This document shows positions 1-64,000 of a DNA stretch of 64,000 nt, piece by piece (position 1 is the first letter of the stretch; each line of letters begins with the position of its first letter). The DNA is from Auanema rhodensis (taxonomy: Eukaryota > Animalia > Nematoda). The stretch covers positions 4,712,001-4,776,000 of the forward strand of contig OZ059899.1 in assembly GCA_964057225.1 (NCBI GenBank), read 5' to 3'. Both the position numbers and the translations under genes were made by a program. The notes under the pieces are model-generated. The model saw only the letters and a program-made list of their open reading frames with translations, searched no databases and had not been told where the DNA came from.

Positions 1-3000
1 TGAGTTTCCATGTACACTCAACATTGCTTCCAAAAACATTTTGACAAAAATTTTTTCGAAAAATTTCATTATAATTTAGCAAAAAGTAGATGTTTTTAGA
101 TTCCTTTTTTCAAGGCAAAGACGATGGACAATGTTATTCAACGAAAAAATTAATTCTTCAGGGTGAAAATCGAGGATATAAGTGTGAACTTATATCAGTT
201 GATATCTCGGTGCATTTTTAAGCTAGCGCAAATCTGATAACACAGATCGGCGCAGCTTAAAAATCCGCATCGAATGCACTATACTACATTGAGAAACGCT
301 TAATACAAAAATAAGTTATGATCGTTTGAAAAATGATGCATTAGTGTATGTTGAGTTTCCATGTACACTCAACATTGCTTCCAAAAACATTTTGACAAAA
401 ATTTTTTCGAAAAATTTCAAAATAATTTAGCAAAAAGTAGATGTTTTTAGATTCCTTTTTTCAAGGCAAAGACGATGGACAATGTTATTCAACGAAAAAA
501 TTAATTCTTCAGGGTGAAAATCGAGGATATATGTGTGAACTTATATCAGTTGATATCTCGGTGCATTTTTAAGCTAGCGCAAATCTGATAACACAGATCG
601 ACGCAGCTTAAAAATCCGCATCGAATGCACTATACTACATTTAGAAACGCTTAATACGAAAATCAGTTATGATCGTTTGAAAAATGATGCATTAGTGTAT
701 GTTGAGTTTCCATGTACACTCAACATTGCTTCCAAAAACATTTTGACAAAAATTTTTTCGAAAAATTTCAAAATAATTTAGCAAAAAGTAGATGTTTTTA
801 GATTCCTTTTTTCAAGGCAAAGACGATGGACAATGTTATTCAACGAAAAAATTAATTCTTCAGGGTGAAAATCGAGGATATAAGTGTGAACTTATATCAG
901 TTGATATCTCGGTGCATTTTTAAGCTAGCGCAAATCTGATAACACAGATCGACGCAGCTTAAAAATCCGCATCGAATGCACTATACTACATTTAGAAACG
1001 CTTAATACGAAAATCAGTTATGATCGTTTGAAAAATGATGCATTAGTGTATGTTGAGTTTCCATGTACACTCAACATTGCTTCCAAAAACATTTTGACAA
1101 AAATTTTTTCGAAAAATTTCAAAATAATTCAGCAAAAAGTAGATGTTTTTAGATTCCTTTTTTCAAGGCAAAGACGATGGACAATGTTATTCAACGAAAA
1201 AATTGATTCTTCAGGGTGAAAATCGACGATATGTGTGTGAACTTATATCAGTTGATATCTCGGTGCATTTTTAAGCTAGCGCAAATCTGATAACACAGAT
1301 CGACGCAGCTTAAAAATCCGCATCGAATGCACTATACTACATTGAGAAACGCTTAATACAAAAATAAGTTATGATCGTTTGAAAAATGATGCATTAGTGT
1401 ATGTTGAGTTTCCATGTACACTCAACATTGCTTCCAAAAACATTTTGACAAAAATTTTTTCGAAAAATTTCATTATAATTTAGCAAAAAGTAGATGTTTT
1501 TAGATTCCTTTTTTCAAGGCAAAGACGATGGACAATGTTATTCAACGAAAAAATTAGTTCTTCAGGGTGAAAATCGAGGATATAAGTGTGAACTTATATC
1601 AGTTGATATCTCGGTGCATTTTCAAGCTAGCGCAAATCTGATAACACAGATCGACGCAGCTTAAAAATCCGCATCGAATGCACTATACTACATTGAGAAA
1701 CGCTTAATACAAAAATAAGTTATGATCGTTTGAAAAATGATGCATTAGTGTATGTTGAGTTTCCATGTACACTCAACATTGCTTCCAAAAACATTTTGAC
1801 AAAAATTTTTTCGAAAAATTTCAAAATAATTTAGCAAAAAGTAGATGTTTTTAGATTCCTTTTTTCAAGGCAAAGACGATGGACAATGTTATTCAACGAA
1901 AAAATTAATTCTTCAGGGTGAAAATCGAGGATATAAGTGTGAACTTATATCAGTTGATATCTCGGTGCATTTTTAAGCTAGCGCAAATCTGATAACACAG
2001 ATCGACGCAGCTTAAAAATCCGCATCGAATGCACTATACTACATTTAGAAACGCTTAATACAAAAATAAGTTATGATCGTTTGAAAAATGATGCATTAGT
2101 GTATGTTGAGTTTCCATGTACACTCAACATTGCTTCCAAAAACATTTTGACAAAAATTTTTTCGAAAAATTTCATTATAATTTAGCAAAAAGTAGATGTT
2201 TTTAGATTCCTTTTTTCAAGGCAAAGACGATGGACAATGTTATTCAACGAAAAAATTAATTCTTCAGGGTGAAAATCGAGGATATAAGTGTGAACTTATA
2301 TCAGTTGATATCTCGGTGCATTTTTAAGCTAGCGCAAATCTGATAACACAGATCGACGCAGCTTAAAAATCCGCATCGAATGCACTATACTACATTGAGA
2401 AACGCTTAATACAAAAATTAGTTATGATCGTTTGAAAAATGATGCATTAGTGTATGTTGAGTTTCCATGTACACTCAACATTGCTTCCAAAAACATTTTG
2501 ACAAAAATTTTTTCGAAAAATTTCAAAATAATTTAGCAAAAAGTAGATGTTTTTAGATTCCTTTTTTCAAGGCAAAGACGATGGACAATGTTATTCAACG
2601 AAAAAATTAATTCTTCAGGGTGAAAATCGAGGATATAAGTGTGAACTTATATCAGTTGATATCTCGGTGCATTTTTAAGCTAGCGCAAATCTGATAACAC
2701 AGATCGACGCAGCTTAAAAATCCGCATCGAATGCACTATACTACATTGAGAAACGCTTAATACAAAAATTAGTTATGATCGTTTGAAAAATGATGCATTA
2801 GTGTATGTTGAGTTTCCATGTACACTCAACATTGCTTCCAAAAACATTTTGACAAAAATTTTTTCGAAAAATTTCAAAATAATTTAGCAAAAAGTAGATG
2901 TTTTTAGATTCCTTTTTTCAAGGCAAAGACGATGGACAATGTTATTCAACGAAAAAATTAATTCTTCAGGGTGAAAATCGAGGATATAAGTGTGAACTTA

Positions 3001-6000
3001 TATCAGTTGATATCTCGGTGCATTTTTAAGCTAGCGCAAATCTGATAACACGGATCGACGCAGCTTAAAAATCCGCATCGAATGCACTATACTACATTGA
3101 GAAACGCTTAATACAAAAATCAGTTATGATCGTTTGAAAAATGATGCATTAGTGTATGTTGAGTTTTCATGTACACTCAACATTGCTTCCAAAAACATTT
3201 TGACAAAAATTTTTTCGAAAAATTTCAAAATAATTTAGCAAAAAGTAGATGTTTTTAGATTCCTTTTTTCAAGGCAAAGACGATGGACAATGTTATTCAA
3301 CGAAAAAATTCATTCTTCAGGGTGAAAATCGAGGATATATGTGTGAACTTATATCAGTTGATATCTCGGTGCATTTTTAAGCTAGCGCAAATCTGATAAC
3401 ACGGATCGACGCAGCTTAAAAATCCGCATCGAATGCACTATACTACATTGAGAAACGCTTAATACAAAAATCAGTTATGATCGTTTGAAAAATGATGCAT
3501 TAGTGTATGTTGAGTTTCCATGTACACTCAACATTGCTTCCAAAAACATTTTGACAAAAATTTTTTCGAAAAATTTCAAAATAATTTAGCAAAAAGTAGA
3601 TGTTTTTAGATTTATTTTTTCAAGGCAAAGACGATGGACAATGTTATTCAACGAAAAAATTAATTCTTCAGGGTGAAAATCGAGGATATAAGTGTGAACT
3701 TATATCAGTTGATATCTCGGTGCATTTTTAAGCTAGCGCAAATCTGATAACACAGATCGACGCAGCTTAAAAATCCGCATCGAATGCACTATACTACATT
3801 GAGAAACGCTTAATACAAAAATTAGTTATGATCGTTTGAAAAATGATGCATTAGTGTATGTTGAGTTTCCATGTACACTCAACATTGCTTCCAAAAACAT
3901 TTTGACAAAAATTTTTTCGAAAAATTTCAAAATAATTTAGCAAAAAGTAGATGTTTTTAGATTCCTTTTTTCAAGGCAAAGACGATGGACAATGTTATTC
4001 AACGAAAAAATTAATTCTTCAGGGTGAAAATCGAGGATATAAGTGTGAACTTATATCAGTTGATATCTCGGTGCATTTTTAAGCTAGCGCAAATCTGATA
4101 ACACAGATCGACGCAGCTTAAAAATCCGCATCGAATGCACTATACTACATTGAGAAACGCTTAATACAAAAATTAGTTATGATCGTTTGAAAAATGATGC
4201 ATTAGTGTATGTTGAGTTTCCATGTACACTCAACATTGCTTCCAAAAACATTTTGACAAAAATTTTTTCGAAAAATTTCAAAATAATTTAGCAAAAAGTA
4301 GATGTTTTTAGATTCCTTTTTTCAAGGCAAAGACGATGGACAATGTTATTCAACGAAAAAATTAATTCTTCAGGGTGAAAATCGAGGATATAAGTGTGAA
4401 CTTATATCAGTTGATATCTCGGTGCATTTTTAAGCTAGCGCAAATCTGATAACACGGATCGACGCAGCTTAAAAATCCGCATCGAATGCACTATACTACA
4501 TTGAGAAACGCTTAATACAAAAATCAGTTATGATCGTTTGAAAAATGATGCATTAGTGTATGTTGAGTTTCCATGTACACTCAACATTGCTTCCAAAAAC
4601 ATTTTGACAAAAATTTTTTCGAAAAATTTCAAAATAATTTAGCAAAAAGTAGATGTTTTTAGATTTCTTTTTTCAAGGCAAAGACGATGGACAATGTTAT
4701 TCAACGAAAAAATTAATTCTTCAGGGTGAAAATCGAGGATATAAGTGTGAACTTATATCAGTTGATATCTCGGTGCATTTTTAAGCTAGCGCAAATCTGA
4801 TAACACGGATCGACGCAGCTTAAAAATCCGCATCGAATGCACTATACTACATTGAGAAACGCTTAATACAAAAATTAGTTATGATCGTTCGAAAAATGAT
4901 GCATTAGTGTATGTTGAGTTTTCATGTACACTCAACATTGCTTCCAAAAACATTTTGACAAAAATTTTTTCGAAAAATTTCAAAATAATTTAGCAAAAAG
5001 TAGATGTTTTTAGATTCCTTTTTTCAAGGCAAAGACGATGGACAATGTTATTCAACGAAAAAATTCATTCTTCAGGGTGAAAATCGAGGATATATGTGTG
5101 AACTTATATCAGTTGATATCTCGGTGCATTTTTAAGCTAGCGCAAATCTGATAACACGGATCGACGCAGCTTAAAAATCCGCATCGAATGCACTATACTA
5201 CATTGAGAAACGCTTAATACAAAAATCAGTTATGATCGTTTGAAAAATGATGCATTAGTGTATGTTGAGTTTCCATGTACACTCAACATTGCTTCCAAAA
5301 ACATTTTGACAAAAATTTTTTCGAAAAATTTCAAAATAATTTAGCAAAAAGTAGATGTTTTTAGATTTATTTTTTCAAGGCAAAGACGATGGACAATGTT
5401 ATTCAACGAAAAAATTAATTCTTCAGGGTGAAAATCGAGGATATAAGTGTGAACTTATATCAGTTGATATCTCGGTGCATTTTTAAGCTAGCGCAAATCT
5501 GATAACACAGATCGACGCAGCTTAAAAATCCGCATCGAATGCACTATACTACATTGAGAAACGCTTAATACAAAAATTAGTTATGATCGTTTGAAAAATG
5601 ATGCATTAGTGTATGTTGAGTTTCCATGTACACTCAACATTGCTTCCAAAAACATTTTGACAAAAATTTTTTCGAAAAATTTCAAAATAATTTAGCAAAA
5701 AGTAGATGTTTTTAGATTCCTTTTTTCAAGGCAAAGACGATGGACAATGTTATTCAACGAAAAAATTAATTCTTCAGGGTGAAAATCGAGGATATAAGTG
5801 TGAACTTATATCAGTTGATATCTCGGTGCATTTTTAAGCTAGCGCAAATCTGATAACACAGATCGACGCAGCTTAAAAATCCGCATCGAATGCACTATAC
5901 TACATTGAGAAACGCTTAATACAAAAATTAGTTATGATCGTTTGAAAAATGATGCATTAGTGTATGTTGAGTTTCCATGTACACTCAACATTGCTTCCAA

Positions 6001-9000
6001 AAACATTTTGACAAAAATTTTTTCGAAAAATTTCAAAATAATTTAGCAAAAAGTAGATGTTTTTAGATTCCTTTTTTCAAGGCAAAGACGATGGACAATG
6101 TTATTCAACGAAAAAATTAATTCTTCAGGGTGAAAATCGAGGATATAAGTGTGAACTTATATCAGTTGATATCTCGGTGCATTTTTAAGCTAGCGCAAAT
6201 CTGATAACACGGATCGACGCAGCTTAAAAATCCGCATCGAATGCACTATACTACATTGAGAAACGCTTAATACAAAAATCAGTTATGATCGTTTGAAAAA
6301 TGATGCATTAGTGTATGTTGAGTTTCCATGTACACTCAACATTGCTTCCAAAAACATTTTGACAAAATTGTTTTCGGAAAATTTCAAAATAATTTAGCAA
6401 AAAGTAGATGTTTTTAGATTCCTTTTTTCAAGGCAAAGACGATGGACAATGTTATTCAACGAAAAAATTAATTCTTCAGGGTGAAAATCGAGGATATAAG
6501 TGTGAACTTATATCAGTTGATATCTCGGTGCATTTTTAAGCTAGCGCAAATCTGATAACACAGATCGACGCAGCTTAAAAATCCGCATCGAATGCACTAT
6601 ACTACATTGAGAAACGCTTAATACAAGAATCAGTTATGATCGTTTGAAAAATGATGCATTAGTGTATGTTGAGTTTCCATGTACACTCAACATTGCTTCC
6701 AAAAACATTTTGACAAAAATTTTTTCGAAAAATTTCAAAATAATTTAGCGAAAAGTAGATGTTTTTAGATTCCTTTTTTCAAGGCAAAGACGATGGACAA
6801 TGTTATTCAACGAAAAAATTGATTCTTCAGGGTGAAAATCGAGGATATAAGTGTGAACTTATATCAGTTGATATCTCGGTGCATTTTTAAGCTAGCGCAA
6901 ATCTGATAACACAGATCGACGCAGCTTAAAAATCCGCATCGAATGCTTTATACTACATTGAGAAACGCTTAATACAAAAATTAGTTATGATCGTTTGAAA
7001 AATGATGCATTAGTGTATGTTGAGTTTCCATGTACACTCAACATTGCTTCCAAAAACATTTTGACAAAAATTTTTTCGAAAAATTTCAAAATAATTTAGC
7101 AAAAAGTAGATGTTTTTAGATTTCTGTTTTTAAGGCAAAGACGATGGACAATGTTATTCAACGAAAAAATTAATTCTTCAGGGTGAAAATCGAGGATATA
7201 AGTGTGAACTTATATCAGTTGATATCTCGGTGCATTTTTAAGCTAGCGCAAATCTGATAACAGAGATCGACGCAGCTTAAAAATCCGCATCGTATGCACT
7301 ACACTACATTGAGAAACGCTTAATACAAAAATCAGTTATGATCGTTTGAAAAATGATGCATTAGTGTATGTTGAGTTTCCATGTACACTCAACATTGCTT
7401 CCAAAAACATTTTGACAAAATTGTTTTCGGAAAATTTCAAAATAATTTAGCAAAAAGTAGATGTTTTTAGATTCCTTTTTTCAAGGCAAAGACGATGGAC
7501 AATGTTATTCAACGAAAAAATTAATTCTTCAGGGTGAAAATCGAGGATATAAGTGTGAACTTATATCAGTTGATATCTCGGTGCATTTTTAAGCTAGCGC
7601 AAATCTGATAACACAGATCGACGCAGCTTAAAAATCCGCATCGAATGCACTATACTACATTGAGAAACGCTTAATACAAAAATTAGTTATGATCGTTTGA
7701 AAAATGATGCATTAGTGTATGTTGAGTTTCCATGTACACTCAACATTGCTTCCAAAAACATTTTGACAAAAATTTTTTCGAAAAATTTCAAAATAATTTA
7801 GCAAAAAGTAGATGTTTTTAGATTCCTTTTTTCAAGGCAAAGACGATGGACAATGTTATTCAACGAAAAAATTAATTCTTCAGGGTGAAAATCGAGGATA
7901 TAAGTGTGAACTTATATCAGTTGATATCTCGGTGCATTTTTAAGCTAGCGCAAATCTTATAACACAGATCGACGCAGCTAAAAAATCCGCATCGAATGCA
8001 CTATACTACATTGAGAAACGCTTAATACAAAAATAAGTTATGATCGTTTGAAAAATGATGCATTAGTGTATGTTGAGTTTCCATGTACACTCAACATTGC
8101 TTCCAAAAACATTTTGACAAAATTGTTTTCGGAAAATTTCAAAATAATTTAGCAAAAAGTAGATGTTTTTAGATTCCTTTTTTCAAGGCAAAGACGATGG
8201 ACAATGTTATTCAACAAAAAAATTAATTCTTCAGGGTGAAAATCGAGGATATAAGTGTGAACTTATATCAGTTGATATCTCGGTGCATTTTTAAGCTAGC
8301 GCAAATCTGATAACAGAGATCGACGCAGCTTAAAAATCCGCATCGAATGCACTATACTACATTGAGAAACGCTTAATACAAAAATCAGTTATGATCGTTT
8401 GAAAAATGATGCATTAGTGTATGTTGAGTTTCCATGTACACTCAACATTGCTTCCAAAAACATTTTGACAAAAATTTTTTCGAAAAATTTCAAAATAATT
8501 TAGCAAAAAGTAGATGTTTTTAGATTCCTTTTTTCAAGGCAAAGACGATGGACAATGTTATTCAACGAAAAAATTAATTCTTCAGGGTGAAAATCGAGGA
8601 TATAAGTGTGAACTTATATCAGTTGATATCTCGGTGCATTTTTAAGCTAGCGCAAATCTGATAACACGGATCGACGCAGCTTAAAAATCCGCATCGAATG
8701 CACTATACTACATTGAGAAACGCTTAATACAAAAATAAGTTATGATCGTTTGGAAAAATGATGCATTAGTGTATGTTGAGTTTCCATGTACACTCAACAT
8801 TGCTTCCAAAAACATTTTGACAAAAATTTTTTCGAAAAATTTCAAAATAATTTAGCAAAAAGTAGATGTTTTTAGATTTATTTTTTCAAGGCAAAGACGA
8901 TGGACAATGTTATTCAACGAAAAAATTGATTCTTCAGGGTGAAAATCGAGAATATAAGTGTGAACTTATATCAGTTGATATCTCGGTGAATTTTTAAGCT

Positions 9001-12000
9001 AGCGCAAATCTGATAACACAGATCGACGCAGCTTAAAAATCCGCATCGAATGCACTATACTACATTGAGAAACGCTTAATACAAAAATTAGTTATGATCG
9101 TTTGAAAAATGATGCATTAGTGTATGTTGAGTTTCCATGTACACTCAACATTGCTTCCAAAAACATTTTGACAAAAATTTTTTCGAAAAATTTCAAAATA
9201 ATTTAGCAAAAAGTAGATGTTTTTAGATTCCTTTTTTCAAGGCAAAGACGATGGACAATGTTATTCAACGAAAAAATTGATTCTTCAGGGTGAAAATCGA
9301 GGATATAAGTGTGAACTTATATCAGTTGATATCTCGGTGCATTTTTAAGCTAGCGCAAATCTGATAACACAGATCGACGCAGCTTAAAAATCCGCATCGA
9401 ATGCACTATACTACATTGAGAAACGCTTAATACAAAAATTAGTTATGATCGTTTGAAAAATGATGCATTAGTGTATGTTGAGTTTCCATGTACACTCAAC
9501 ATTGCTTCCAAAAACATTTTGACAAAAATTTTTTCGAAAAATTTCAAAATAATTTAGCAAAAAGTAGATGTTTTTAGATTCCTTTTTTCAAGGCAAAGAC
9601 GATGGACAATGTTATTCAACGAAAAAATTAATTGTTCAGGGTGAAAATCGAGGATATAAGTGTGAACTTATATCAGTTGATATCTCGGTGCATTTTTAAG
9701 CTAGCGCAAATCTGATAACACAGATCGACGCAGCTTAAAAATCTGCATCGAATGCACTATACTACATTGAGAAACGCTTAATACAAAAATTAGTTATGAT
9801 CGTTTGAAAAATGATGCATTAGTGTATGTTGAGTTTCCATGTACACTCTGTTTCCATGTATGTTGAGTTTCCATGTACACTCGTACACTCATCATTGCTC
9901 CCAAAAACATTTTGACAAAAATTTTTTCGAAAAATTTCAAAATAATTTAGCAAAAAGTAGATGTTTTTAGATTCCTTTTTTCAAGGCAAAGACGATGGAC
10001 AATGTTATTCAACGAAAAAATTGATTCTTCAGGGTGAAAATCGAGGATATAAGTGTGAACTTATATCAGTTGATATCTCGGTGCATTTTTAAGCTAGCGC
10101 AAATCTGATAACAGAGATCGACGCAGCTTAAAAATCCGCATCGAATGCACTATACTACATTGAGAAACGCTTAATACAAAAATCAGTTATGATCGTTTGA
10201 AAAATGATGCATTAGTGTATGTTGAGTTTCCATGTACACTCTGTTTCCATGTATGTTGAGTTTCCATGTACACTCGTACACTCATCATTGCTCCCAAAAA
10301 CATTTTGACAAAAATTTTTTCGAAAAATTTCAAAATAATTTAGCAAAAAGTAGATGTTTTTAGATTCCTTTTTTCAAGGCAAAGACGATGGACAATGTTA
10401 TTCAACGAAAAAATTGATTCTTCAGGGTGAAAATCGAGGATATAAGTGTGAACTTATATCAGTTGATATCTCGGTGCATTTTTAAGCTAGCGCAAATCTG
10501 ATAACAGAGATCGACGCAGCTTAAAAATCCGCATCGAATGCACTATACTACATTGAGAAACGCTTAATACAAAAATTAGTTATGATCGTTTGTAAAATGA
10601 TGCATTAGTGTATGTTGAGTTTCCATGTACACTCAACATTGCTTCCAAAAACATTTTGACAAAAATTTTTTCGAAAAATTTCAAAATAATTTAGCAAAAA
10701 GTAGATGTTTTTAGATTCCTTTTTTCAAGGCAAAGACGATGGACAATGTTATTCAACGAAAAAATTAATTCTTCAGGGTGAAAATCGAGGATATAAGTGT
10801 GAACTTATATCAGTTGATATCTCGGTGCATTTTTAAGCTAGCGCAAATCTGATAACACGGATCGACGCAGCTTAAAAATCCGCATCGAATGCACTATACT
10901 ACATTGAGAAACGCTTAATACAAAAATTAGTTATGATCGTTCGAAAAATGATGCATTAGTGTATGTTGAGTTTCCATGTACACTCAACATTGCTTCCAAA
11001 AACATTTTGACAAAAATTTTTTCGAAAAATTTCAAAATAATTTAGCAAAAAGTAGATGTTTTTAGATTCCTTTTTTCAAGGCAAAGACGATGGACAATGT
11101 TATTCAACGAAAAAATTAATTCTTCAGGGTGAAAATCGAGGATATAAGTGTGAACTTATATCAGTTGATATCTCGGTGCATTTTTAAGCTAGCGCAAATC
11201 TGATAACACAGATCGACGCAGCTTAAAAATCCGCATCGAATGCACTATACTACATTGAGAAACGCTTAATACAAAAATTAGTTATGATCGTTTGTAAAAT
11301 GATGCATTAGTGTATGTTGAGTTTCCATGTACACTCAACATTGCTTCCAAAAACATTTTGACAAAAATTTTTTCGAAAAATTTCAAAATAATTTAGCAAA
11401 AAGTAGATGTTTTTAGATTCCTTTTTTCAAGGCAAAGACGATGGACAATGTTATTCAACGAAAAAATTAATTCTTCAGGGTGAAAATCGAGGATATAAGT
11501 GTGAACTTATATCAGTTGATATCTCGGTGCATTTTTAAGCTAGCGCAAATCTGATAACACAGATCGACGCAGCTTAAAAATCCGCATCGAATGCACTATA
11601 CTACATTGAGAAACGCTTAATACAAAAATTAGTTATGATCGTTTGTAAAATGATGCATTAGTGTATGTTGAGTTTCCATGTACACTCAACATTGCTTCCA
11701 AAAACATTTTGACAAAAATTTTTTCGAAAAATTTCAAAATAATTTAGCAAAAAGTAAATGTTTTTAGATTCCGTTTTTCAAGGCAAAGACGATGGACAAT
11801 GTTATTCAACGAAAAAATTAATTCTTCAGGGTGAAAATCGAGGATATAAGTGTGAACTTATATCAGTTGATATCTCGGTGCATTTTTAAGCTAGCGCAAA
11901 TCTGATAACAGAGATCGACGCAGCTTAAAAATCCGCATCGAATGCACTATACTACATTGAGAAACGCTTAATACAAAAATTAGTTATGATCGTTTGAAAA

Positions 12001-15000
12001 ATGATGCATTAGTGTATGTTGAGTTTCCATGTACACTCAACATTGCTTCCAAAAACATTTTGACAAAAATTTTTTCGAAAAATTTCAAAATAATTTAGCA
12101 AAAAGTAGATGTTTTTAGATTCCTTTTTTCAAGGCAAAGACGATGGACAATGTTATTCAACGAAAAAATTTATTCTTCAGGGTGAAAATCGAGGATATAA
12201 GTGTGAACTTATATCAGTTGATATCTCGGTGCATTTTTAAGCTAGCGCAAATCTGATAACACAGATCGACGCAGCTTAAAAATCCGCATCGAATGCACTA
12301 TACTACATTGAGAAACGCTTAATACAAAAATCAGTTATGATCGTTTGTAAAATGATGCATTAGTGTATGTTGAGTTTCCATGTACACTCAACATTGCTTC
12401 CAAAAACATTTTGACAAAAATTTTTTCGAAAAATTTCAAAATAATTTAGCAAAAAGTAGATGTTTTTAGATTCCTTTTTTCAAGGCAAAGACGATGGACA
12501 ATGTTATTCAACGAAAAAATTAATTCTTCAGGGTGAAAATCGAGGATATAAGTGTGAACTTATATCAGTTGATATCTCGGTGCATTTTTAAGCTAGCGCA
12601 AATCTGATAACACAGATCGACGCAGCTTAAAAATCCGCATCGAATGCACTATACTACATTGAGAAACGCTTAATACAAAAATTAGTTATGATCGTTTGAA
12701 AAATGATGCATTAGTGTATGTTGAGTTTCCATGTACACTCAACATTGCTTCCAAAAACATTTTGACAAAAATTTTTTCGAAAAATTTCAAAATAATTTAG
12801 CAAAAAGTAGATGTTTTTAGATTCCTTTTTTCAAGGCAAAGACGATGGACAATGTTATTCAACGAAAAAATTGATTCTTCAGGGTGAAAATCGAGGATAT
12901 AAGTGTGAACTTATATCAGTTGATATCTCGGTGCATTTTTAAGCTAGCGCAAATCTGATAACAGAGATCGACGCAGCTTAAAAATCCGCATCGAATGCAC
13001 TATACTACATTGAGAAACGCTTAATACAAAAATTAGTTATGATCGTTTGAAAAATGATGCATTAGTGTATGTTGAGTTTCCATGTACACTCAACATTGCT
13101 TCCAAAAACATTTTGACAAAAATTTTTTCGAAAAATTTCAAAATAATTTAGCAAAAAGTAGATGTTTTTAGATTCCTTTTTTCAAGGCAAAGACGATGGA
13201 CAATGTTATTCAACGAAAAAATTAATTCTTCAGGGTGAAAATCGAGGATATAAGTGTGAACTTATATCAGTTGATATCTCGGTGCATTTTTAAGCTAGCG
13301 CAAATCTGATAACAGAGATCGACGCAGCTTAAAAATCCGCATCGAATGCACTATACTACATTGAGAAACGCTTAATACAAAAATTAGTTATGATCGTTTG
13401 AAAAATGATGCATTAGTGTATGTTGAGTTTCCATGTACACTCAACATTGCTTCCAAAAACATTTTGACAAAAATTTTTTCGAAAAATTTCAAAATAATTT
13501 AGCAAAAAGTAGATGTTTTTAGATTCCTTTTTTCAAGGCAAAGACGATGGACAATGTTATTCAACGAAAAAATTAATTCTTCAGGGTGAAAATCGAGGAT
13601 ATAAGTGTGAACTTATATCAGTTGATATCTCGGTGCATTTTTAAGCTAGCGCAAATCTGATAACACAGATCGACGCAGCTTAAAAATCCGCATCGAATGC
13701 ACTATACTACATTGAGAAACGCTTAATACAAAAATTAGTTATGATCGTTTGAAAAATGATGCATTAGTGTATGTTGAGTTTCCATGTACACTCAACATTG
13801 CTTCCAAAAACATTTTGACAAAAATTTTTTCGAAAAATTTCAAAATAATTTAGCAAAAAGTAGATGTTTTTAGATTCCTTTTTTCAAGGCAAAGACGATG
13901 GACAATGTTATTCAACGAAAAAATTAATTCTTCAGGGTGAAAATCGAGGATATAAGTGTGAACTTATATCAGTTGATATCTCGGTGCATTTTTAAGCTAG
14001 CGCAAATCTGATAACACAGATCGACGCAGCTTAAAAATCCGCATCGAATGCACTATACTACATTGAGAAACGCTTAATACAAAAATCAGTTATGATCGTT
14101 TGAAAAATGATGCATTAGTGTATGTTGAGTTTCCATGTACACTCAACATTGCTTCCAAAAACATTTTGACAAAAATTTTTTCGAAAAATTTCAAAATAAT
14201 TTAGCAAAAAGTAGATGTTTTTAGATTCCTTTTTTCAAGGCAAAGACGATGGACAATGTTATTCAACGAAAAAATTAATTCTTCAGGGTGAAAATCGAGG
14301 ATATAAGTGTGAACTTATATCAGTTGATATCTCGGTGCATTTTTAAGCTAGCGCAAATCTGATAACACAGATCGACGCAGCTTAAAAATCCGCATCGAAT
14401 GCACTATACTACATTGAGAAACGCTTAATACAAAAATCAGTTATGATCGTTTGAAAAATGATGCATTAGTGTATGTTGAGTTTCCATGTACACTCAACAT
14501 TGCTTCCAAAAACATTTTGACAAAAATTTTTTCGAAAAATTTCAAAATAATTTAGCAAAAAGTAGATGTTTTTAGATTCCTTTTTTCAAGGCAAAGACGA
14601 TGGACAATGTTATTCAACGAAAAAATTGATTCTTCAGGGTGAAAATCGAGGATATAAGTGTGAACTTATATCAGTTGATATCTCGGTGCATTTTTAAGCT
14701 AGCGCAAATCTGATAACACAGATCGACGCAGCTTAAAAATCCGCATCGAATGCACTATACTACATTGAGAAACGCTTAATACAAAAATTAGTTATGATCG
14801 TTTGAAAAATGATGCATTAGTGTATGTTGAGTTTCCATGTACACTCAACATTGCTTCCAAAAACATTTTGACAAAATTGTTTTCGGAAAATTTCAAAATA
14901 ATTTAGCAAAAAGTAGATGTTTTTAGATTCCTTTTTTCAAGGCAAAGACGATGGACAATGTTATTCAACGAAAAAATTGATTCTTCAGGGTGAAAATCGA

Positions 15001-18000
15001 GAATATAAGTGTGAACTTATATCAGTTGATATCTCGGTGCATTTTTAAGCTAGCGCAAATCTGATAACACAGATCGACGCAGCTTAAAAATCCGCATCGA
15101 ATGCACTATACTACATTGAGAAACGCTTAATACAAAAATTAGTTATGATCGTTTGAAAAATGATGCATTAGTGTATGTTGAGTTTCCATGTACACTCAAC
15201 ATTGCTTCCAAAAACATTTTGACAAAATTGTTTTCGGAAAATTTCAAAATAATTTAGCAAAAAGTAGATGTTTTTAGATTCCTTTTTTCAAGGCAAAGAC
15301 GATGGACAATGTTATTCAACGAAAAAATTGATTCTTCAGGGTGAAAATCGAGAATATAAGTGTGAACTTATATCAGTTGATATCTCGGTGAATTTTTAAG
15401 CTAGCGCAAATCTGATAACACAGATCGACGCAGCTTAAAAATCCGCATCGAATGCACTATACTACATTGAGAAACGCTTAATACAAAAATTAGTTATGAT
15501 CGTTTGAAAAATGATGCATTAGTGTATGTTGAGTTTCCATGTACACTCAACATTGCTTCCAAAAACATTTTGACAAAAATTTTTTCGAAAAATTTCAAAA
15601 TAATTTAGCAAAAAGTAGATGTTTTTAGATTCCTTTTTTCAAGGCAAAGACGATGGACAATGTTATTCAACGAAAAAATTAATTCTTCAGGGTGAAAATC
15701 GAGGATATAAGTGTGAACTTATATCAGTTGATATCTCGGTGCATTTTTAAGCTAGCGCAAATCTGATAACACGGATCGACGCAGCTTAAAAATCCGCATC
15801 GAATGCACTATACTACATTGAGAAACGCTTAATACAAAAATTAGTTATGATCGTTTGAAAAATGATGCATTAGTGTATGTTGAGTTTCCATGTACACTCA
15901 ACATTGCTTCCAAAAACATTTTGACAAAATTGTTTTCGGAAAATTTCAAAATAATTTAGCAAAAAGTAGATGTTTTTAGATTCCTTTTTTCAAGGCAAAG
16001 ACGATGGACAATGTTATTCAACGAAAAAATTGATTCTTCAGGGTGAAAATCGAGAATATAAGTGTGAACTTATATCAGTTGATATCTCGGTGAATTTTTA
16101 AGCTAGCGCAAATCTGATAACACAGATCGACGCAGCTTAAAAATCCGCATCGAATGCACTATACTACATTGAGAAACGCTTAATACAAAAATTAGTTATG
16201 ATCGTTTGAAAAATGATGCATTAGTGTATGTTGAGTTTCCATGTACACTCAACATTGCTTCCAAAAACATTTTGACAAAAATTTTTTCGAAAAATTTCAA
16301 AATAATTTAGCAAAAAGTAGATGTTTTTAGATTCCTTTTTTCAAGGCAAAGACGATGGACAATGTTATTCAACGAAAAAATTAATTCTTCAGGGTGAAAA
16401 TCGAGAATATAAGTGTGAACTTATATCAGTTGATATCTCGGTGAATTTTTAAGCTAGCGCAAATCTGATAACACAGATCGACGCAGCTTAAAAATCCGCA
16501 TCGAATGCACTATACTACATTGAGAAACGCTTAATACAAAAATTAGTTATGATCGTTTGAAAAATGATGCATTAGTGTATGTTGAGTTTCCATGTACACT
16601 CAACATTGCTTCCAAAAACATTTTGACAAAAATTTTTTCGAAAAATTTCAAAATAATTTAGCAAAAAGTAGATGTTTTTAGATTCCTTTTTTCAAGGCAA
16701 AGACGATGGACAATGTTATTCAACGAAAAAATTAATTCTTCAGGGTGAAAATCGAGGATATAAGTGTGAACTTATATCAGTTGATATCTCGGTGCATTTT
16801 TAAGCTAGCGCAAATCTGATAACAGAGATCGACGCAGCTTAAAAATCCGCATCGAATGCACTATACTACATTGAGAAACGCTTAATACAAAAATCAGTTA
16901 TGATCGTTTGAAAAATGATGCATTAGTGTATGTTGAGTTTCCATGTACACTCAACATTGCTTCCAAAAACATTTTGACAAAAATTTTTTCGAAAAATTTC
17001 AAAATAATTTAGCAAAAAGTAGATGTTTTTAGATTTCTGTTTTTAAGGCAAAGACGATGGACAATGTTATTCAACGAAAAAATTAATTCTTCAGGGTGAA
17101 AATCGAGGATATAAGTGTAAACTTATATCAGTTGATATCTCGGTGCATTTTCAAGCTAGCGCAAATCTGATAACAGAGATCGACGCAGCTTAAAAATCCG
17201 CATCGAATGCACTATACTACATTGAGAAACGCTTAATACAAAAATTAGTTATGATCGTTTGAAAAATGATGCATTAGTGTATGTTGAGTTTCCATGTACA
17301 CTCAACATTGCTTCCAAAAACATTTTGACAAAATTGTTTTCGGAAAATTTCAAAATAATTTAGCAAAAAGTAGATGTTTTTAGATTCCTTTTTTCAAGGC
17401 AAAGACGATGGACAATGTTATTCAACGAAAAAATTGATTCTTCAGGGTGAAAATCGAGAATATAAGTGTGAACTTATATCAGTTGATATCTCGGTGAATT
17501 TTTAAGCTAGCGCAAATCTGATAACACAGATCGACGCAGCTTAAAAATCCGCATCGAATGCACTATACTACATTGAGAAACGCTTAATACAAAAATTAGT
17601 TATGATCGTTTGAAAAATGATGCATTAGTGTATGTTGAGTTTCCATGTACACTCAACATTGCTTCCAAAAACATTTTGACAAAAATTTTTTCGAAAAATT
17701 TCAAAATAATTTAGCAAAAAGTAGATGTTTTTAGATTCCTTTTTTCAAGGCAAAGACGATGGACAATGTTATTCAACGAAAAAATTAATTCTTCAGGGTG
17801 AAAATCGAGAATATAAGTGTGAACTTATATCAGTTGATATCTCGGTGAATTTTTAAGCTAGCGCAAATCTGATAACACAGATCGACGCAGCTTAAAAATC
17901 CGCATCGAATGCACTATACTACATTGAGAAACGCTTAATACAAAAATTAGTTATGATCGTTTGAAAAATGATGCATTAGTGTATGTTGAGTTTCCATGTA

Positions 18001-19261
18001 CACTCAACATTGCTTCCAAAAACATTTTGACAAAAATTTTTTCGAAAAATTTCAAAATAATTTAGCAAAAAGTAGATGTTTTTAGATTCCTTTTTTCAAG
18101 GCAAAGACGATGGACAATGTTATTCAACGAAAAAATTAATTCTTCAGGGTGAAAATCGAGGATATAAGTGTGAACTTATATCAGTTGATATCTCGGTGCA
18201 TTTTTAAGCTAGCGCAAATCTGATAACAGAGATCGACGCAGCTTAAAAATCCGCATCGAATGCACTATACTACATTGAGAAACGCTTAATACAAAAATCA
18301 GTTATGATCGTTTGAAAAATGATGCATTAGTGTATGTTGAGTTTCCATGTACACTCAACATTGCTTCCAAAAACATTTTGACAAAAATTTTTTCGAAAAA
18401 TTTCAAAATAATTTAGCAAAAAGTAGATGTTTTTAGATTCCTTTTTTCAAGGCAAAGACGATGGACAATGTTATTCAACGAAAAAATTAATTCTTCAGGG
18501 TGAAAATCGAGGATATAAGTGTGAACTTATATCAGTTGATATCTCGGTGCATTTTTAAGCTAGCGCAAATCTGATAACACGGATCGACGCAGCTTAAAAA
18601 TCCGCATCGAATGCACTATACTACATTGAGAAACGCTTAATACAAAAATCAGTTATGATCGTTTGAAAAATGATGCATTAGTGTATGTTGAGTTTCCATG
18701 TACACTCAACATTGCTTCCAAAAACATTTTGACAAAAATTTTTTCGAAAAATTTCAAAATAATTTAGCAAAAAGTAGATGTTTTTAGATTCCTTTTTTCA
18801 AGGCAAAGACGATGGACAATGTTATTCAACGAAAAAATTAATTCTTCAGGGTGAAAATCGAGGATATAAGTGTGAACTTATATCAGTTGATATCTCGGTG
18901 CATTTTTAAGCTAGCGCAAATCTGATAACACAGATCGACGCAGCTTAAAAATCCGCATCGAATGCACTATACTACATTGAGAAACGCTTAATACAAAAAT
19001 CAGTTATGATCGTTTGAAAAATGATGCATTAGTGTATGTTGAGTTTCCATGTACACTCAACATTGCTTCCAAAAACATTTTGACAAAAATTTTTTCGAAA
19101 AATTTCAAAATAATTTAGCAAAAAGTAGATGTTTTTAGATTCCTTTTTTCAAGGCAAAGACGATGGACAATGTTATTCAACGAAAAAATTAATTCTTCAG
19201 GGTGAAAATCGAGGATATAAGTGTGAACTTATATCAGTTGATATCTCGGTGCATTTTTAAG
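1..19261. repeat. 351-bp tandem satellite array, ~55 units, runs off the window start
   Basis: TGAGTTTCCATGTACACTC recurs at 1, 352 and onward with a 351-bp period; units differ by a few substitutions; two units carry a 42-bp insertion; the array stops at ...GCATTTTTAAG (19261). Confidence 0.99.
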
Positions 19262-19351
19262 AAATTTTTGAGAAAGAAAAATAAAAAAGAAAGAAACATT
19301 TTTAAGAACAAAAATTTTCCCGAAAAATCTCGAAATAATTTTATAATATAA
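19262..19351. other. 90-bp junction between satellite array and palindrome arm; A-rich filler plus a degenerate satellite fragment
   Basis: AAACATTTTTAAGAACAAAAATTTTCCCGAAAAATCTCGAAATAATTT resembles satellite AAAACATTTTGACAAAAATTTTTTCGAAAAATTTCAAAATAATTT; no counterpart beyond the right arm. Confidence 0.7.
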
Positions 19352-20766
19352 TCCTGTGCCTGGCGCTCCTGATGATACAGTCAACGAGAAGAAAACTGAA
19401 GAGCTTCAGTCAGTGAAAGTTGATCCAAAGGTTCAAACTTCATTGAAAATAAATGCAATAACTTATACAAATTTTTTAGGTTTTCACAGTACTTCAGCCA
19501 GTTTACCAACCCCCTACTGCTATTCCAGTAAAGCAATACAACGTATGCTAGTCTTGACGACATTTTTACACATTTTTTCTTCTTCAGCCGTTCACATCAT
19601 TTTGCCGAATTCTTCTTTATGCTTTGCTTTTTGTAACCGTGACTGGTATTACTCTATATTTGGCTCATGGAATTTACCGGCGAGAATACATTCTGGTATG
19701 TATCATTGAAAAGTTTGAAGACCCGTGTCATTATTATCGAAAGAGATAGAATTGAGAAATAAATTTAATTTTCGTATTCTTACAGAAACAGCAATCCGAT
19801 TTGGTATCTGAGCTCCAGAAGAACCAAAAGATAACGCTCCAAGCTGAAAAGCAAGTTGGCGCAAATGTAACAATTTGTTCTAAAAAAATTCCTAATTTAA
19901 GGCACATTTTCAGACAAACTTAAATATTCAACAACCCAATCAACAAGTAATTGATGGAGCAGTCAATCACAGATTTAGCTTTGACGTATGTATGTAGTGA
20001 TAAATCTATATGTAAGAATTTTCTAACAGGGCTCTGAAAGGAATAACAAAGCTCCAAATCCATGGGATCTCATTGAGGCTCGCAACATTGAATATACACA
20101 GGTTATCATTTTCATTTCTATGTAAATAACTGAATACACATAATAAAAGTATACAAATAATAATTTATGACCAAAAATTATTTTCCAATCTGGTCGAACT
20201 AGACGATTGTTTTAGTATTTATCTTTTTTTTTTATTTTACTTAACAAAAATTATTAAACGATCAATAATAAGAAAATTAATACGTTGAAAAAAAGTAAAA
20301 TTCTTTTACTCTAATTGTATTTTGATATTTGTCAGAATCAACGCATGCTTCGTTATCGCCGTATCCAACAATTAGCAATGATGGAACAACAAGAACAAAT
20401 GGCTCGTGTTGCCTGGGCTCAACAAATGGAAGCACGTGCTCAATGGGAGGCTGCTCGAATGGCCCGTGCTCAATGGGAGCAAGCACAAATGGCCCGCGCT
20501 CAGTGGGAGCAAGGTCATCAAATCAGAGCTCAATGGGCTCAATATCAGGCTGCGCAACAACCGCAAGATATGCAACCAGATTTTTCATCTTGGCATCAGG
20601 TAAAAGCCTTGTAAGATCAAAACTTAAATAATAACTCAATTTCAGCAAATACGCGCCGATAATGAAGTTCGCGCTGCTGCTTTAGCTAACGCTCAACGCG
20701 AGCAATATGCTCAATGGGTTCAACAGCAACAAATGGAGCACTACAATCGCCAACAAACTTGGATTC

Positions 20767-20816
<50 letters not shown>

Positions 20817-22978
20817 GTCCAAGAACAGCAATTCCCACAGCCTCAAATTCGTGTAAGTATTCGACAAAAATTTATCAAATTTTAGATAAGTGAATGAAAA
20901 ATGAGAAATATTCGATTTCCTTAAAAAAATTCTTTTTTTAGCCGTTCATGATTGTTCGTACCTTCTCAAGAATTGTTCCAACTCATGAAAACAATGTGAG
21001 TCTTAATTTAAAAAATTCATTTTCGTTTTACTGATACGTTTCAAGCTTAATAGGTTCGGTTTTTTTAAGATCCCTCTTAGACCCCATGATGCTTCTCCTC
21101 AAGAGATTCTTAACAATATGAATGAACTTCCTCAACCAGCTATACAAGACCGAATCTATCAGGAAATGCAGAAAAAATCTCAAAAAATGGAATTCAATGC
21201 TCCATCTAGACCGATTTGTACGTGTTTTTCTACATTTTGTGCCTAAAGTGGATTTCAATTCAGGGACTGCTATAACTCCCACTCCAGAAACTCCATCTGT
21301 GAACTCTGATGAAATTTTTCAAGCCAACTTGAAGAGTGCCATGGAAATGGAAAGCGTAAACAGACCTTTTTTTTATAAATTCTGATGATAATCAGTTCTA
21401 GACTACTACTATTTCACCACCGTCTAACGCTGATAGTTCTGAAGATAAGGTTTGTAATCAAGTTCACTACTCTTTCAATCCAATTTTGTCTCAGAATGAA
21501 GACAATATCTTCCGAGATATTTTCAATGCTATGGCTGTTGTAGTTCAACAAGAGAATCAAAAAGCTAAGCAAGAAAATATTTTCCAAGAAGTTGAACAAA
21601 TGCAGGTAAAAATTCTATCTGAATTGATTTATCATTAATGCATTTATTGATTTCACAGAAGCAGCAGGAAGTTGAAGAAGAGCAGAAGAATGGAGAAAAC
21701 ATTTTCCAGACCGTTGACAGAATCCAGGTATAGTGAATATATTAGATTTTTGCCTTTGCTTGTTTAACCAACATTCCTATTCAGAAAGAGCAAGAATCAC
21801 AACAAGAGAAAGAAAATGGAGAGAATATATTTGAAGAAGTGAATCGTATTTCAGAGAAAACAGTATTATTATGAACAAATGTTTATTGTATTAACTCTTA
21901 TTTCACAGAACGTTCGACCAGTAGTAGAAGAAACAACTACCGAAAATATTTTTCAAGAAGTATCTCGCCTTTCTGACAAAGTAGGAAGTCTTTCTTAAAA
22001 ATTAACATTAGTATTAGTTTTAGAACCAGCCAAACGTTGATAATGAATTTGAAAAAAACAACAAAGAAAGTAAAAAAACAGGATCAAACATTTTTGAACA
22101 AATCACTCAGCTTGCGGACGCTATGGTTCTTATTATATTATACGTTCCAGGTTTATATAGCTGTTTAATTTTAGATGCCAAGAGTTGAACCGGAGAAGCC
22201 AATTCCAAATGATGACGATATATTCAAAATTGTGGAAAACACTTCAAAGGATCAAGGAGATGATAACGATGATAGAAAAGAAATTGTAAGATTTATTTCA
22301 CCGATTATTAATTAGTTAAATTAAGAAAAAACTTCAATTTTTTTTACAGCTTGAAGTTACACCTGAGCCAGTAGTAGTTGAAGATTCCTTTCCAAAAATT
22401 GAAGAAAGAACAACTACATCCGAAACCCCAAACGTAAATTTATTTTATTAACATTATCATAATCAATTGAAATTATAAAAAAACTTTGAACAAGTTAAAG
22501 ATTTTTGATCTCCCACTCAAATATATTTTTTAGGATAGTACTTCAGAGGAGCACGACCCACTGGCTGCTTTTGTAAAGTAAGAGTTTATTGACTTTAATT
22601 ATTTTCCTAATATTGTCATGATTTCATGACATAATTCAAAAAAATTCCTAGAATATAGTTTTGAAGTAATCAAAGAAAAATGAAGCATTACAAAGAAATA
22701 ATTAATCTTAAACTTCATCGCATCTTGTTTTTCATCTCGCTGAGATATAAAGGCAGGAGACTAGTTAACTATGAAATGAAAAGATTTTTTTTTATTTTAA
22801 AGTAAGACTAAAAAATTAAAACTGAAAAAAGATAAAACATGAAACATAAAACGGCTCATAAAAATATTTTTGTAGCATCGAAGATTTCGAGAGAAAGGCA
22901 CTAGAAGTTGTTAATGCCATGAAGTCTAATATGGAAAAAGAACAACCATCTCCAGTGGCTCAAATAAAAACGGCATAA
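19352..22978 (+). pseudogene. 5'-truncated duplicate of the secreted Gln-rich protein gene (no ATG or signal peptide)
   Basis: Mirror of 34333-37971; the arm begins at codons VPGAPDD and the upstream MKILIIFYLILCF... coding sequence is replaced by junction/satellite DNA. Confidence 0.75.
20766..20816 (+). repeat. (CAA)17 coding microsatellite (polyQ); mirror copy 36495-36557 has 21 units
   Basis: Direct count. Confidence 0.9.
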
Positions 22979-23018
22979 GTTTTCACTGTCTATCCTTTCT
23001 TCACAAATTAATTACTAT

Positions 23019-23024
23019 TCTCTC

Positions 23025-23093
<69 letters not shown>
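23019..23093. repeat. Compound (CT)n(TA)n microsatellite between convergent 3' ends; mirror at ~34206-34292 is 12 bp longer
   Basis: Direct reading. Confidence 0.9.
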
Positions 23094-23097
<4 letters not shown>

Positions 23098-23329
23098 GCT
23101 TTTTTATTGTACCTTCTTCCTTTCCCTCTAACTCTAGTGTTATATATATATATATATTATATCATCTGCTTTTTGAATCTTTAGTTGTATTCTACTGCTT
23201 TGCTAGCAGTCTTGTAAATAAAAATTTATACTACAACAAAATGTTTTACAAAGTTGGAGAAGTAGATATAAAACACGATTGGTTTCGTATTTTTAAATTT
23301 CGATTCACGGTAAAGTCAATCGTCCATTT

Positions 23330-25142
23330 TTATTTGTTTACAGTAAAAACAATTCGTCCATTTTTAACAACTTGTTTAATAATACTGTTCTGTCCAGCCA
23401 TTCTGAATGATTTAAAATTTTTCATACAAACCATTCTTTTCGTTATATAATCGAACCTGTAAATTATATGTTCCCATGACGGAGCATTCAAAACAACGAA
23501 ATCGGCATTTCGTCCAACACTAATAGCTCCTAAAATGAATGGGGGAGGCGGTACGACAATAGTAAAAGAAAACAATTACCATGTGTTTTTCCTCTACCAA
23601 TAGAATGAGCTGAATTCAAGGTTGCGGCAACTAATGCTTCATTCATAGATAAATGCATAGTGATACAAGCTAAAACAAGTACTATGAACTTTATGCAAAT
23701 ATGGTCTCTAACCCAAATGCATAATCATTGGCATGGAATAGCAGAATGCGTTTGGATTGAAGTCGGAACCAAGAGCTATAATCACATCTGTAAATAATTT
23801 GTTTTCAGTGGAGTATGTTTTCAAAAATTAAACTGTTTTCAATCATTTTACGCGCAGGAGGGGGGTTTAGACGTAGTATAAAGGCAGTGGACGGCAATAA
23901 AATAGCCACTGTTCCTGATGATGCCATAAGTGATATTCCAGTTTCCGATATCTCCTCCAGATGAGACATTGCACGAGCCTTCATGGAAAAATTCTTCGAA
24001 ATGAAAACCTCAGCTTACCCCAATACTTGAGCCCATTTCGACACCTCCTATATAAGTAAGCTCTTCAGCGTGAAAATTTGCTGCCAGTCCTATTTTTTTG
24101 CCAGCTTTCAGAATTCGTCGACTAAATATATAGTTTAACTAAAGTTAATCAACCAATTCCAAATACGCTGTCTCCACTTCAAAAACTCCCTTTTCACAAA
24201 AGACATCAATGTTTTCTAAGTTTTTGAATCCTCCTATTTTTTTCTCTCGTTCTATTTCAGGAATTATTTCGGTACAAATCATCTCAGTTTGAGTCAATTC
24301 GTCAGTATCCTAAAAGATCAAATTAGCTATGCATGCAGAGTTTACAACCTTCGGAACAGCATGCGCACCACAAAATGTTGCTGAAACTTCTAATGGGACA
24401 GTATTACACGCTCGACTTAAAACTCGCAACATCTCAAATTTTATAATAAAGTTTTTTATTATCAATCAGCTCATTCACTTTCAACTCTGATTCTTTATCC
24501 AAACCGTAACCGCTTTTAGCTTCGAGTGTTGTTGTGCCATCTTTGACCATCATTCCCGCGACCTGCTCCATAAAAATAATGTGGATTGAGGTGTTTTTAT
24601 ACCTCAACAAAAGATAGTAGTAGCTCTTCTTCGCTTGCAGCCCTAGTTCTTGATGTTGTGAAATGAATTCCACCGCCTGCTGCTTGAACCTTTGCCGACA
24701 ATATTAAAAGATTTCTAAATTATTTCAATTTTCTTACTTCCATGTAAGTGGCGCCAGCTAATTTCATCGCAAATTCGTGAACACGATCTCCAGCAAAGAC
24801 GGGATGTGAGTGAGCATCCACAAAGCCGGGAATTAAAATTCCTCCATGTGATTCTACAATATTCTCTACTTGTTTCTCATCAATGGAATTCACTATGCTA
24901 GAGAGATCCCCGACAGCAGATATTTTGCCATTTGCATCAACTAAGACTGCTAAGTTGCACGATGCGTCTTCCAATATCTTTAAAATTCATCTATTCTTAT
25001 CTTTATAAAAGTAGAAGCACATGGTGGTAGTACCAACCTTTATGTTGTTCATATTTTCTTTTCCATGAAGAAACTCAACATTATGATCGTCTGTAATCTG
25101 GATGATTTGCTTCAATCCTTTGATAAGAAGTAGTGAAGACAT
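23330..25142 (-). CDS. amdh-1: Imidazolonepropionase (AMDHD1/HutI amidohydrolase), left-arm copy
   Basis: IPGFVDAHSHPVFAGDRVHEFAMKLAGATYMEV, GTTTLEAKSGYGL, DVFCEKGVF, ALGSDFNPNA motifs; mirror of 32157-33969. Confidence 0.92.
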
Positions 25143-25560
25143 GTAACCTGAAAATAATTTTCAAATATTATTGAAAATAAGAGAAAAATCATGTGATAGA
25201 TTGCATAGTAGACAAATGGTGTCAATCAACCAAATGGAAGACCGGCAAACTGTATGCTATTCTTTTATAGGATCGACAACCTGTTTCAACTCATAAAAAC
25301 AGAAAAATTGCTTTCATCATTCTTCACATTAAGGGAGAAAAGGATTCTGATCCTCTTAAACCAGGATGGTTTTTTGTAATTTCCATCTACAGAATTAAAC
25401 AATCACATATCCGATGAAAAGCAAAATTTCCTAATAAAAATCCATGTGTTTGCTATTATACATAAAACAAAATATTTTATTTTCATTAAAAACTAGCGTG
25501 ATACAATATTATCACTTAAAATGATCGAATCAGATTTAAAACTTTTTTTTATTCATTATT

Positions 25561-28119
25561 TTATGCATTTTTTTCGTTCAAAACTTGAGAAAAATTAGAT
25601 GAATCATAGTCGTCACCCATTTGGGTGTCATCATTGAAAACACCATAAATTAATTTTTTTAATTCAAGTAGATCGTTTGAAACAATTTCCTCAAACCGTT
25701 CGAGATGAACTTTTCCCAGAGACTGAAAATAAATATTTCAAAATTTTTAAAAAATGTTTTAAAAAATACGTCTGTAATTTCCGGAACCGGCATTTGCTTC
25801 AGTTTTGAACGGACCTCACTTACTCGCGCCTTAATGCATAGTTCATGTAAATAAAAGTAAGACTTACACACCGAAATACATGCTTCGAATTCTTTATTGG
25901 TCTTTGCAGCTGTTGAATCTTCTTCTGCATATGCTTCTAGTGCAGAGCCAATAGCACCATGAGTGAGCACTGTCAAACGATCATCCCAGGCCATATCTTC
26001 AAAGTATGATGATATCTATAACAAAAACAATACAGATAGCGATAGAAATTAGCATGATTTCATGCTTGAATCTCACAACTTGTTCCACATTAGCAGCACT
26101 TACGGCCGCTGTTGGTTGATTAGCTTGATGTTGCTTCCCATTCCGACAATCTTTTTTCTTTTTATCTCCTATCTAACAAACAAATTGATGAAAACAAAAA
26201 ACTACTCGCTTACTCGCTTAGTAACAATCATATCAAGTGCATTTGCAACCTGATCATCGAATTTCGCTCCTACACGACGCACATTTATAGGCTGAAATAA
26301 ATATATAACATTTTAAAAATATATAATATTTACTTGCATATCAGCCCATGCTCCAGCATAAATAACTTTCAGCCGAATCAAAGGTAGTTTCGGCTGTCTT
26401 GGACCTCGAGCTAGATTGGCTCGTTTTATCATTTCTTCAACTTTTTGCTTTATGACAACTTCATCCTTTAACAGTTTTCATAAAAACTAAAACTGAAAAC
26501 ATCGATTACCAAAAAAGGAGGCCCATTTGGCCTAACACCCCCTGAAGGAATTCGCACATTTTTTGGTAGGTCATCCAAAATAATTTCATCGCATATAATC
26601 TTAATCAAATTGCCATAATGAGAATATGAGAAATACCTGACGAGTAGTTTGTAAAGGAATCGGCTTGCACTGGAATTTCCTTCCCCGAATTTTGATCAAA
26701 AAAACATTTTTTTCAAGGGCCTCCTCTTTCGTAAGAGACGTAGCAATGGTGGAGCCAGGTTGAAGAACGAAAAAGCCATCACCCATAGCATCAGAAGAAG
26801 AAATATATTGACACTCTAAATATGATAATATGCAGACAAATAAATAAAACTTCTGAGAACTACCCTTCTTACACTCATGTTCATGACCCCAAATTACTAA
26901 ATCGAAAAACGATGGAATGTATTGTTCAGGTAAATAAGCTCCTGTTGACCTGGTAGTGGATCTTAATAAATCACATATAGATAAAAGTGGAGTATCAAAG
27001 TAACAAAAAACCGTTTAGGTCGATTTTGGTGCAAAACAAAAAGGTTAAACCAATCTTCGGCTCCTGCTTGCGGTCTCAGGAATTTAATAGATTCATCTAA
27101 GTTCAAGTTATATGCTTCGAAAAAAAAAAATTTACTTTGAAATGCTCTACATAAGCGATCATCACGCTGGCTTCCCAATCCAAATAGAGCCAATCTCGTT
27201 TCACCTTTACGTAAGAGAATAGGAGAAATCTAGTACTCAGAAAAATTTAAATACATATACATTGCATTGGTTACCTCGAAAGTATCGATATCTTCATGTT
27301 TTCCAAACAAGTTCACTAAACCAGCTTCGTGAAGGAGATCAAGAGCAGTTAAACCCTTGAAGACTACATTAGAGCAGAAAACCACAAGTAATACCTTGCC
27401 TGCCATGTCATCATGGTTACCATGTATAGTAAATATAGGTAAGCCAACATTTATATTACAGTCCTAAATAAGATCATTACAATATAAGTGTTATTATTAA
27501 ATGGATACTTCATAATTTACTCGATCAAACCGACTTTGATTGAAATTCACAGAAGCATCGGACAAAAACTCAAGAGCAACCTGTTAGATTAGAAATGCTG
27601 AAACAATATAATATTCCAATGAGACATACTTCTCGATCATTAAGACAATATTGGCGTAAAAGTTGAACGACCCTATGCTGCATGTCTCTTGTTGGTTGGT
27701 TTTCATGAAATAAATCTCCACCTATAATTAGTCTGAGCAAAAAAAACTGCAAACATAATTACCTAGTAATACCATGTCAACATTTTTATCAACAGCAATT
27801 TGCAGAACTTCTTCGAGCGAATTGATAGAATCCAAATATCTAAACTCAACAATGAAATATATCCAACCTATATGATCACCTATTCGGTTTATTTTCTGCA
27901 TAGCCGACATGAATATCTGTGGCAACCAATATTTTTATATCATCCGTATCACCCTTGCCCGTAAGTGCTAACTCATTTACCTAAAATAATTAACTAAATT
28001 AACCGTCCGTATTCACTCACAAGTGATTCATTCAATGGAATATTATGTAGAATAGAACTGTCCACGTTGTCAATAACTGATTTGTCCAATTCTATATCGG
28101 ATTCATCTTCCCCACACAT
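25561..28119 (-). CDS. mre-11: MRE11 double-strand-break repair nuclease, left-arm copy
   Basis: Mirror of 29180-31738; no difference seen between the mirror ORF translations. Confidence 0.92.
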
Positions 28120-28331
28120 TATTTCCACTTAAATATTAAAATTAAACAAATGCATGTCTAACAGTGACACACACAATCTGACAAAACTAAGAAAAAATAC
28201 GTAATATATATCGTAAATAGTTACTATCACGTCTAATCATAAAATTTTTTTTTAAATTGAATAAAAATATGAACGGATTTTATGTTCATTTTTAGGCTTT
28301 TAGTGTTTAGTCAGTTCTATTCTAGAATTTG

Positions 28332-28367
28332 TTTTTATATCTGTTTAGGCTCAGCCGATAATAAAAA
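28332..28367 (+). other. Candidate chromosome-break/telomere-addition motif TTTAGGC-TCA-GCC in AT-rich dyad flanks (left copy)
   Basis: TTTTTATATCTGTTTAGGCTCAGCCGATAATAAAAA; nematode telomere hexamer TTAGGC at 28345-28350; function inferred, not shown. Confidence 0.45.
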
Positions 28368-28593
28368 TGTTGTTCATCCAATAAAAAAACTACAAAGATA
28401 AAATTAACACTAAAATCCTTGCCAAACATACCTTTCAAAATCATCAAAACCTGCATTATAACGTTGAACAAACCACTCTCTTATAATATAAAAGGTTTTT
28501 TTTTCACTTTTTTCCAATATGATTATGCTAAAAAGCAATTTCACCCTAAAGAATGTATTTTTTCGTCTAATAACATTGTCCATCGTTTTTGTC

Positions 28594-28762
28594 TTGAAGA
28601 CAGATCGACGCAGCTTGAAAAAACGCATCAGATGCACTTAACGACATCAAGAAAAAGATAAGTTATAATCGTTTGAAAAATGATGTATTAGTGTATGTTG
28701 AGTTTGACAAAAACGATGAACAATGTTATTAGACGAAAAAATACATTCTTTAGGGTGAAATT
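28594..28762 (+). repeat. Degenerate, internally deleted copy of the 351-bp satellite forming the palindrome spacer (28594-28705) and the innermost part of the arms
   Basis: ACAGATCGACGCAGCTTGAAAAAACGCATC...GTTTGAAAAATGATGTATTAGTGTATGTTGAGTTT, then GACAAAAACGATGAACAATGTTATTAGACGAAAAAATACATTCTTTAGGGTGAAA, align to two segments of the satellite unit. Confidence 0.9.
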
Positions 28763-28931
28763 GCTTTTTAGCATAATCATATTGGAAAAAAGTGAAAAAA
28801 AAACCTTTTATATTATAAGAGAGTGGTTTGTTCAACGTTATAATGCAGGTTTTGATGATTTTGAAAGGTATGTTTGGCAAGGATTTTAGTGTTAATTTTA
28901 TCTTTGTAGTTTTTTTATTGGATGAACAACA

Positions 28932-28967
28932 TTTTTATTATCGGCTGAGCCTAAACAGATATAAAAA
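28932..28967 (-). other. Candidate chromosome-break/telomere-addition motif (right, mirror copy; GGC-TGA-GCCTAAA on +)
   Basis: GCCTAA at 28949-28954, oriented as a left-end telomere seed for the gene-rich right side; function inferred. Confidence 0.45.
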
Positions 28968-29179
28968 CAAATTCTAGAATAGAACTGACTAAACACTAAA
29001 AGCCTAAAAATGAACATAAAATCCGTTCATATTTTTATTCAATTTAAAAAAAAATTTTATGATTAGACGTGATAGTAACTATTTACGATATATATTACGT
29101 ATTTTTTCTTAGTTTTGTCAGATTGTGTGTGTCACTGTTAGACATGCATTTGTTTAATTTTAATATTTAAGTGGAAATA

Positions 29180-31738
29180 ATGTGTGGGGAAGATGAATCC
29201 GATATAGAATTGGACAAATCAGTTATTGACAACGTGGACAGTTCTATTCTACATAATATTCCATTGAATGAATCACTTGTGAGTGAATACGGACGGTTAA
29301 TTTAGTTAATTATTTTAGGTAAATGAGTTAGCACTTACGGGCAAGGGTGATACGGATGATATAAAAATATTGGTTGCCACAGATATTCATGTCGGCTATG
29401 CAGAAAATAAACCGAATAGGTGATCATATAGGTTGGATATATTTCATTGTTGAGTTTAGATATTTGGATTCTATCAATTCGCTCGAAGAAGTTCTGCAAA
29501 TTGCTGTTGATAAAAATGTTGACATGGTATTACTAGGTAATTATGTTTGCAGTTTTTTTTGCTCAGACTAATTATAGGTGGAGATTTATTTCATGAAAAC
29601 CAACCAACAAGAGACATGCAGCATAGGGTCGTTCAACTTTTACGCCAATATTGTCTTAATGATCGAGAAGTATGTCTCATTGGAATATTATATTGTTTCA
29701 GCATTTCTAATCTAACAGGTTGCTCTTGAGTTTTTGTCCGATGCTTCTGTGAATTTCAATCAAAGTCGGTTTGATCGAGTAAATTATGAAGTATCCATTT
29801 AATAATAACACTTATATTGTAATGATCTTATTTAGGACTGTAATATAAATGTTGGCTTACCTATATTTACTATACATGGTAACCATGATGACATGGCAGG
29901 CAAGGTATTACTTGTGGTTTTCTGCTCTAATGTAGTCTTCAAGGGTTTAACTGCTCTTGATCTCCTTCACGAAGCTGGTTTAGTGAACTTGTTTGGAAAA
30001 CATGAAGATATCGATACTTTCGAGGTAACCAATGCAATGTATATGTATTTAAATTTTTCTGAGTACTAGATTTCTCCTATTCTCTTACGTAAAGGTGAAA
30101 CGAGATTGGCTCTATTTGGATTGGGAAGCCAGCGTGATGATCGCTTATGTAGAGCATTTCAAAGTAAATTTTTTTTTTTCGAAGCATATAACTTGAACTT
30201 AGATGAATCTATTAAATTCCTGAGACCGCAAGCAGGAGCCGAAGATTGGTTTAACCTTTTTGTTTTGCACCAAAATCGACCTAAACGGTTTTTTGTTACT
30301 TTGATACTCCACTTTTATCTATATGTGATTTATTAAGATCCACTACCAGGTCAACAGGAGCTTATTTACCTGAACAATACATTCCATCGTTTTTCGATTT
30401 AGTAATTTGGGGTCATGAACATGAGTGTAAGAAGGGTAGTTCTCAGAAGTTTTATTTATTTGTCTGCATATTATCATATTTAGAGTGTCAATATATTTCT
30501 TCTTCTGATGCTATGGGTGATGGCTTTTTCGTTCTTCAACCTGGCTCCACCATTGCTACGTCTCTTACGAAAGAGGAGGCCCTTGAAAAAAATGTTTTTT
30601 TGATCAAAATTCGGGGAAGGAAATTCCAGTGCAAGCCGATTCCTTTACAAACTACTCGTCAGGTATTTCTCATATTCTCATTATGGCAATTTGATTAAGA
30701 TTATATGCGATGAAATTATTTTGGATGACCTACCAAAAAATGTGCGAATTCCTTCAGGGGGTGTTAGGCCAAATGGGCCTCCTTTTTTGGTAATCGATGT
30801 TTTCAGTTTTAGTTTTTATGAAAACTGTTAAAGGATGAAGTTGTCATAAAGCAAAAAGTTGAAGAAATGATAAAACGAGCCAATCTAGCTCGAGGTCCAA
30901 GACAGCCGAAACTACCTTTGATTCGGCTGAAAGTTATTTATGCTGGAGCATGGGCTGATATGCAAGTAAATATTATATATTTTTAAAATGTTATATATTT
31001 ATTTCAGCCTATAAATGTGCGTCGTGTAGGAGCGAAATTCGATGATCAGGTTGCAAATGCACTTGATATGATTGTTACTAAGCGAGTAAGCGAGTAGTTT
31101 TTTGTTTTCATCAATTTGTTTGTTAGATAGGAGATAAAAAGAAAAAAGATTGTCGGAATGGGAAGCAACATCAAGCTAATCAACCAACAGCGGCCGTAAG
31201 TGCTGCTAATGTGGAACAAGTTGTGAGATTCAAGCATGAAATCATGCTAATTTCTATCGCTATCTGTATTGTTTTTGTTATAGATATCATCATACTTTGA
31301 AGATATGGCCTGGGATGATCGTTTGACAGTGCTCACTCATGGTGCTATTGGCTCTGCACTAGAAGCATATGCAGAAGAAGATTCAACAGCTGCAAAGACC
31401 AATAAAGAATTCGAAGCATGTATTTCGGTGTGTAAGTCTTACTTTTATTTACATGAACTATGCATTAAGGCGCGAGTAAGTGAGGTCCGTTCAAAACTGA
31501 AGCAAATGCCGGTTCCGGAAATTACAGACGTATTTTTTAAAACATTTTTTAAAAATTTTGAAATATTTATTTTCAGTCTCTGGGAAAAGTTCATCTCGAA
31601 CGGTTTGAGGAAATTGTTTCAAACGATCTACTTGAATTAAAAAAATTAATTTATGGTGTTTTCAATGATGACACCCAAATGGGTGACGACTATGATTCAT
31701 CTAATTTTTCTCAAGTTTTGAACGAAAAAAATGCATAA
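29180..31738 (+). CDS. mre-11: MRE11 double-strand-break repair nuclease, right-arm copy (3' end approximate)
   Basis: Starts MCGEDES; phosphoesterase motifs ILVATDIHVGY, LLGGDLFHEN, IHGNHDD, LFVLHQNR, IWGHEHEC, QPGSTIATSL, LPLIRLKV across more than 12 short introns. Confidence 0.93.
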
Positions 31739-32156
31739 AATAATGAATAAAAAAAAGTTTTAAATCTGATTCGATCATTTTAAGTGATAATATTGTATCA
31801 CGCTAGTTTTTAATGAAAATAAAATATTTTGTTTTATGTATAATAGCAAACACATGGATTTTTATTAGGAAATTTTGCTTTTCATCGGATATGTGATTGT
31901 TTAATTCTGTAGATGGAAATTACAAAAAACCATCCTGGTTTAAGAGGATCAGAATCCTTTTCTCCCTTAATGTGAAGAATGATGAAAGCAATTTTTCTGT
32001 TTTTATGAGTTGAAACAGGTTGTCGATCCTATAAAAGAATAGCATACAGTTTGCCGGTCTTCCATTTGGTTGATTGACACCATTTGTCTACTATGCAATC
32101 TATCACATGATTTTTCTCTTATTTTCAATAATATTTGAAAATTATTTTCAGGTTAC

Positions 32157-33969
32157 ATGTCTTCACTACTTCTTATCAAAGGATTGAAGCAAATCATCCA
32201 GATTACAGACGATCATAATGTTGAGTTTCTTCATGGAAAAGAAAATATGAACAACATAAAGGTTGGTACTACCACCATGTGCTTCTACTTTTATAAAGAT
32301 AAGAATAGATGAATTTTAAAGATATTGGAAGACGCATCGTGCAACTTAGCAGTCTTAGTTGATGCAAATGGCAAAATATCTGCTGTCGGGGATCTCTCTA
32401 GCATAGTGAATTCCATTGATGAGAAACAAGTAGAGAATATTGTAGAATCACATGGAGGAATTTTAATTCCCGGCTTTGTGGATGCTCACTCACATCCCGT
32501 CTTTGCTGGAGATCGTGTTCACGAATTTGCGATGAAATTAGCTGGCGCCACTTACATGGAAGTAAGAAAATTGAAATAATTTAGAAATCTTTTAATATTG
32601 TCGGCAAAGGTTCAAGCAGCAGGCGGTGGAATTCATTTCACAACATCAAGAACTAGGGCTGCAAGCGAAGAAGAGCTACTACTATCTTTTGTTGAGGTAT
32701 AAAAACACCTCAATCCACATTATTTTTATGGAGCAGGTCGCGGGAATGATGGTCAAAGATGGCACAACAACACTCGAAGCTAAAAGCGGTTACGGTTTGG
32801 ATAAAGAATCAGAGTTGAAAGTGAATGAGCTGATTGATAATAAAAAACTTTATTATAAAATTTGAGATGTTGCGAGTTTTAAGTCGAGCGTGTAATACTG
32901 TCCCATTAGAAGTTTCAGCAACATTTTGTGGTGCGCATGCTGTTCCGAAGGTTGTAAACTCTGCATGCATAGCTAATTTGATCTTTTAGGATACTGACGA
33001 ATTGACTCAAACTGAGATGATTTGTACCGAAATAATTCCTGAAATAGAACGAGAGAAAAAAATAGGAGGATTCAAAAACTTAGAAAACATTGATGTCTTT
33101 TGTGAAAAGGGAGTTTTTGAAGTGGAGACAGCGTATTTGGAATTGGTTGATTAACTTTAGTTAAACTATATATTTAGTCGACGAATTCTGAAAGCTGGCA
33201 AAAAAATAGGACTGGCAGCAAATTTTCACGCTGAAGAGCTTACTTATATAGGAGGTGTCGAAATGGGCTCAAGTATTGGGGTAAGCTGAGGTTTTCATTT
33301 CGAAGAATTTTTCCATGAAGGCTCGTGCAATGTCTCATCTGGAGGAGATATCGGAAACTGGAATATCACTTATGGCATCATCAGGAACAGTGGCTATTTT
33401 ATTGCCGTCCACTGCCTTTATACTACGTCTAAACCCCCCTCCTGCGCGTAAAATGATTGAAAACAGTTTAATTTTTGAAAACATACTCCACTGAAAACAA
33501 ATTATTTACAGATGTGATTATAGCTCTTGGTTCCGACTTCAATCCAAACGCATTCTGCTATTCCATGCCAATGATTATGCATTTGGGTTAGAGACCATAT
33601 TTGCATAAAGTTCATAGTACTTGTTTTAGCTTGTATCACTATGCATTTATCTATGAATGAAGCATTAGTTGCCGCAACCTTGAATTCAGCTCATTCTATT
33701 GGTAGAGGAAAAACACATGGTAATTGTTTTCTTTTACTATTGTCGTACCGCCTCCCCCATTCATTTTAGGAGCTATTAGTGTTGGACGAAATGCCGATTT
33801 CGTTGTTTTGAATGCTCCGTCATGGGAACATATAATTTACAGGTTCGATTATATAACGAAAAGAATGGTTTGTATGAAAAATTTTAAATCATTCAGAATG
33901 GCTGGACAGAACAGTATTATTAAACAAGTTGTTAAAAATGGACGAATTGTTTTTACTGTAAACAAATAA
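32157..33969 (+). CDS. amdh-1: Imidazolonepropionase (AMDHD1/HutI amidohydrolase), right-arm copy
   Basis: ATG at 32157 just after a TTTTCAG acceptor (likely trans-splice site); HxH metal motif, EAKSGYGL, FHAEEL, SHLE, GSDFNP; stop at 33969. Confidence 0.92.
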
Positions 33970-34201
33970 AAATGGACGATTGACTTTACCGTGAATCGAA
34001 ATTTAAAAATACGAAACCAATCGTGTTTTATATCTACTTCTCCAACTTTGTAAAACATTTTGTTGTAGTATAAATTTTTATTTACAAGACTGCTAGCAAA
34101 GCAGTAGAATACAACTAAAGATTCAAAAAGCAGATGATATAATATATATATATATATAACACTAGAGTTAGAGGGAAAGGAAGAAGGTACAATAAAAAAG
34201 C

Positions 34202-34286
<85 letters not shown>

Positions 34287-34332
34287 GAGAGAATAGTAAT
34301 TAATTTGTGAAGAAAGGATAGACAGTGAAAAC

Positions 34333-36494
34333 TTATGCCGTTTTTATTTGAGCCACTGGAGATGGTTGTTCTTTTTCCATATTAGACTTCATGGCATTAA
34401 CAACTTCTAGTGCCTTTCTCTCGAAATCTTCGATGCTACAAAAATATTTTTATGAGCCGTTTTATGTTTCATGTTTTATCTTTTTTCAGTTTTAATTTTT
34501 TAGTCTTACTTTAAAATAAAAAAAAATCTTTTCATTTCATAGTTAACTAGTCTCCTGCCTTTATATCTCAGCGAGATGAAAAACAAGATGCGATGAAGTT
34601 TAAGATTAATTATTTCTTTGTAATGCTTCATTTTTCTTTGATTACTTCAAAACTATATTCTAGGAATTTTTTTGAATTATGTCATGAAATCATGACAATA
34701 TTAGGAAAATAATTAAAGTCAATAAACTCTTACTTTACAAAAGCAGCCAGTGGGTCGTGCTCCTCTGAAGTACTATCCTAAAAAATATATTTGAGTGGGA
34801 GATCAAAAATCTTTAACTTGTTCAAAGATTTTTTATAATTTCAATTGATTATGATAATGTTAATAAAATAAATTTACGTTTGGGGTTTCGGATGTAGTTG
34901 TTCTTTCTTCAATTTTTGGAAAGGAATCTTCAACTACTACTGGCTCAGGTGTAACTTCAAGCTGTAAAAAAAAATGAAGTTTTTTCTTAATTTAACTAAT
35001 TAATAATCGGTGAAATAAATCTTACAATTTCTTTTCTATCATCGTTATCATCTCCTTGATCCTTTGAAGTGTTTTCCACAATTTTGAATATATCGTCATC
35101 ATTTGGAATTGGCTTCTCCGGTTCAACTCTTGGCATCTAAAATTAAACAGCTATATAAACCTGGAACGTATAATATAATAAGAACCATAGCGTCCGCAAG
35201 CTGAGTGATTTGTTCAAAAATGTTTGATCCTGTTTTTTTACTTTCTTTGTTGTTTTTTTCAAATTCATTATCAACGTTTGGCTGGTTCTAAAACTAATAC
35301 TAATGTTAATTTTTAAGAAAGACTTCCTACTTTGTCAGAAAGGCGAGATACTTCTTGAAAAATATTTTCGGTAGTTGTTTCTTCTACTACTGGTCGAACG
35401 TTCTGTGAAATAAGAGTTAATACAATAAACATTTGTTCATAATAATACTGTTTTCTCTGAAATACGATTCACTTCTTCAAATATATTCTCTCCATTTTCT
35501 TTCTCTTGTTGTGATTCTTGCTCTTTCTGAATAGGAATGTTGGTTAAACAAGCAAAGGCAAAAATCTAATATATTCACTATACCTGGATTCTGTCAACGG
35601 TCTGGAAAATGTTTTCTCCATTCTTCTGCTCTTCTTCAACTTCCTGCTGCTTCTGTGAAATCAATAAATGCATTAATGATAAATCAATTCAGATAGAATT
35701 TTTACCTGCATTTGTTCAACTTCTTGGAAAATATTTTCTTGCTTAGCTTTTTGATTCTCTTGTTGAACTACAACAGCCATAGCATTGAAAATATCTCGGA
35801 AGATATTGTCTTCATTCTGAGACAAAATTGGATTGAAAGAGTAGTGAACTTGATTACAAACCTTATCTTCAGAACTATCAGCGTTAGACGGTGGTGAAAT
35901 AGTAGTAGTCTAGAACTGATTATCATCAGAATTTATAAAAAAAAGGTCTGTTTACGCTTTCCATTTCCATGGCACTCTTCAAGTTGGCTTGAAAAATTTC
36001 ATCAGAGTTCACAGATGGAGTTTCTGGAGTGGGAGTTATAGCAGTCCCTGAATTGAAATCCACTTTAGGCACAAAATGTAGAAAAACACGTACAAATCGG
36101 TCTAGATGGAGCATTGAATTCCATTTTTTGAGATTTTTTCTGCATTTCCTGATAGATTCGGTCTTGTATAGCTGGTTGAGGAAGTTCATTCATATTGTTA
36201 AGAATCTCTTGAGGAGAAGCATCATGGGGTCTAAGAGGGATCTTAAAAAAACCGAACCTATTAAGCTTGAAACGTATCAGTAAAACGAAAATGAATTTTT
36301 TAAATTAAGACTCACATTGTTTTCATGAGTTGGAACAATTCTTGAGAAGGTACGAACAATCATGAACGGCTAAAAAAAGAATTTTTTTAAGGAAATCGAA
36401 TATTTCTCATTTTTCATTCACTTATCTAAAATTTGATAAATTTTTGTCGAATACTTACACGAATTTGAGGCTGTGGGAATTGCTGTTCTTGGAC

Positions 36495-36556
<62 letters not shown>

Positions 36557-38075
36557 GAATCCAAGTTTGTTGGCGATTGTAGTGCTCCATTTGTTGCTGT
36601 TGAACCCATTGAGCATATTGCTCGCGTTGAGCGTTAGCTAAAGCAGCAGCGCGAACTTCATTATCGGCGCGTATTTGCTGAAATTGAGTTATTATTTAAG
36701 TTTTGATCTTACAAGGCTTTTACCTGATGCCAAGATGAAAAATCTGGTTGCATATCTTGCGGTTGTTGCGCAGCCTGATATTGAGCCCATTGAGCTCTGA
36801 TTTGATGACCTTGCTCCCACTGAGCGCGGGCCATTTGTGCTTGCTCCCATTGAGCACGGGCCATTCGAGCAGCCTCCCATTGAGCACGTGCTTCCATTTG
36901 TTGAGCCCAGGCAACACGAGCCATTTGTTCTTGTTGTTCCATCATTGCTAATTGTTGGATACGGCGATAACGAAGCATGCGTTGATTCTGACAAATATCA
37001 AAATACAATTAGAGTAAAAGAATTTTACTTTTTTTCAACGTATTAATTTTCTTATTATTGATCGTTTAATAATTTTTGTTAAGTAAAATAAAAAAAAAAG
37101 ATAAATACTAAAACAATCGTCTAGTTCGACCAGATTGGAAAATAATTTTTGGTCATAAATTATTATTTGTATACTTTTATTATGTGTATTCAGTTATTTA
37201 CATAGAAATGAAAATGATAACCTGTGTATATTCAATGTTGCGAGCCTCAATGAGATCCCATGGATTTGGAGCTTTGTTATTCCTTTCAGAGCCCTGTTAG
37301 AAAATTCTTACATATAGATTTATCACTACATACATACGTCAAAGCTAAATCTGTGATTGACTGCTCCATCAATTACTTGTTGATTGGGTTGTTGAATATT
37401 TAAGTTTGTCTGAAAATGTGCCTTAAATTAGGAATTTTTTTAGAACAAATTGTTACATTTGCGCCAACTTGCTTTTCAGCTTGGAGCGTTATCTTTTGGT
37501 TCTTCTGGAGCTCAGATACCAAATCGGATTGCTGTTTCTGTAAGAATACGAAAATTAAATTTATTTCTCAATTCTATCTCTTTCGATAATAATGACACGG
37601 GTCTTCAAACTTTTCAATGATACATACCAGAATGTATTCTCGCCGGTAAATTCCATGAGCCAAATATAGAGTAATACCAGTCACGGTTACAAAAAGCAAA
37701 GCATAAAGAAGAATTCGGCAAAATGATGTGAACGGCTGAAGAAGAAAAAATGTGTAAAAATGTCGTCAAGACTAGCATACGTTGTATTGCTTTACTGGAA
37801 TAGCAGTAGGGGGTTGGTAAACTGGCTGAAGTACTGTGAAAACCTAAAAAATTTGTATAAGTTATTGCATTTATTTTCAATGAAGTTTGAACCTTTGGAT
37901 CAACTTTCACTGACTGAAGCTCTTCAGTTTTCTTCTCGTTGACTGTATCATCAGGAGCGCCAGGCACAGGAACTATGCCTAGTTTTGTCATTTTTGCTGA
38001 AAAGTACACTATTTTCATAAACATAATACATATTGTAAAACAAAGAATCAGATAGAAAATGATGAGAATCTTCAT
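34333..38075 (-). CDS. Multi-exon, predicted secreted protein of unknown function: signal peptide, Cys-containing segment, ARAQWEQ repeats, polyQ, repeated (E/D)NIF(Q/E)xV acidic motifs
   Basis: Hydrophobic N-terminus MKILIIFYLILCFTICI; exons bounded by GT..AG short introns; last exon ...EQPSPVAQIKTA* with stop at 34333-34335; full splicing not resolved. Confidence 0.7.
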
Positions 38076-39689
38076 GAATTCAACAAAATAATAATTGATG
38101 TAAGTAATACCGAAAACTCAAGCGGCGACCATGACTAAGAAGAAGGAACAAGCGGAAAATTAGAATAATCCAGTATTAATGAAACGATTAAAACATTCTG
38201 AGATGAAAATAGAAAATTAGAAAAGTAGGAGAATGAACAGGTCACAAGAGGTCACTTGATTGTTAGGATCATGGAGAAAAAGTTGTTGCTGATATATTCT
38301 TTTTTATGGTATTTTTCCTATGATGAGCAGGATTTAAAAAGAAAAAGGTATAAACGAGACAATTACTTTTTGGAAAGGTAAGAAACAGTTTTTCTTTTTT
38401 CTGCTGGTATTATACCTTTCTGGATTGATATAAATGGAATAGCTTCACAGTATGATATTAAAGATATAGATGACTATTTTCTTTGATATAAATGAGGTCA
38501 AACCTTTCGTTTTACGAATGATGTCGTCTTTAGAGAGAAAACTGTAGATTTTAATTATTAATCTATAGACTATCACACTGAAGTAATTAGAAAAAAAGAA
38601 ATTAAATGTTTGAACCAACAAAAAGCACGTTCGTTGTTCCCGAACATTAGCGAAATACATGAATATATTATATGGATCTGGAAACTTCTGATCCAAGATA
38701 GATGAGATAGATAGATTAGCAAATTCAATAAGAAAATTAGGTAGAACATAAAGAAAGTCCTCTCGGTGAATGATAGATAATGTTCTATCATCAAGTGTAC
38801 AGGTGATGAGAATTGTTCAAACCCCAATCACAAGATCTTAAAATGTGCGATGGAGGTCATCATAGGCTCTCGAATGGCCGTTGAACCTAATACATTCGAT
38901 TTCGGGGTTGACCGTGCTCAACCATGGACAACCGGAATAAATGAATTTGAAACGAAGATATTAATGTGAGTTAAGGTGATACTATGCAGACTACAGTTTA
39001 TTGGAGAAAGTATTTTTAGCCAACGATCAGAATGACAACACGCCTGATGATGAAGACGACAGTATGGAAAATTCTCGTTACGTTGATCATATGACAATTG
39101 ATAGATAAGGAAAATAAAATAGAATAAGAAATCATCAAGTGAATTAAGACAGTGATGACTGAACACACATGATGATGTCGTCAACTATTTCGTTCAATTT
39201 ATATTTAGGTTTTGACAGTATCATTACATGAAAAACCGTTATGCCTTCGAACTGATTCATCATAGAATTCTAGATCACCATTGTCATTTACGACGGGACT
39301 GCGAACAATGCCAACTAAGTCAAAGTTTAAGCTTTGAATTATATAACGTTTTCAATGAAACATTTTTTGACAGTCTGACTGATTCTTCATCAGTATTGTC
39401 TGAGCTTTATGGCTCGTGTTCAGCTAAAAAGTCTTTGTTTCGTTCTAATTGCTGGTTGTACGAAAAATCATCACCATTATCTGAATCCAAGGTCGATAAT
39501 TGTAAATAGTCAAAAAGGCAAGGTGATTATAAGGAAGTAATAAGTTATATTGGAATATTTAAGATTCAAAAAATCAGAATATGAAGATTTTTACAAGAGG
39601 AGTTCAAAGGTACAAGTAAAAAAATGGGGATTGAAACAGAAATGTTGTAACCATATCGCGAATATATTCTAAACACTAACTTACTTTTT

Positions 39690-39691
<2 letters not shown>

Positions 39692-39725
<34 letters not shown>
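39692..39725. repeat. (TA)n microsatellite
   Basis: Direct reading. Confidence 0.9.
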
Positions 39726-39727
<2 letters not shown>

Positions 39728-42700
39728 TGATTTCTAACAAGATTTAATGAAGACTGATTATCTTGATATTAATCGTACTTATACGAACTTTGTCCCCGCC
39801 TTCAACATATAAATTTTACAGTTGTCAATCATTTTTTTTCTCTCTTTCTTTTAATATTCATTTATCTCTTTTTCTTTATTTTACTTTTTTTCTCTAACTT
39901 TAAAAGTCGCCTTAAATAACTCTTTATCAACTATTTAATTGGCAGGAGTTCATACGATGACAATGATGACTGTGAACGAGATAGGCCAGATTCAATGATA
40001 AATTTAATAATATTATTTAATCATAATAAGCATGAAAATACGAATAAGAATTTAAGAAAACATTTTTTTGAAATTATGGGTCAGCCGGTAATCATTAATC
40101 ATTTTTACGCAAAAAAATAAAAAAATAATAAAATTATATATAAATATATGTTCAAAAATAGTATGTCTAGTAATGAAATTGATAAACCTGTTAGTTGTAA
40201 TAACCATTTCATGAGTGAAATATTACAACTGAAAGATGAGGAAAGATAATATTTAATAAAGATGAACTTTGCCTAACCAGAGAAGTAATCGAAATGATGT
40301 CTGAACTTATGTATTCTCTAAATCTATACAGTAGCCATCATTTTTATTATTATAACTAATCGCTCAGCATTTGACACAGCTATTTCAATTTTACTGTGGC
40401 TCTTCTCTGACCCTTCTAGTCTGCTGACTAGTTCTATGAGCGTACTCGCGTCATCATACAGAAGGCAAGAAAAATAAGACAATGTTTTCTGAGGTATTTA
40501 AAGAAGAAGAGAAATTGGGGAAAACGTTGTGATATGAGGTATTTCAAAATTGAATTAAATTGATAAAACTTATCTTAATTGGAAAAAAATCAAAAAAATG
40601 GGAATATTCGAGAAGATAAACATACTTCAGCTTCATAACTAAGATAAAAAAGTGAGAATTGTATGAAGTAAGACAGGATTATCAAATTCAACAGTTTAAA
40701 AAGTCATTCGTTTTGTTATTCTTTGTTTCTCTCTTGTTAACAGGTAAAGAAATGAACGATAACTAAATAGGAACAAAAGTAAAGCTGCCAGTGAAGTTGA
40801 AAAAAAGATGAAGAAAAAAGACAAAAGGTTGAAAATGTCCGGTTATGGTAACTTACCAAGTGCTTGCTTGTTTTTCGTGACAGAGAAAGAACCAATCATA
40901 TGAAGAGTAGGAAAGATTGAAGGGAAAACGATGTGAACAAGGAAGATCAGAAAGCGAGAAGAAGAAAAAGAAAAAGTAAAGAGGGGAAAAGAGAAAGAAA
41001 AATACATGTAGACGAATTGTTCTCTGACACTTTAATCTATTCTTCTAATGTTCGACATAGATTACACGGTTCTTCATTTTGGCAAGGGTGGAAAATGCAA
41101 AATAATTATTGAAAATGTAAGAGGTAAGAATGTAAAGGAAACTGTACAAGAGGAAGAGTACGGTAATTAGAGTTTGAAGATGAAGAACTAACAGAATAGA
41201 ATTGTCGTCTCCTTCTAAATACCTCTTCATCGGTCAGTTCGTGAATAAATGACGAGGAAGACCTTATAGAAAACAAATTGTAAAACAGTCTCTCATGTTA
41301 ACATGCTCATCTGTACCAAATCTTATCAGAAATGTTGTTCAAAAAAAGTTTCTTTATTACTTCAGTAGATGAATATACATTTATTCTTCTAAATCCTTTA
41401 AAAAATGTTCTTGGTATTGGGTTAGCCAAGGCTTATACACATTTTTCTTCTTCTCGATCTACCTCAAAATCTTCTCATTTTTTATTACAACTGGTAGACT
41501 TATCGATGTTGTATCTTCTCTTCAATATTTTCTTTTTTATTATCGTAAAAAAACTTGTTTAGAATGGTGTTTATCAAAGACAAAACCATCTGAGGATAAG
41601 CGCATAATGAGCGTCTTCTGGACACAAAAAACAAAAAAGGTTATACGGTATTGGAATAATGATTATATGAATTGTAGAAAAACGGATGAATATTGCCGGA
41701 TTTATCTTTCTTCTGATGAAAAAAGCAGAAATAAAGACATAACAAGTAAAATAAAACAGGGGATGTTAATTAGTCAACATCTAACTATTTCGTATCTCAA
41801 ATAATCGAAATTTTTTTGATTTTTTTCTAAATTTTCGGTTTCTAATATATTCTCTAATTAAGAAAATACTAGTGAATGAAATATGAAAATGACACAGTTA
41901 TCTTACACATGATATGACGGATATAAATTTATTTGAACAGAAAATTGTTCATTCTATTTTTCAGAATAGTCAAACTATTAAATTAAATACATATGAAGTA
42001 TAATTGCGTTTTGACCGGAAAAATTTGTTCAATTTTTTAACAGAAATTTCAACAATAGGTGACTCTTCATCCTCAAATCTGAAGGACAATTATGTGTATC
42101 AACCATACTATATAATATAAAATTTGGAGAGTATACAATACTTAATATCACATAACAATAAAGTACAAAAGTAATTTTAAGTTTTTTTATGCTTATTGGA
42201 ATAAGAAAATTTTCATTTTAAATGTATTTATTTGTTTAAAAAATATTTTTATTCATTTCTTTTTTTTTCTCGGTCAATTTTATTTGGTAAATTTAAACTA
42301 ATTACAATTATATGAAAGTGCAAAAAACACGTAAATTATAAAAATTTAGGAATACTTAAATTGAAAATTGAAGAAACTGGTTCCAATTTGAGGAATTTTT
42401 TTCCTCTATAAATTAGACATATCAAACAAATATTGGACAAAAGGGAGATAATAGAAAAAATGATTTATAAAAATCGGAAAAATTGTGAGAACTTATTTTT
42501 TGAGAAAATATCTAAGTTTTTATTAAAAAAAAACGAATGTGTAAATTAAATGTTTAGAAAACATACTTTGAGAAAAATATATTTAAATATATCATACGAG
42601 AGATGATAGACAATCGAGACAATATGGTTGACAGATTAGTCGATCGTTTATGATTCAAGTATAATAAACTTGACAATAGTCTGATATTTTTTTTTTTTGA

Positions 42701-42859
42701 TTAAATAATTAATATAATTGCTTATGTTTATGTTCTTAAATTTAAAAAAGATTTGATAACAATATAAAAAATGAAGATTTGTTCACATTAAAAAAACGCA
42801 AACATGTTAAAGAAAAATTCAATTTTGTTTTATAGATTCAAGATAATTGTGTATTCTTA

Positions 42860-42864
<5 letters not shown>

Positions 42865-42916
<52 letters not shown>
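42865..42916. repeat. (CT)n microsatellite
   Basis: Direct reading. Confidence 0.9.
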
Positions 42917-43628
42917 ACGCAATGGTGAGTTATAAGAGCATTTTGGAAAGATTGATGTACAACAAGTATTTCCATATTTGGTTCGATTAACTCAAAATAT
43001 TTGTCTGTTTCTCCTAGAATACAAGGCGAAGAAGGTCCAACCTGTTTGAATGTATAATGGAACAACTAACGTGACAAGAACGATGAGTAGAACAAACGAA
43101 TAACATTCCGCCTTAGAGTTTTTTTGTTGAAGAAACAAATTTGTTTTAATTAGCTAGTACAAAAATATATTTTCTCGTCATATTTTATTTGACGAATTAG
43201 ATTACAATATAAAAATGATAAAACTGAGCAGGAGGGTCGCTCATAAAAAAATTGGGTTTCGTTATAAAAGAATAAAAAACCATGAAAATCAAGTTAAATG
43301 GTCATCATGTGCATACATACATCTAGATGTTTATTACTCATATCAACCAGTATACTGTAATAGAAAACAAAACACGAAAACGACAAGTTTGCACTTGTCT
43401 GGTTGACAATTTCAAGAAATCGCAGTTTTTAGAAGTTGCAGCTGGAAAGACAATTGAAAATTAGATCAATATCTGTAAATCTTTGAAATGGGTGTTCTTC
43501 TCATTCAAAGCTTTCCCTTTCAAATATCGTAGCAGAACCTGGTTTCAATAGTCTTCACCATATCGAGAAGGAGGAGGAAAACATAGTGGGAAAGAAAAGG
43601 AAACATGGTATGAACTAGAAAAAGAAAT

Positions 43629-43779
<151 letters not shown>

Positions 43780-46290
43780 TGCAAATAGAAGTTACATAAA
43801 GAGACTGCATCTAAAAGAGGAAGAGAAAACTAAAGAATCAAAGAAGGTTTAATCTGGGGCAGAAGAATTATAGACGGAATAACTACATATTCTTGGAAAA
43901 ATTATGTATAAATATATAGATAATAAAACACCCAAATGCTATAAAAGATATATTATAAAATTGGAATAAATAATATTAAAATACTTTTATAAATTTACAA
44001 AATTAAAATGAACTTTAAATAGCATAATGAAGAAAATCATTTATATAATATCTTGTGAGAACGAACAACAATAATCATTATTTAATGTCGATTTTCTTCC
44101 ATTTTTAGGGAAAGCCAAAAAAAAAAACATTCTTTAGTTGTATGTATAATACATAATGTCATATAAACTGATTTTCCACTTTACACCTCACTTATACATT
44201 CATTCAAAGTAGTTTACTTTCAGATTTATTATTCTTTCTTATAATTTTGCTCTCACAAAGGTTTTTTCGTCATCGTATTTAAAAGTATTAAGTGCTAATT
44301 ATACGCATAGCTTCTAAATATAAGGGATAAAGTTCAAAAAATATAAAAAAAAATAAAAATTATATTTGGATACAAACAAGGAACTGAACCACACACTGAA
44401 GATATTGAAAATGTTTTGAGGGACAAATGAGGGTACACAAGACACAGTAGTGAATGGATTGAAGAGAGAAAAGTTCTGAAGGCTTTGCGTGGTCAATTGT
44501 TTGAAATGAATACAAACAGTCGTCTCAACAGGTTGTTCCAAGTATGAGAAGGTCGTTCCTCCTCATCTACTTCGCCTGATGGCAAAGTAAAATATGATTC
44601 AGAAGATGCCAAAATCGCGTGCGAAATAGAAATGTCGCTGCCGGAGACGAAAAGGAATACTTCGAATAGACAGTGATTGTGATACAAGGTCGTTTAATGA
44701 TTACAGGTTATTGGTTAACCATACAGGATTGGTTAGGAAACGTAAACACTCGAATTTGAATTTTATTTTAAAGCTATTGGTGACCTTTTATGCAAAGAAA
44801 ATGAACAACACAAATCTTACAAAAAAAAAAGAACAAAATTTATGTTGAAATATTTATGAAATCGAAACTATGATGACGTTTTGTGAAACATTTTTTGTTA
44901 AATTTCCACTATAATAATCTTTGAATTGTTATTGAAGTTTAAACAATAGATAAAGGACAACAAAAACGGTTTTTCTAGATTAATTAGAAGAAGACTGTAG
45001 GAAAAATGCTTTTTCAACATATTACGAGATCGTAATTGATATCGAATACATCTATCAAATAGATTCATATGATCTTTGAAAACTCCAAAACGGAAAAATC
45101 AATCTTTTATTTAATTTTGAATTTTTTTGAAGAAATTAGATCAACAATGATGGGAACATTTGAGAAAGACTATTCCAAAGATTACAGGATAGGTCACGAA
45201 AAAAAACAGAAAAAATTATTAAATATGTGGTAACAGCAGAGACTGTATTCCGGTAATAGTTTTAAAAGGTTGAAACGTCATAGAAAAGGGTTCAAACCAA
45301 AAAAAAGTTCAAGACGAATGTTATGACGTCATAGAGCAGGTTGTAGACAGGCATTGCGTGAAAGGAACGAGCATCGTTTGCCCTCGAAATTTAGCCTTGT
45401 AGAGACATGACTAAATGCCGACTATAATGTCTTAATGCTTTTGAATCAGATGACAAATCAGTTTCAAGAGGCTATGATGATGTTAAATATTTTCTATTCA
45501 TTGGCCTTTCTGAATTCCATCAACTTAAATCTCTTTCTAGTCAGACTTGAAACCAAAAACGATTTGAGAGAATGACCTTCATGCAACAACAATAGAATTT
45601 CTTATAAAAAAATTGTAAGTTGGTATTTGGCTAGTATCGCATAAGTAGTTGTCTTTTTGATTATGTTGATTTACAGGGTAATATACAAATACGAACGATT
45701 GTAAACAGGATATACTTACACATTATACTTGGCATGATTCTTATTTCAATAGCCACAAGCAAAATTCAACTAAATATATCTTTAAGAATGAGTTTATTAA
45801 CATATTTATCTGTTTTAATTTGTTAATTTTCAATTTTATTTTAATAGTTATTCACTCTTTTCTATTGTTGTATCCTCTTCAAAAATAGAAAATATGTAAC
45901 TCTGATCGGCTATGTATCAATCGACATTTATAGAGATTATTACATTATATCTTATTTTAATCAAATCAATCGTGATGAATTGTCGATAGTCGAGTAAAAG
46001 TATAATACACATACATATAATTTGATTTTTGTCAGTAATAACATTCAAGTTTTTGAAGGATTTTTAGAAAAAAACAAACTATCACAGATGAATTTTGATT
46101 TCTTTTTTGGCATCTTATCGCTTGAATTCATGGATTTAAAGAGAACGTATTTGCATCAAAACAACATTGACCTTGGATTTTAAAGCTGTTGATGACAGCA
46201 TGTTCTTTATGTTATGACATAAACAAATCTATTAAAAATACTTTATTGAAGTAACTTGCACATCTATCCGGAATTACTTCATAATTTAGT

Positions 46291-47321
46291 TTAATGAGTG
46301 CGTTTGACCTTTCTGTATCTGTATCCTCCGGATGATCCCTCTCTTTCTGGGCATTTGCAGTATTCAGCATCTTTTCCTGGATTTCCGCGTGGTCCAGCTG
46401 GGCCTTCCTCACCATCAGGTCCTGCAGCTCCTTGGTATCCTTGTTGTCCTGGCTCTCCAACTGGTCCAGGTTGTCCTGGGTAGGCATCACGTCCGGAATT
46501 TCCTTCAGCTCCTTCTGGTCCAACATCTCCTGGAGGTCCACGAAGCCCTTGTCTTCCGATTGGCTTTTCAGCGTCATCTCCCTTTTCTCCTGGAGTTCCA
46601 ACCTTTCCATCTGGTCCTGGAGGTCCTGGTGGTCCCATTTCTCCTGGCATTCCTGGGTTTCCGTCACGTCCTGGATATCCTGGCTGTCCGCGAGCTCCGC
46701 GCATTCCACGGATTCCTGGAGCTCCTGAAGCTCCTTGTGGTCCTGGGAGTCCTTGTGGGCAGGTGAAGCACCCAAGTGGAGCAGAGTTCAAGATATCTTC
46801 GGCATTCTCACCATCATAACCGTCAATACCGTCCAAACCATTCTCTCCGTCTGGTCCAGCTTCTCCGACAGGTCCTTCTGGTCCTGCTGGGCAATTGTTG
46901 CTAAGAGAGCACTGGCAGCGTGGTCCTCCTGGATTGCCGCTGTTGATGAATGGAAAGTTTGGAGCGGGGTTGGCTTGTGGATTTGGTCCGTTATAGTCTC
47001 CAGATCCTGGGAACTCTGGAGCTGCTGGTGGCTGAACCCCACTGGCTCCATATCCTCCATAGTTTTGACGTCTAACACGGTTACTGGCTGATCCAGCTCC
47101 GAGCTTGACCATATCAGTCCATAGATCGTTAGTCAGGGACTGAAAAGGTAAACATATAAAACCAAAAACATTATATTTACCTTGAAGTTATCCATTTCAT
47201 TGTCGAGCTCATTCCAAATAGAAGTAACTTGAGAATAAATTGAAGCTACAGCGAATAAGGAAACAATCAAGGTGGCTCCTGAGAAAAGGAGTGCCCCTGA
47301 TGTGGCACCAGACAGAGACAT
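46291..47321 (-). CDS. rol-6: Cuticle collagen, ROL-6 orthologue; exons 47321-47181 and 47139-46291
   Basis: ATSGALLFSGATLIVSLFA N-terminal domain, MVKLGAGSASNRVRRQ furin site, CQC..C, GCFTCPQG, Gly-X-Y blocks, GKDAEYCKCP; closely matches my recollection of C. elegans ROL-6; 41-nt GT..TTTTCAG intron. Confidence 0.9.
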
Positions 47322-47534
47322 TCTATATAATACATAATAAAATTAAATTAAAAACTTAAATTAAAAGAAGAAATTATGAGGTTGAAAATTGTATCATACA
47401 TGTAAGAATTGGCTATTAAAAAATATATAAATCATTAGTCAGACCATTAGTTTTCTTCAAACAATTTAAAGAATTTAAACTCATATTTCAGAAAGATGGG
47501 AAAGTCGTCTAGTCTGCTAATCGTTTATTCTTTC

Positions 47535-47542
47535 TTTATATA
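47535..47542 (-). promoter_or_regulatory. Putative TATA box (TATATAAA) of rol-6
   Basis: ~215 bp upstream of the ATG on the coding strand; several GATA sites further upstream. Confidence 0.5.
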
Positions 47543-49662
47543 GACGAAGTCTTCCGGCAGATCGTTAGGAAAGGAGGAGGAGATTGATCATTGCCTGGAG
47601 CGGTAGAATTTTTGGTAAATCAGCAGGAAAAGAAAATGTATATATGAGAGAAAGAAGAGTATATGAGAGTTGATGAGATGAGCTATCCAAGTAAAAAATC
47701 GAACTGGCTGTTTGGATGAGACACAAAAAAAACTGAAAAAAAGAAGAGAAATACTAGCTTTGAGAATTGAGAAAGAAGAAATCAGATCTATAGAAATAGA
47801 TCTACAACTATGAGACTTTCGTAGATAGATAGATACATTTATCTGCTTAACAGATGAGATAGTCCGGCGATTTAGAGCTATGAGAGAGATATAGAGAACA
47901 CGGTAGCGAGGCGTCCATGCCAGAAAAGCCAAAAGAGTAGGTGAATTGGGAACCTGATAAAAGGAGATACGAGTTCATTTATCATTTCGATAATTAGCCC
48001 CATGAAGAAGAAAATAGAAAGTTAGACAAGCAGTTTTGCTGCTGAGATAAGACCATGAAGGAGGTCCATGCACAATCATATGATGACGTGGCATCCTGAA
48101 GATGTTTAAATGTCCAGAAGACCGAAGTTAATGATGATGATAATGAAAGATCGTTCAAAACTACATATCCCAAATCTCTTCTCTTGGAAACAAATTTTTT
48201 AAATGATCGAAGATGACAAAATCTGATTCAGAAGTCAAATAATTGAATGAAATGTTGCTAATCTAATAATCGGTGTTACCATCAACTCAATTTTTATCAG
48301 TTCTTCAGGAATCCTTTGAATTTCCAGAATCATATATAATCATTATTTCTATGTTATAACTTATGTATAAATATATTATTTATTTGTATCTTAATATCCT
48401 AAAATTAAATATTATACTTTAAGAAAATTTGTTTTGATCATTATGAAATACGTAATTTCGTATTTCATAATGATTTTTTGCTATATTTTGCTAAATTACT
48501 TTCTTTTTCTTTTTTTTTAAAAATTATATCGTTTGATGTTTTCACAAACTACAATGTCATTCATTTAAAATTCCACAAATGTTTCCGGGATTCTTAGATA
48601 AAAGTTCTTTTTCTTTCTTAACTGTTATTATGGTCAATCAACGAGATAAAACAATGATGAGAAGGAAGTCGATTGATCATCATCATTAGCTATTAAAATT
48701 AAAAAAAAGCAATTGAAACAAGATTTCAATTTCTTTTTTTTTTCATTTTGGAGTTCGGAAAACTTTTCATTTTTTGTCTTTTCATTCTTCTTGCTTCCAC
48801 ATTGAGATCATATCTCAAACTGAAGATGTACAATGAGAAAACTGAAACTTTTCATCTTTTTTCGGCCTCCTGGAACAGACGACGATAATTTCGCGAATAC
48901 CTGGAAAACTATGTATATGGGGCTATTACCACCCTAGTCTTTAGGATACGAAAATTTTATTTTAGATTTAACTTGATCTAAAATTCAATTTTATGAAACT
49001 TTCACATTAAGTTGGACGATTAAAGCAATTACTTTATTCATTATATATGAAGATTTATATTACAATTTGTAAAATAGTTGTTTTGATAAGCATAATAAAC
49101 TAAGTGATCTTTATAAATATATATCATCTCTTTCTTTCTTTTTTTAAAAACACAAGGCATGCCTCTGTTATGGTATAGAGATGTCACATGATTTTCTCAC
49201 GAGAATACTTTCAGTATATTAAGAATTATCTTTAAATAGTTATCGAAAAACCGGTTTTTATTTTCGAAAAGTAAAAATATTTTATCAAATCAGTATAAAC
49301 CACTTAGACTAATTTGTCGATTACCCATACTAGTATAGGAAAGAGGGATTCAACCAACATTACTAAATTCACATAAATTATAATCCTTTCTTCTCTTTAA
49401 GATAATAATTATAAAAGAAAAAGTATTCAAACTGATATTAAAATTTTATTTTTTATTTCTCAAATATTAAGAACGTCATCGCTTAATAATCAAGAAAATT
49501 AGAAAAAGAAATTTATTTTAACCATGTTATTTAACGATATATATTATACATATACATATATATCTCCAGAATCGTTTTGCTAGTTTTTTCTTTAAATGCT
49601 GTAAAGCATTAAGTTGGAATTTCCTATTATGCCGTACATGTCAATGTCAATATGTACCTTGA

Positions 49663-49834
49663 CTGATTAGTATGTGAAGAAGCAGAATAGCACCAGAAGC
49701 AGAGGAGCTCCAGGAGTCCGAGGAGCACCAGCAGCAGAGGACCTCCAAGACTCTGAGGAGCACTAGAAGCCCTACCACGAGAACCCAAAGTCCTCTGCTT
49801 CTAGCGCTGTTCTGCTTCTTCATATACTAATCAG
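49663..49834. mobile_element. MITE-like foldback element, ~44-bp imperfect terminal inverted repeats, internal GAGGAGCAC(C/T)AG subrepeats
   Basis: CTGATTAGTATGTGAAGAAGCAGAATAGCACCAGAAGCAGAGGA versus the reverse complement of the right end CTGATTAGTATATGAAGAAGCAGAACAGCGCTAGAAGCAGAGGA; related fragment at ~49945-50028. Confidence 0.65.
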
Positions 49835-50465
49835 GGGTTACCTTTCTTTAATTTTCTCATTATCATCAACAATCTTGAATGGTTCTTTTGTCATCAAACT
49901 ACAAAGTAAACTATTGGCTGAAAATAGAATAGTTGAGTCTGATCCTGGCTCTACTGGAAGTCTTGGGGCTCATCTGCTTCTCGTGCTCCTCGGCGTCTTC
50001 GGTCTCCTCTACTTCTAGTGCTCCTCTGTGTATCTCACTCTCTCTCTCATTTTACTTTTACTTATTAAAAAGATCATGTGTTTTATGAAATTTTATTTCA
50101 AACAATTTTATTAATAAATATATAAAACGAAAAACTGATAATTTATTTATTGATTTGTTGGGTTTTTGAGATCGCAAACGTTTTCGCTAGTAAAGATAAT
50201 GAAGCACAGTGTTCTTACTATATTAAGAATATAAACAGAGAAGTAAATACTACTATACCACAAACTAACAGAGAAACTACAACTGACTATGGCAACTGTG
50301 CGAGTATAACTAAAATAATTTTGTTTTTATTTTTAAAAAAAAATCCCTGACAAGAAAAAAAGACATTATTTACAATTAATATGAGGAACAATATATAATA
50401 TATATGATTCTAAATTTAGAAATCTAATCGAATATACTATTCTTTGTTAAAATATTGCTTGAACA

Positions 50466-52961
50466 TTATTGGTCTTTTCGAGAAAATTCACAAGATGAAA
50501 AGAATGTTTTGATGTCATCAGCTACTTTTTTGTCAACAGCTACTTTTAAAAGCTCAACCATACCCTTAATCCGAGCACTATATTCTATTGCTTGCTGAAA
50601 AAAATTGAACATGAAGCATTTTGAATTGAGAAGAAACATAGAGAAAATAGAAATATTTTAATCAAATTATAATATAGATTATAATCACTACCTCATGTAC
50701 TTTTTTCTTCAATCGATCAATTTCTTCGTCTTTATCCCTAATTTGTCGACGTAAATCGTCAACTTCAACACTTCGATCTAATCCGCGTAACAGCTCATCG
50801 AAATTTGCAACTGCTCTCTCAGAACCTGAAATGTTTAGATGTTTTTTCTCTTTTCATAAATAATGTTGAAAATATATCCAAAATCCAATTAATTACCAGT
50901 TTTTTTATTAAAAAATAAAAGTTTCATTGAGAAAAAAGGAGATTTGAATCTATTTTCATTTATATGATAAAATTCATGTAGATAAGAGCAAAATACAAAC
51001 CATAATCATGCAATTCGTCTGAAACTGAGGAAGCATCTTGCATCTCTTCCGGCTCTAGACTAATGGACTCCCTTGAGTTTATAATTGATGGCGTTTCTTC
51101 TAATATTCTTCCGCTGAAATCATATAGAATGATGAACAAAACATTTAAAAATGTGGTGTACATAAGAGGTGAAAAGACAGAACATACTTTTCAGCTTTAA
51201 CACGTCGTCGTCGCTTACAATTAGAGTAAAGCTTCTTAGCTTGTTCAACTCCTAACGGTCCAAGAGCTGATGCATATCGGTCATTGGCTCGATGAGTAAT
51301 CTTAACCCACATATTATGCCGTTCAGCATTTACAGCGGCAGACCTACAATTCGAACAATTGAATTATTCAATAGCTAATACAGGGAAAAGTGAAAAATTC
51401 GAAAAGTTTTTGTAAATTCCATCTTTCAGGTTTTTTTGATAAAAAAAAGAAGATAAAATAAGATTCTTAAATCATACCTAGATGAATTATCAAAACACAT
51501 ACGCTCCATGTAATGTTCAGCTAATCCAACAACAAAATCATGTCGATCCTTTTTCAATTGATATAAACTATCTGATGTTACGATGTTTGATATTGTAACT
51601 ATATTCGTAGATGGTGATGACGTATTTGATGAATGAGCAGATGTACTACTAGTCACCGTTCTGTAATCACAATGAAAATATAATAATAAATATTGAATTC
51701 ATAATATGTTTTAGTTGAGATTTTACTTACGCTAGGAAATCCAATAACTTTTGGTTACCATCCATTGTTTCTTCTACTAATGCTACTCCTCCCCGTGGTC
51801 CTTCATCAGGAAAATTATCTGAATTTGATTGACTTCTGAAAAAATTAAAATAAAAGAGAGTAGTTTATTCGAGTCTTACTGTTGCTCTGAAGAAAACGCA
51901 TCATCAGTTGGTATGCAAAGTTCGTCTATCAAATTTTCCTGATCCATTATTGATACTTGCTTACTAAATAAAAATATAAAAAAGTTATTTATATAAGAAT
52001 AAAAAATAAAATAACTAAAGAAAAATAAAATATATAATATATTAAGATTACTCACATGTTATCATAACTTCCATCGTCTTTTTTCTTATAATATGTTAAC
52101 AATTTTTTGACTTTGTCAACTGTTAAGAATTCTAATTTATTTCCAAATTGATCGTTAACCTAAAATAAAAAAACAAACAGTTATTAGTTTCATGATTTTG
52201 TTTAAAATACAAAAGTAAAATAAAAATTCAGTAATAACCTTATTTGTGATCCTATCCCATATCTGAGCTCGTTCTTGATTTTTCTCAGCTCTTCTAGCTG
52301 ATGCACAATCCTGAAAGAAAACGCTCGAATATGTCGAATACTGATAGACTCATGCTTACCGCTAAACCTGGCACTTCCCGAAACAGCTTGAGAAGTAATT
52401 CTCCACGCTCACGACGTAGCTCTTTCTCCTCGTGACTTGTCAGGTTGGCTTTTCGAACACTAAAAACAGAATAAACTAAAAACTGTTTTCAATCTCATGA
52501 TCAATAATATACAACTGAAGAAATGAAAAGTTGTCATGCTCAAAGGAGTTTTAACTTTCATACATACCTACGAGAATTTGAGAAAAGTGATGAAGTGGTT
52601 GATGTTGTCACGGCCAACTTGGCTTTGTCATCCGATTGCTGCTTGGCATCCATGTCCATTCCTAGGCAACGAAATCGAGCAAGTTGCTCGTCATCTCTAG
52701 AAAATGTAGAACATTGTTATACAAATTTCTAAGTAGAAAAATCAGTTCCATCTGTTTTGTTTGTATTCGTATTTTATAAACAATAAATAATATTGTTAAT
52801 ATCTCTCAAATGAATTTTATAGTATAACTCTTATATTTCTTTTCTGAAATCAGTTTGTTAATTTCGAGAAAATATACCTACTCGAAGAGATAATCTGGGT
52901 TCAGCTTAATTTTTTTACAAGGAGATTCGTCATTGTTAGCTAAGACAGATCGTTTCAGCAT
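50466..52961 (-). CDS. Multi-exon putative nuclear protein with two Myb/SANT-like repeats and a C-terminal coiled coil
   Basis: Exons join in frame: MLKRSVLANNDESPCKKIKL (NLS-like) ... ERAQIWDRITNKVNDQF..LTVDKVKKLLTYYKKK ... ERHNMWVKITHRANDRY..LGVEQAKKLYSNCKRRRR ... VDDLRRQIRDKDEEIDRLKKKV ... SRKDQ*; upstream exons not excluded. Confidence 0.7.
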
Positions 52962-54940
52962 CGTGAAACAGATTTGACCGAAGAAAATCTGAACACAAGT
53001 TGTATATTATGCTTGTTATATTCACAATTTTTCTCAAAAAAAAAACATAATTTATATAAAAAATTAAACAACAAAGTAAAATAAGAGAGAGAGAAACACT
53101 GAACAATAAGAATCAACGAGAGAGATGTGGAGATGAGGTATTGCAAAAGCTGGTTATAGAGAATGATGAAGCAATATGAAGAAAGACAACTTGACAATAT
53201 GCTTCTGAATCATCAGTTTGAAGCTGATGGCAGAACACTAGTTGATGGTAGTACAACGTTCTGAGAGTGAGCGAGAATGAGAGACGAGCATCAAGATTTT
53301 AGCGAGATATCAAAGAATTCTGATGCTGACGTATGCTGATGAAGCAAGATGGCCGACACTAAGCTTTGATTTGGAAGCTGAACGATAAGGAAAATTGGCA
53401 GAGGGTGAAGGAGAACTGGGTAGGGAATATAGGGAGAGAGCGAAGAGCTGGATAAGATGAGAGGAGTAGATAAGCTTGTGCTTTAGGATGAAGTTGTCCC
53501 CCGTGGTGTCAAAAGAAGTAAATTATAAGAATCCAGGAGTCACCACAGAGAGAGAAAAAAATAGAGAGAGAGAGAGTGGAGTATAAATAAGGAGAGTGAA
53601 CAAGAGAGAGTTATAAGCTGATAATAAAGAAATCGAAGAAATGATAGAAATAATAAAACTGTCTATTTAAAACAAAATTGAATATTGAAAAAAATGTTTC
53701 ATAAGCTGAGAAAAAAACATTTTCACAACGATTGCTAGATTTTGGGAAGTTTTTCAATACAAGTCGATTAGGAAATTATTTAAAAGATATAATTTTTTCA
53801 AGTTGAGGTGCTGGCTAAATCATCATGAAAAGAATGATTATGCCTTAATTCATAGCATTTGATGGTGCGAGAAAAATACAAGGATTACGATGAGGAGGAC
53901 GGGGGAAAAGATGCGAGAGTAGGAGGATGAGGAGGAGGTGGAGGAGGATGAGGAGGAGGGGGAGTTAGGAAGAAGAAGTGGCTGGAATATTGAAGATTAT
54001 GAGAGACCAGCAAGAGAAGTCAAGAAAATGAGAAATATAAAAGAAGAGCAGAGAGAACTACAGAGAGGGAGTAGAGGCGAGGATGTAGAGTTGGCGAGAA
54101 GTGTAGAGGGGGCCAGCTAGGCTGGTTAGTTGGTCGAGAAAACAAGGAGTATGAGAGACAGAGCACGACATAGACAGATAGATCAGATAAATGGTTGGAG
54201 ACGAAACAGAGAAATGGAGAAGATGGAGGGGAAGAACGAGAAGAAGAACGAGATGAGCGAATGAGGAAGGATGGAAATGAGCACGAGCAGAGTCTTGAGC
54301 GGGGTTGGTGAAAGACGACAAGACTACGGCGACCACTAAGAGAAAAAAAGATGAAGAACAAGAAGACGGAGAAGCTGGAATGAAGAACTGGGACATGTGA
54401 ACAGGAGGTGAGAATATGGAGCAAAGAACGAGCCATGGAAAACAATAATGAGCATGAGAAGAGAACAAGTTAGGAGTAGGAGATTGCTGGTCGATGAAGA
54501 TAGCTAGTCGGACGTTTCCTCCTCCCACTCCTGGATGTACCCCAGAACTAATGCTTTCTATTACTGAATTCGCAAGATTATCTGCAACTTTGTTGGGGTT
54601 TTCTGTTGTTTTTCTTCATCCTTGTACTTCAGGATTTTGCAGCGAATTTTCATACATCTGTTGCTGACTGATTCCATCGAATGTCCTTGTTAAGCTTCAA
54701 AACTACATGAATTCAGTTTTTGAGTTTATTTCAACAAACAGAAAATGGGCTATTCAGCTTTTAGTATCGAATTAAAAATGGAAATATAATTGCTACGAAG
54801 AAATAATAACTGTCTAACCTCACATCATACCATATTATTGTTTTTTAAATTTTGAAAACATCATGCTCTAAGTTAGAGCGATTAATGTTTCCAGTAAGCA
54901 TCCTCTATCTCTACACAGTATAGCCAATATGCCTACCTAT

Positions 54941-54983
54941 TTCTCTTTCTCTTTCTCTCTCTCTCTCTTTCTCTCTCTCTCTC

Positions 54984-55015
<32 letters not shown>

Positions 55016-55049
55016 CCTACCTACCTACCTATCTATCTATCTATCTCTC
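54941..55049. repeat. (CT)n-(CTAC)n-(CTAT)n compound microsatellite
   Basis: Direct reading. Confidence 0.85.
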
Positions 55050-58000
55050 ATATCTCTTTTTTTTCTTGATGCGGCATGGAAATCGTAGCATCGTGAGTAT
55101 AGGGTTGCTCATAGCAATGACCAGAAAACCTTGATTGACATAGAAAGGAGCTGTTCCAGTGTCTTCAAGCTGAAGTACTGGAACAGCATCAGTACCAGAA
55201 TAAATATAGCATAATGATTGAAGAAAAATTGAAAGCATGATGAACTTGAGAACGAAAACAAAGAAGAAGCCAGAGGAAGTCTGAGAAACAAGATATGAAG
55301 CACGAATACGAAGGTAAACTATCATTTGTCTATGTTCTTCCTGCTGAATATTCGAAAAATGAGATTTTAAATCAAAGGCGAAAACTATAAAAAAATAAAT
55401 GCAATATTGCAGAACAAGAGGGTACAGTTTTTAGAGGAATCTCTATAGAAACAGATATTGAGCTCATGATCGCATACCTGAGTAAAACAACGGACAATAT
55501 ACTACTCTACGATAGAACTGGCAGGAGTTATACTTTGAGCTAAGAAGGCCTGGTGGAGATTGAGAGTGGGTAAGAGAAGAGAGCAAATGAGAGGAACGAA
55601 AAGTGGAAGAGAATGAAAAAGAGAAAGAGAGGGAGAGAAAAAAAAGAAAATAGAGAGTAAGCTGAGAGCCAGAAGAACTGAGCTTCTGCTGCTGCTCGCT
55701 CACTGCTGCTGCTTTCGAATGAGCTGCGAAACTGGAGACTCGAAACTGAAGCAGCTGAGAAGCATGAGCAGAGGCCGGAGAGACAGCAGCAGAAGCCGAT
55801 TAAGCTCAAACGACTTACTCTTTCTTCTCCTTGTTCTCTGCTATCGTTTCCCTTTAGTATGAAGAAGTGTTGGAAGGAGTGAGGTGCAGAAAGGGGGCGA
55901 ACATAGAGAGGTTTAGCTGGAATAGAAAAGAGAATATGAAGTCCAAATGAATAAAAAATAGTTTCTTTTTCAATACTGCCAAGTGAAAATGAGCCCATTT
56001 AAATGAAAAAACACAACAATGGCTGTTAAAACATCGTTTTGCAGATGTTTTTTTGATAAAATGTTAAATGTGTATTGGACGCAAAAGAGCATACGATGAA
56101 GTTTATCAGAATATAGTAATTTGAGTTGAAATATCATATTAAGGTAATTATTAAGAAAATTAGAAAATATTGTAATATTTTATATAAATGAATTAATAGA
56201 AATTTATATATTATAAAAAGAAAAGTATTAGTTAACTACTAATAATAGGTTAAGATAATGACTACAAAAGCGTGTTACGATTTGCTAGAAAGGTAAGCCA
56301 ACGTTGGGCAGACTATTCATTTTCCTCGTTCAACAAAGCTTGGCAATGAATGAGATTATAGAAACAGCACATGAGCTCGAGGAGAAAATAGTACTCGGTG
56401 GTTTACGTAAATTCGGCAATAGCAAAGTCAGCCTCGTTAACTTTCTCACTCATCCTCTTCTTTTCTACTCATCTCTGTCCCTCTTGTCCTCGTGCTTTCT
56501 TTCTATCTATTGCTCTCTTCTTCTCTTTCATAGTCCTCCTCAGTTCATCTCCAGCTACCCTTTTCTTATTTCTTCATTCTGCTCTCATGTAGGCCCCAAG
56601 GGTGGTAAGAACCTTAAGAAGAGAAGGAGTCAGAGACATGAAGCTGAAAGCTTGGAGTGCGGGAAGAAACAGAAAAGAAAATAGTGTAAAGAGAACAGGA
56701 GACTGGAGGCTGAGGAAGAGAAACAGGGAATGCGAGAAGTGCGAGTGAAGGAACATGGTGAGCACAATGAATCCATAAAAGGAATTCTTAGTTTCGTCAA
56801 AAGACAAGGCTGATCACTTACGCAAGAATATGGATAAACCTCTACGGAATATATGAAATTCAATATAGTGAGTGATACCTTCAAATCATCATTATACCCA
56901 TTTCTTGTTCTAGAACTAATAGTAATTAATCTTTCATTAAAAATCAAATTACCTTATAACAATTATTTAAAGGCAATCAAAAAATCTGATCTCTATACCA
57001 ATACCATCAATTTTGCTCTCGTTTTGTTTTGACTTTGGATCGATGTTGTAGGCTACATCTTGGGATGTTGCTCAGACTCTGATGAGCTGGTTGAGAAGAT
57101 AAACAGAATGCAAAATGGAGATACTGGAAAGAGTAGAAAAAAGGCGGAACAAGTAAAAAATACTCAATATGAGAGTGGAGAGATTAGATCTTTCATGATT
57201 CTTATTATTATGGAACGGATGCTCGAATACTAAGTTTTTTCTTTGTATTACTTTGAACTGTTTTCAAATTGTGTTTTGATGTTCAAACTTCATTTTGGAA
57301 TCTACTCATCTAGTTTTCATGCTTGTTATCAGGATCACTACATCGTTTCCTATTTTGAAAGATCTTGCATTGGCCGCAAACTTTAAACTATTCTTGCGTT
57401 ACTGGGAGACGAAAAAGAAAATGACTGAAATATACATTTTTACTAATCCCAAACAGAGGAAGAGGAAACAAGTGCAGGGGTGGTCCGGACGACACGGAAG
57501 TATATGATTTTAACAGGGTGGTTAATATGAAAAACAATTTAAAAAATGGCACACATACCATGCGATAAGAAGTTTTATATTTTAGATAATGAAAAAACTT
57601 TTCAAATTATATAAAATATCAATTTTATAATTTATATATTGAAATGAGAGATTTAAACATAAAAAGTTTGTGATGTTTCATATCATGAATAAATTATATA
57701 TTTATATTTAATATAGTTATATAAGTAGTATACAAATGGTTGACGCTGGACGGTCATTTTGCCCAAATAACGTTTTTTGCACTTTTTGACTATTTTAACG
57801 CTTATTTTCATCAAAAAAGTGTCTAAGCTAGCAAAATCAGTCATTTTTGAAAAACTTCACTTTTTGGGCTGGACGTAGAAGTGACCATTTTGCCCAAACT
57901 TGATTTTTCAGCTATTCACAGCAAGAAATTAAACAACTTTTAGCTTACTGGTGTACTTATAAAAATAATGTTCAATAAATGGCGAAGCTAGACAAATCCG

Positions 58001-58331
58001 GAGGTTCTGCGTCCTTCCAATTATCACTTTTAAGACACAAAAAGTTTACAATTTAAAGAATTCATATGGCTGGATGGTTAATTTGCCTGTCGACTCCAAA
58101 ACCAAGTATCGCTGTGGTTGTAATCGTCGGCTGCTGACTAATGTTGAGTTGTTGAGCCGTACCAAGATGTGGATGATAGAAACACCATGGCATATTGATC
58201 CTTAGCAGCATACATCGTTGGCCAATTATCTAATTTGAAGACATTGTCGCTGATAAGGGTAGCGGCCAAATTAGGCTGAAAAAATCAAAATTAACAAAAA
58301 ACTATTAATAGACCAAAACAAAAACAAAATA

Positions 58332-59599
58332 TTAGGCGGTTGCATTGATTCCCGGCCCCCCCCCCCACCCAAGCCCATAAAATAGTCAAAAAAACATATT
58401 TGGAGAAAAAAATTTATTATTTTTAGTATTCTCCGTTCTTTGCGATGACTTTCTCCCATCTCTCTTTCAAACTTCTGATACCTTTCCTGAAAAAAACTTT
58501 ATTTTTTGATGCAAAAAATGTTTCACAAAAGTTTCAACTTCCTGTAGATTTTTGAAGTTCTCTCCCCTCAAACTATGCTCCATTGACCGAAAAAGATGAA
58601 AATCTGTTGGGGCAAGGTCTGGAGAGTAAGGGGGGTGTTTCAGAACTGCCCATCCCAGCTCCAAAAGCGTCTGTTGTGCCTTCGCACAGCAGTGAGGGCG
58701 AGCGTTGTCATTCAACAACGCTATACTTCTGTTTTTGAGCTCCTCTCGGGCTTCAATGTTAACACTGAGCCGTCTGAGTTGCTCAGAATGATTCTACCGT
58801 ATGGTAAAATTTCATAGAAGAGAACTCCGTTTTCGTTCCAGAAAACGGACAGAAGTGCCTTTTTGGCAGTTTGTGGGTTAGCCCTTGGTGTCATCGGAAC
58901 TGATTCTCCAGGGTTAACCCAAAACTTAGCCCTGTTTGGGTTGGAATAGAGAATCCACTTCTCATCTCCAGTCACCAAACTTTTGAAAAACCCCCTTTTT
59001 TGGCTCATTCTCAGTAGATCCTGAGCCAAAGAAACTCTTAACCTGAGATTACTCTCAGTCAAGAGATGTGGGGAAAATGGGGAAAGCTTCTGAATTTTCC
59101 CCATTTTTTTCAACCGTCGAGAGACAGTTGCTTTGTGAATCTTCAATTGGTTCCTGATTTGGAGTTGAGTAGCTCCAGGAGTAGAATCGAGAACCTTTTG
59201 AAGGTCACAGTTGCTGAATTTTTCAGCAGCTCCGGGCCTAGGACAATCTTGGAGATCGAACTCGCCGGATTTAAAGCGGCTAAACCACTTCTTACATGTT
59301 GAATACGATAGAGAATAATCTCCGTAGACAATTTTCATTTTTCTGAAAGTTTCTTTGGCAGAAATACCTTCATTAAAAGGATGAAGAAGGGCGTTGCGCA
59401 AAAGAGAAACATTCATAGCGAAAACAAGAAAAAAAAACGTTCAAAGAAAAAGGAGGTTTTTTCAAATGTGAAGTTTTTAAAATGTAATGTTTTTTATTTT
59501 TATTATATTTAAAAATATTTAAATTTTTAAAAATTTTGTAGAATTAGCATAAAAATTTTATTTTCTCAAAGGGGGCCGGGAATCAATGCAACCACCTAA
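58332..59599 (-). mobile_element. Mariner (Tc1/mariner, DD34D) transposon, 1268 bp, TA target duplication
   Basis: TIR TTAGG(C/T)GGTTGCATTGATTCCCGGCCCCC at both ends, flanked by TA (58330-58331, 59600-59601). Confidence 0.95.
58380..59416 (-). pseudogene. Frameshifted mariner transposase (3' end approximate)
   Basis: WFSRFKSGEFDLQDCPRPG HTH, VTGDEKWILY, DNARPH and YSPDLAPTD with 34 residues between the last two Asp; split over ORFs 58721-59416 and 58467-58718. Confidence 0.9.
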
Positions 59600-62500
59600 T
59601 AAATATTTTTAAAAAAAACATACCAAGGCGGTTGACACGGTCTGCTTGTTAACGTCGAAATTCCCAAGATTCACAAACGCATTTGGTAGCTCAAGACCAA
59701 AATTGGATCATCGTCGTTTGCGGGCTCTTTTTTCAACCAATCCACAGTCTTTGAATCTAGTTTAAGTAGCTCTCCAGCCTCTTCAGCGTCCAAGATGGGA
59801 TCGCCATTGTTACCAAAAAAAGGTCATATTGTAGCTTTAAATTGATAATATGTATAGAAAAAATAAACTAGTAAAACCAACCTCGAACTTGAACCACCAC
59901 AAGAAGAAGTGAAAATTGGCATTCTCGATGAGATCTAAATTAAACATAATTAAGAAAAACAAAACACTTTTATTAATCAAATAACTAGAGAATATAATAA
60001 TATGGAAATTAATACACGGATTTCGTTGCGTCTCTGCCTTCCACTCTAGCCCAACCCGTTTGCGTGTTGCGTCGCGTATGTCTAGTTCAACTGGGGCAAA
60101 TGTGTGATTGTGCTCGGTCACAGTGAGGAAGAGAGAGAATCTTCATTTTCTTTCGGCTCCGGTGGTAAAGTATCTCGCATGAAAACACCACGGATGTGTT
60201 TAATGTGTCTACTAATTCAATGAGATCATAATTTGTCAGAGATTTAAGATTTTGGGAAAAACTCATTTAATAGCGATAAAAACAATAAATACAAGTGAAA
60301 TATTGAAAGTGGGCAAAATGGTCACTTCTACGTCCAGCCCAAAAAGTGAAGTTTTTCAAAAATGACTGATTTTGCTAGCTTAGACACTTTTTTGATGAAA
60401 ATAAGCGTTAAAATAGTCAAAAAGTGCAAAAAACGTTATTTGGGCAAAATGACCGTCCAGCGTCAACCATTTGTATACTACTTATATAACTATATTAAAT
60501 ATAAATAAAAAAAGAAATAATCTTAAAGATATTTCTTTTTACAATTCATTCAAAATTTTTGATAATTAATTGAAATCATTTATTCATTATACTTAAACTA
60601 ATAAAATTAAAAAAAAAATTAGAAATGGATTACATGAGGAACCAAAAAAAAAACTAATAAGAAAGTATATGTAAACTAAACTTTATTCATATTAAATAAT
60701 AAATTATTATTTATTTAATTTTATAATATTTATTTTATATTTATATTAATATTCTTTTTATAATTAATAAAATTTTATTTATTCATTATTATAATACTTA
60801 ATTTCTTTATGAATCTTATCCTTTTTGTTATTTTCTAAAACAAATTTTTCAAATTTAAGATGATTTATTCTTAGTTTTCAAAAAAAAAGAATGATAAATT
60901 AAGATACTTAAAAGAATATAGTATGATATAAGCACAAAATTACTGTTATTTATAGGTTAAGCTGTTCAGTTTTCAGTTCACAAACAACTTTGAGTTTACA
61001 ATACTAAATATAACTATATAAAGATTTGCTATAGTTTTTTTTTCTAATTGTTCTATATATTTTTTCTATTTTTAAATATGTATAGTTTGTTTTTTTATTT
61101 TCCATAATTTGCGCAATCATTAAATAAATACATTCAAATATATACGGATGAATGAATAGATGCCAATTGTTTGGTATTTTTTAGATAATTTCAAATCTTC
61201 TTCATCATTTATAAAGAATTGCTTCTATGTAACAGCACATTCACAAGTTCACATTAGGCTTATCACATGCTTGGTAAGGATCCACTTGCGATATGTTTTT
61301 CATAACTTCCTTTTCTCTTTTTTTTCCGCTAGTCTTCAAAAAGAAAAAAATTCATACATATTTGAGATGAATTTTCCTTTTCATTTTCTCGCTTAAATTG
61401 TTGAATCCAACAAATCTGATCAGTTTCCTGACCAACCTGTGTCAACGAACATGCTATTTCAATGCAGATTTTGTGCCAACTTGGCACTTGAATGTTTAAC
61501 GTACTGTTTGGTCGACTAACGTGACTTTATTAGTTAATATGACTACGTTTCTTATTGTTCGTATGTTCTTTAACCTGTTATAAGCATTTCTAAGTTAATG
61601 TTCAAGACATAAGCTTTATTCTATAATGGTTCACTATGTCTGCCCATGCTTTCAGCTTCATTGTCCTTCCTACTTAGAAGTCCTTTTAATGTTCTTTTGA
61701 AGTTTCTTTGCTTTACTTCATTTGATCAAATCTTCAATATTGCCTATCTTTTGTTTTTCTTCAGTTTTTGAATTGCATAAGAGGCCTTTATTTAACCGAA
61801 AATACTCTATGATTTAGAATATGAACTCGATCATTTGGAGCCAAAAATTCCATCTGTCTAAGAAAATGTAGTGCTTTTCTAATATAATACATCTCTTTGG
61901 TAACCCATTCATTCTTTTTCTTTCTTCACACATTTCTTGTGATGCTTCGTACCTTATTCTTTTCTCCTCTTACTATCAATCTGTTTTTCATTTCATACAC
62001 AAGATGCTTATGCATCTTCTCTTCACCACATCATTCATTGGAACAATACGTTCGCAACTCTAAAATACAAGAAAACTATTCAGAAAATTAAAAAATTTCT
62101 TCTTAGCAAGTGCATGATGTCTTTATGAAAAGATGATAAATGGCGTTTTGTCTTTTATTTCATCCACTTTAAATGAAATCGTTTCTAACAGGAAGAAAAA
62201 AATTGAAAACGTTTGTCTAAGTACATATTTAGCTTTGTAAACTTTGACTAAATGAATAGTTTGAACTTAAAAATTTTTTATAAATTATTATAAATTTCTG
62301 AAAGCCAGGTTCTCTTGTCAGATTTTTAACTTTAGTTTATTTCATTATTGTTCCACATAATCAACTTTCATGACTAAATATGAGAAAATACTTTTCATAT
62401 TCATTGTATCCAACATGTTCTTTGAAACGAATGTCGGAAAAAGCATCCATGTACTAGCTGATTTGTATTTATTATAATCATGAGAACTCAGAAAATAATA

Positions 62501-64000
62501 AAATTCACATATGTTACTATTACAGCAAGGTTATTATAATCATATTTATGAAGATTTTAGCTGTCTGAATTCGTTTAAGAGGACAGATTCTGTGCAGAAA
62601 AGATAGATTTCTTTACCTGTTTATGATTTCTTTAAGTCTGTTCTTTATTAGTTTACCCTATTCTTTATATATCTCATTTCTTTGATATTTAATGATGATG
62701 TTTAATCTATAGTTCTTAAATTGTTTTTTCATTCCTCATATCTTTTTTGTTTGAATCAAACCAATACATTCAAAATAAGCGAATATCCTTTTTATCTTTT
62801 CGATTTCATCGTTAGTCAATCAAACTTTAATAATCAATAAGTATAATCTCTGATAAGTTACTTTTTTTTTCAAAGCTTTATCCCATGTATGTTCAAATAA
62901 GACAAATATAGCAATTTTTTTATTTTATTCATATATATATATATATATATTAGATTGTTTAATACATATGTGGATCATGTTTCAAGTTTACCTAACTAAT
63001 TGACTTATAAGCTTAACATTTATTTTTTTTATAAAATGTCTTTCTAAATTATCTTATTAGAAATAGAATTAGTAGTGAACGTGGACGAAAGTAAAAAACA
63101 GAAAGTATTAGATTGTATGACCAATTGATGCTCACTTTCACTAGTAAGATGCTTCTTGTAGGTATGTCTGAATATTTTGGATTCAGAACACCCGTATCAT
63201 TTTCTTTTTTTTCAATAGAAAGAAAAAATTAAAGTATTATATGTATATGTATGTAGCTATAGATATACAGATAAAACATAAAAACATAAAAGTTCCAATA
63301 TTAAAATGGAGATGTAAAAATTTTGATTAATGCACCTGATTGATCGAAGTTCAATCTCTACTCCGCCCAACCGATATATTATATTTCTTATCAAGCAGTT
63401 CCAAATTTCTGCAGCCTAATGTTCGACTTTTGTAGTTTATTTAAATGTCTTTCATGCTGAGTTTAGCTAAATATATAATGTAAATAATACAACATCTAGA
63501 GGCTTTGATGCTATTTCCAAGTTGTTGTTTCAATTTTAAAATGTAAGTTTAATTCTTTCATGCTTTCCGGGACTTGTAAAGACTTTGTAAGTCACTTTAA
63601 CAGCTTGTAACACATCTTTTCGTTTGTTTGTGATGTTTTCTTTTTTTTCGCTTTTATCTAAGTTAATTACCAGTTGATTGAATGTTTAACTATGATAGGT
63701 AATTCTAACAACTTTTGAGTGAACTGATTAAAACAAACTATTTCTGAATTTCCTTTTTTTTTGTTTTATATAATCTATACAAAACTAAAGAGTTAAGAAA
63801 TCAAATTACTTTGTTTTTCCAGCATTTTCTAGGACATACAGATGAGAGGGCATAACAAAATAAATAGTAGAGAGGGAGAGAGAGAGAGAAAGAGGGGGAG
63901 GAGAAAAGAGAAATGAGATAAATCCTTCTTAGGTACATGTAAATCCAACTCCTAAATTTACTAAAAATCCTTGCTATACCTACAAATCCTATGGGAAAAT

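Follow-up and report, generated by a model that had tools for sequence, protein, structure and literature searches.

A gene-bearing 18.6-kb palindrome that probably spans a programmed elimination boundary in the nematode Auanema rhodense

In the nematodes Oscheius tipulae and Auanema rhodense, programmed elimination of DNA (PDE) is associated with a “Sequence For Elimination” (SFE), a 29-nt degenerate palindrome with 3–8 mismatches in which GGC and GCC are separated by a 3-nt spacer. Chromosomes break, and telomeres are added, at the centre of the motif; in O. tipulae, its necessity for breakage has been studied by motif editing and sequencing of somatic DNA. The motif lies at the border between retained and eliminated DNA, and extra copies, referred to as alternative SFEs, are found on the eliminated side. 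Recently duplicated alternative SFEs are known from O. tipulae, and a 2026 preprint on A. rhodense reports that several break sites have strong motif matches at most 1.1 kb into the eliminated side. The same preprint describes eliminated tandem-repeat blocks with units of 167–504 nt, and lists mre-11, imidazolonepropionase and a Q-rich (brp-1-like) gene as eliminated paralogs beside the boundary of chromosome 6. The origin of germline-restricted genes and redundant break sites under PDE is an open question. Here, we describe a locus that looks like this process caught early, in which the end of a somatic chromosome may have been duplicated in inverted orientation in a single event, yielding a mirror break motif together with intact second copies of three genes. 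The locus lies in a 64-kb stretch of A. rhodense DNA (“the window”), and the match to the published gene list places it very probably on chromosome 6.

As with the SFEs and alternative SFEs described previously, there is a 29-nt motif at the border, with an extra copy on the eliminated side. Here, however, the second motif sits inside a 9.25-kb, gene-bearing inverted copy, 595 nt away and in mirror orientation. We found no description of this gene-bearing mirror architecture in the main texts of the SFE literature that we searched, and the main text of the A. rhodense preprint makes no mention of the palindrome. The eliminated gene paralogs are already known from that preprint, whereas the palindromic layout, and how it relates to the break motif, seem not to have been described before. 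Germline-restricted genes with retained paralogs also have precedents, i.e., the A. rhodense mre-11, imidazolonepropionase and brp-1-like genes themselves, and the eliminated genes of Ascaris. In contrast to dispersed eliminated paralogs, the genes at this locus form one block that mirrors the adjacent retained block. Because the mirrored block is 99.97% identical, including intergenic DNA and the motif, it points to one very young duplication event rather than to dispersed paralogs.

There are further likenesses to palindromes outside nematodes. The Tetrahymena rDNA palindrome is similarly roughly 20 kb long, with a short non-palindromic centre, and is located beside a programmed break site. 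In Tetrahymena, fold-back is driven by short inverted repeats close to a free end, and every developing somatic nucleus rebuilds the palindrome from one germline copy; by contrast, the palindrome described here is a germline structure that would be dismantled in the soma, and no seed resembling the Tetrahymena M repeats is evident beyond a 2-nt overlap. The human Y-chromosome palindromes P1–P8 are ancient, carry testis gene families and keep their identity through gene conversion. They share with the A. rhodense locus arms of at least 9 kb, identity of at least 99.9%, a short unique spacer and mirrored genes; unlike them, one arm here ends against satellite DNA and is presumably germline-only. 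Lastly, fold-back inversions and inverted duplications formed by template switching (FoSTeS/MMBIR, breakage-fusion-bridge) in yeast, human disease and cancer genomes have inverted arms and a short asymmetric spacer, as seen here, originate at repeat-rich, hard-to-replicate edges, as this palindrome may have done, and show minimal junction microhomology, of which the 2-nt overlap may be an instance. The A. rhodense palindrome differs from such events in that it is fixed in the germline of an inbred line of a holocentric animal, with no terminal deletion of retained DNA.

An inverted-repeat search of the window, which contains no N, identified three collinear inverted blocks, each of them 100% complementary (19352–20827/36496–37971, 20766–23094/34217–36545 and 23019–28593/28706–34280). 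These blocks make up an 18.6-kb palindrome, the features of which are listed in Table 1. Inverted identity of this kind over 9.2 kb cannot arise by chance. When the left arm was globally aligned with the reverse-complemented right arm, exactly five differences appeared, three substitutions and two 12-nt microsatellite length changes; at both outer arm ends, identity is lost sharply. The original prediction of two ~9.25-kb arms separated by 112 nt is thus borne out by both search and alignment, and its list of differences proves to be complete, since the full arm-to-arm alignment adds none. These three SNPs and two length changes can serve as arm-specific markers. One of the length changes alters a coding poly-Q tract, the left Q-rich copy being 4 Q shorter than the right; no ORF covers either of the SNPs at 22337/34974 and 22483/34828.

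Table 1. Coordinates of the palindrome, its genes, motifs and satellite-derived sequences within the window
Feature	Position	Strand	Details
351-bp satellite array	1-19261	+	TRF period 351, 54.6 copies, 97% matches; continues past the window's left end
Degenerate array border	19262-19351 (90 nt)	+	32 A-rich nt, then diverged satellite relic
Left arm	19352-28593		9242 nt; inverted-repeat search and global alignment
Outer orphan ORF, shortened left copy	19352-19709	+	without first 35 codons (ATG and hydrophobic N-terminus)
Q-rich (brp-1-like) gene, left copy	20315-22361, approximate	+	stop-free segments and (CAA)n tract
Imidazolonepropionase, left copy	23330-25142	-	mirror of 32157-33969
mre-11, left copy	25561-28119	-	mirror of 29180-31738; N-terminal exons read
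SFE-type motif, left (mirror) copy	28338-28366		core GGCTCAGCC at 28348-28356, centre 28352
Inter-motif segment	28353-28946 (594 nt)		motif centres 595 nt apart; palindrome axis inside
Satellite relic, left arm's inner end	28539-28598	-	consensus 216-275, 53/60
Spacer	28594-28705 (112 nt)	+	diverged satellite relic, array orientation
Right arm	28706-37971		9266 nt; inverted-repeat search and global alignment
SFE-type motif, gene-side copy	28933-28961		core GGCTGAGCC at 28943-28951, centre 28947
mre-11, right copy	29180-31738	+	ATG 233 nt from gene-side motif centre
Imidazolonepropionase, right copy	32157-33969	+	
Q-rich (brp-1-like) gene, right copy	34950-37008, approximate	-	stop-free segments, (CAA)21
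Outer orphan ORF, complete first coding stretch	37614-38075	-	stop-free, ATG, hydrophobic N-terminus; crosses 37971
Substitution	22337/34974		A/T (left/right arm)
Substitution	22483/34828		A/T (left/right arm)
Substitution	28580/28719		C/T (left/right arm)
Right-arm gain, 12 nt	36546-36557		(CAA)4
Right-arm gain, 12 nt	34270-34281		(CT)6

Two gene assignments come from PDB sequence searches, in which an mre-11 exon matched MRE11/Rad32 structures (E=3e-7) and an imidazolonepropionase exon matched PDB imidazolonepropionases (E=1e-8). Pfam, applied to single-exon arm translations, gave one weak amidohydrolase hit and nothing more, and the brp-1-like name of the Q-rich gene is taken from the A. 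rhodense preprint. The two mre-11 copies are arranged head to head, with an ATG-to-ATG distance of 1061 nt, and the ATG of the right copy is 233 nt from the centre of the break motif.

To the left of the palindrome, the satellite array is highly regular: anchors are spaced by 351 nt in 49 of 52 intervals, two units are 393 bp long, and most units are 98–100% identical to an anchor-based consensus aligned with MAFFT. The array is very probably germline-restricted, eliminated DNA. A search of the window found no (TTAGGC)2, and hence no germline telomere or interstitial telomere tract there. The array's border meets the left arm at junction J1 (19351|19352); the border relic at 19294–19341 matches consensus positions 141–184 at 40 of 48 positions. 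The spacer is also of satellite origin, with 28597–28705 matching consensus positions 346–351 and 1–114 (94/109, 86% identity), which rules out a SMRTbell adapter. The minus-strand relic at the left arm's inner end extends 5 nt beyond the arm, into the spacer, and its homology overlaps the plus-strand homology by 2 nt (AA) at junction J2 (28597/28598). The inner 55 nt of the right arm are satellite relic too, 28708–28760 matching consensus positions 223–275. All satellite pieces at the axis and the junction flanks are array-oriented except for one inside the left arm, and this single reversed piece fits an inverted copy inserted into the array border.

The candidate break motif lies between the satellite array and relics on its left and the genes on its right, ~240 nt from the inner end of each arm. 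Its core is GGC-N3-GCC and its flanks are AT-rich; of the 14 pairs of this degenerate palindrome, 8 match and 6 mismatch, inside the published range. The left copy reads TATCTGTTTAGGCTCAGCCGATAATAAAA, and the gene-side copy is its exact reverse complement. Within the 64 kb, the mirror pair accounts for the only two occurrences of the sequence TAGGCNNNGCC, against 0.19 expected by chance. By these sequence features, the motif is of the SFE type seen in O. tipulae and A. rhodense; the Caenorhabditis-type SFE, which is bipartite and non-palindromic, does not fit.

Contigs of public sequencing runs were matched to the axis region at a minimum likeness of 90, on a stretch with neither single-copy flank nor depth control. 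Contigs of runs X4 and X5 begin fitting at 28948, i.e., at the motif centre, and are preceded by 20 non-matching letters, which are presumably telomere repeats. A run X1 contig starts at 29000, and a run X9 contig continues through the gene-side motif. The expectation that the break motif would be duplicated therefore holds, with identical 29-mers in both arms and contigs of two runs that stop fitting at the gene-side centre. Based on the SFE-type motif, the contig stop at 28948 and the published list of eliminated genes, it is very probable that the right arm (from 28948 rightward) is kept in somatic cells and that the left arm is confined to the germline. In early embryos, cleavage would occur at the GGC-N3-GCC centre, the right arm from 28948 would become the end of the somatic chromosome and receive a new telomere, and the soma would lose the 595-nt centre and the mirror motif, together with the left arm and the satellite. 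If both motifs were cleaved, the segment between them would be excised. Inverted duplication had been proposed as a route to new elimination sites. The duplication of the motif agrees with this proposal, but no new somatic end would be created, the palindrome instead very probably spanning an existing elimination boundary.

Palindromic chimeras are a known artefact of long-read sequencing. The left arm could accordingly be absent from the genome, the right arm having been mirrored by a fold-back chimeric read or a satellite mis-overlap, with the five differences arising from allelic variation or errors in the consensus. Of the three substitutions, two are at homopolymer edges; neither a read or contig bridging 28593|28594 or 19351|19352 nor a 2:1 depth ratio could be shown, and runs X1, X4 and X5 have no contigs on 28794–28893. 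The bins at the spacer and the arm-end relics are, however, swamped at likeness 90 by thousands of short satellite-like contigs that hide any junction contig. The hole in X1, X4 and X5, which includes bins 28294–28493 and 28794–28893, proves nothing, and at 28794–28893 it could reflect low germline content or a filter. Contigs encoding seven ORFs were also sought (four ORFs crossing J1 or J2, one crossing the right junction, the outer ORF and an mre-11 exon ORF); none was on record, but the control ORFs were absent too, so this result carries no weight either way. Moreover, an artefact needs two independent false joins, one at the axis and one at 19351|19352, the latter followed by a 19-kb array without N. 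The spacer is native satellite-like sequence, and is asymmetric; two microsatellite length changes and a satellite consensus base in the left arm are unexpected from consensus errors; and the authors of the preprint annotated and counted eliminated paralogs. The published assembly was built with hifiasm from unamplified ~15-kb PacBio HiFi reads of an inbred line, with haplotig purging. Reads of this length are able to span from either outer junction to the axis, and an MDA chimera is unlikely if, as is probable, the window stems from that assembly. Finally, one X9 contig comprises 887 nt of arm sequence, with one mismatch, followed by 41 letters unlike the right end of the spacer. This is a second continuation of the arm's inner end, and the sole other continuation in the assembly is the left junction, although a strain with a different border could also account for it. 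We consider an artefact very unlikely.

The locus has the hallmarks of a fold-back inverted duplication: near-identical inverted arms, a short non-palindromic spacer, one arm that runs into native sequence and another that ends at a novel junction. The two ends of the arms differ in which copy has changed. At the outer end, the left arm is the derived copy, as originally predicted, because the orphan ORF is intact across 37971 in the right arm but begins 35 codons in, at 19352, in the left; the left copy has no Pfam match. At the inner end, the right arm appears to be the one that changed later, since the left arm still has the satellite-like base at 28580 and stays in satellite phase for 5 nt longer. 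Taken as a whole, the palindrome is probably a real germline structure, in which an inverted copy of the first 9.25 kb of somatically retained DNA at a PDE boundary was placed in the degenerate border of the eliminated satellite. The copied block would have included the break motif, mre-11, imidazolonepropionase, the Q-rich gene and part of the orphan gene. Fold-back or replication template switch is the likely origin: a strand copying toward the satellite may have doubled back ~0.1–0.2 kb from its tip, used 9.25 kb of the opposite strand as template and then joined the satellite border again. Alternatively, fold-back may have occurred at a break, with the new arm subsequently breaking and rejoining.

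A more elaborate form of the latter scenario has two steps. A double-strand break at the satellite border, followed by hairpin fold-back, would generate a whole-arm mirror chromosome, tolerated through the holocentric nature of nematode chromosomes; a later break 9.25 kb from the axis would then be joined to satellite. An asymmetric, array-oriented spacer is exactly what fold-back at a resected end leaves. The J1 border is also irregular, with the array ending at consensus position 329, followed by 32 unrelated nt and consensus positions 141–184, and it is out of phase with the spacer, which starts at consensus position 346. Positions 19351 and 28594 thus need not have been neighbours. Nonetheless, the scenario requires two events, each of them rare, and a chromosome that for a time carried a duplication of >12 Mb, and simple insertion is more economical given that the satellite pieces outside the left arm are all array-oriented. 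With microhomology of only 2 nt at J2, and none assessable at J1, the junctions do not discriminate between the two. We regard the two-step origin as rather unlikely.

It is likewise doubtful that the palindrome is old, with its 99.97% identity kept up, as in the palindromes of sex chromosomes, by germline gene conversion between the arms. The axis has apparently been remodelled since the palindrome formed, which suggests elapsed time: relative to the context of the left copy, the right arm lacks 5 nt of satellite phase and ~106 nt of relic, and it has a derived base at 28719. The sole substitution near the axis is at most 14 nt from the arm end, where conversion tracts would seldom reach. However, remodelling of the axis could belong to the same complex event. 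The two microsatellites differ, both by 12 nt and in the same direction, and the five differences fit neutral change over a few tens of thousands of generations. The X9 contigs, with 0–1 mismatch per kb relative to the window, offer no between-lineage contrast.

If a recent inverted copy is the correct reading, the germline would carry each gene twice and hold a break site in reserve, and the duplication would be invisible to the soma because the left side is eliminated. The somatic genome would be unchanged, with the new copies, including one of mre-11, a DNA-end-processing nuclease gene, being germline-only. More generally, DNA copied to the eliminated side would be absent from the soma, and fold-back duplications that cross a boundary would for this reason be somatically invisible and tolerated. 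We tentatively suggest that elimination boundaries act as nurseries in which boundary-crossing fold-backs arise repeatedly and seed spare break sites and germline-only genes, although the idea is speculative. If it is true, a germline-only mre-11 could specialise for meiosis or for processing programmed breaks, and PDE would dismantle an unstable palindrome in every somatic lineage. With the arm-specific markers, sequencing alone could reveal cutting at both motifs, expression of the eliminated arm and any exchange of sequence between the arms. A single run, X9, offers an indirect hint of the left arm: the one mismatch in the 887-nt contig, in a region where depth is swamped by satellite-like contigs, is best placed at 28719, where it corresponds to the left-arm allele.

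The original interpretation of this region is largely right and can be sharpened: it is probably a recent inverted duplication that carries genes and straddles an elimination boundary already in place. An inverted-repeat search returned three collinear inverted blocks, each listed as 100% complementary, which cover 19352-28593 (left arm) and 28706-37971 (right arm) and leave a gap of 112 nt between the arms. Arms, spacer and near identity are therefore exactly as the original prediction had them. It had also listed three substitutions and two 12-bp microsatellite changes, and a full-length global alignment of the two arms, the right one reverse-complemented, adds no others, giving five differences in total (see table). 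Identity stops sharply at both outer ends, and the window has an N count of 0. All five differences are non-coding, with the exception of the in-frame poly-Q length, and one of them falls within the polypyrimidine tract before an apparent 3′ splice site. A compound CT/TA microsatellite in the arms (23019-23094/34205-34292), similar to two long microsatellites of the retained region, accounts for one of the two length differences.

The palindrome abuts a very homogeneous 351-bp satellite array (1-19261), in which most units match an anchor-based consensus at 98-100%. Among 52 anchor intervals, two correspond to 393-bp variants (+42 nt) and one to 352 bp, the others being 351 bp. A degenerate border of 90 nt separates the array from the left arm; within it, positions 19294-19341 are a diverged piece of a satellite unit (40/48 matches to consensus 141-184). 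The palindrome's axis is also satellite-derived. The spacer is a satellite relic in array orientation, with 28597-28705 matching consensus 346-351 and 1-114 at 94/109 positions, and another ~55 nt of satellite relic form the inner end of each arm (consensus ~216/223-275). Every satellite piece keeps the array orientation except that in the left arm. This minus-strand relic keeps its satellite phase across the arm end for a further 5 nt of spacer (28594-28598), where it overlaps the start of the plus-strand satellite homology by 2 nt; hence, the novel junction near the axis truly lies at 28597/28598. On the other side, the step from spacer to right arm (28705|28706) omits 106 nt of satellite phase, and the right-arm base at 28719 is non-consensus, the left-arm base at 28580 being the satellite consensus base. 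Because of the phase skip and the non-consensus base, the right side of the axis appears to have been changed during or after duplication, such that the present spacer is probably not pristine. Each satellite unit also contains an inverted repeat with a 9-nt stem (ATGTTGAGT, 10-nt loop, ACTCAACAT; consensus 108-135, e.g., 19036-19063), and the right end of the spacer at 28705, where the 106 nt are skipped, sits in the loop of this hairpin.

Could the palindrome be an assembly artefact? We consider this improbable, for several reasons: (i) two independent false joins would be required, one at the axis and one at the junction of the left arm with the satellite border (19351|19352); (ii) the spacer is native, asymmetric and satellite-derived rather than adapter; (iii) the arms differ in microsatellite lengths, and the supposed false copy keeps the ancestral base at one site; (iv) reads of 15 kb can reach the axis from either outer junction, so the arms are resolvable. 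According to the main text of a preprint on programmed DNA elimination (PDE) in A. rhodense, its assembly was made from unamplified PacBio HiFi reads (~15-kb shear) of an inbred line, using hifiasm, purge_dups and manual curation (bioRxiv 10.64898/2026.08.27.747507). If the window comes from that assembly, the unamplified library rules out a chimera from MDA.

The arms carry genes, and the right-arm copies are listed in the table. An mre-11 exon matches MRE11/Rad32 structures in a PDB sequence search (E=3e-7), and the two mre-11 copies are arranged head to head, with an ATG-to-ATG distance of 1061 nt. The left arm was expected to be the derived copy, ending mid-gene, and this is borne out at its outer end: an orphan ORF that runs across 37971 on the right is cut on the left, where its copy starts at 19352, 35 codons in. 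In both arms, the glutamine-rich gene contains a 30-nt imperfect tandem repeat of 2.5 copies (20435-20513 and 36814-36888) that encodes ARAQWEQ-like units in one frame.

Differences between the palindrome arms, and genes of the right arm
Feature	Position	Strand	Detail	Basis
Arm substitution	22337/34974		A/T (left/right)	global alignment
Arm substitution	22483/34828		A/T (left/right)	global alignment
Arm substitution	28580/28719		C/T (left/right)	global alignment
Arm length change	36546-36557		right arm +12 nt, (CAA)n	global alignment
Arm length change	34270-34281		right arm +12 nt, (CT)n	global alignment
mre-11, right arm	ATG 29180, stop 31736-31738	+	ILVATDIHVGY exon	GNHDD and GHEHE motifs
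Imidazolonepropionase gene, right arm	32157-33969	+		exon vs PDB imidazolonepropionases, E=1e-8
Glutamine-rich gene, right arm	~34950-37008	-	(CAA)n tract in frame as poly-Q	
Orphan ORF	37614-38075	-	crosses arm outer end 37971	ATG and hydrophobic N-terminus

Both arms contain the same 29-mer ~240 nt from their inner ends, the left arm at 28338-28366 and the right arm, as a mirror image, at 28933-28961. It has a GGC-N3-GCC core and AT-rich flanks, with palindromic pairs at 8/14 positions, and TAGGCNNNGCC is found in the 64 kb only at these two sites, against a chance expectation of 0.19. The Sequence For Elimination (SFE) of Oscheius tipulae and A. rhodense, at which germline chromosomes are broken in PDE, is likewise a 29-nt degenerate palindrome, with 3-8 mismatches and with GGC and GCC always 3 nt apart. 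Breakage takes place at the centre of the published SFE, and on either side new TTAGGC telomeres are primed by GGC/GCC. Judged by sequence and position, the arm motifs qualify as SFE-type, and new telomeres would be added at their centres. The expectation that an inverted duplication would copy the break motif too therefore holds, with an SFE-type 29-mer in both arms. A Caenorhabditis-type SFE was rejected, since Caenorhabditis motifs are bipartite and non-palindromic, whereas the 29-mer here is palindromic.

The main text of the preprint reports that A. rhodense eliminates 61% of its germline genome, mostly tandem repeats with units of 167-504 nt, by precise breakage at the 29-nt palindromic SFE, and that on three other chromosomes strong motif matches lie ≤1.1 kb to the eliminated side of break sites (bioRxiv 10.64898/2026.08.27.747507). 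Among the eliminated paralogs beside a chromosome 6 boundary, it names mre-11, a glutamine-rich brp-1 orthologue and an imidazolonepropionase. Because the same gene content is found in the same position, the window is very probably that boundary, which would make the left arm the eliminated copy and the right arm the one retained. The paralogs are, then, already published. In the main text of the preprint, the word stem “palindrom” refers to the motif alone, “inverted” appears just for a symbol in a figure, and “duplicat” concerns one other gene and the name of a program, so the 18.6-kb palindrome architecture seems undescribed.

In O. tipulae, cutting occurs at every SFE and is followed by healing of both ends, and everything distal to the gene-side site is lost. 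Applied here, this motif biology would have the somatic chromosome start at 28948, with loss of the 595-nt centre together with the left arm and satellite. Only the germline would keep the palindrome, and the somatic genome would equal the pre-duplication state. A break at 28947/28948 would put the mre-11 ATG 233 nt from the new telomere, and the whole upstream region of somatic mre-11 would then be <240 nt.

Public sequencing runs bear on this boundary. Fifteen runs, all available only as Logan contigs, contain words of the right-arm and flank stretch, 8 of them with 97-99% of its words. Four (X1, X4, X5 and X9) were compared over 28294-31293 at a contig likeness cut-off of 90, over a stretch without a single-copy control. 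Satellite contigs flooded the spacer at this cut-off, and the comparison gave no clean junction contig and no copy number. The long arm contigs of X4 and X5 start to fit at 28948, precisely at the centre of the gene-side motif; the 20 letters before this point do not match the window and are probably telomere repeats. The X1 contig begins at 29000. At the same cut-off, these three runs had no contigs on 28794-28893 or 28294-28493. X9 has three arm contigs with 0-1 mismatch each, the first of which passes through the motif to 28706 and continues into 41 letters unlike the right end of the spacer. The pattern fits what PDE predicts, namely termination at the motif centre in the bulk of the worm DNA and continuation in a germline minority. 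Run X9 could come from germline-rich material or from a line in which the gene-side motif is not cut. Its first contig gives the arm's inner end a second sequence context, for which the left junction is the only candidate in the assembly, an indirect hint that this is what the contig crosses. The contig's single mismatch is absent from the listed variant letters, as expected only where satellite contigs swamp depth; it is therefore best placed at 28719, a site where the left arm differs, which is a further indirect hint. X9 is labelled as a different organism, yet its contigs, the first of which covers 28706-29592, have only 0-1 mismatch each.

How might the palindrome have arisen? Its geometry suggests a fold-back: sequence next to a repeat border is copied in inverted orientation, the spacer is asymmetric and natively oriented, and homology at the junctions is minimal. 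Most simply, replication would have switched template at the edge of the satellite, with the nascent strand turning back, copying 9.25 kb of the opposite strand and rejoining the border. Alternatively, a hairpin fold-back at a break could have been followed by a second break and rejoining, a two-step origin that an animal with holocentric chromosomes would tolerate more readily. Both routes are compatible with the irregular phase of the satellite pieces at the border. As for age, a Caenorhabditis-like mutation rate is roughly 2e-9 per site per generation, and the arms differ by 3 substitutions in 9242 nt (0.03%). Without gene conversion, this would put the palindrome's age on the order of 1e5 generations or fewer; arm-to-arm gene conversion may instead have kept the arms nearly identical.

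In how it works, the structure matches known fold-back inverted duplications, and its arm identity recalls sex-chromosome palindromes. Its nearest relative in a PDE setting is the Tetrahymena rDNA palindrome, which forms beside a programmed break site. However, the two have opposite polarity: the Tetrahymena palindrome is remade in the soma every generation, whereas the one here is germline and would be dismantled in the soma.

The retained side has repeats of its own. A 217-nt inverted repeat (57694-57910 and 60296-60512; 96% complementary, arms 2385 nt apart) may represent the terminal repeats of a mobile element. At 46579-46683, in a locally GC-rich (41%) stretch, a 54-nt imperfect tandem repeat reads as Gly-X-Y collagen coding on the minus strand and is probably part of a cuticle collagen gene. 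Long microsatellites are also present, namely (AT)37 at 43665-43739 and (TC)36 at 54942-55014.

Follow-up and report, generated by a model that had tools for sequence, protein, structure and literature searches.

We detected at positions 28933-28961 of the analysed window, a stretch of 64,000 nucleotides of Auanema rhodense contig OZ059899.1, a site that is very probably a working programmed DNA elimination break site, an SFE (Sequence For Elimination) of the Auanema/Oscheius type at the chromosome 6 boundary. The first-pass annotation had read the site from the letters alone as a break site and a germline-soma boundary, and a check for telomere junctions near 28950 had been set beforehand. 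In contigs of two public runs (X2 and X3), (GCCTAA)n takes the place of the germline sequence immediately to the left of 28948, and the stretch inward of the motif is much shallower, bearing out that reading; a reading of raw sequence can thus correctly call a break site, and public short-read contigs suffice to confirm it.

The SFE system of A. rhodense has been described by Gonzalez de la Rosa et al. (bioRxiv 10.64898/2026.08.27.747507, August 2026; hereafter the preprint). According to the preprint, 61% of the germline genome is eliminated, mostly as 167-504-bp tandem repeats, 28/28 internal break sites overlap a 29-base palindromic motif, and telomere addition takes place between motif positions 14 and 15. 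The elimination boundary of chromosome 6 has copies of MRE-11, imidazolonepropionase and a Gln-rich gene on either side, and nearby second motifs are reported on chromosomes 1-3. The gene content and the described features make the window almost certainly this chromosome 6 boundary. The site is a member of the already published system, and little is added here beyond the preprint except the palindrome in which the site lies.

Eleven public DNA runs contain the stretch, and the contigs of four of them (X1, X2, X3 and X9) were compared with positions 28250-31249. The evidence consists of short-read contigs built on 31-letter words, not of reads; each depth is the mean over a contig, and such contigs leave out rare forms. 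The features of the window are as follows.

1-19261, forward strand: 351-bp satellite array (TRF; 54.6 copies), extending past the left end of the window
19262-19351, no strand assigned: junction of satellite and left arm, with a degenerate satellite piece at 19294-19341 (81% to consensus 34-77), then about 10 AT-rich filler bases
19352-28593, reverse strand: left palindrome arm, inverted copy of 28706-37971
19356-19709, forward strand: 5'-truncated gene fragment at the outer end of the left arm (counterpart at 37617-38117, reverse strand)
about 20315-20882, on the left (reverse) arm: second copy of the Gln-rich gene, inverted copy of the right arm
about 23333-24986, on the left (reverse) arm: second copy of imidazolonepropionase, inverted copy of the right arm
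about 25659-28119, on the left (reverse) arm: second copy of mre-11, inverted copy of the right arm
28338-28366, no strand assigned: left 29-nt break motif, TATCTGTTTAGGCT-C-AGCCGATAATAAAA; the right copy lies 595 bp away
28594-28705, forward strand: palindrome-axis spacer, 112 nt, non-palindromic, a diverged satellite piece
28706-37971, forward strand: right palindrome arm, running on into gene-bearing DNA at the right
28933-28961, no strand assigned: right 29-nt break motif, TTTTATTATCGGCT-G-AGCCTAAACAGATA
about 29180-31640, forward strand: mre-11 on the presumably retained side (ATG at 29180; one exon matches MRE11/Rad32 structures, E = 3e-7, PDB sequence search)
32313-33966, forward strand: imidazolonepropionase, exon fragments (PDB imidazolonepropionases, E = 1e-8)
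36429-37008, reverse strand: Gln-rich protein gene, containing the (CAA)n run that differs between the arms

Palindrome between the satellite and the gene-bearing DNA

The palindrome is 18.6 kb long (arms 19352-28593 and 28706-37971, with the 112-nt spacer between them) and adjoins the 351-bp satellite, the units of which show about 99% identity to their consensus. The satellite at 1-19261 is presumed to be germline-restricted, eliminated DNA. In the run contigs, the word depth of satellite-like 31-mers reaches 25000, as compared with 65-400 for the arms. At 28661-28705 and in the satellite, a 31-mer depth of 25000 where the arms are at 65-106 means that the satellite is present in thousands of copies even when whole animals are sequenced. 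None of the four FISH probes of the preprint matched the window, even with 5 mismatches, which is compatible with a satellite from a repeat family that was left unprobed.

Satellite similarity continues into the axis of the palindrome. The spacer at 28597-28705 matches satellite consensus 239-351 plus 1-7 (78%), and the innermost 55-60 nt of either arm match consensus 109-168 (87-88%), while in the remaining ~180 nt per side, out to the motifs, no satellite similarity was detectable. The core of about 595 bp between the motifs, which the first-pass annotation took to be satellite-derived, is thus of this origin in its middle third (28539-28760, 222 bp), with no detectable similarity elsewhere. 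At the outer junction (19262-19351), microhomology to the sequence that follows the right arm amounts to at most 1 nt.

The arms are 99.97% identical. They differ by three substitutions (28580/28719, 22337/34974 and 22483/34828) and by two microsatellite length changes of 12 bp each, in (CT)n near 23030 versus 34270 and in (CAA)n near 20766 versus 36550; both repeats are longer than the 31-letter words on which the contigs are built. Owing to the (CAA)n difference, the presumably retained and the presumably eliminated copy of the Gln-rich gene encode polyQ tracts of unequal length. This gene fits the "glutamine-rich protein orthologous to brp-1" of the preprint. For imidazolonepropionase, a Pfam comparison of single exon fragments returned a weak Amidohydro_3 match only. 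The ATG of mre-11 lies 233 bp from the break-motif centre, so the somatic gene would be located about 230 bp from the new telomere. Rfam and tRNA scans of 19-64 kb gave no matches, and no RNA gene accounts for the region.

The outer end of the palindrome cuts an exon (PVPGAPDDTVNEKK...), leaving the left-arm fragment fused to degenerate satellite; this truncated fragment might be related to the strongly expressed orphan gene reported in the preprint from a boundary of chromosome 6. Farther to the right, judging the translations by eye, we noted a Gly-Pro-rich collagen-like gene at 46215-47187 (reverse strand) in the retained right-hand DNA and an ORF at 58724-59440 (reverse strand) that looks like the DNA-binding N-terminus of a mariner-type transposase.

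An assembly artefact, for example a fold-back chimeric long read, could imitate such a structure, in which case there would be one arm and a single break motif between the satellite and mre-11. The identity of 99.97% between the arms speaks for such an error, as does the fact that the arm-to-"ttgaag..." junction is the sole type among the contigs listed for X1 and X9. In X1, one 5.6-kb contig passes from the arm through the motif into the spacer as far as 28665 with zero mismatches. The junction of spacer and right arm, 28705/28706, was not seen among the contigs listed for the four runs, and exact-ORF look-ups across both spacer junctions and the outer arm boundary found nothing on record. 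However, the fold-back of one molecule would not give the three base differences and two microsatellite differences between the arms. The other end of the left arm joins the satellite at 19352, and this second junction would require a second chimeric event. The X2 contig that runs inward from the motif stops at 28579, exactly one base short of the arm-specific base 28580. The arm contig of X9, with a single mismatch and a link to the "ttgaag..." junction, is consistent with the left-arm allele. The eliminated paralogs are also present in the curated annotation of the preprint, although this probably derives from the same assembly. We consider an artefact quite improbable; the existence of two physical arms is supported by the three substitutions, the two 12-bp microsatellite differences and the X2 contig end at 28579.

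In X9, the motif-crossing contig near 28706 shows a 13-nt match to the left-arm/spacer junction (ttgaagacagatc) and then departs from the spacer. The X9 sample may have a different axis sequence, or the palindrome may be absent from it.

In the literature, our search gave no relevant account of inverted duplications at the elimination sites of nematodes. The boundary palindrome is a new detail, absent from the text of the preprint, in which "palindrom" refers to the motif only and "inverted" to figure markers only.

Telomere junction at the motif centre in public DNA runs

Two contigs begin at 28948 immediately after telomere repeat, one of 1,664 nt in X2 (depth 400.7) and one of 5,303 nt in X3 (depth 106.3). 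Both carry 20 extra letters to the left of 28948, TAAGCCTAAGCCTAAGCCTA, that is, (GCCTAA)n. The native AGCCTAA at 28948-28954 is in phase with TAAGCCTAAGCCTAAGCCTA, resulting in 27 nt of perfect (GCCTAA)n followed by unique DNA. The neo-telomere junction lies between 28947 and 28948, but since AGCCTAA continues the phase of the repeat, it could equally be placed anywhere up to 28954; the germline G at 28947 is the first base that misfits the telomere repeat. Written with the retained half first (TATCTGTTTAGGCT, C, AGCCGATAATAAAA), the motif has its junction after position 14. A graph of 31-letter words cannot make this join from a 7-nt overlap, and therefore reads with the junction exist. Most DNA of these two public samples thus has (GCCTAA)n attached directly to the sequence that follows 28947.

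The unbroken form was detected as well. X2 has a separate 247-nt contig (28333-28579, depth 72) that spans the motif unbroken, so that intact and telomere-healed forms occur side by side in this run, the intact one at lower depth. The stretch between the motifs has a depth of 72 versus 400.7 in X2 and of about 2-3 versus 106.3 in X3, that is, 5- to 40-fold shallower relative to the arm contigs within 28250-31249. The contigs of X1 and X9 span the motif intact. Unbroken and healed forms coexist, and their proportions differ greatly between samples. The missing telomere tip in X1 and X9 is not counter-evidence, since the contigs drop short tips and rare branches and show presence only. Assuming two copies of the inner stretch in each germline genome, the germline share in X2 is about 10%; the preprint gives coverage of 29x for repeat-rich and 236x for gene-rich DNA, about 12%.

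The arms share all 31-mers near the site and, because they are near-identical mirror images, the contigs cannot assign the telomere to one arm. Genomic context and the preprint point to the right, gene-side arm as the somatically retained copy and to the left arm as the germline-only copy, lost with the satellite.

Two further observations concern individual samples. In X2, two small bubbles at A7 and T7 runs are present in mre-11 (30562-30643), with a major form at a depth of 361-375 and a minor form, a 1-nt deletion, at a depth of 15-23; they could reflect homopolymer error or an arm-copy difference in the sample, and the arms of the window are identical at this place. In X3, contigs of about 2x match partly at 28494 and 29056 and then continue into 255 unrelated letters, which suggests a rare rearranged or paralogous boundary copy in the sample.

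Could the telomere junction be an ordinary germline end, or a terminal deletion that arose spontaneously and was capped by telomerase in part of the animals, a polymorphism which the assembly joined to the satellite? Contigs alone do not separate cell types, and X1 and X9 show the unbroken form only. Against this explanation, the junction coincides precisely with the midpoint of a GGC-N3-GCC palindrome like those already published, and it is identical in two samples with very different unbroken shares. X2 carries the unbroken and healed forms together, the absence of tips from X1 and X9 is expected from contig simplification, and the preprint describes exactly this boundary. We regard a polymorphism of this kind as highly improbable and retain the reading as a programmed break site.

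The motif itself was located as the first-pass annotation had given it. TTTAGGCTCAGCC at 28344-28356 and GGCTGAGCCTAAA at 28943-28955 are exact reverse complements, and the centres of the two motif copies lie 595 bp apart, each about 300 bp from the palindrome axis. The flanks, which it had described as T-rich and A-rich, have an AT content of 72-80% over 50-100 nt per side versus 68% in the non-satellite part of the window. The right motif has the core GGCT-N-AGCC and palindromic pairing at 8/14 pairs (4 in the core and 4/10 outside it), the outer pairing being at chance, as 30% of background 29-mers reach 4. GGC-TGA-GCC at 28943-28951 is the sole such site in the window besides its mirror.

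By shuffling, 0.14 occurrences of GGCTNAGCC are expected per window, and its two copies count as one event because the palindrome duplicates them, as the first-pass annotation had itself cautioned. Outside the satellite, the hexamer TTAGGC occurs 7 times versus 7.5 expected and GCCTAA 6 times versus 7.3 expected. In terms of sequence statistics alone, the motif is weak evidence and not significant; neither the TTAGGC hexamers nor GGCTNAGCC are significantly enriched, and therefore the case rests on the reads. Towards the arm, 55 bp beyond each copy of the motif, there is a second single TTAGGC/GCCTAA unit (28292-28297 and 29002-29007); no telomere addition was found at this unit in the samples examined, where the contigs pass straight through it. 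That the motif is a chance match at a satellite/gene boundary without special function agrees with the 0.14 expected copies of GGCTNAGCC per window, the chance frequency of TTAGGC and a background-level score against the O. tipulae skeleton, but it is already refuted by the telomere repeats that join the motif centre in two runs, and its probability is practically nil.

Proposed break mechanism and origin of the palindrome

Following the work on O. tipulae and A. rhodense, a factor would recognise the degenerate 29-nt palindrome in pre-somatic blastomeres at about the 12-cell stage. A double-strand break would then be made at the motif centre, the ends would be resected, and telomerase would prime on the GGC/GCC of the 3' overhang. 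On the retained half, the overhang terminates in ...TTTAGGC(T), which contains one entire telomere unit, and should be an unusually good primer. The satellite side would be lost in micronucleus-like bodies. The telomere-like half of each motif copy faces its own arm, and both copies are presumably cut, which would release a 595-bp piece. The left copy, located inside the eliminated DNA, is possibly a back-up or fail-safe break site of the kind demonstrated in O. tipulae.

Taken together, spacer and right arm form a single colinear satellite relic that continues into the motif and mre-11, and therefore a break followed by fold-back is the simplest history of the palindrome. A germline break within the satellite relic would have been followed by fold-back priming over the 112-nt loop; 9.2 kb would then have been copied, and the end would have been rejoined to the satellite through no more than 1 nt of microhomology plus about 10 filler bases. 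The duplication most likely arose recently by such fold-back repair of a germline break. The three differences in 9.2 kb imply either a recent event or ongoing gene conversion from arm to arm. Nematode chromosomes are holocentric, and the palindrome structure would therefore not be dicentric.

The position of the axis, about 300 bp inside the eliminated DNA, places the motif twice in mirror orientation, and the germline would carry a second, eliminated copy of mre-11, imidazolonepropionase and the Gln-rich gene. A young palindrome would account together for the germline-only twins of MRE-11 and its neighbours, the doubled motif and the closeness of mre-11 (~230 bp) to the new telomere.

We tentatively suggest, while considering it unlikely, that the palindrome is a germline scar left either by the elimination machinery or by the repair of breaks at the boundary, and that this is a recurrent route to motif doublets and to germline-only gene copies, here of the break-processing mre-11. 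In this view, a break located just within the eliminated side would have been mended by fold-back copying of 9 kb of retained DNA. If so, the second motifs on chromosomes 1-3 would be products of the same process at different ages. If such palindromes are found at boundaries repeatedly, they would have implications for the way in which genes enter eliminated DNA and break sites multiply or move.

Comparison with known break systems

The site shares with the A. rhodense SFEs the 29-nt degenerate palindrome with a central base between four conserved residues, the AT-rich flanks and the precise central telomere addition after position 14. The switch from a low-coverage tandem-repeat block to high-coverage genes is shared too (depth being taken here from the inter-motif stretch), as are the duplicated MRE-11, imidazolonepropionase and Gln-rich genes at the chromosome 6 boundary, and nothing contradicts membership. 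The arrangement of the paralogs as one 18.6-kb palindrome and of the motif as a mirrored pair 595 bp apart is unmentioned in the preprint text.

With the O. tipulae SFE (Dockendorff et al. 2022; PMC13060919), the site shares the GGC-N3-GCC core, telomerase priming on GGC/GCC, the palindromic character, and break and telomere addition at the motif centre. In O. tipulae, additional copies of the motif within the eliminated DNA provide a fail-safe. Its sites are subtelomeric and 0.6% of the genome is removed, whereas here the eliminated side is a large satellite block. The first-pass annotation had suggested scoring the site with the Oscheius/Auanema break motif. From the text of PMC13060919, we rebuilt an O. 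tipulae skeleton with TTTA at 1-4, AGGT at 4-7, GGC at 11-13 and GCC at 17-19, plus the palindromic partner. The site scored 14/20, six of these from the core, and unrelated 29-mers of the window scored 13-15. The GGC-N3-GCC core matched and the outer half-sites stayed at background level. The O. tipulae outer consensus, TTTAGGT (1-7) and ACCTAAA (23-29), was matched at 8/14 positions, which is background, and it does not describe this site.

Programmed breaks, healing by TTAGGC and satellite-rich eliminated DNA are shared with C. auriculariae, C. monodelphis, C. parvicauda, Mesorhabditis belari and Ascaris. The Caenorhabditis SFEs are non-palindromic, consist of one or two parts and are located in retained DNA upstream of the addition site, whereas here a palindromic motif spans the junction. 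The motif of Mesorhabditis belari is bipartite, and the break regions of Ascaris extend over 3-6 kb without a motif.

In Tetrahymena rDNA, a palindrome is formed beside chromosome breakage sequences. The likeness to the present boundary includes programmed breakage, telomere addition and a large palindrome with a short non-palindromic spacer, and the origin of both structures is put down to a break close by, followed by fold-back priming at short inverted repeats. The difference is that in Tetrahymena the break makes the palindrome in the somatic nucleus, whereas here the germline palindrome pre-exists and the breaks cut it near its axis.
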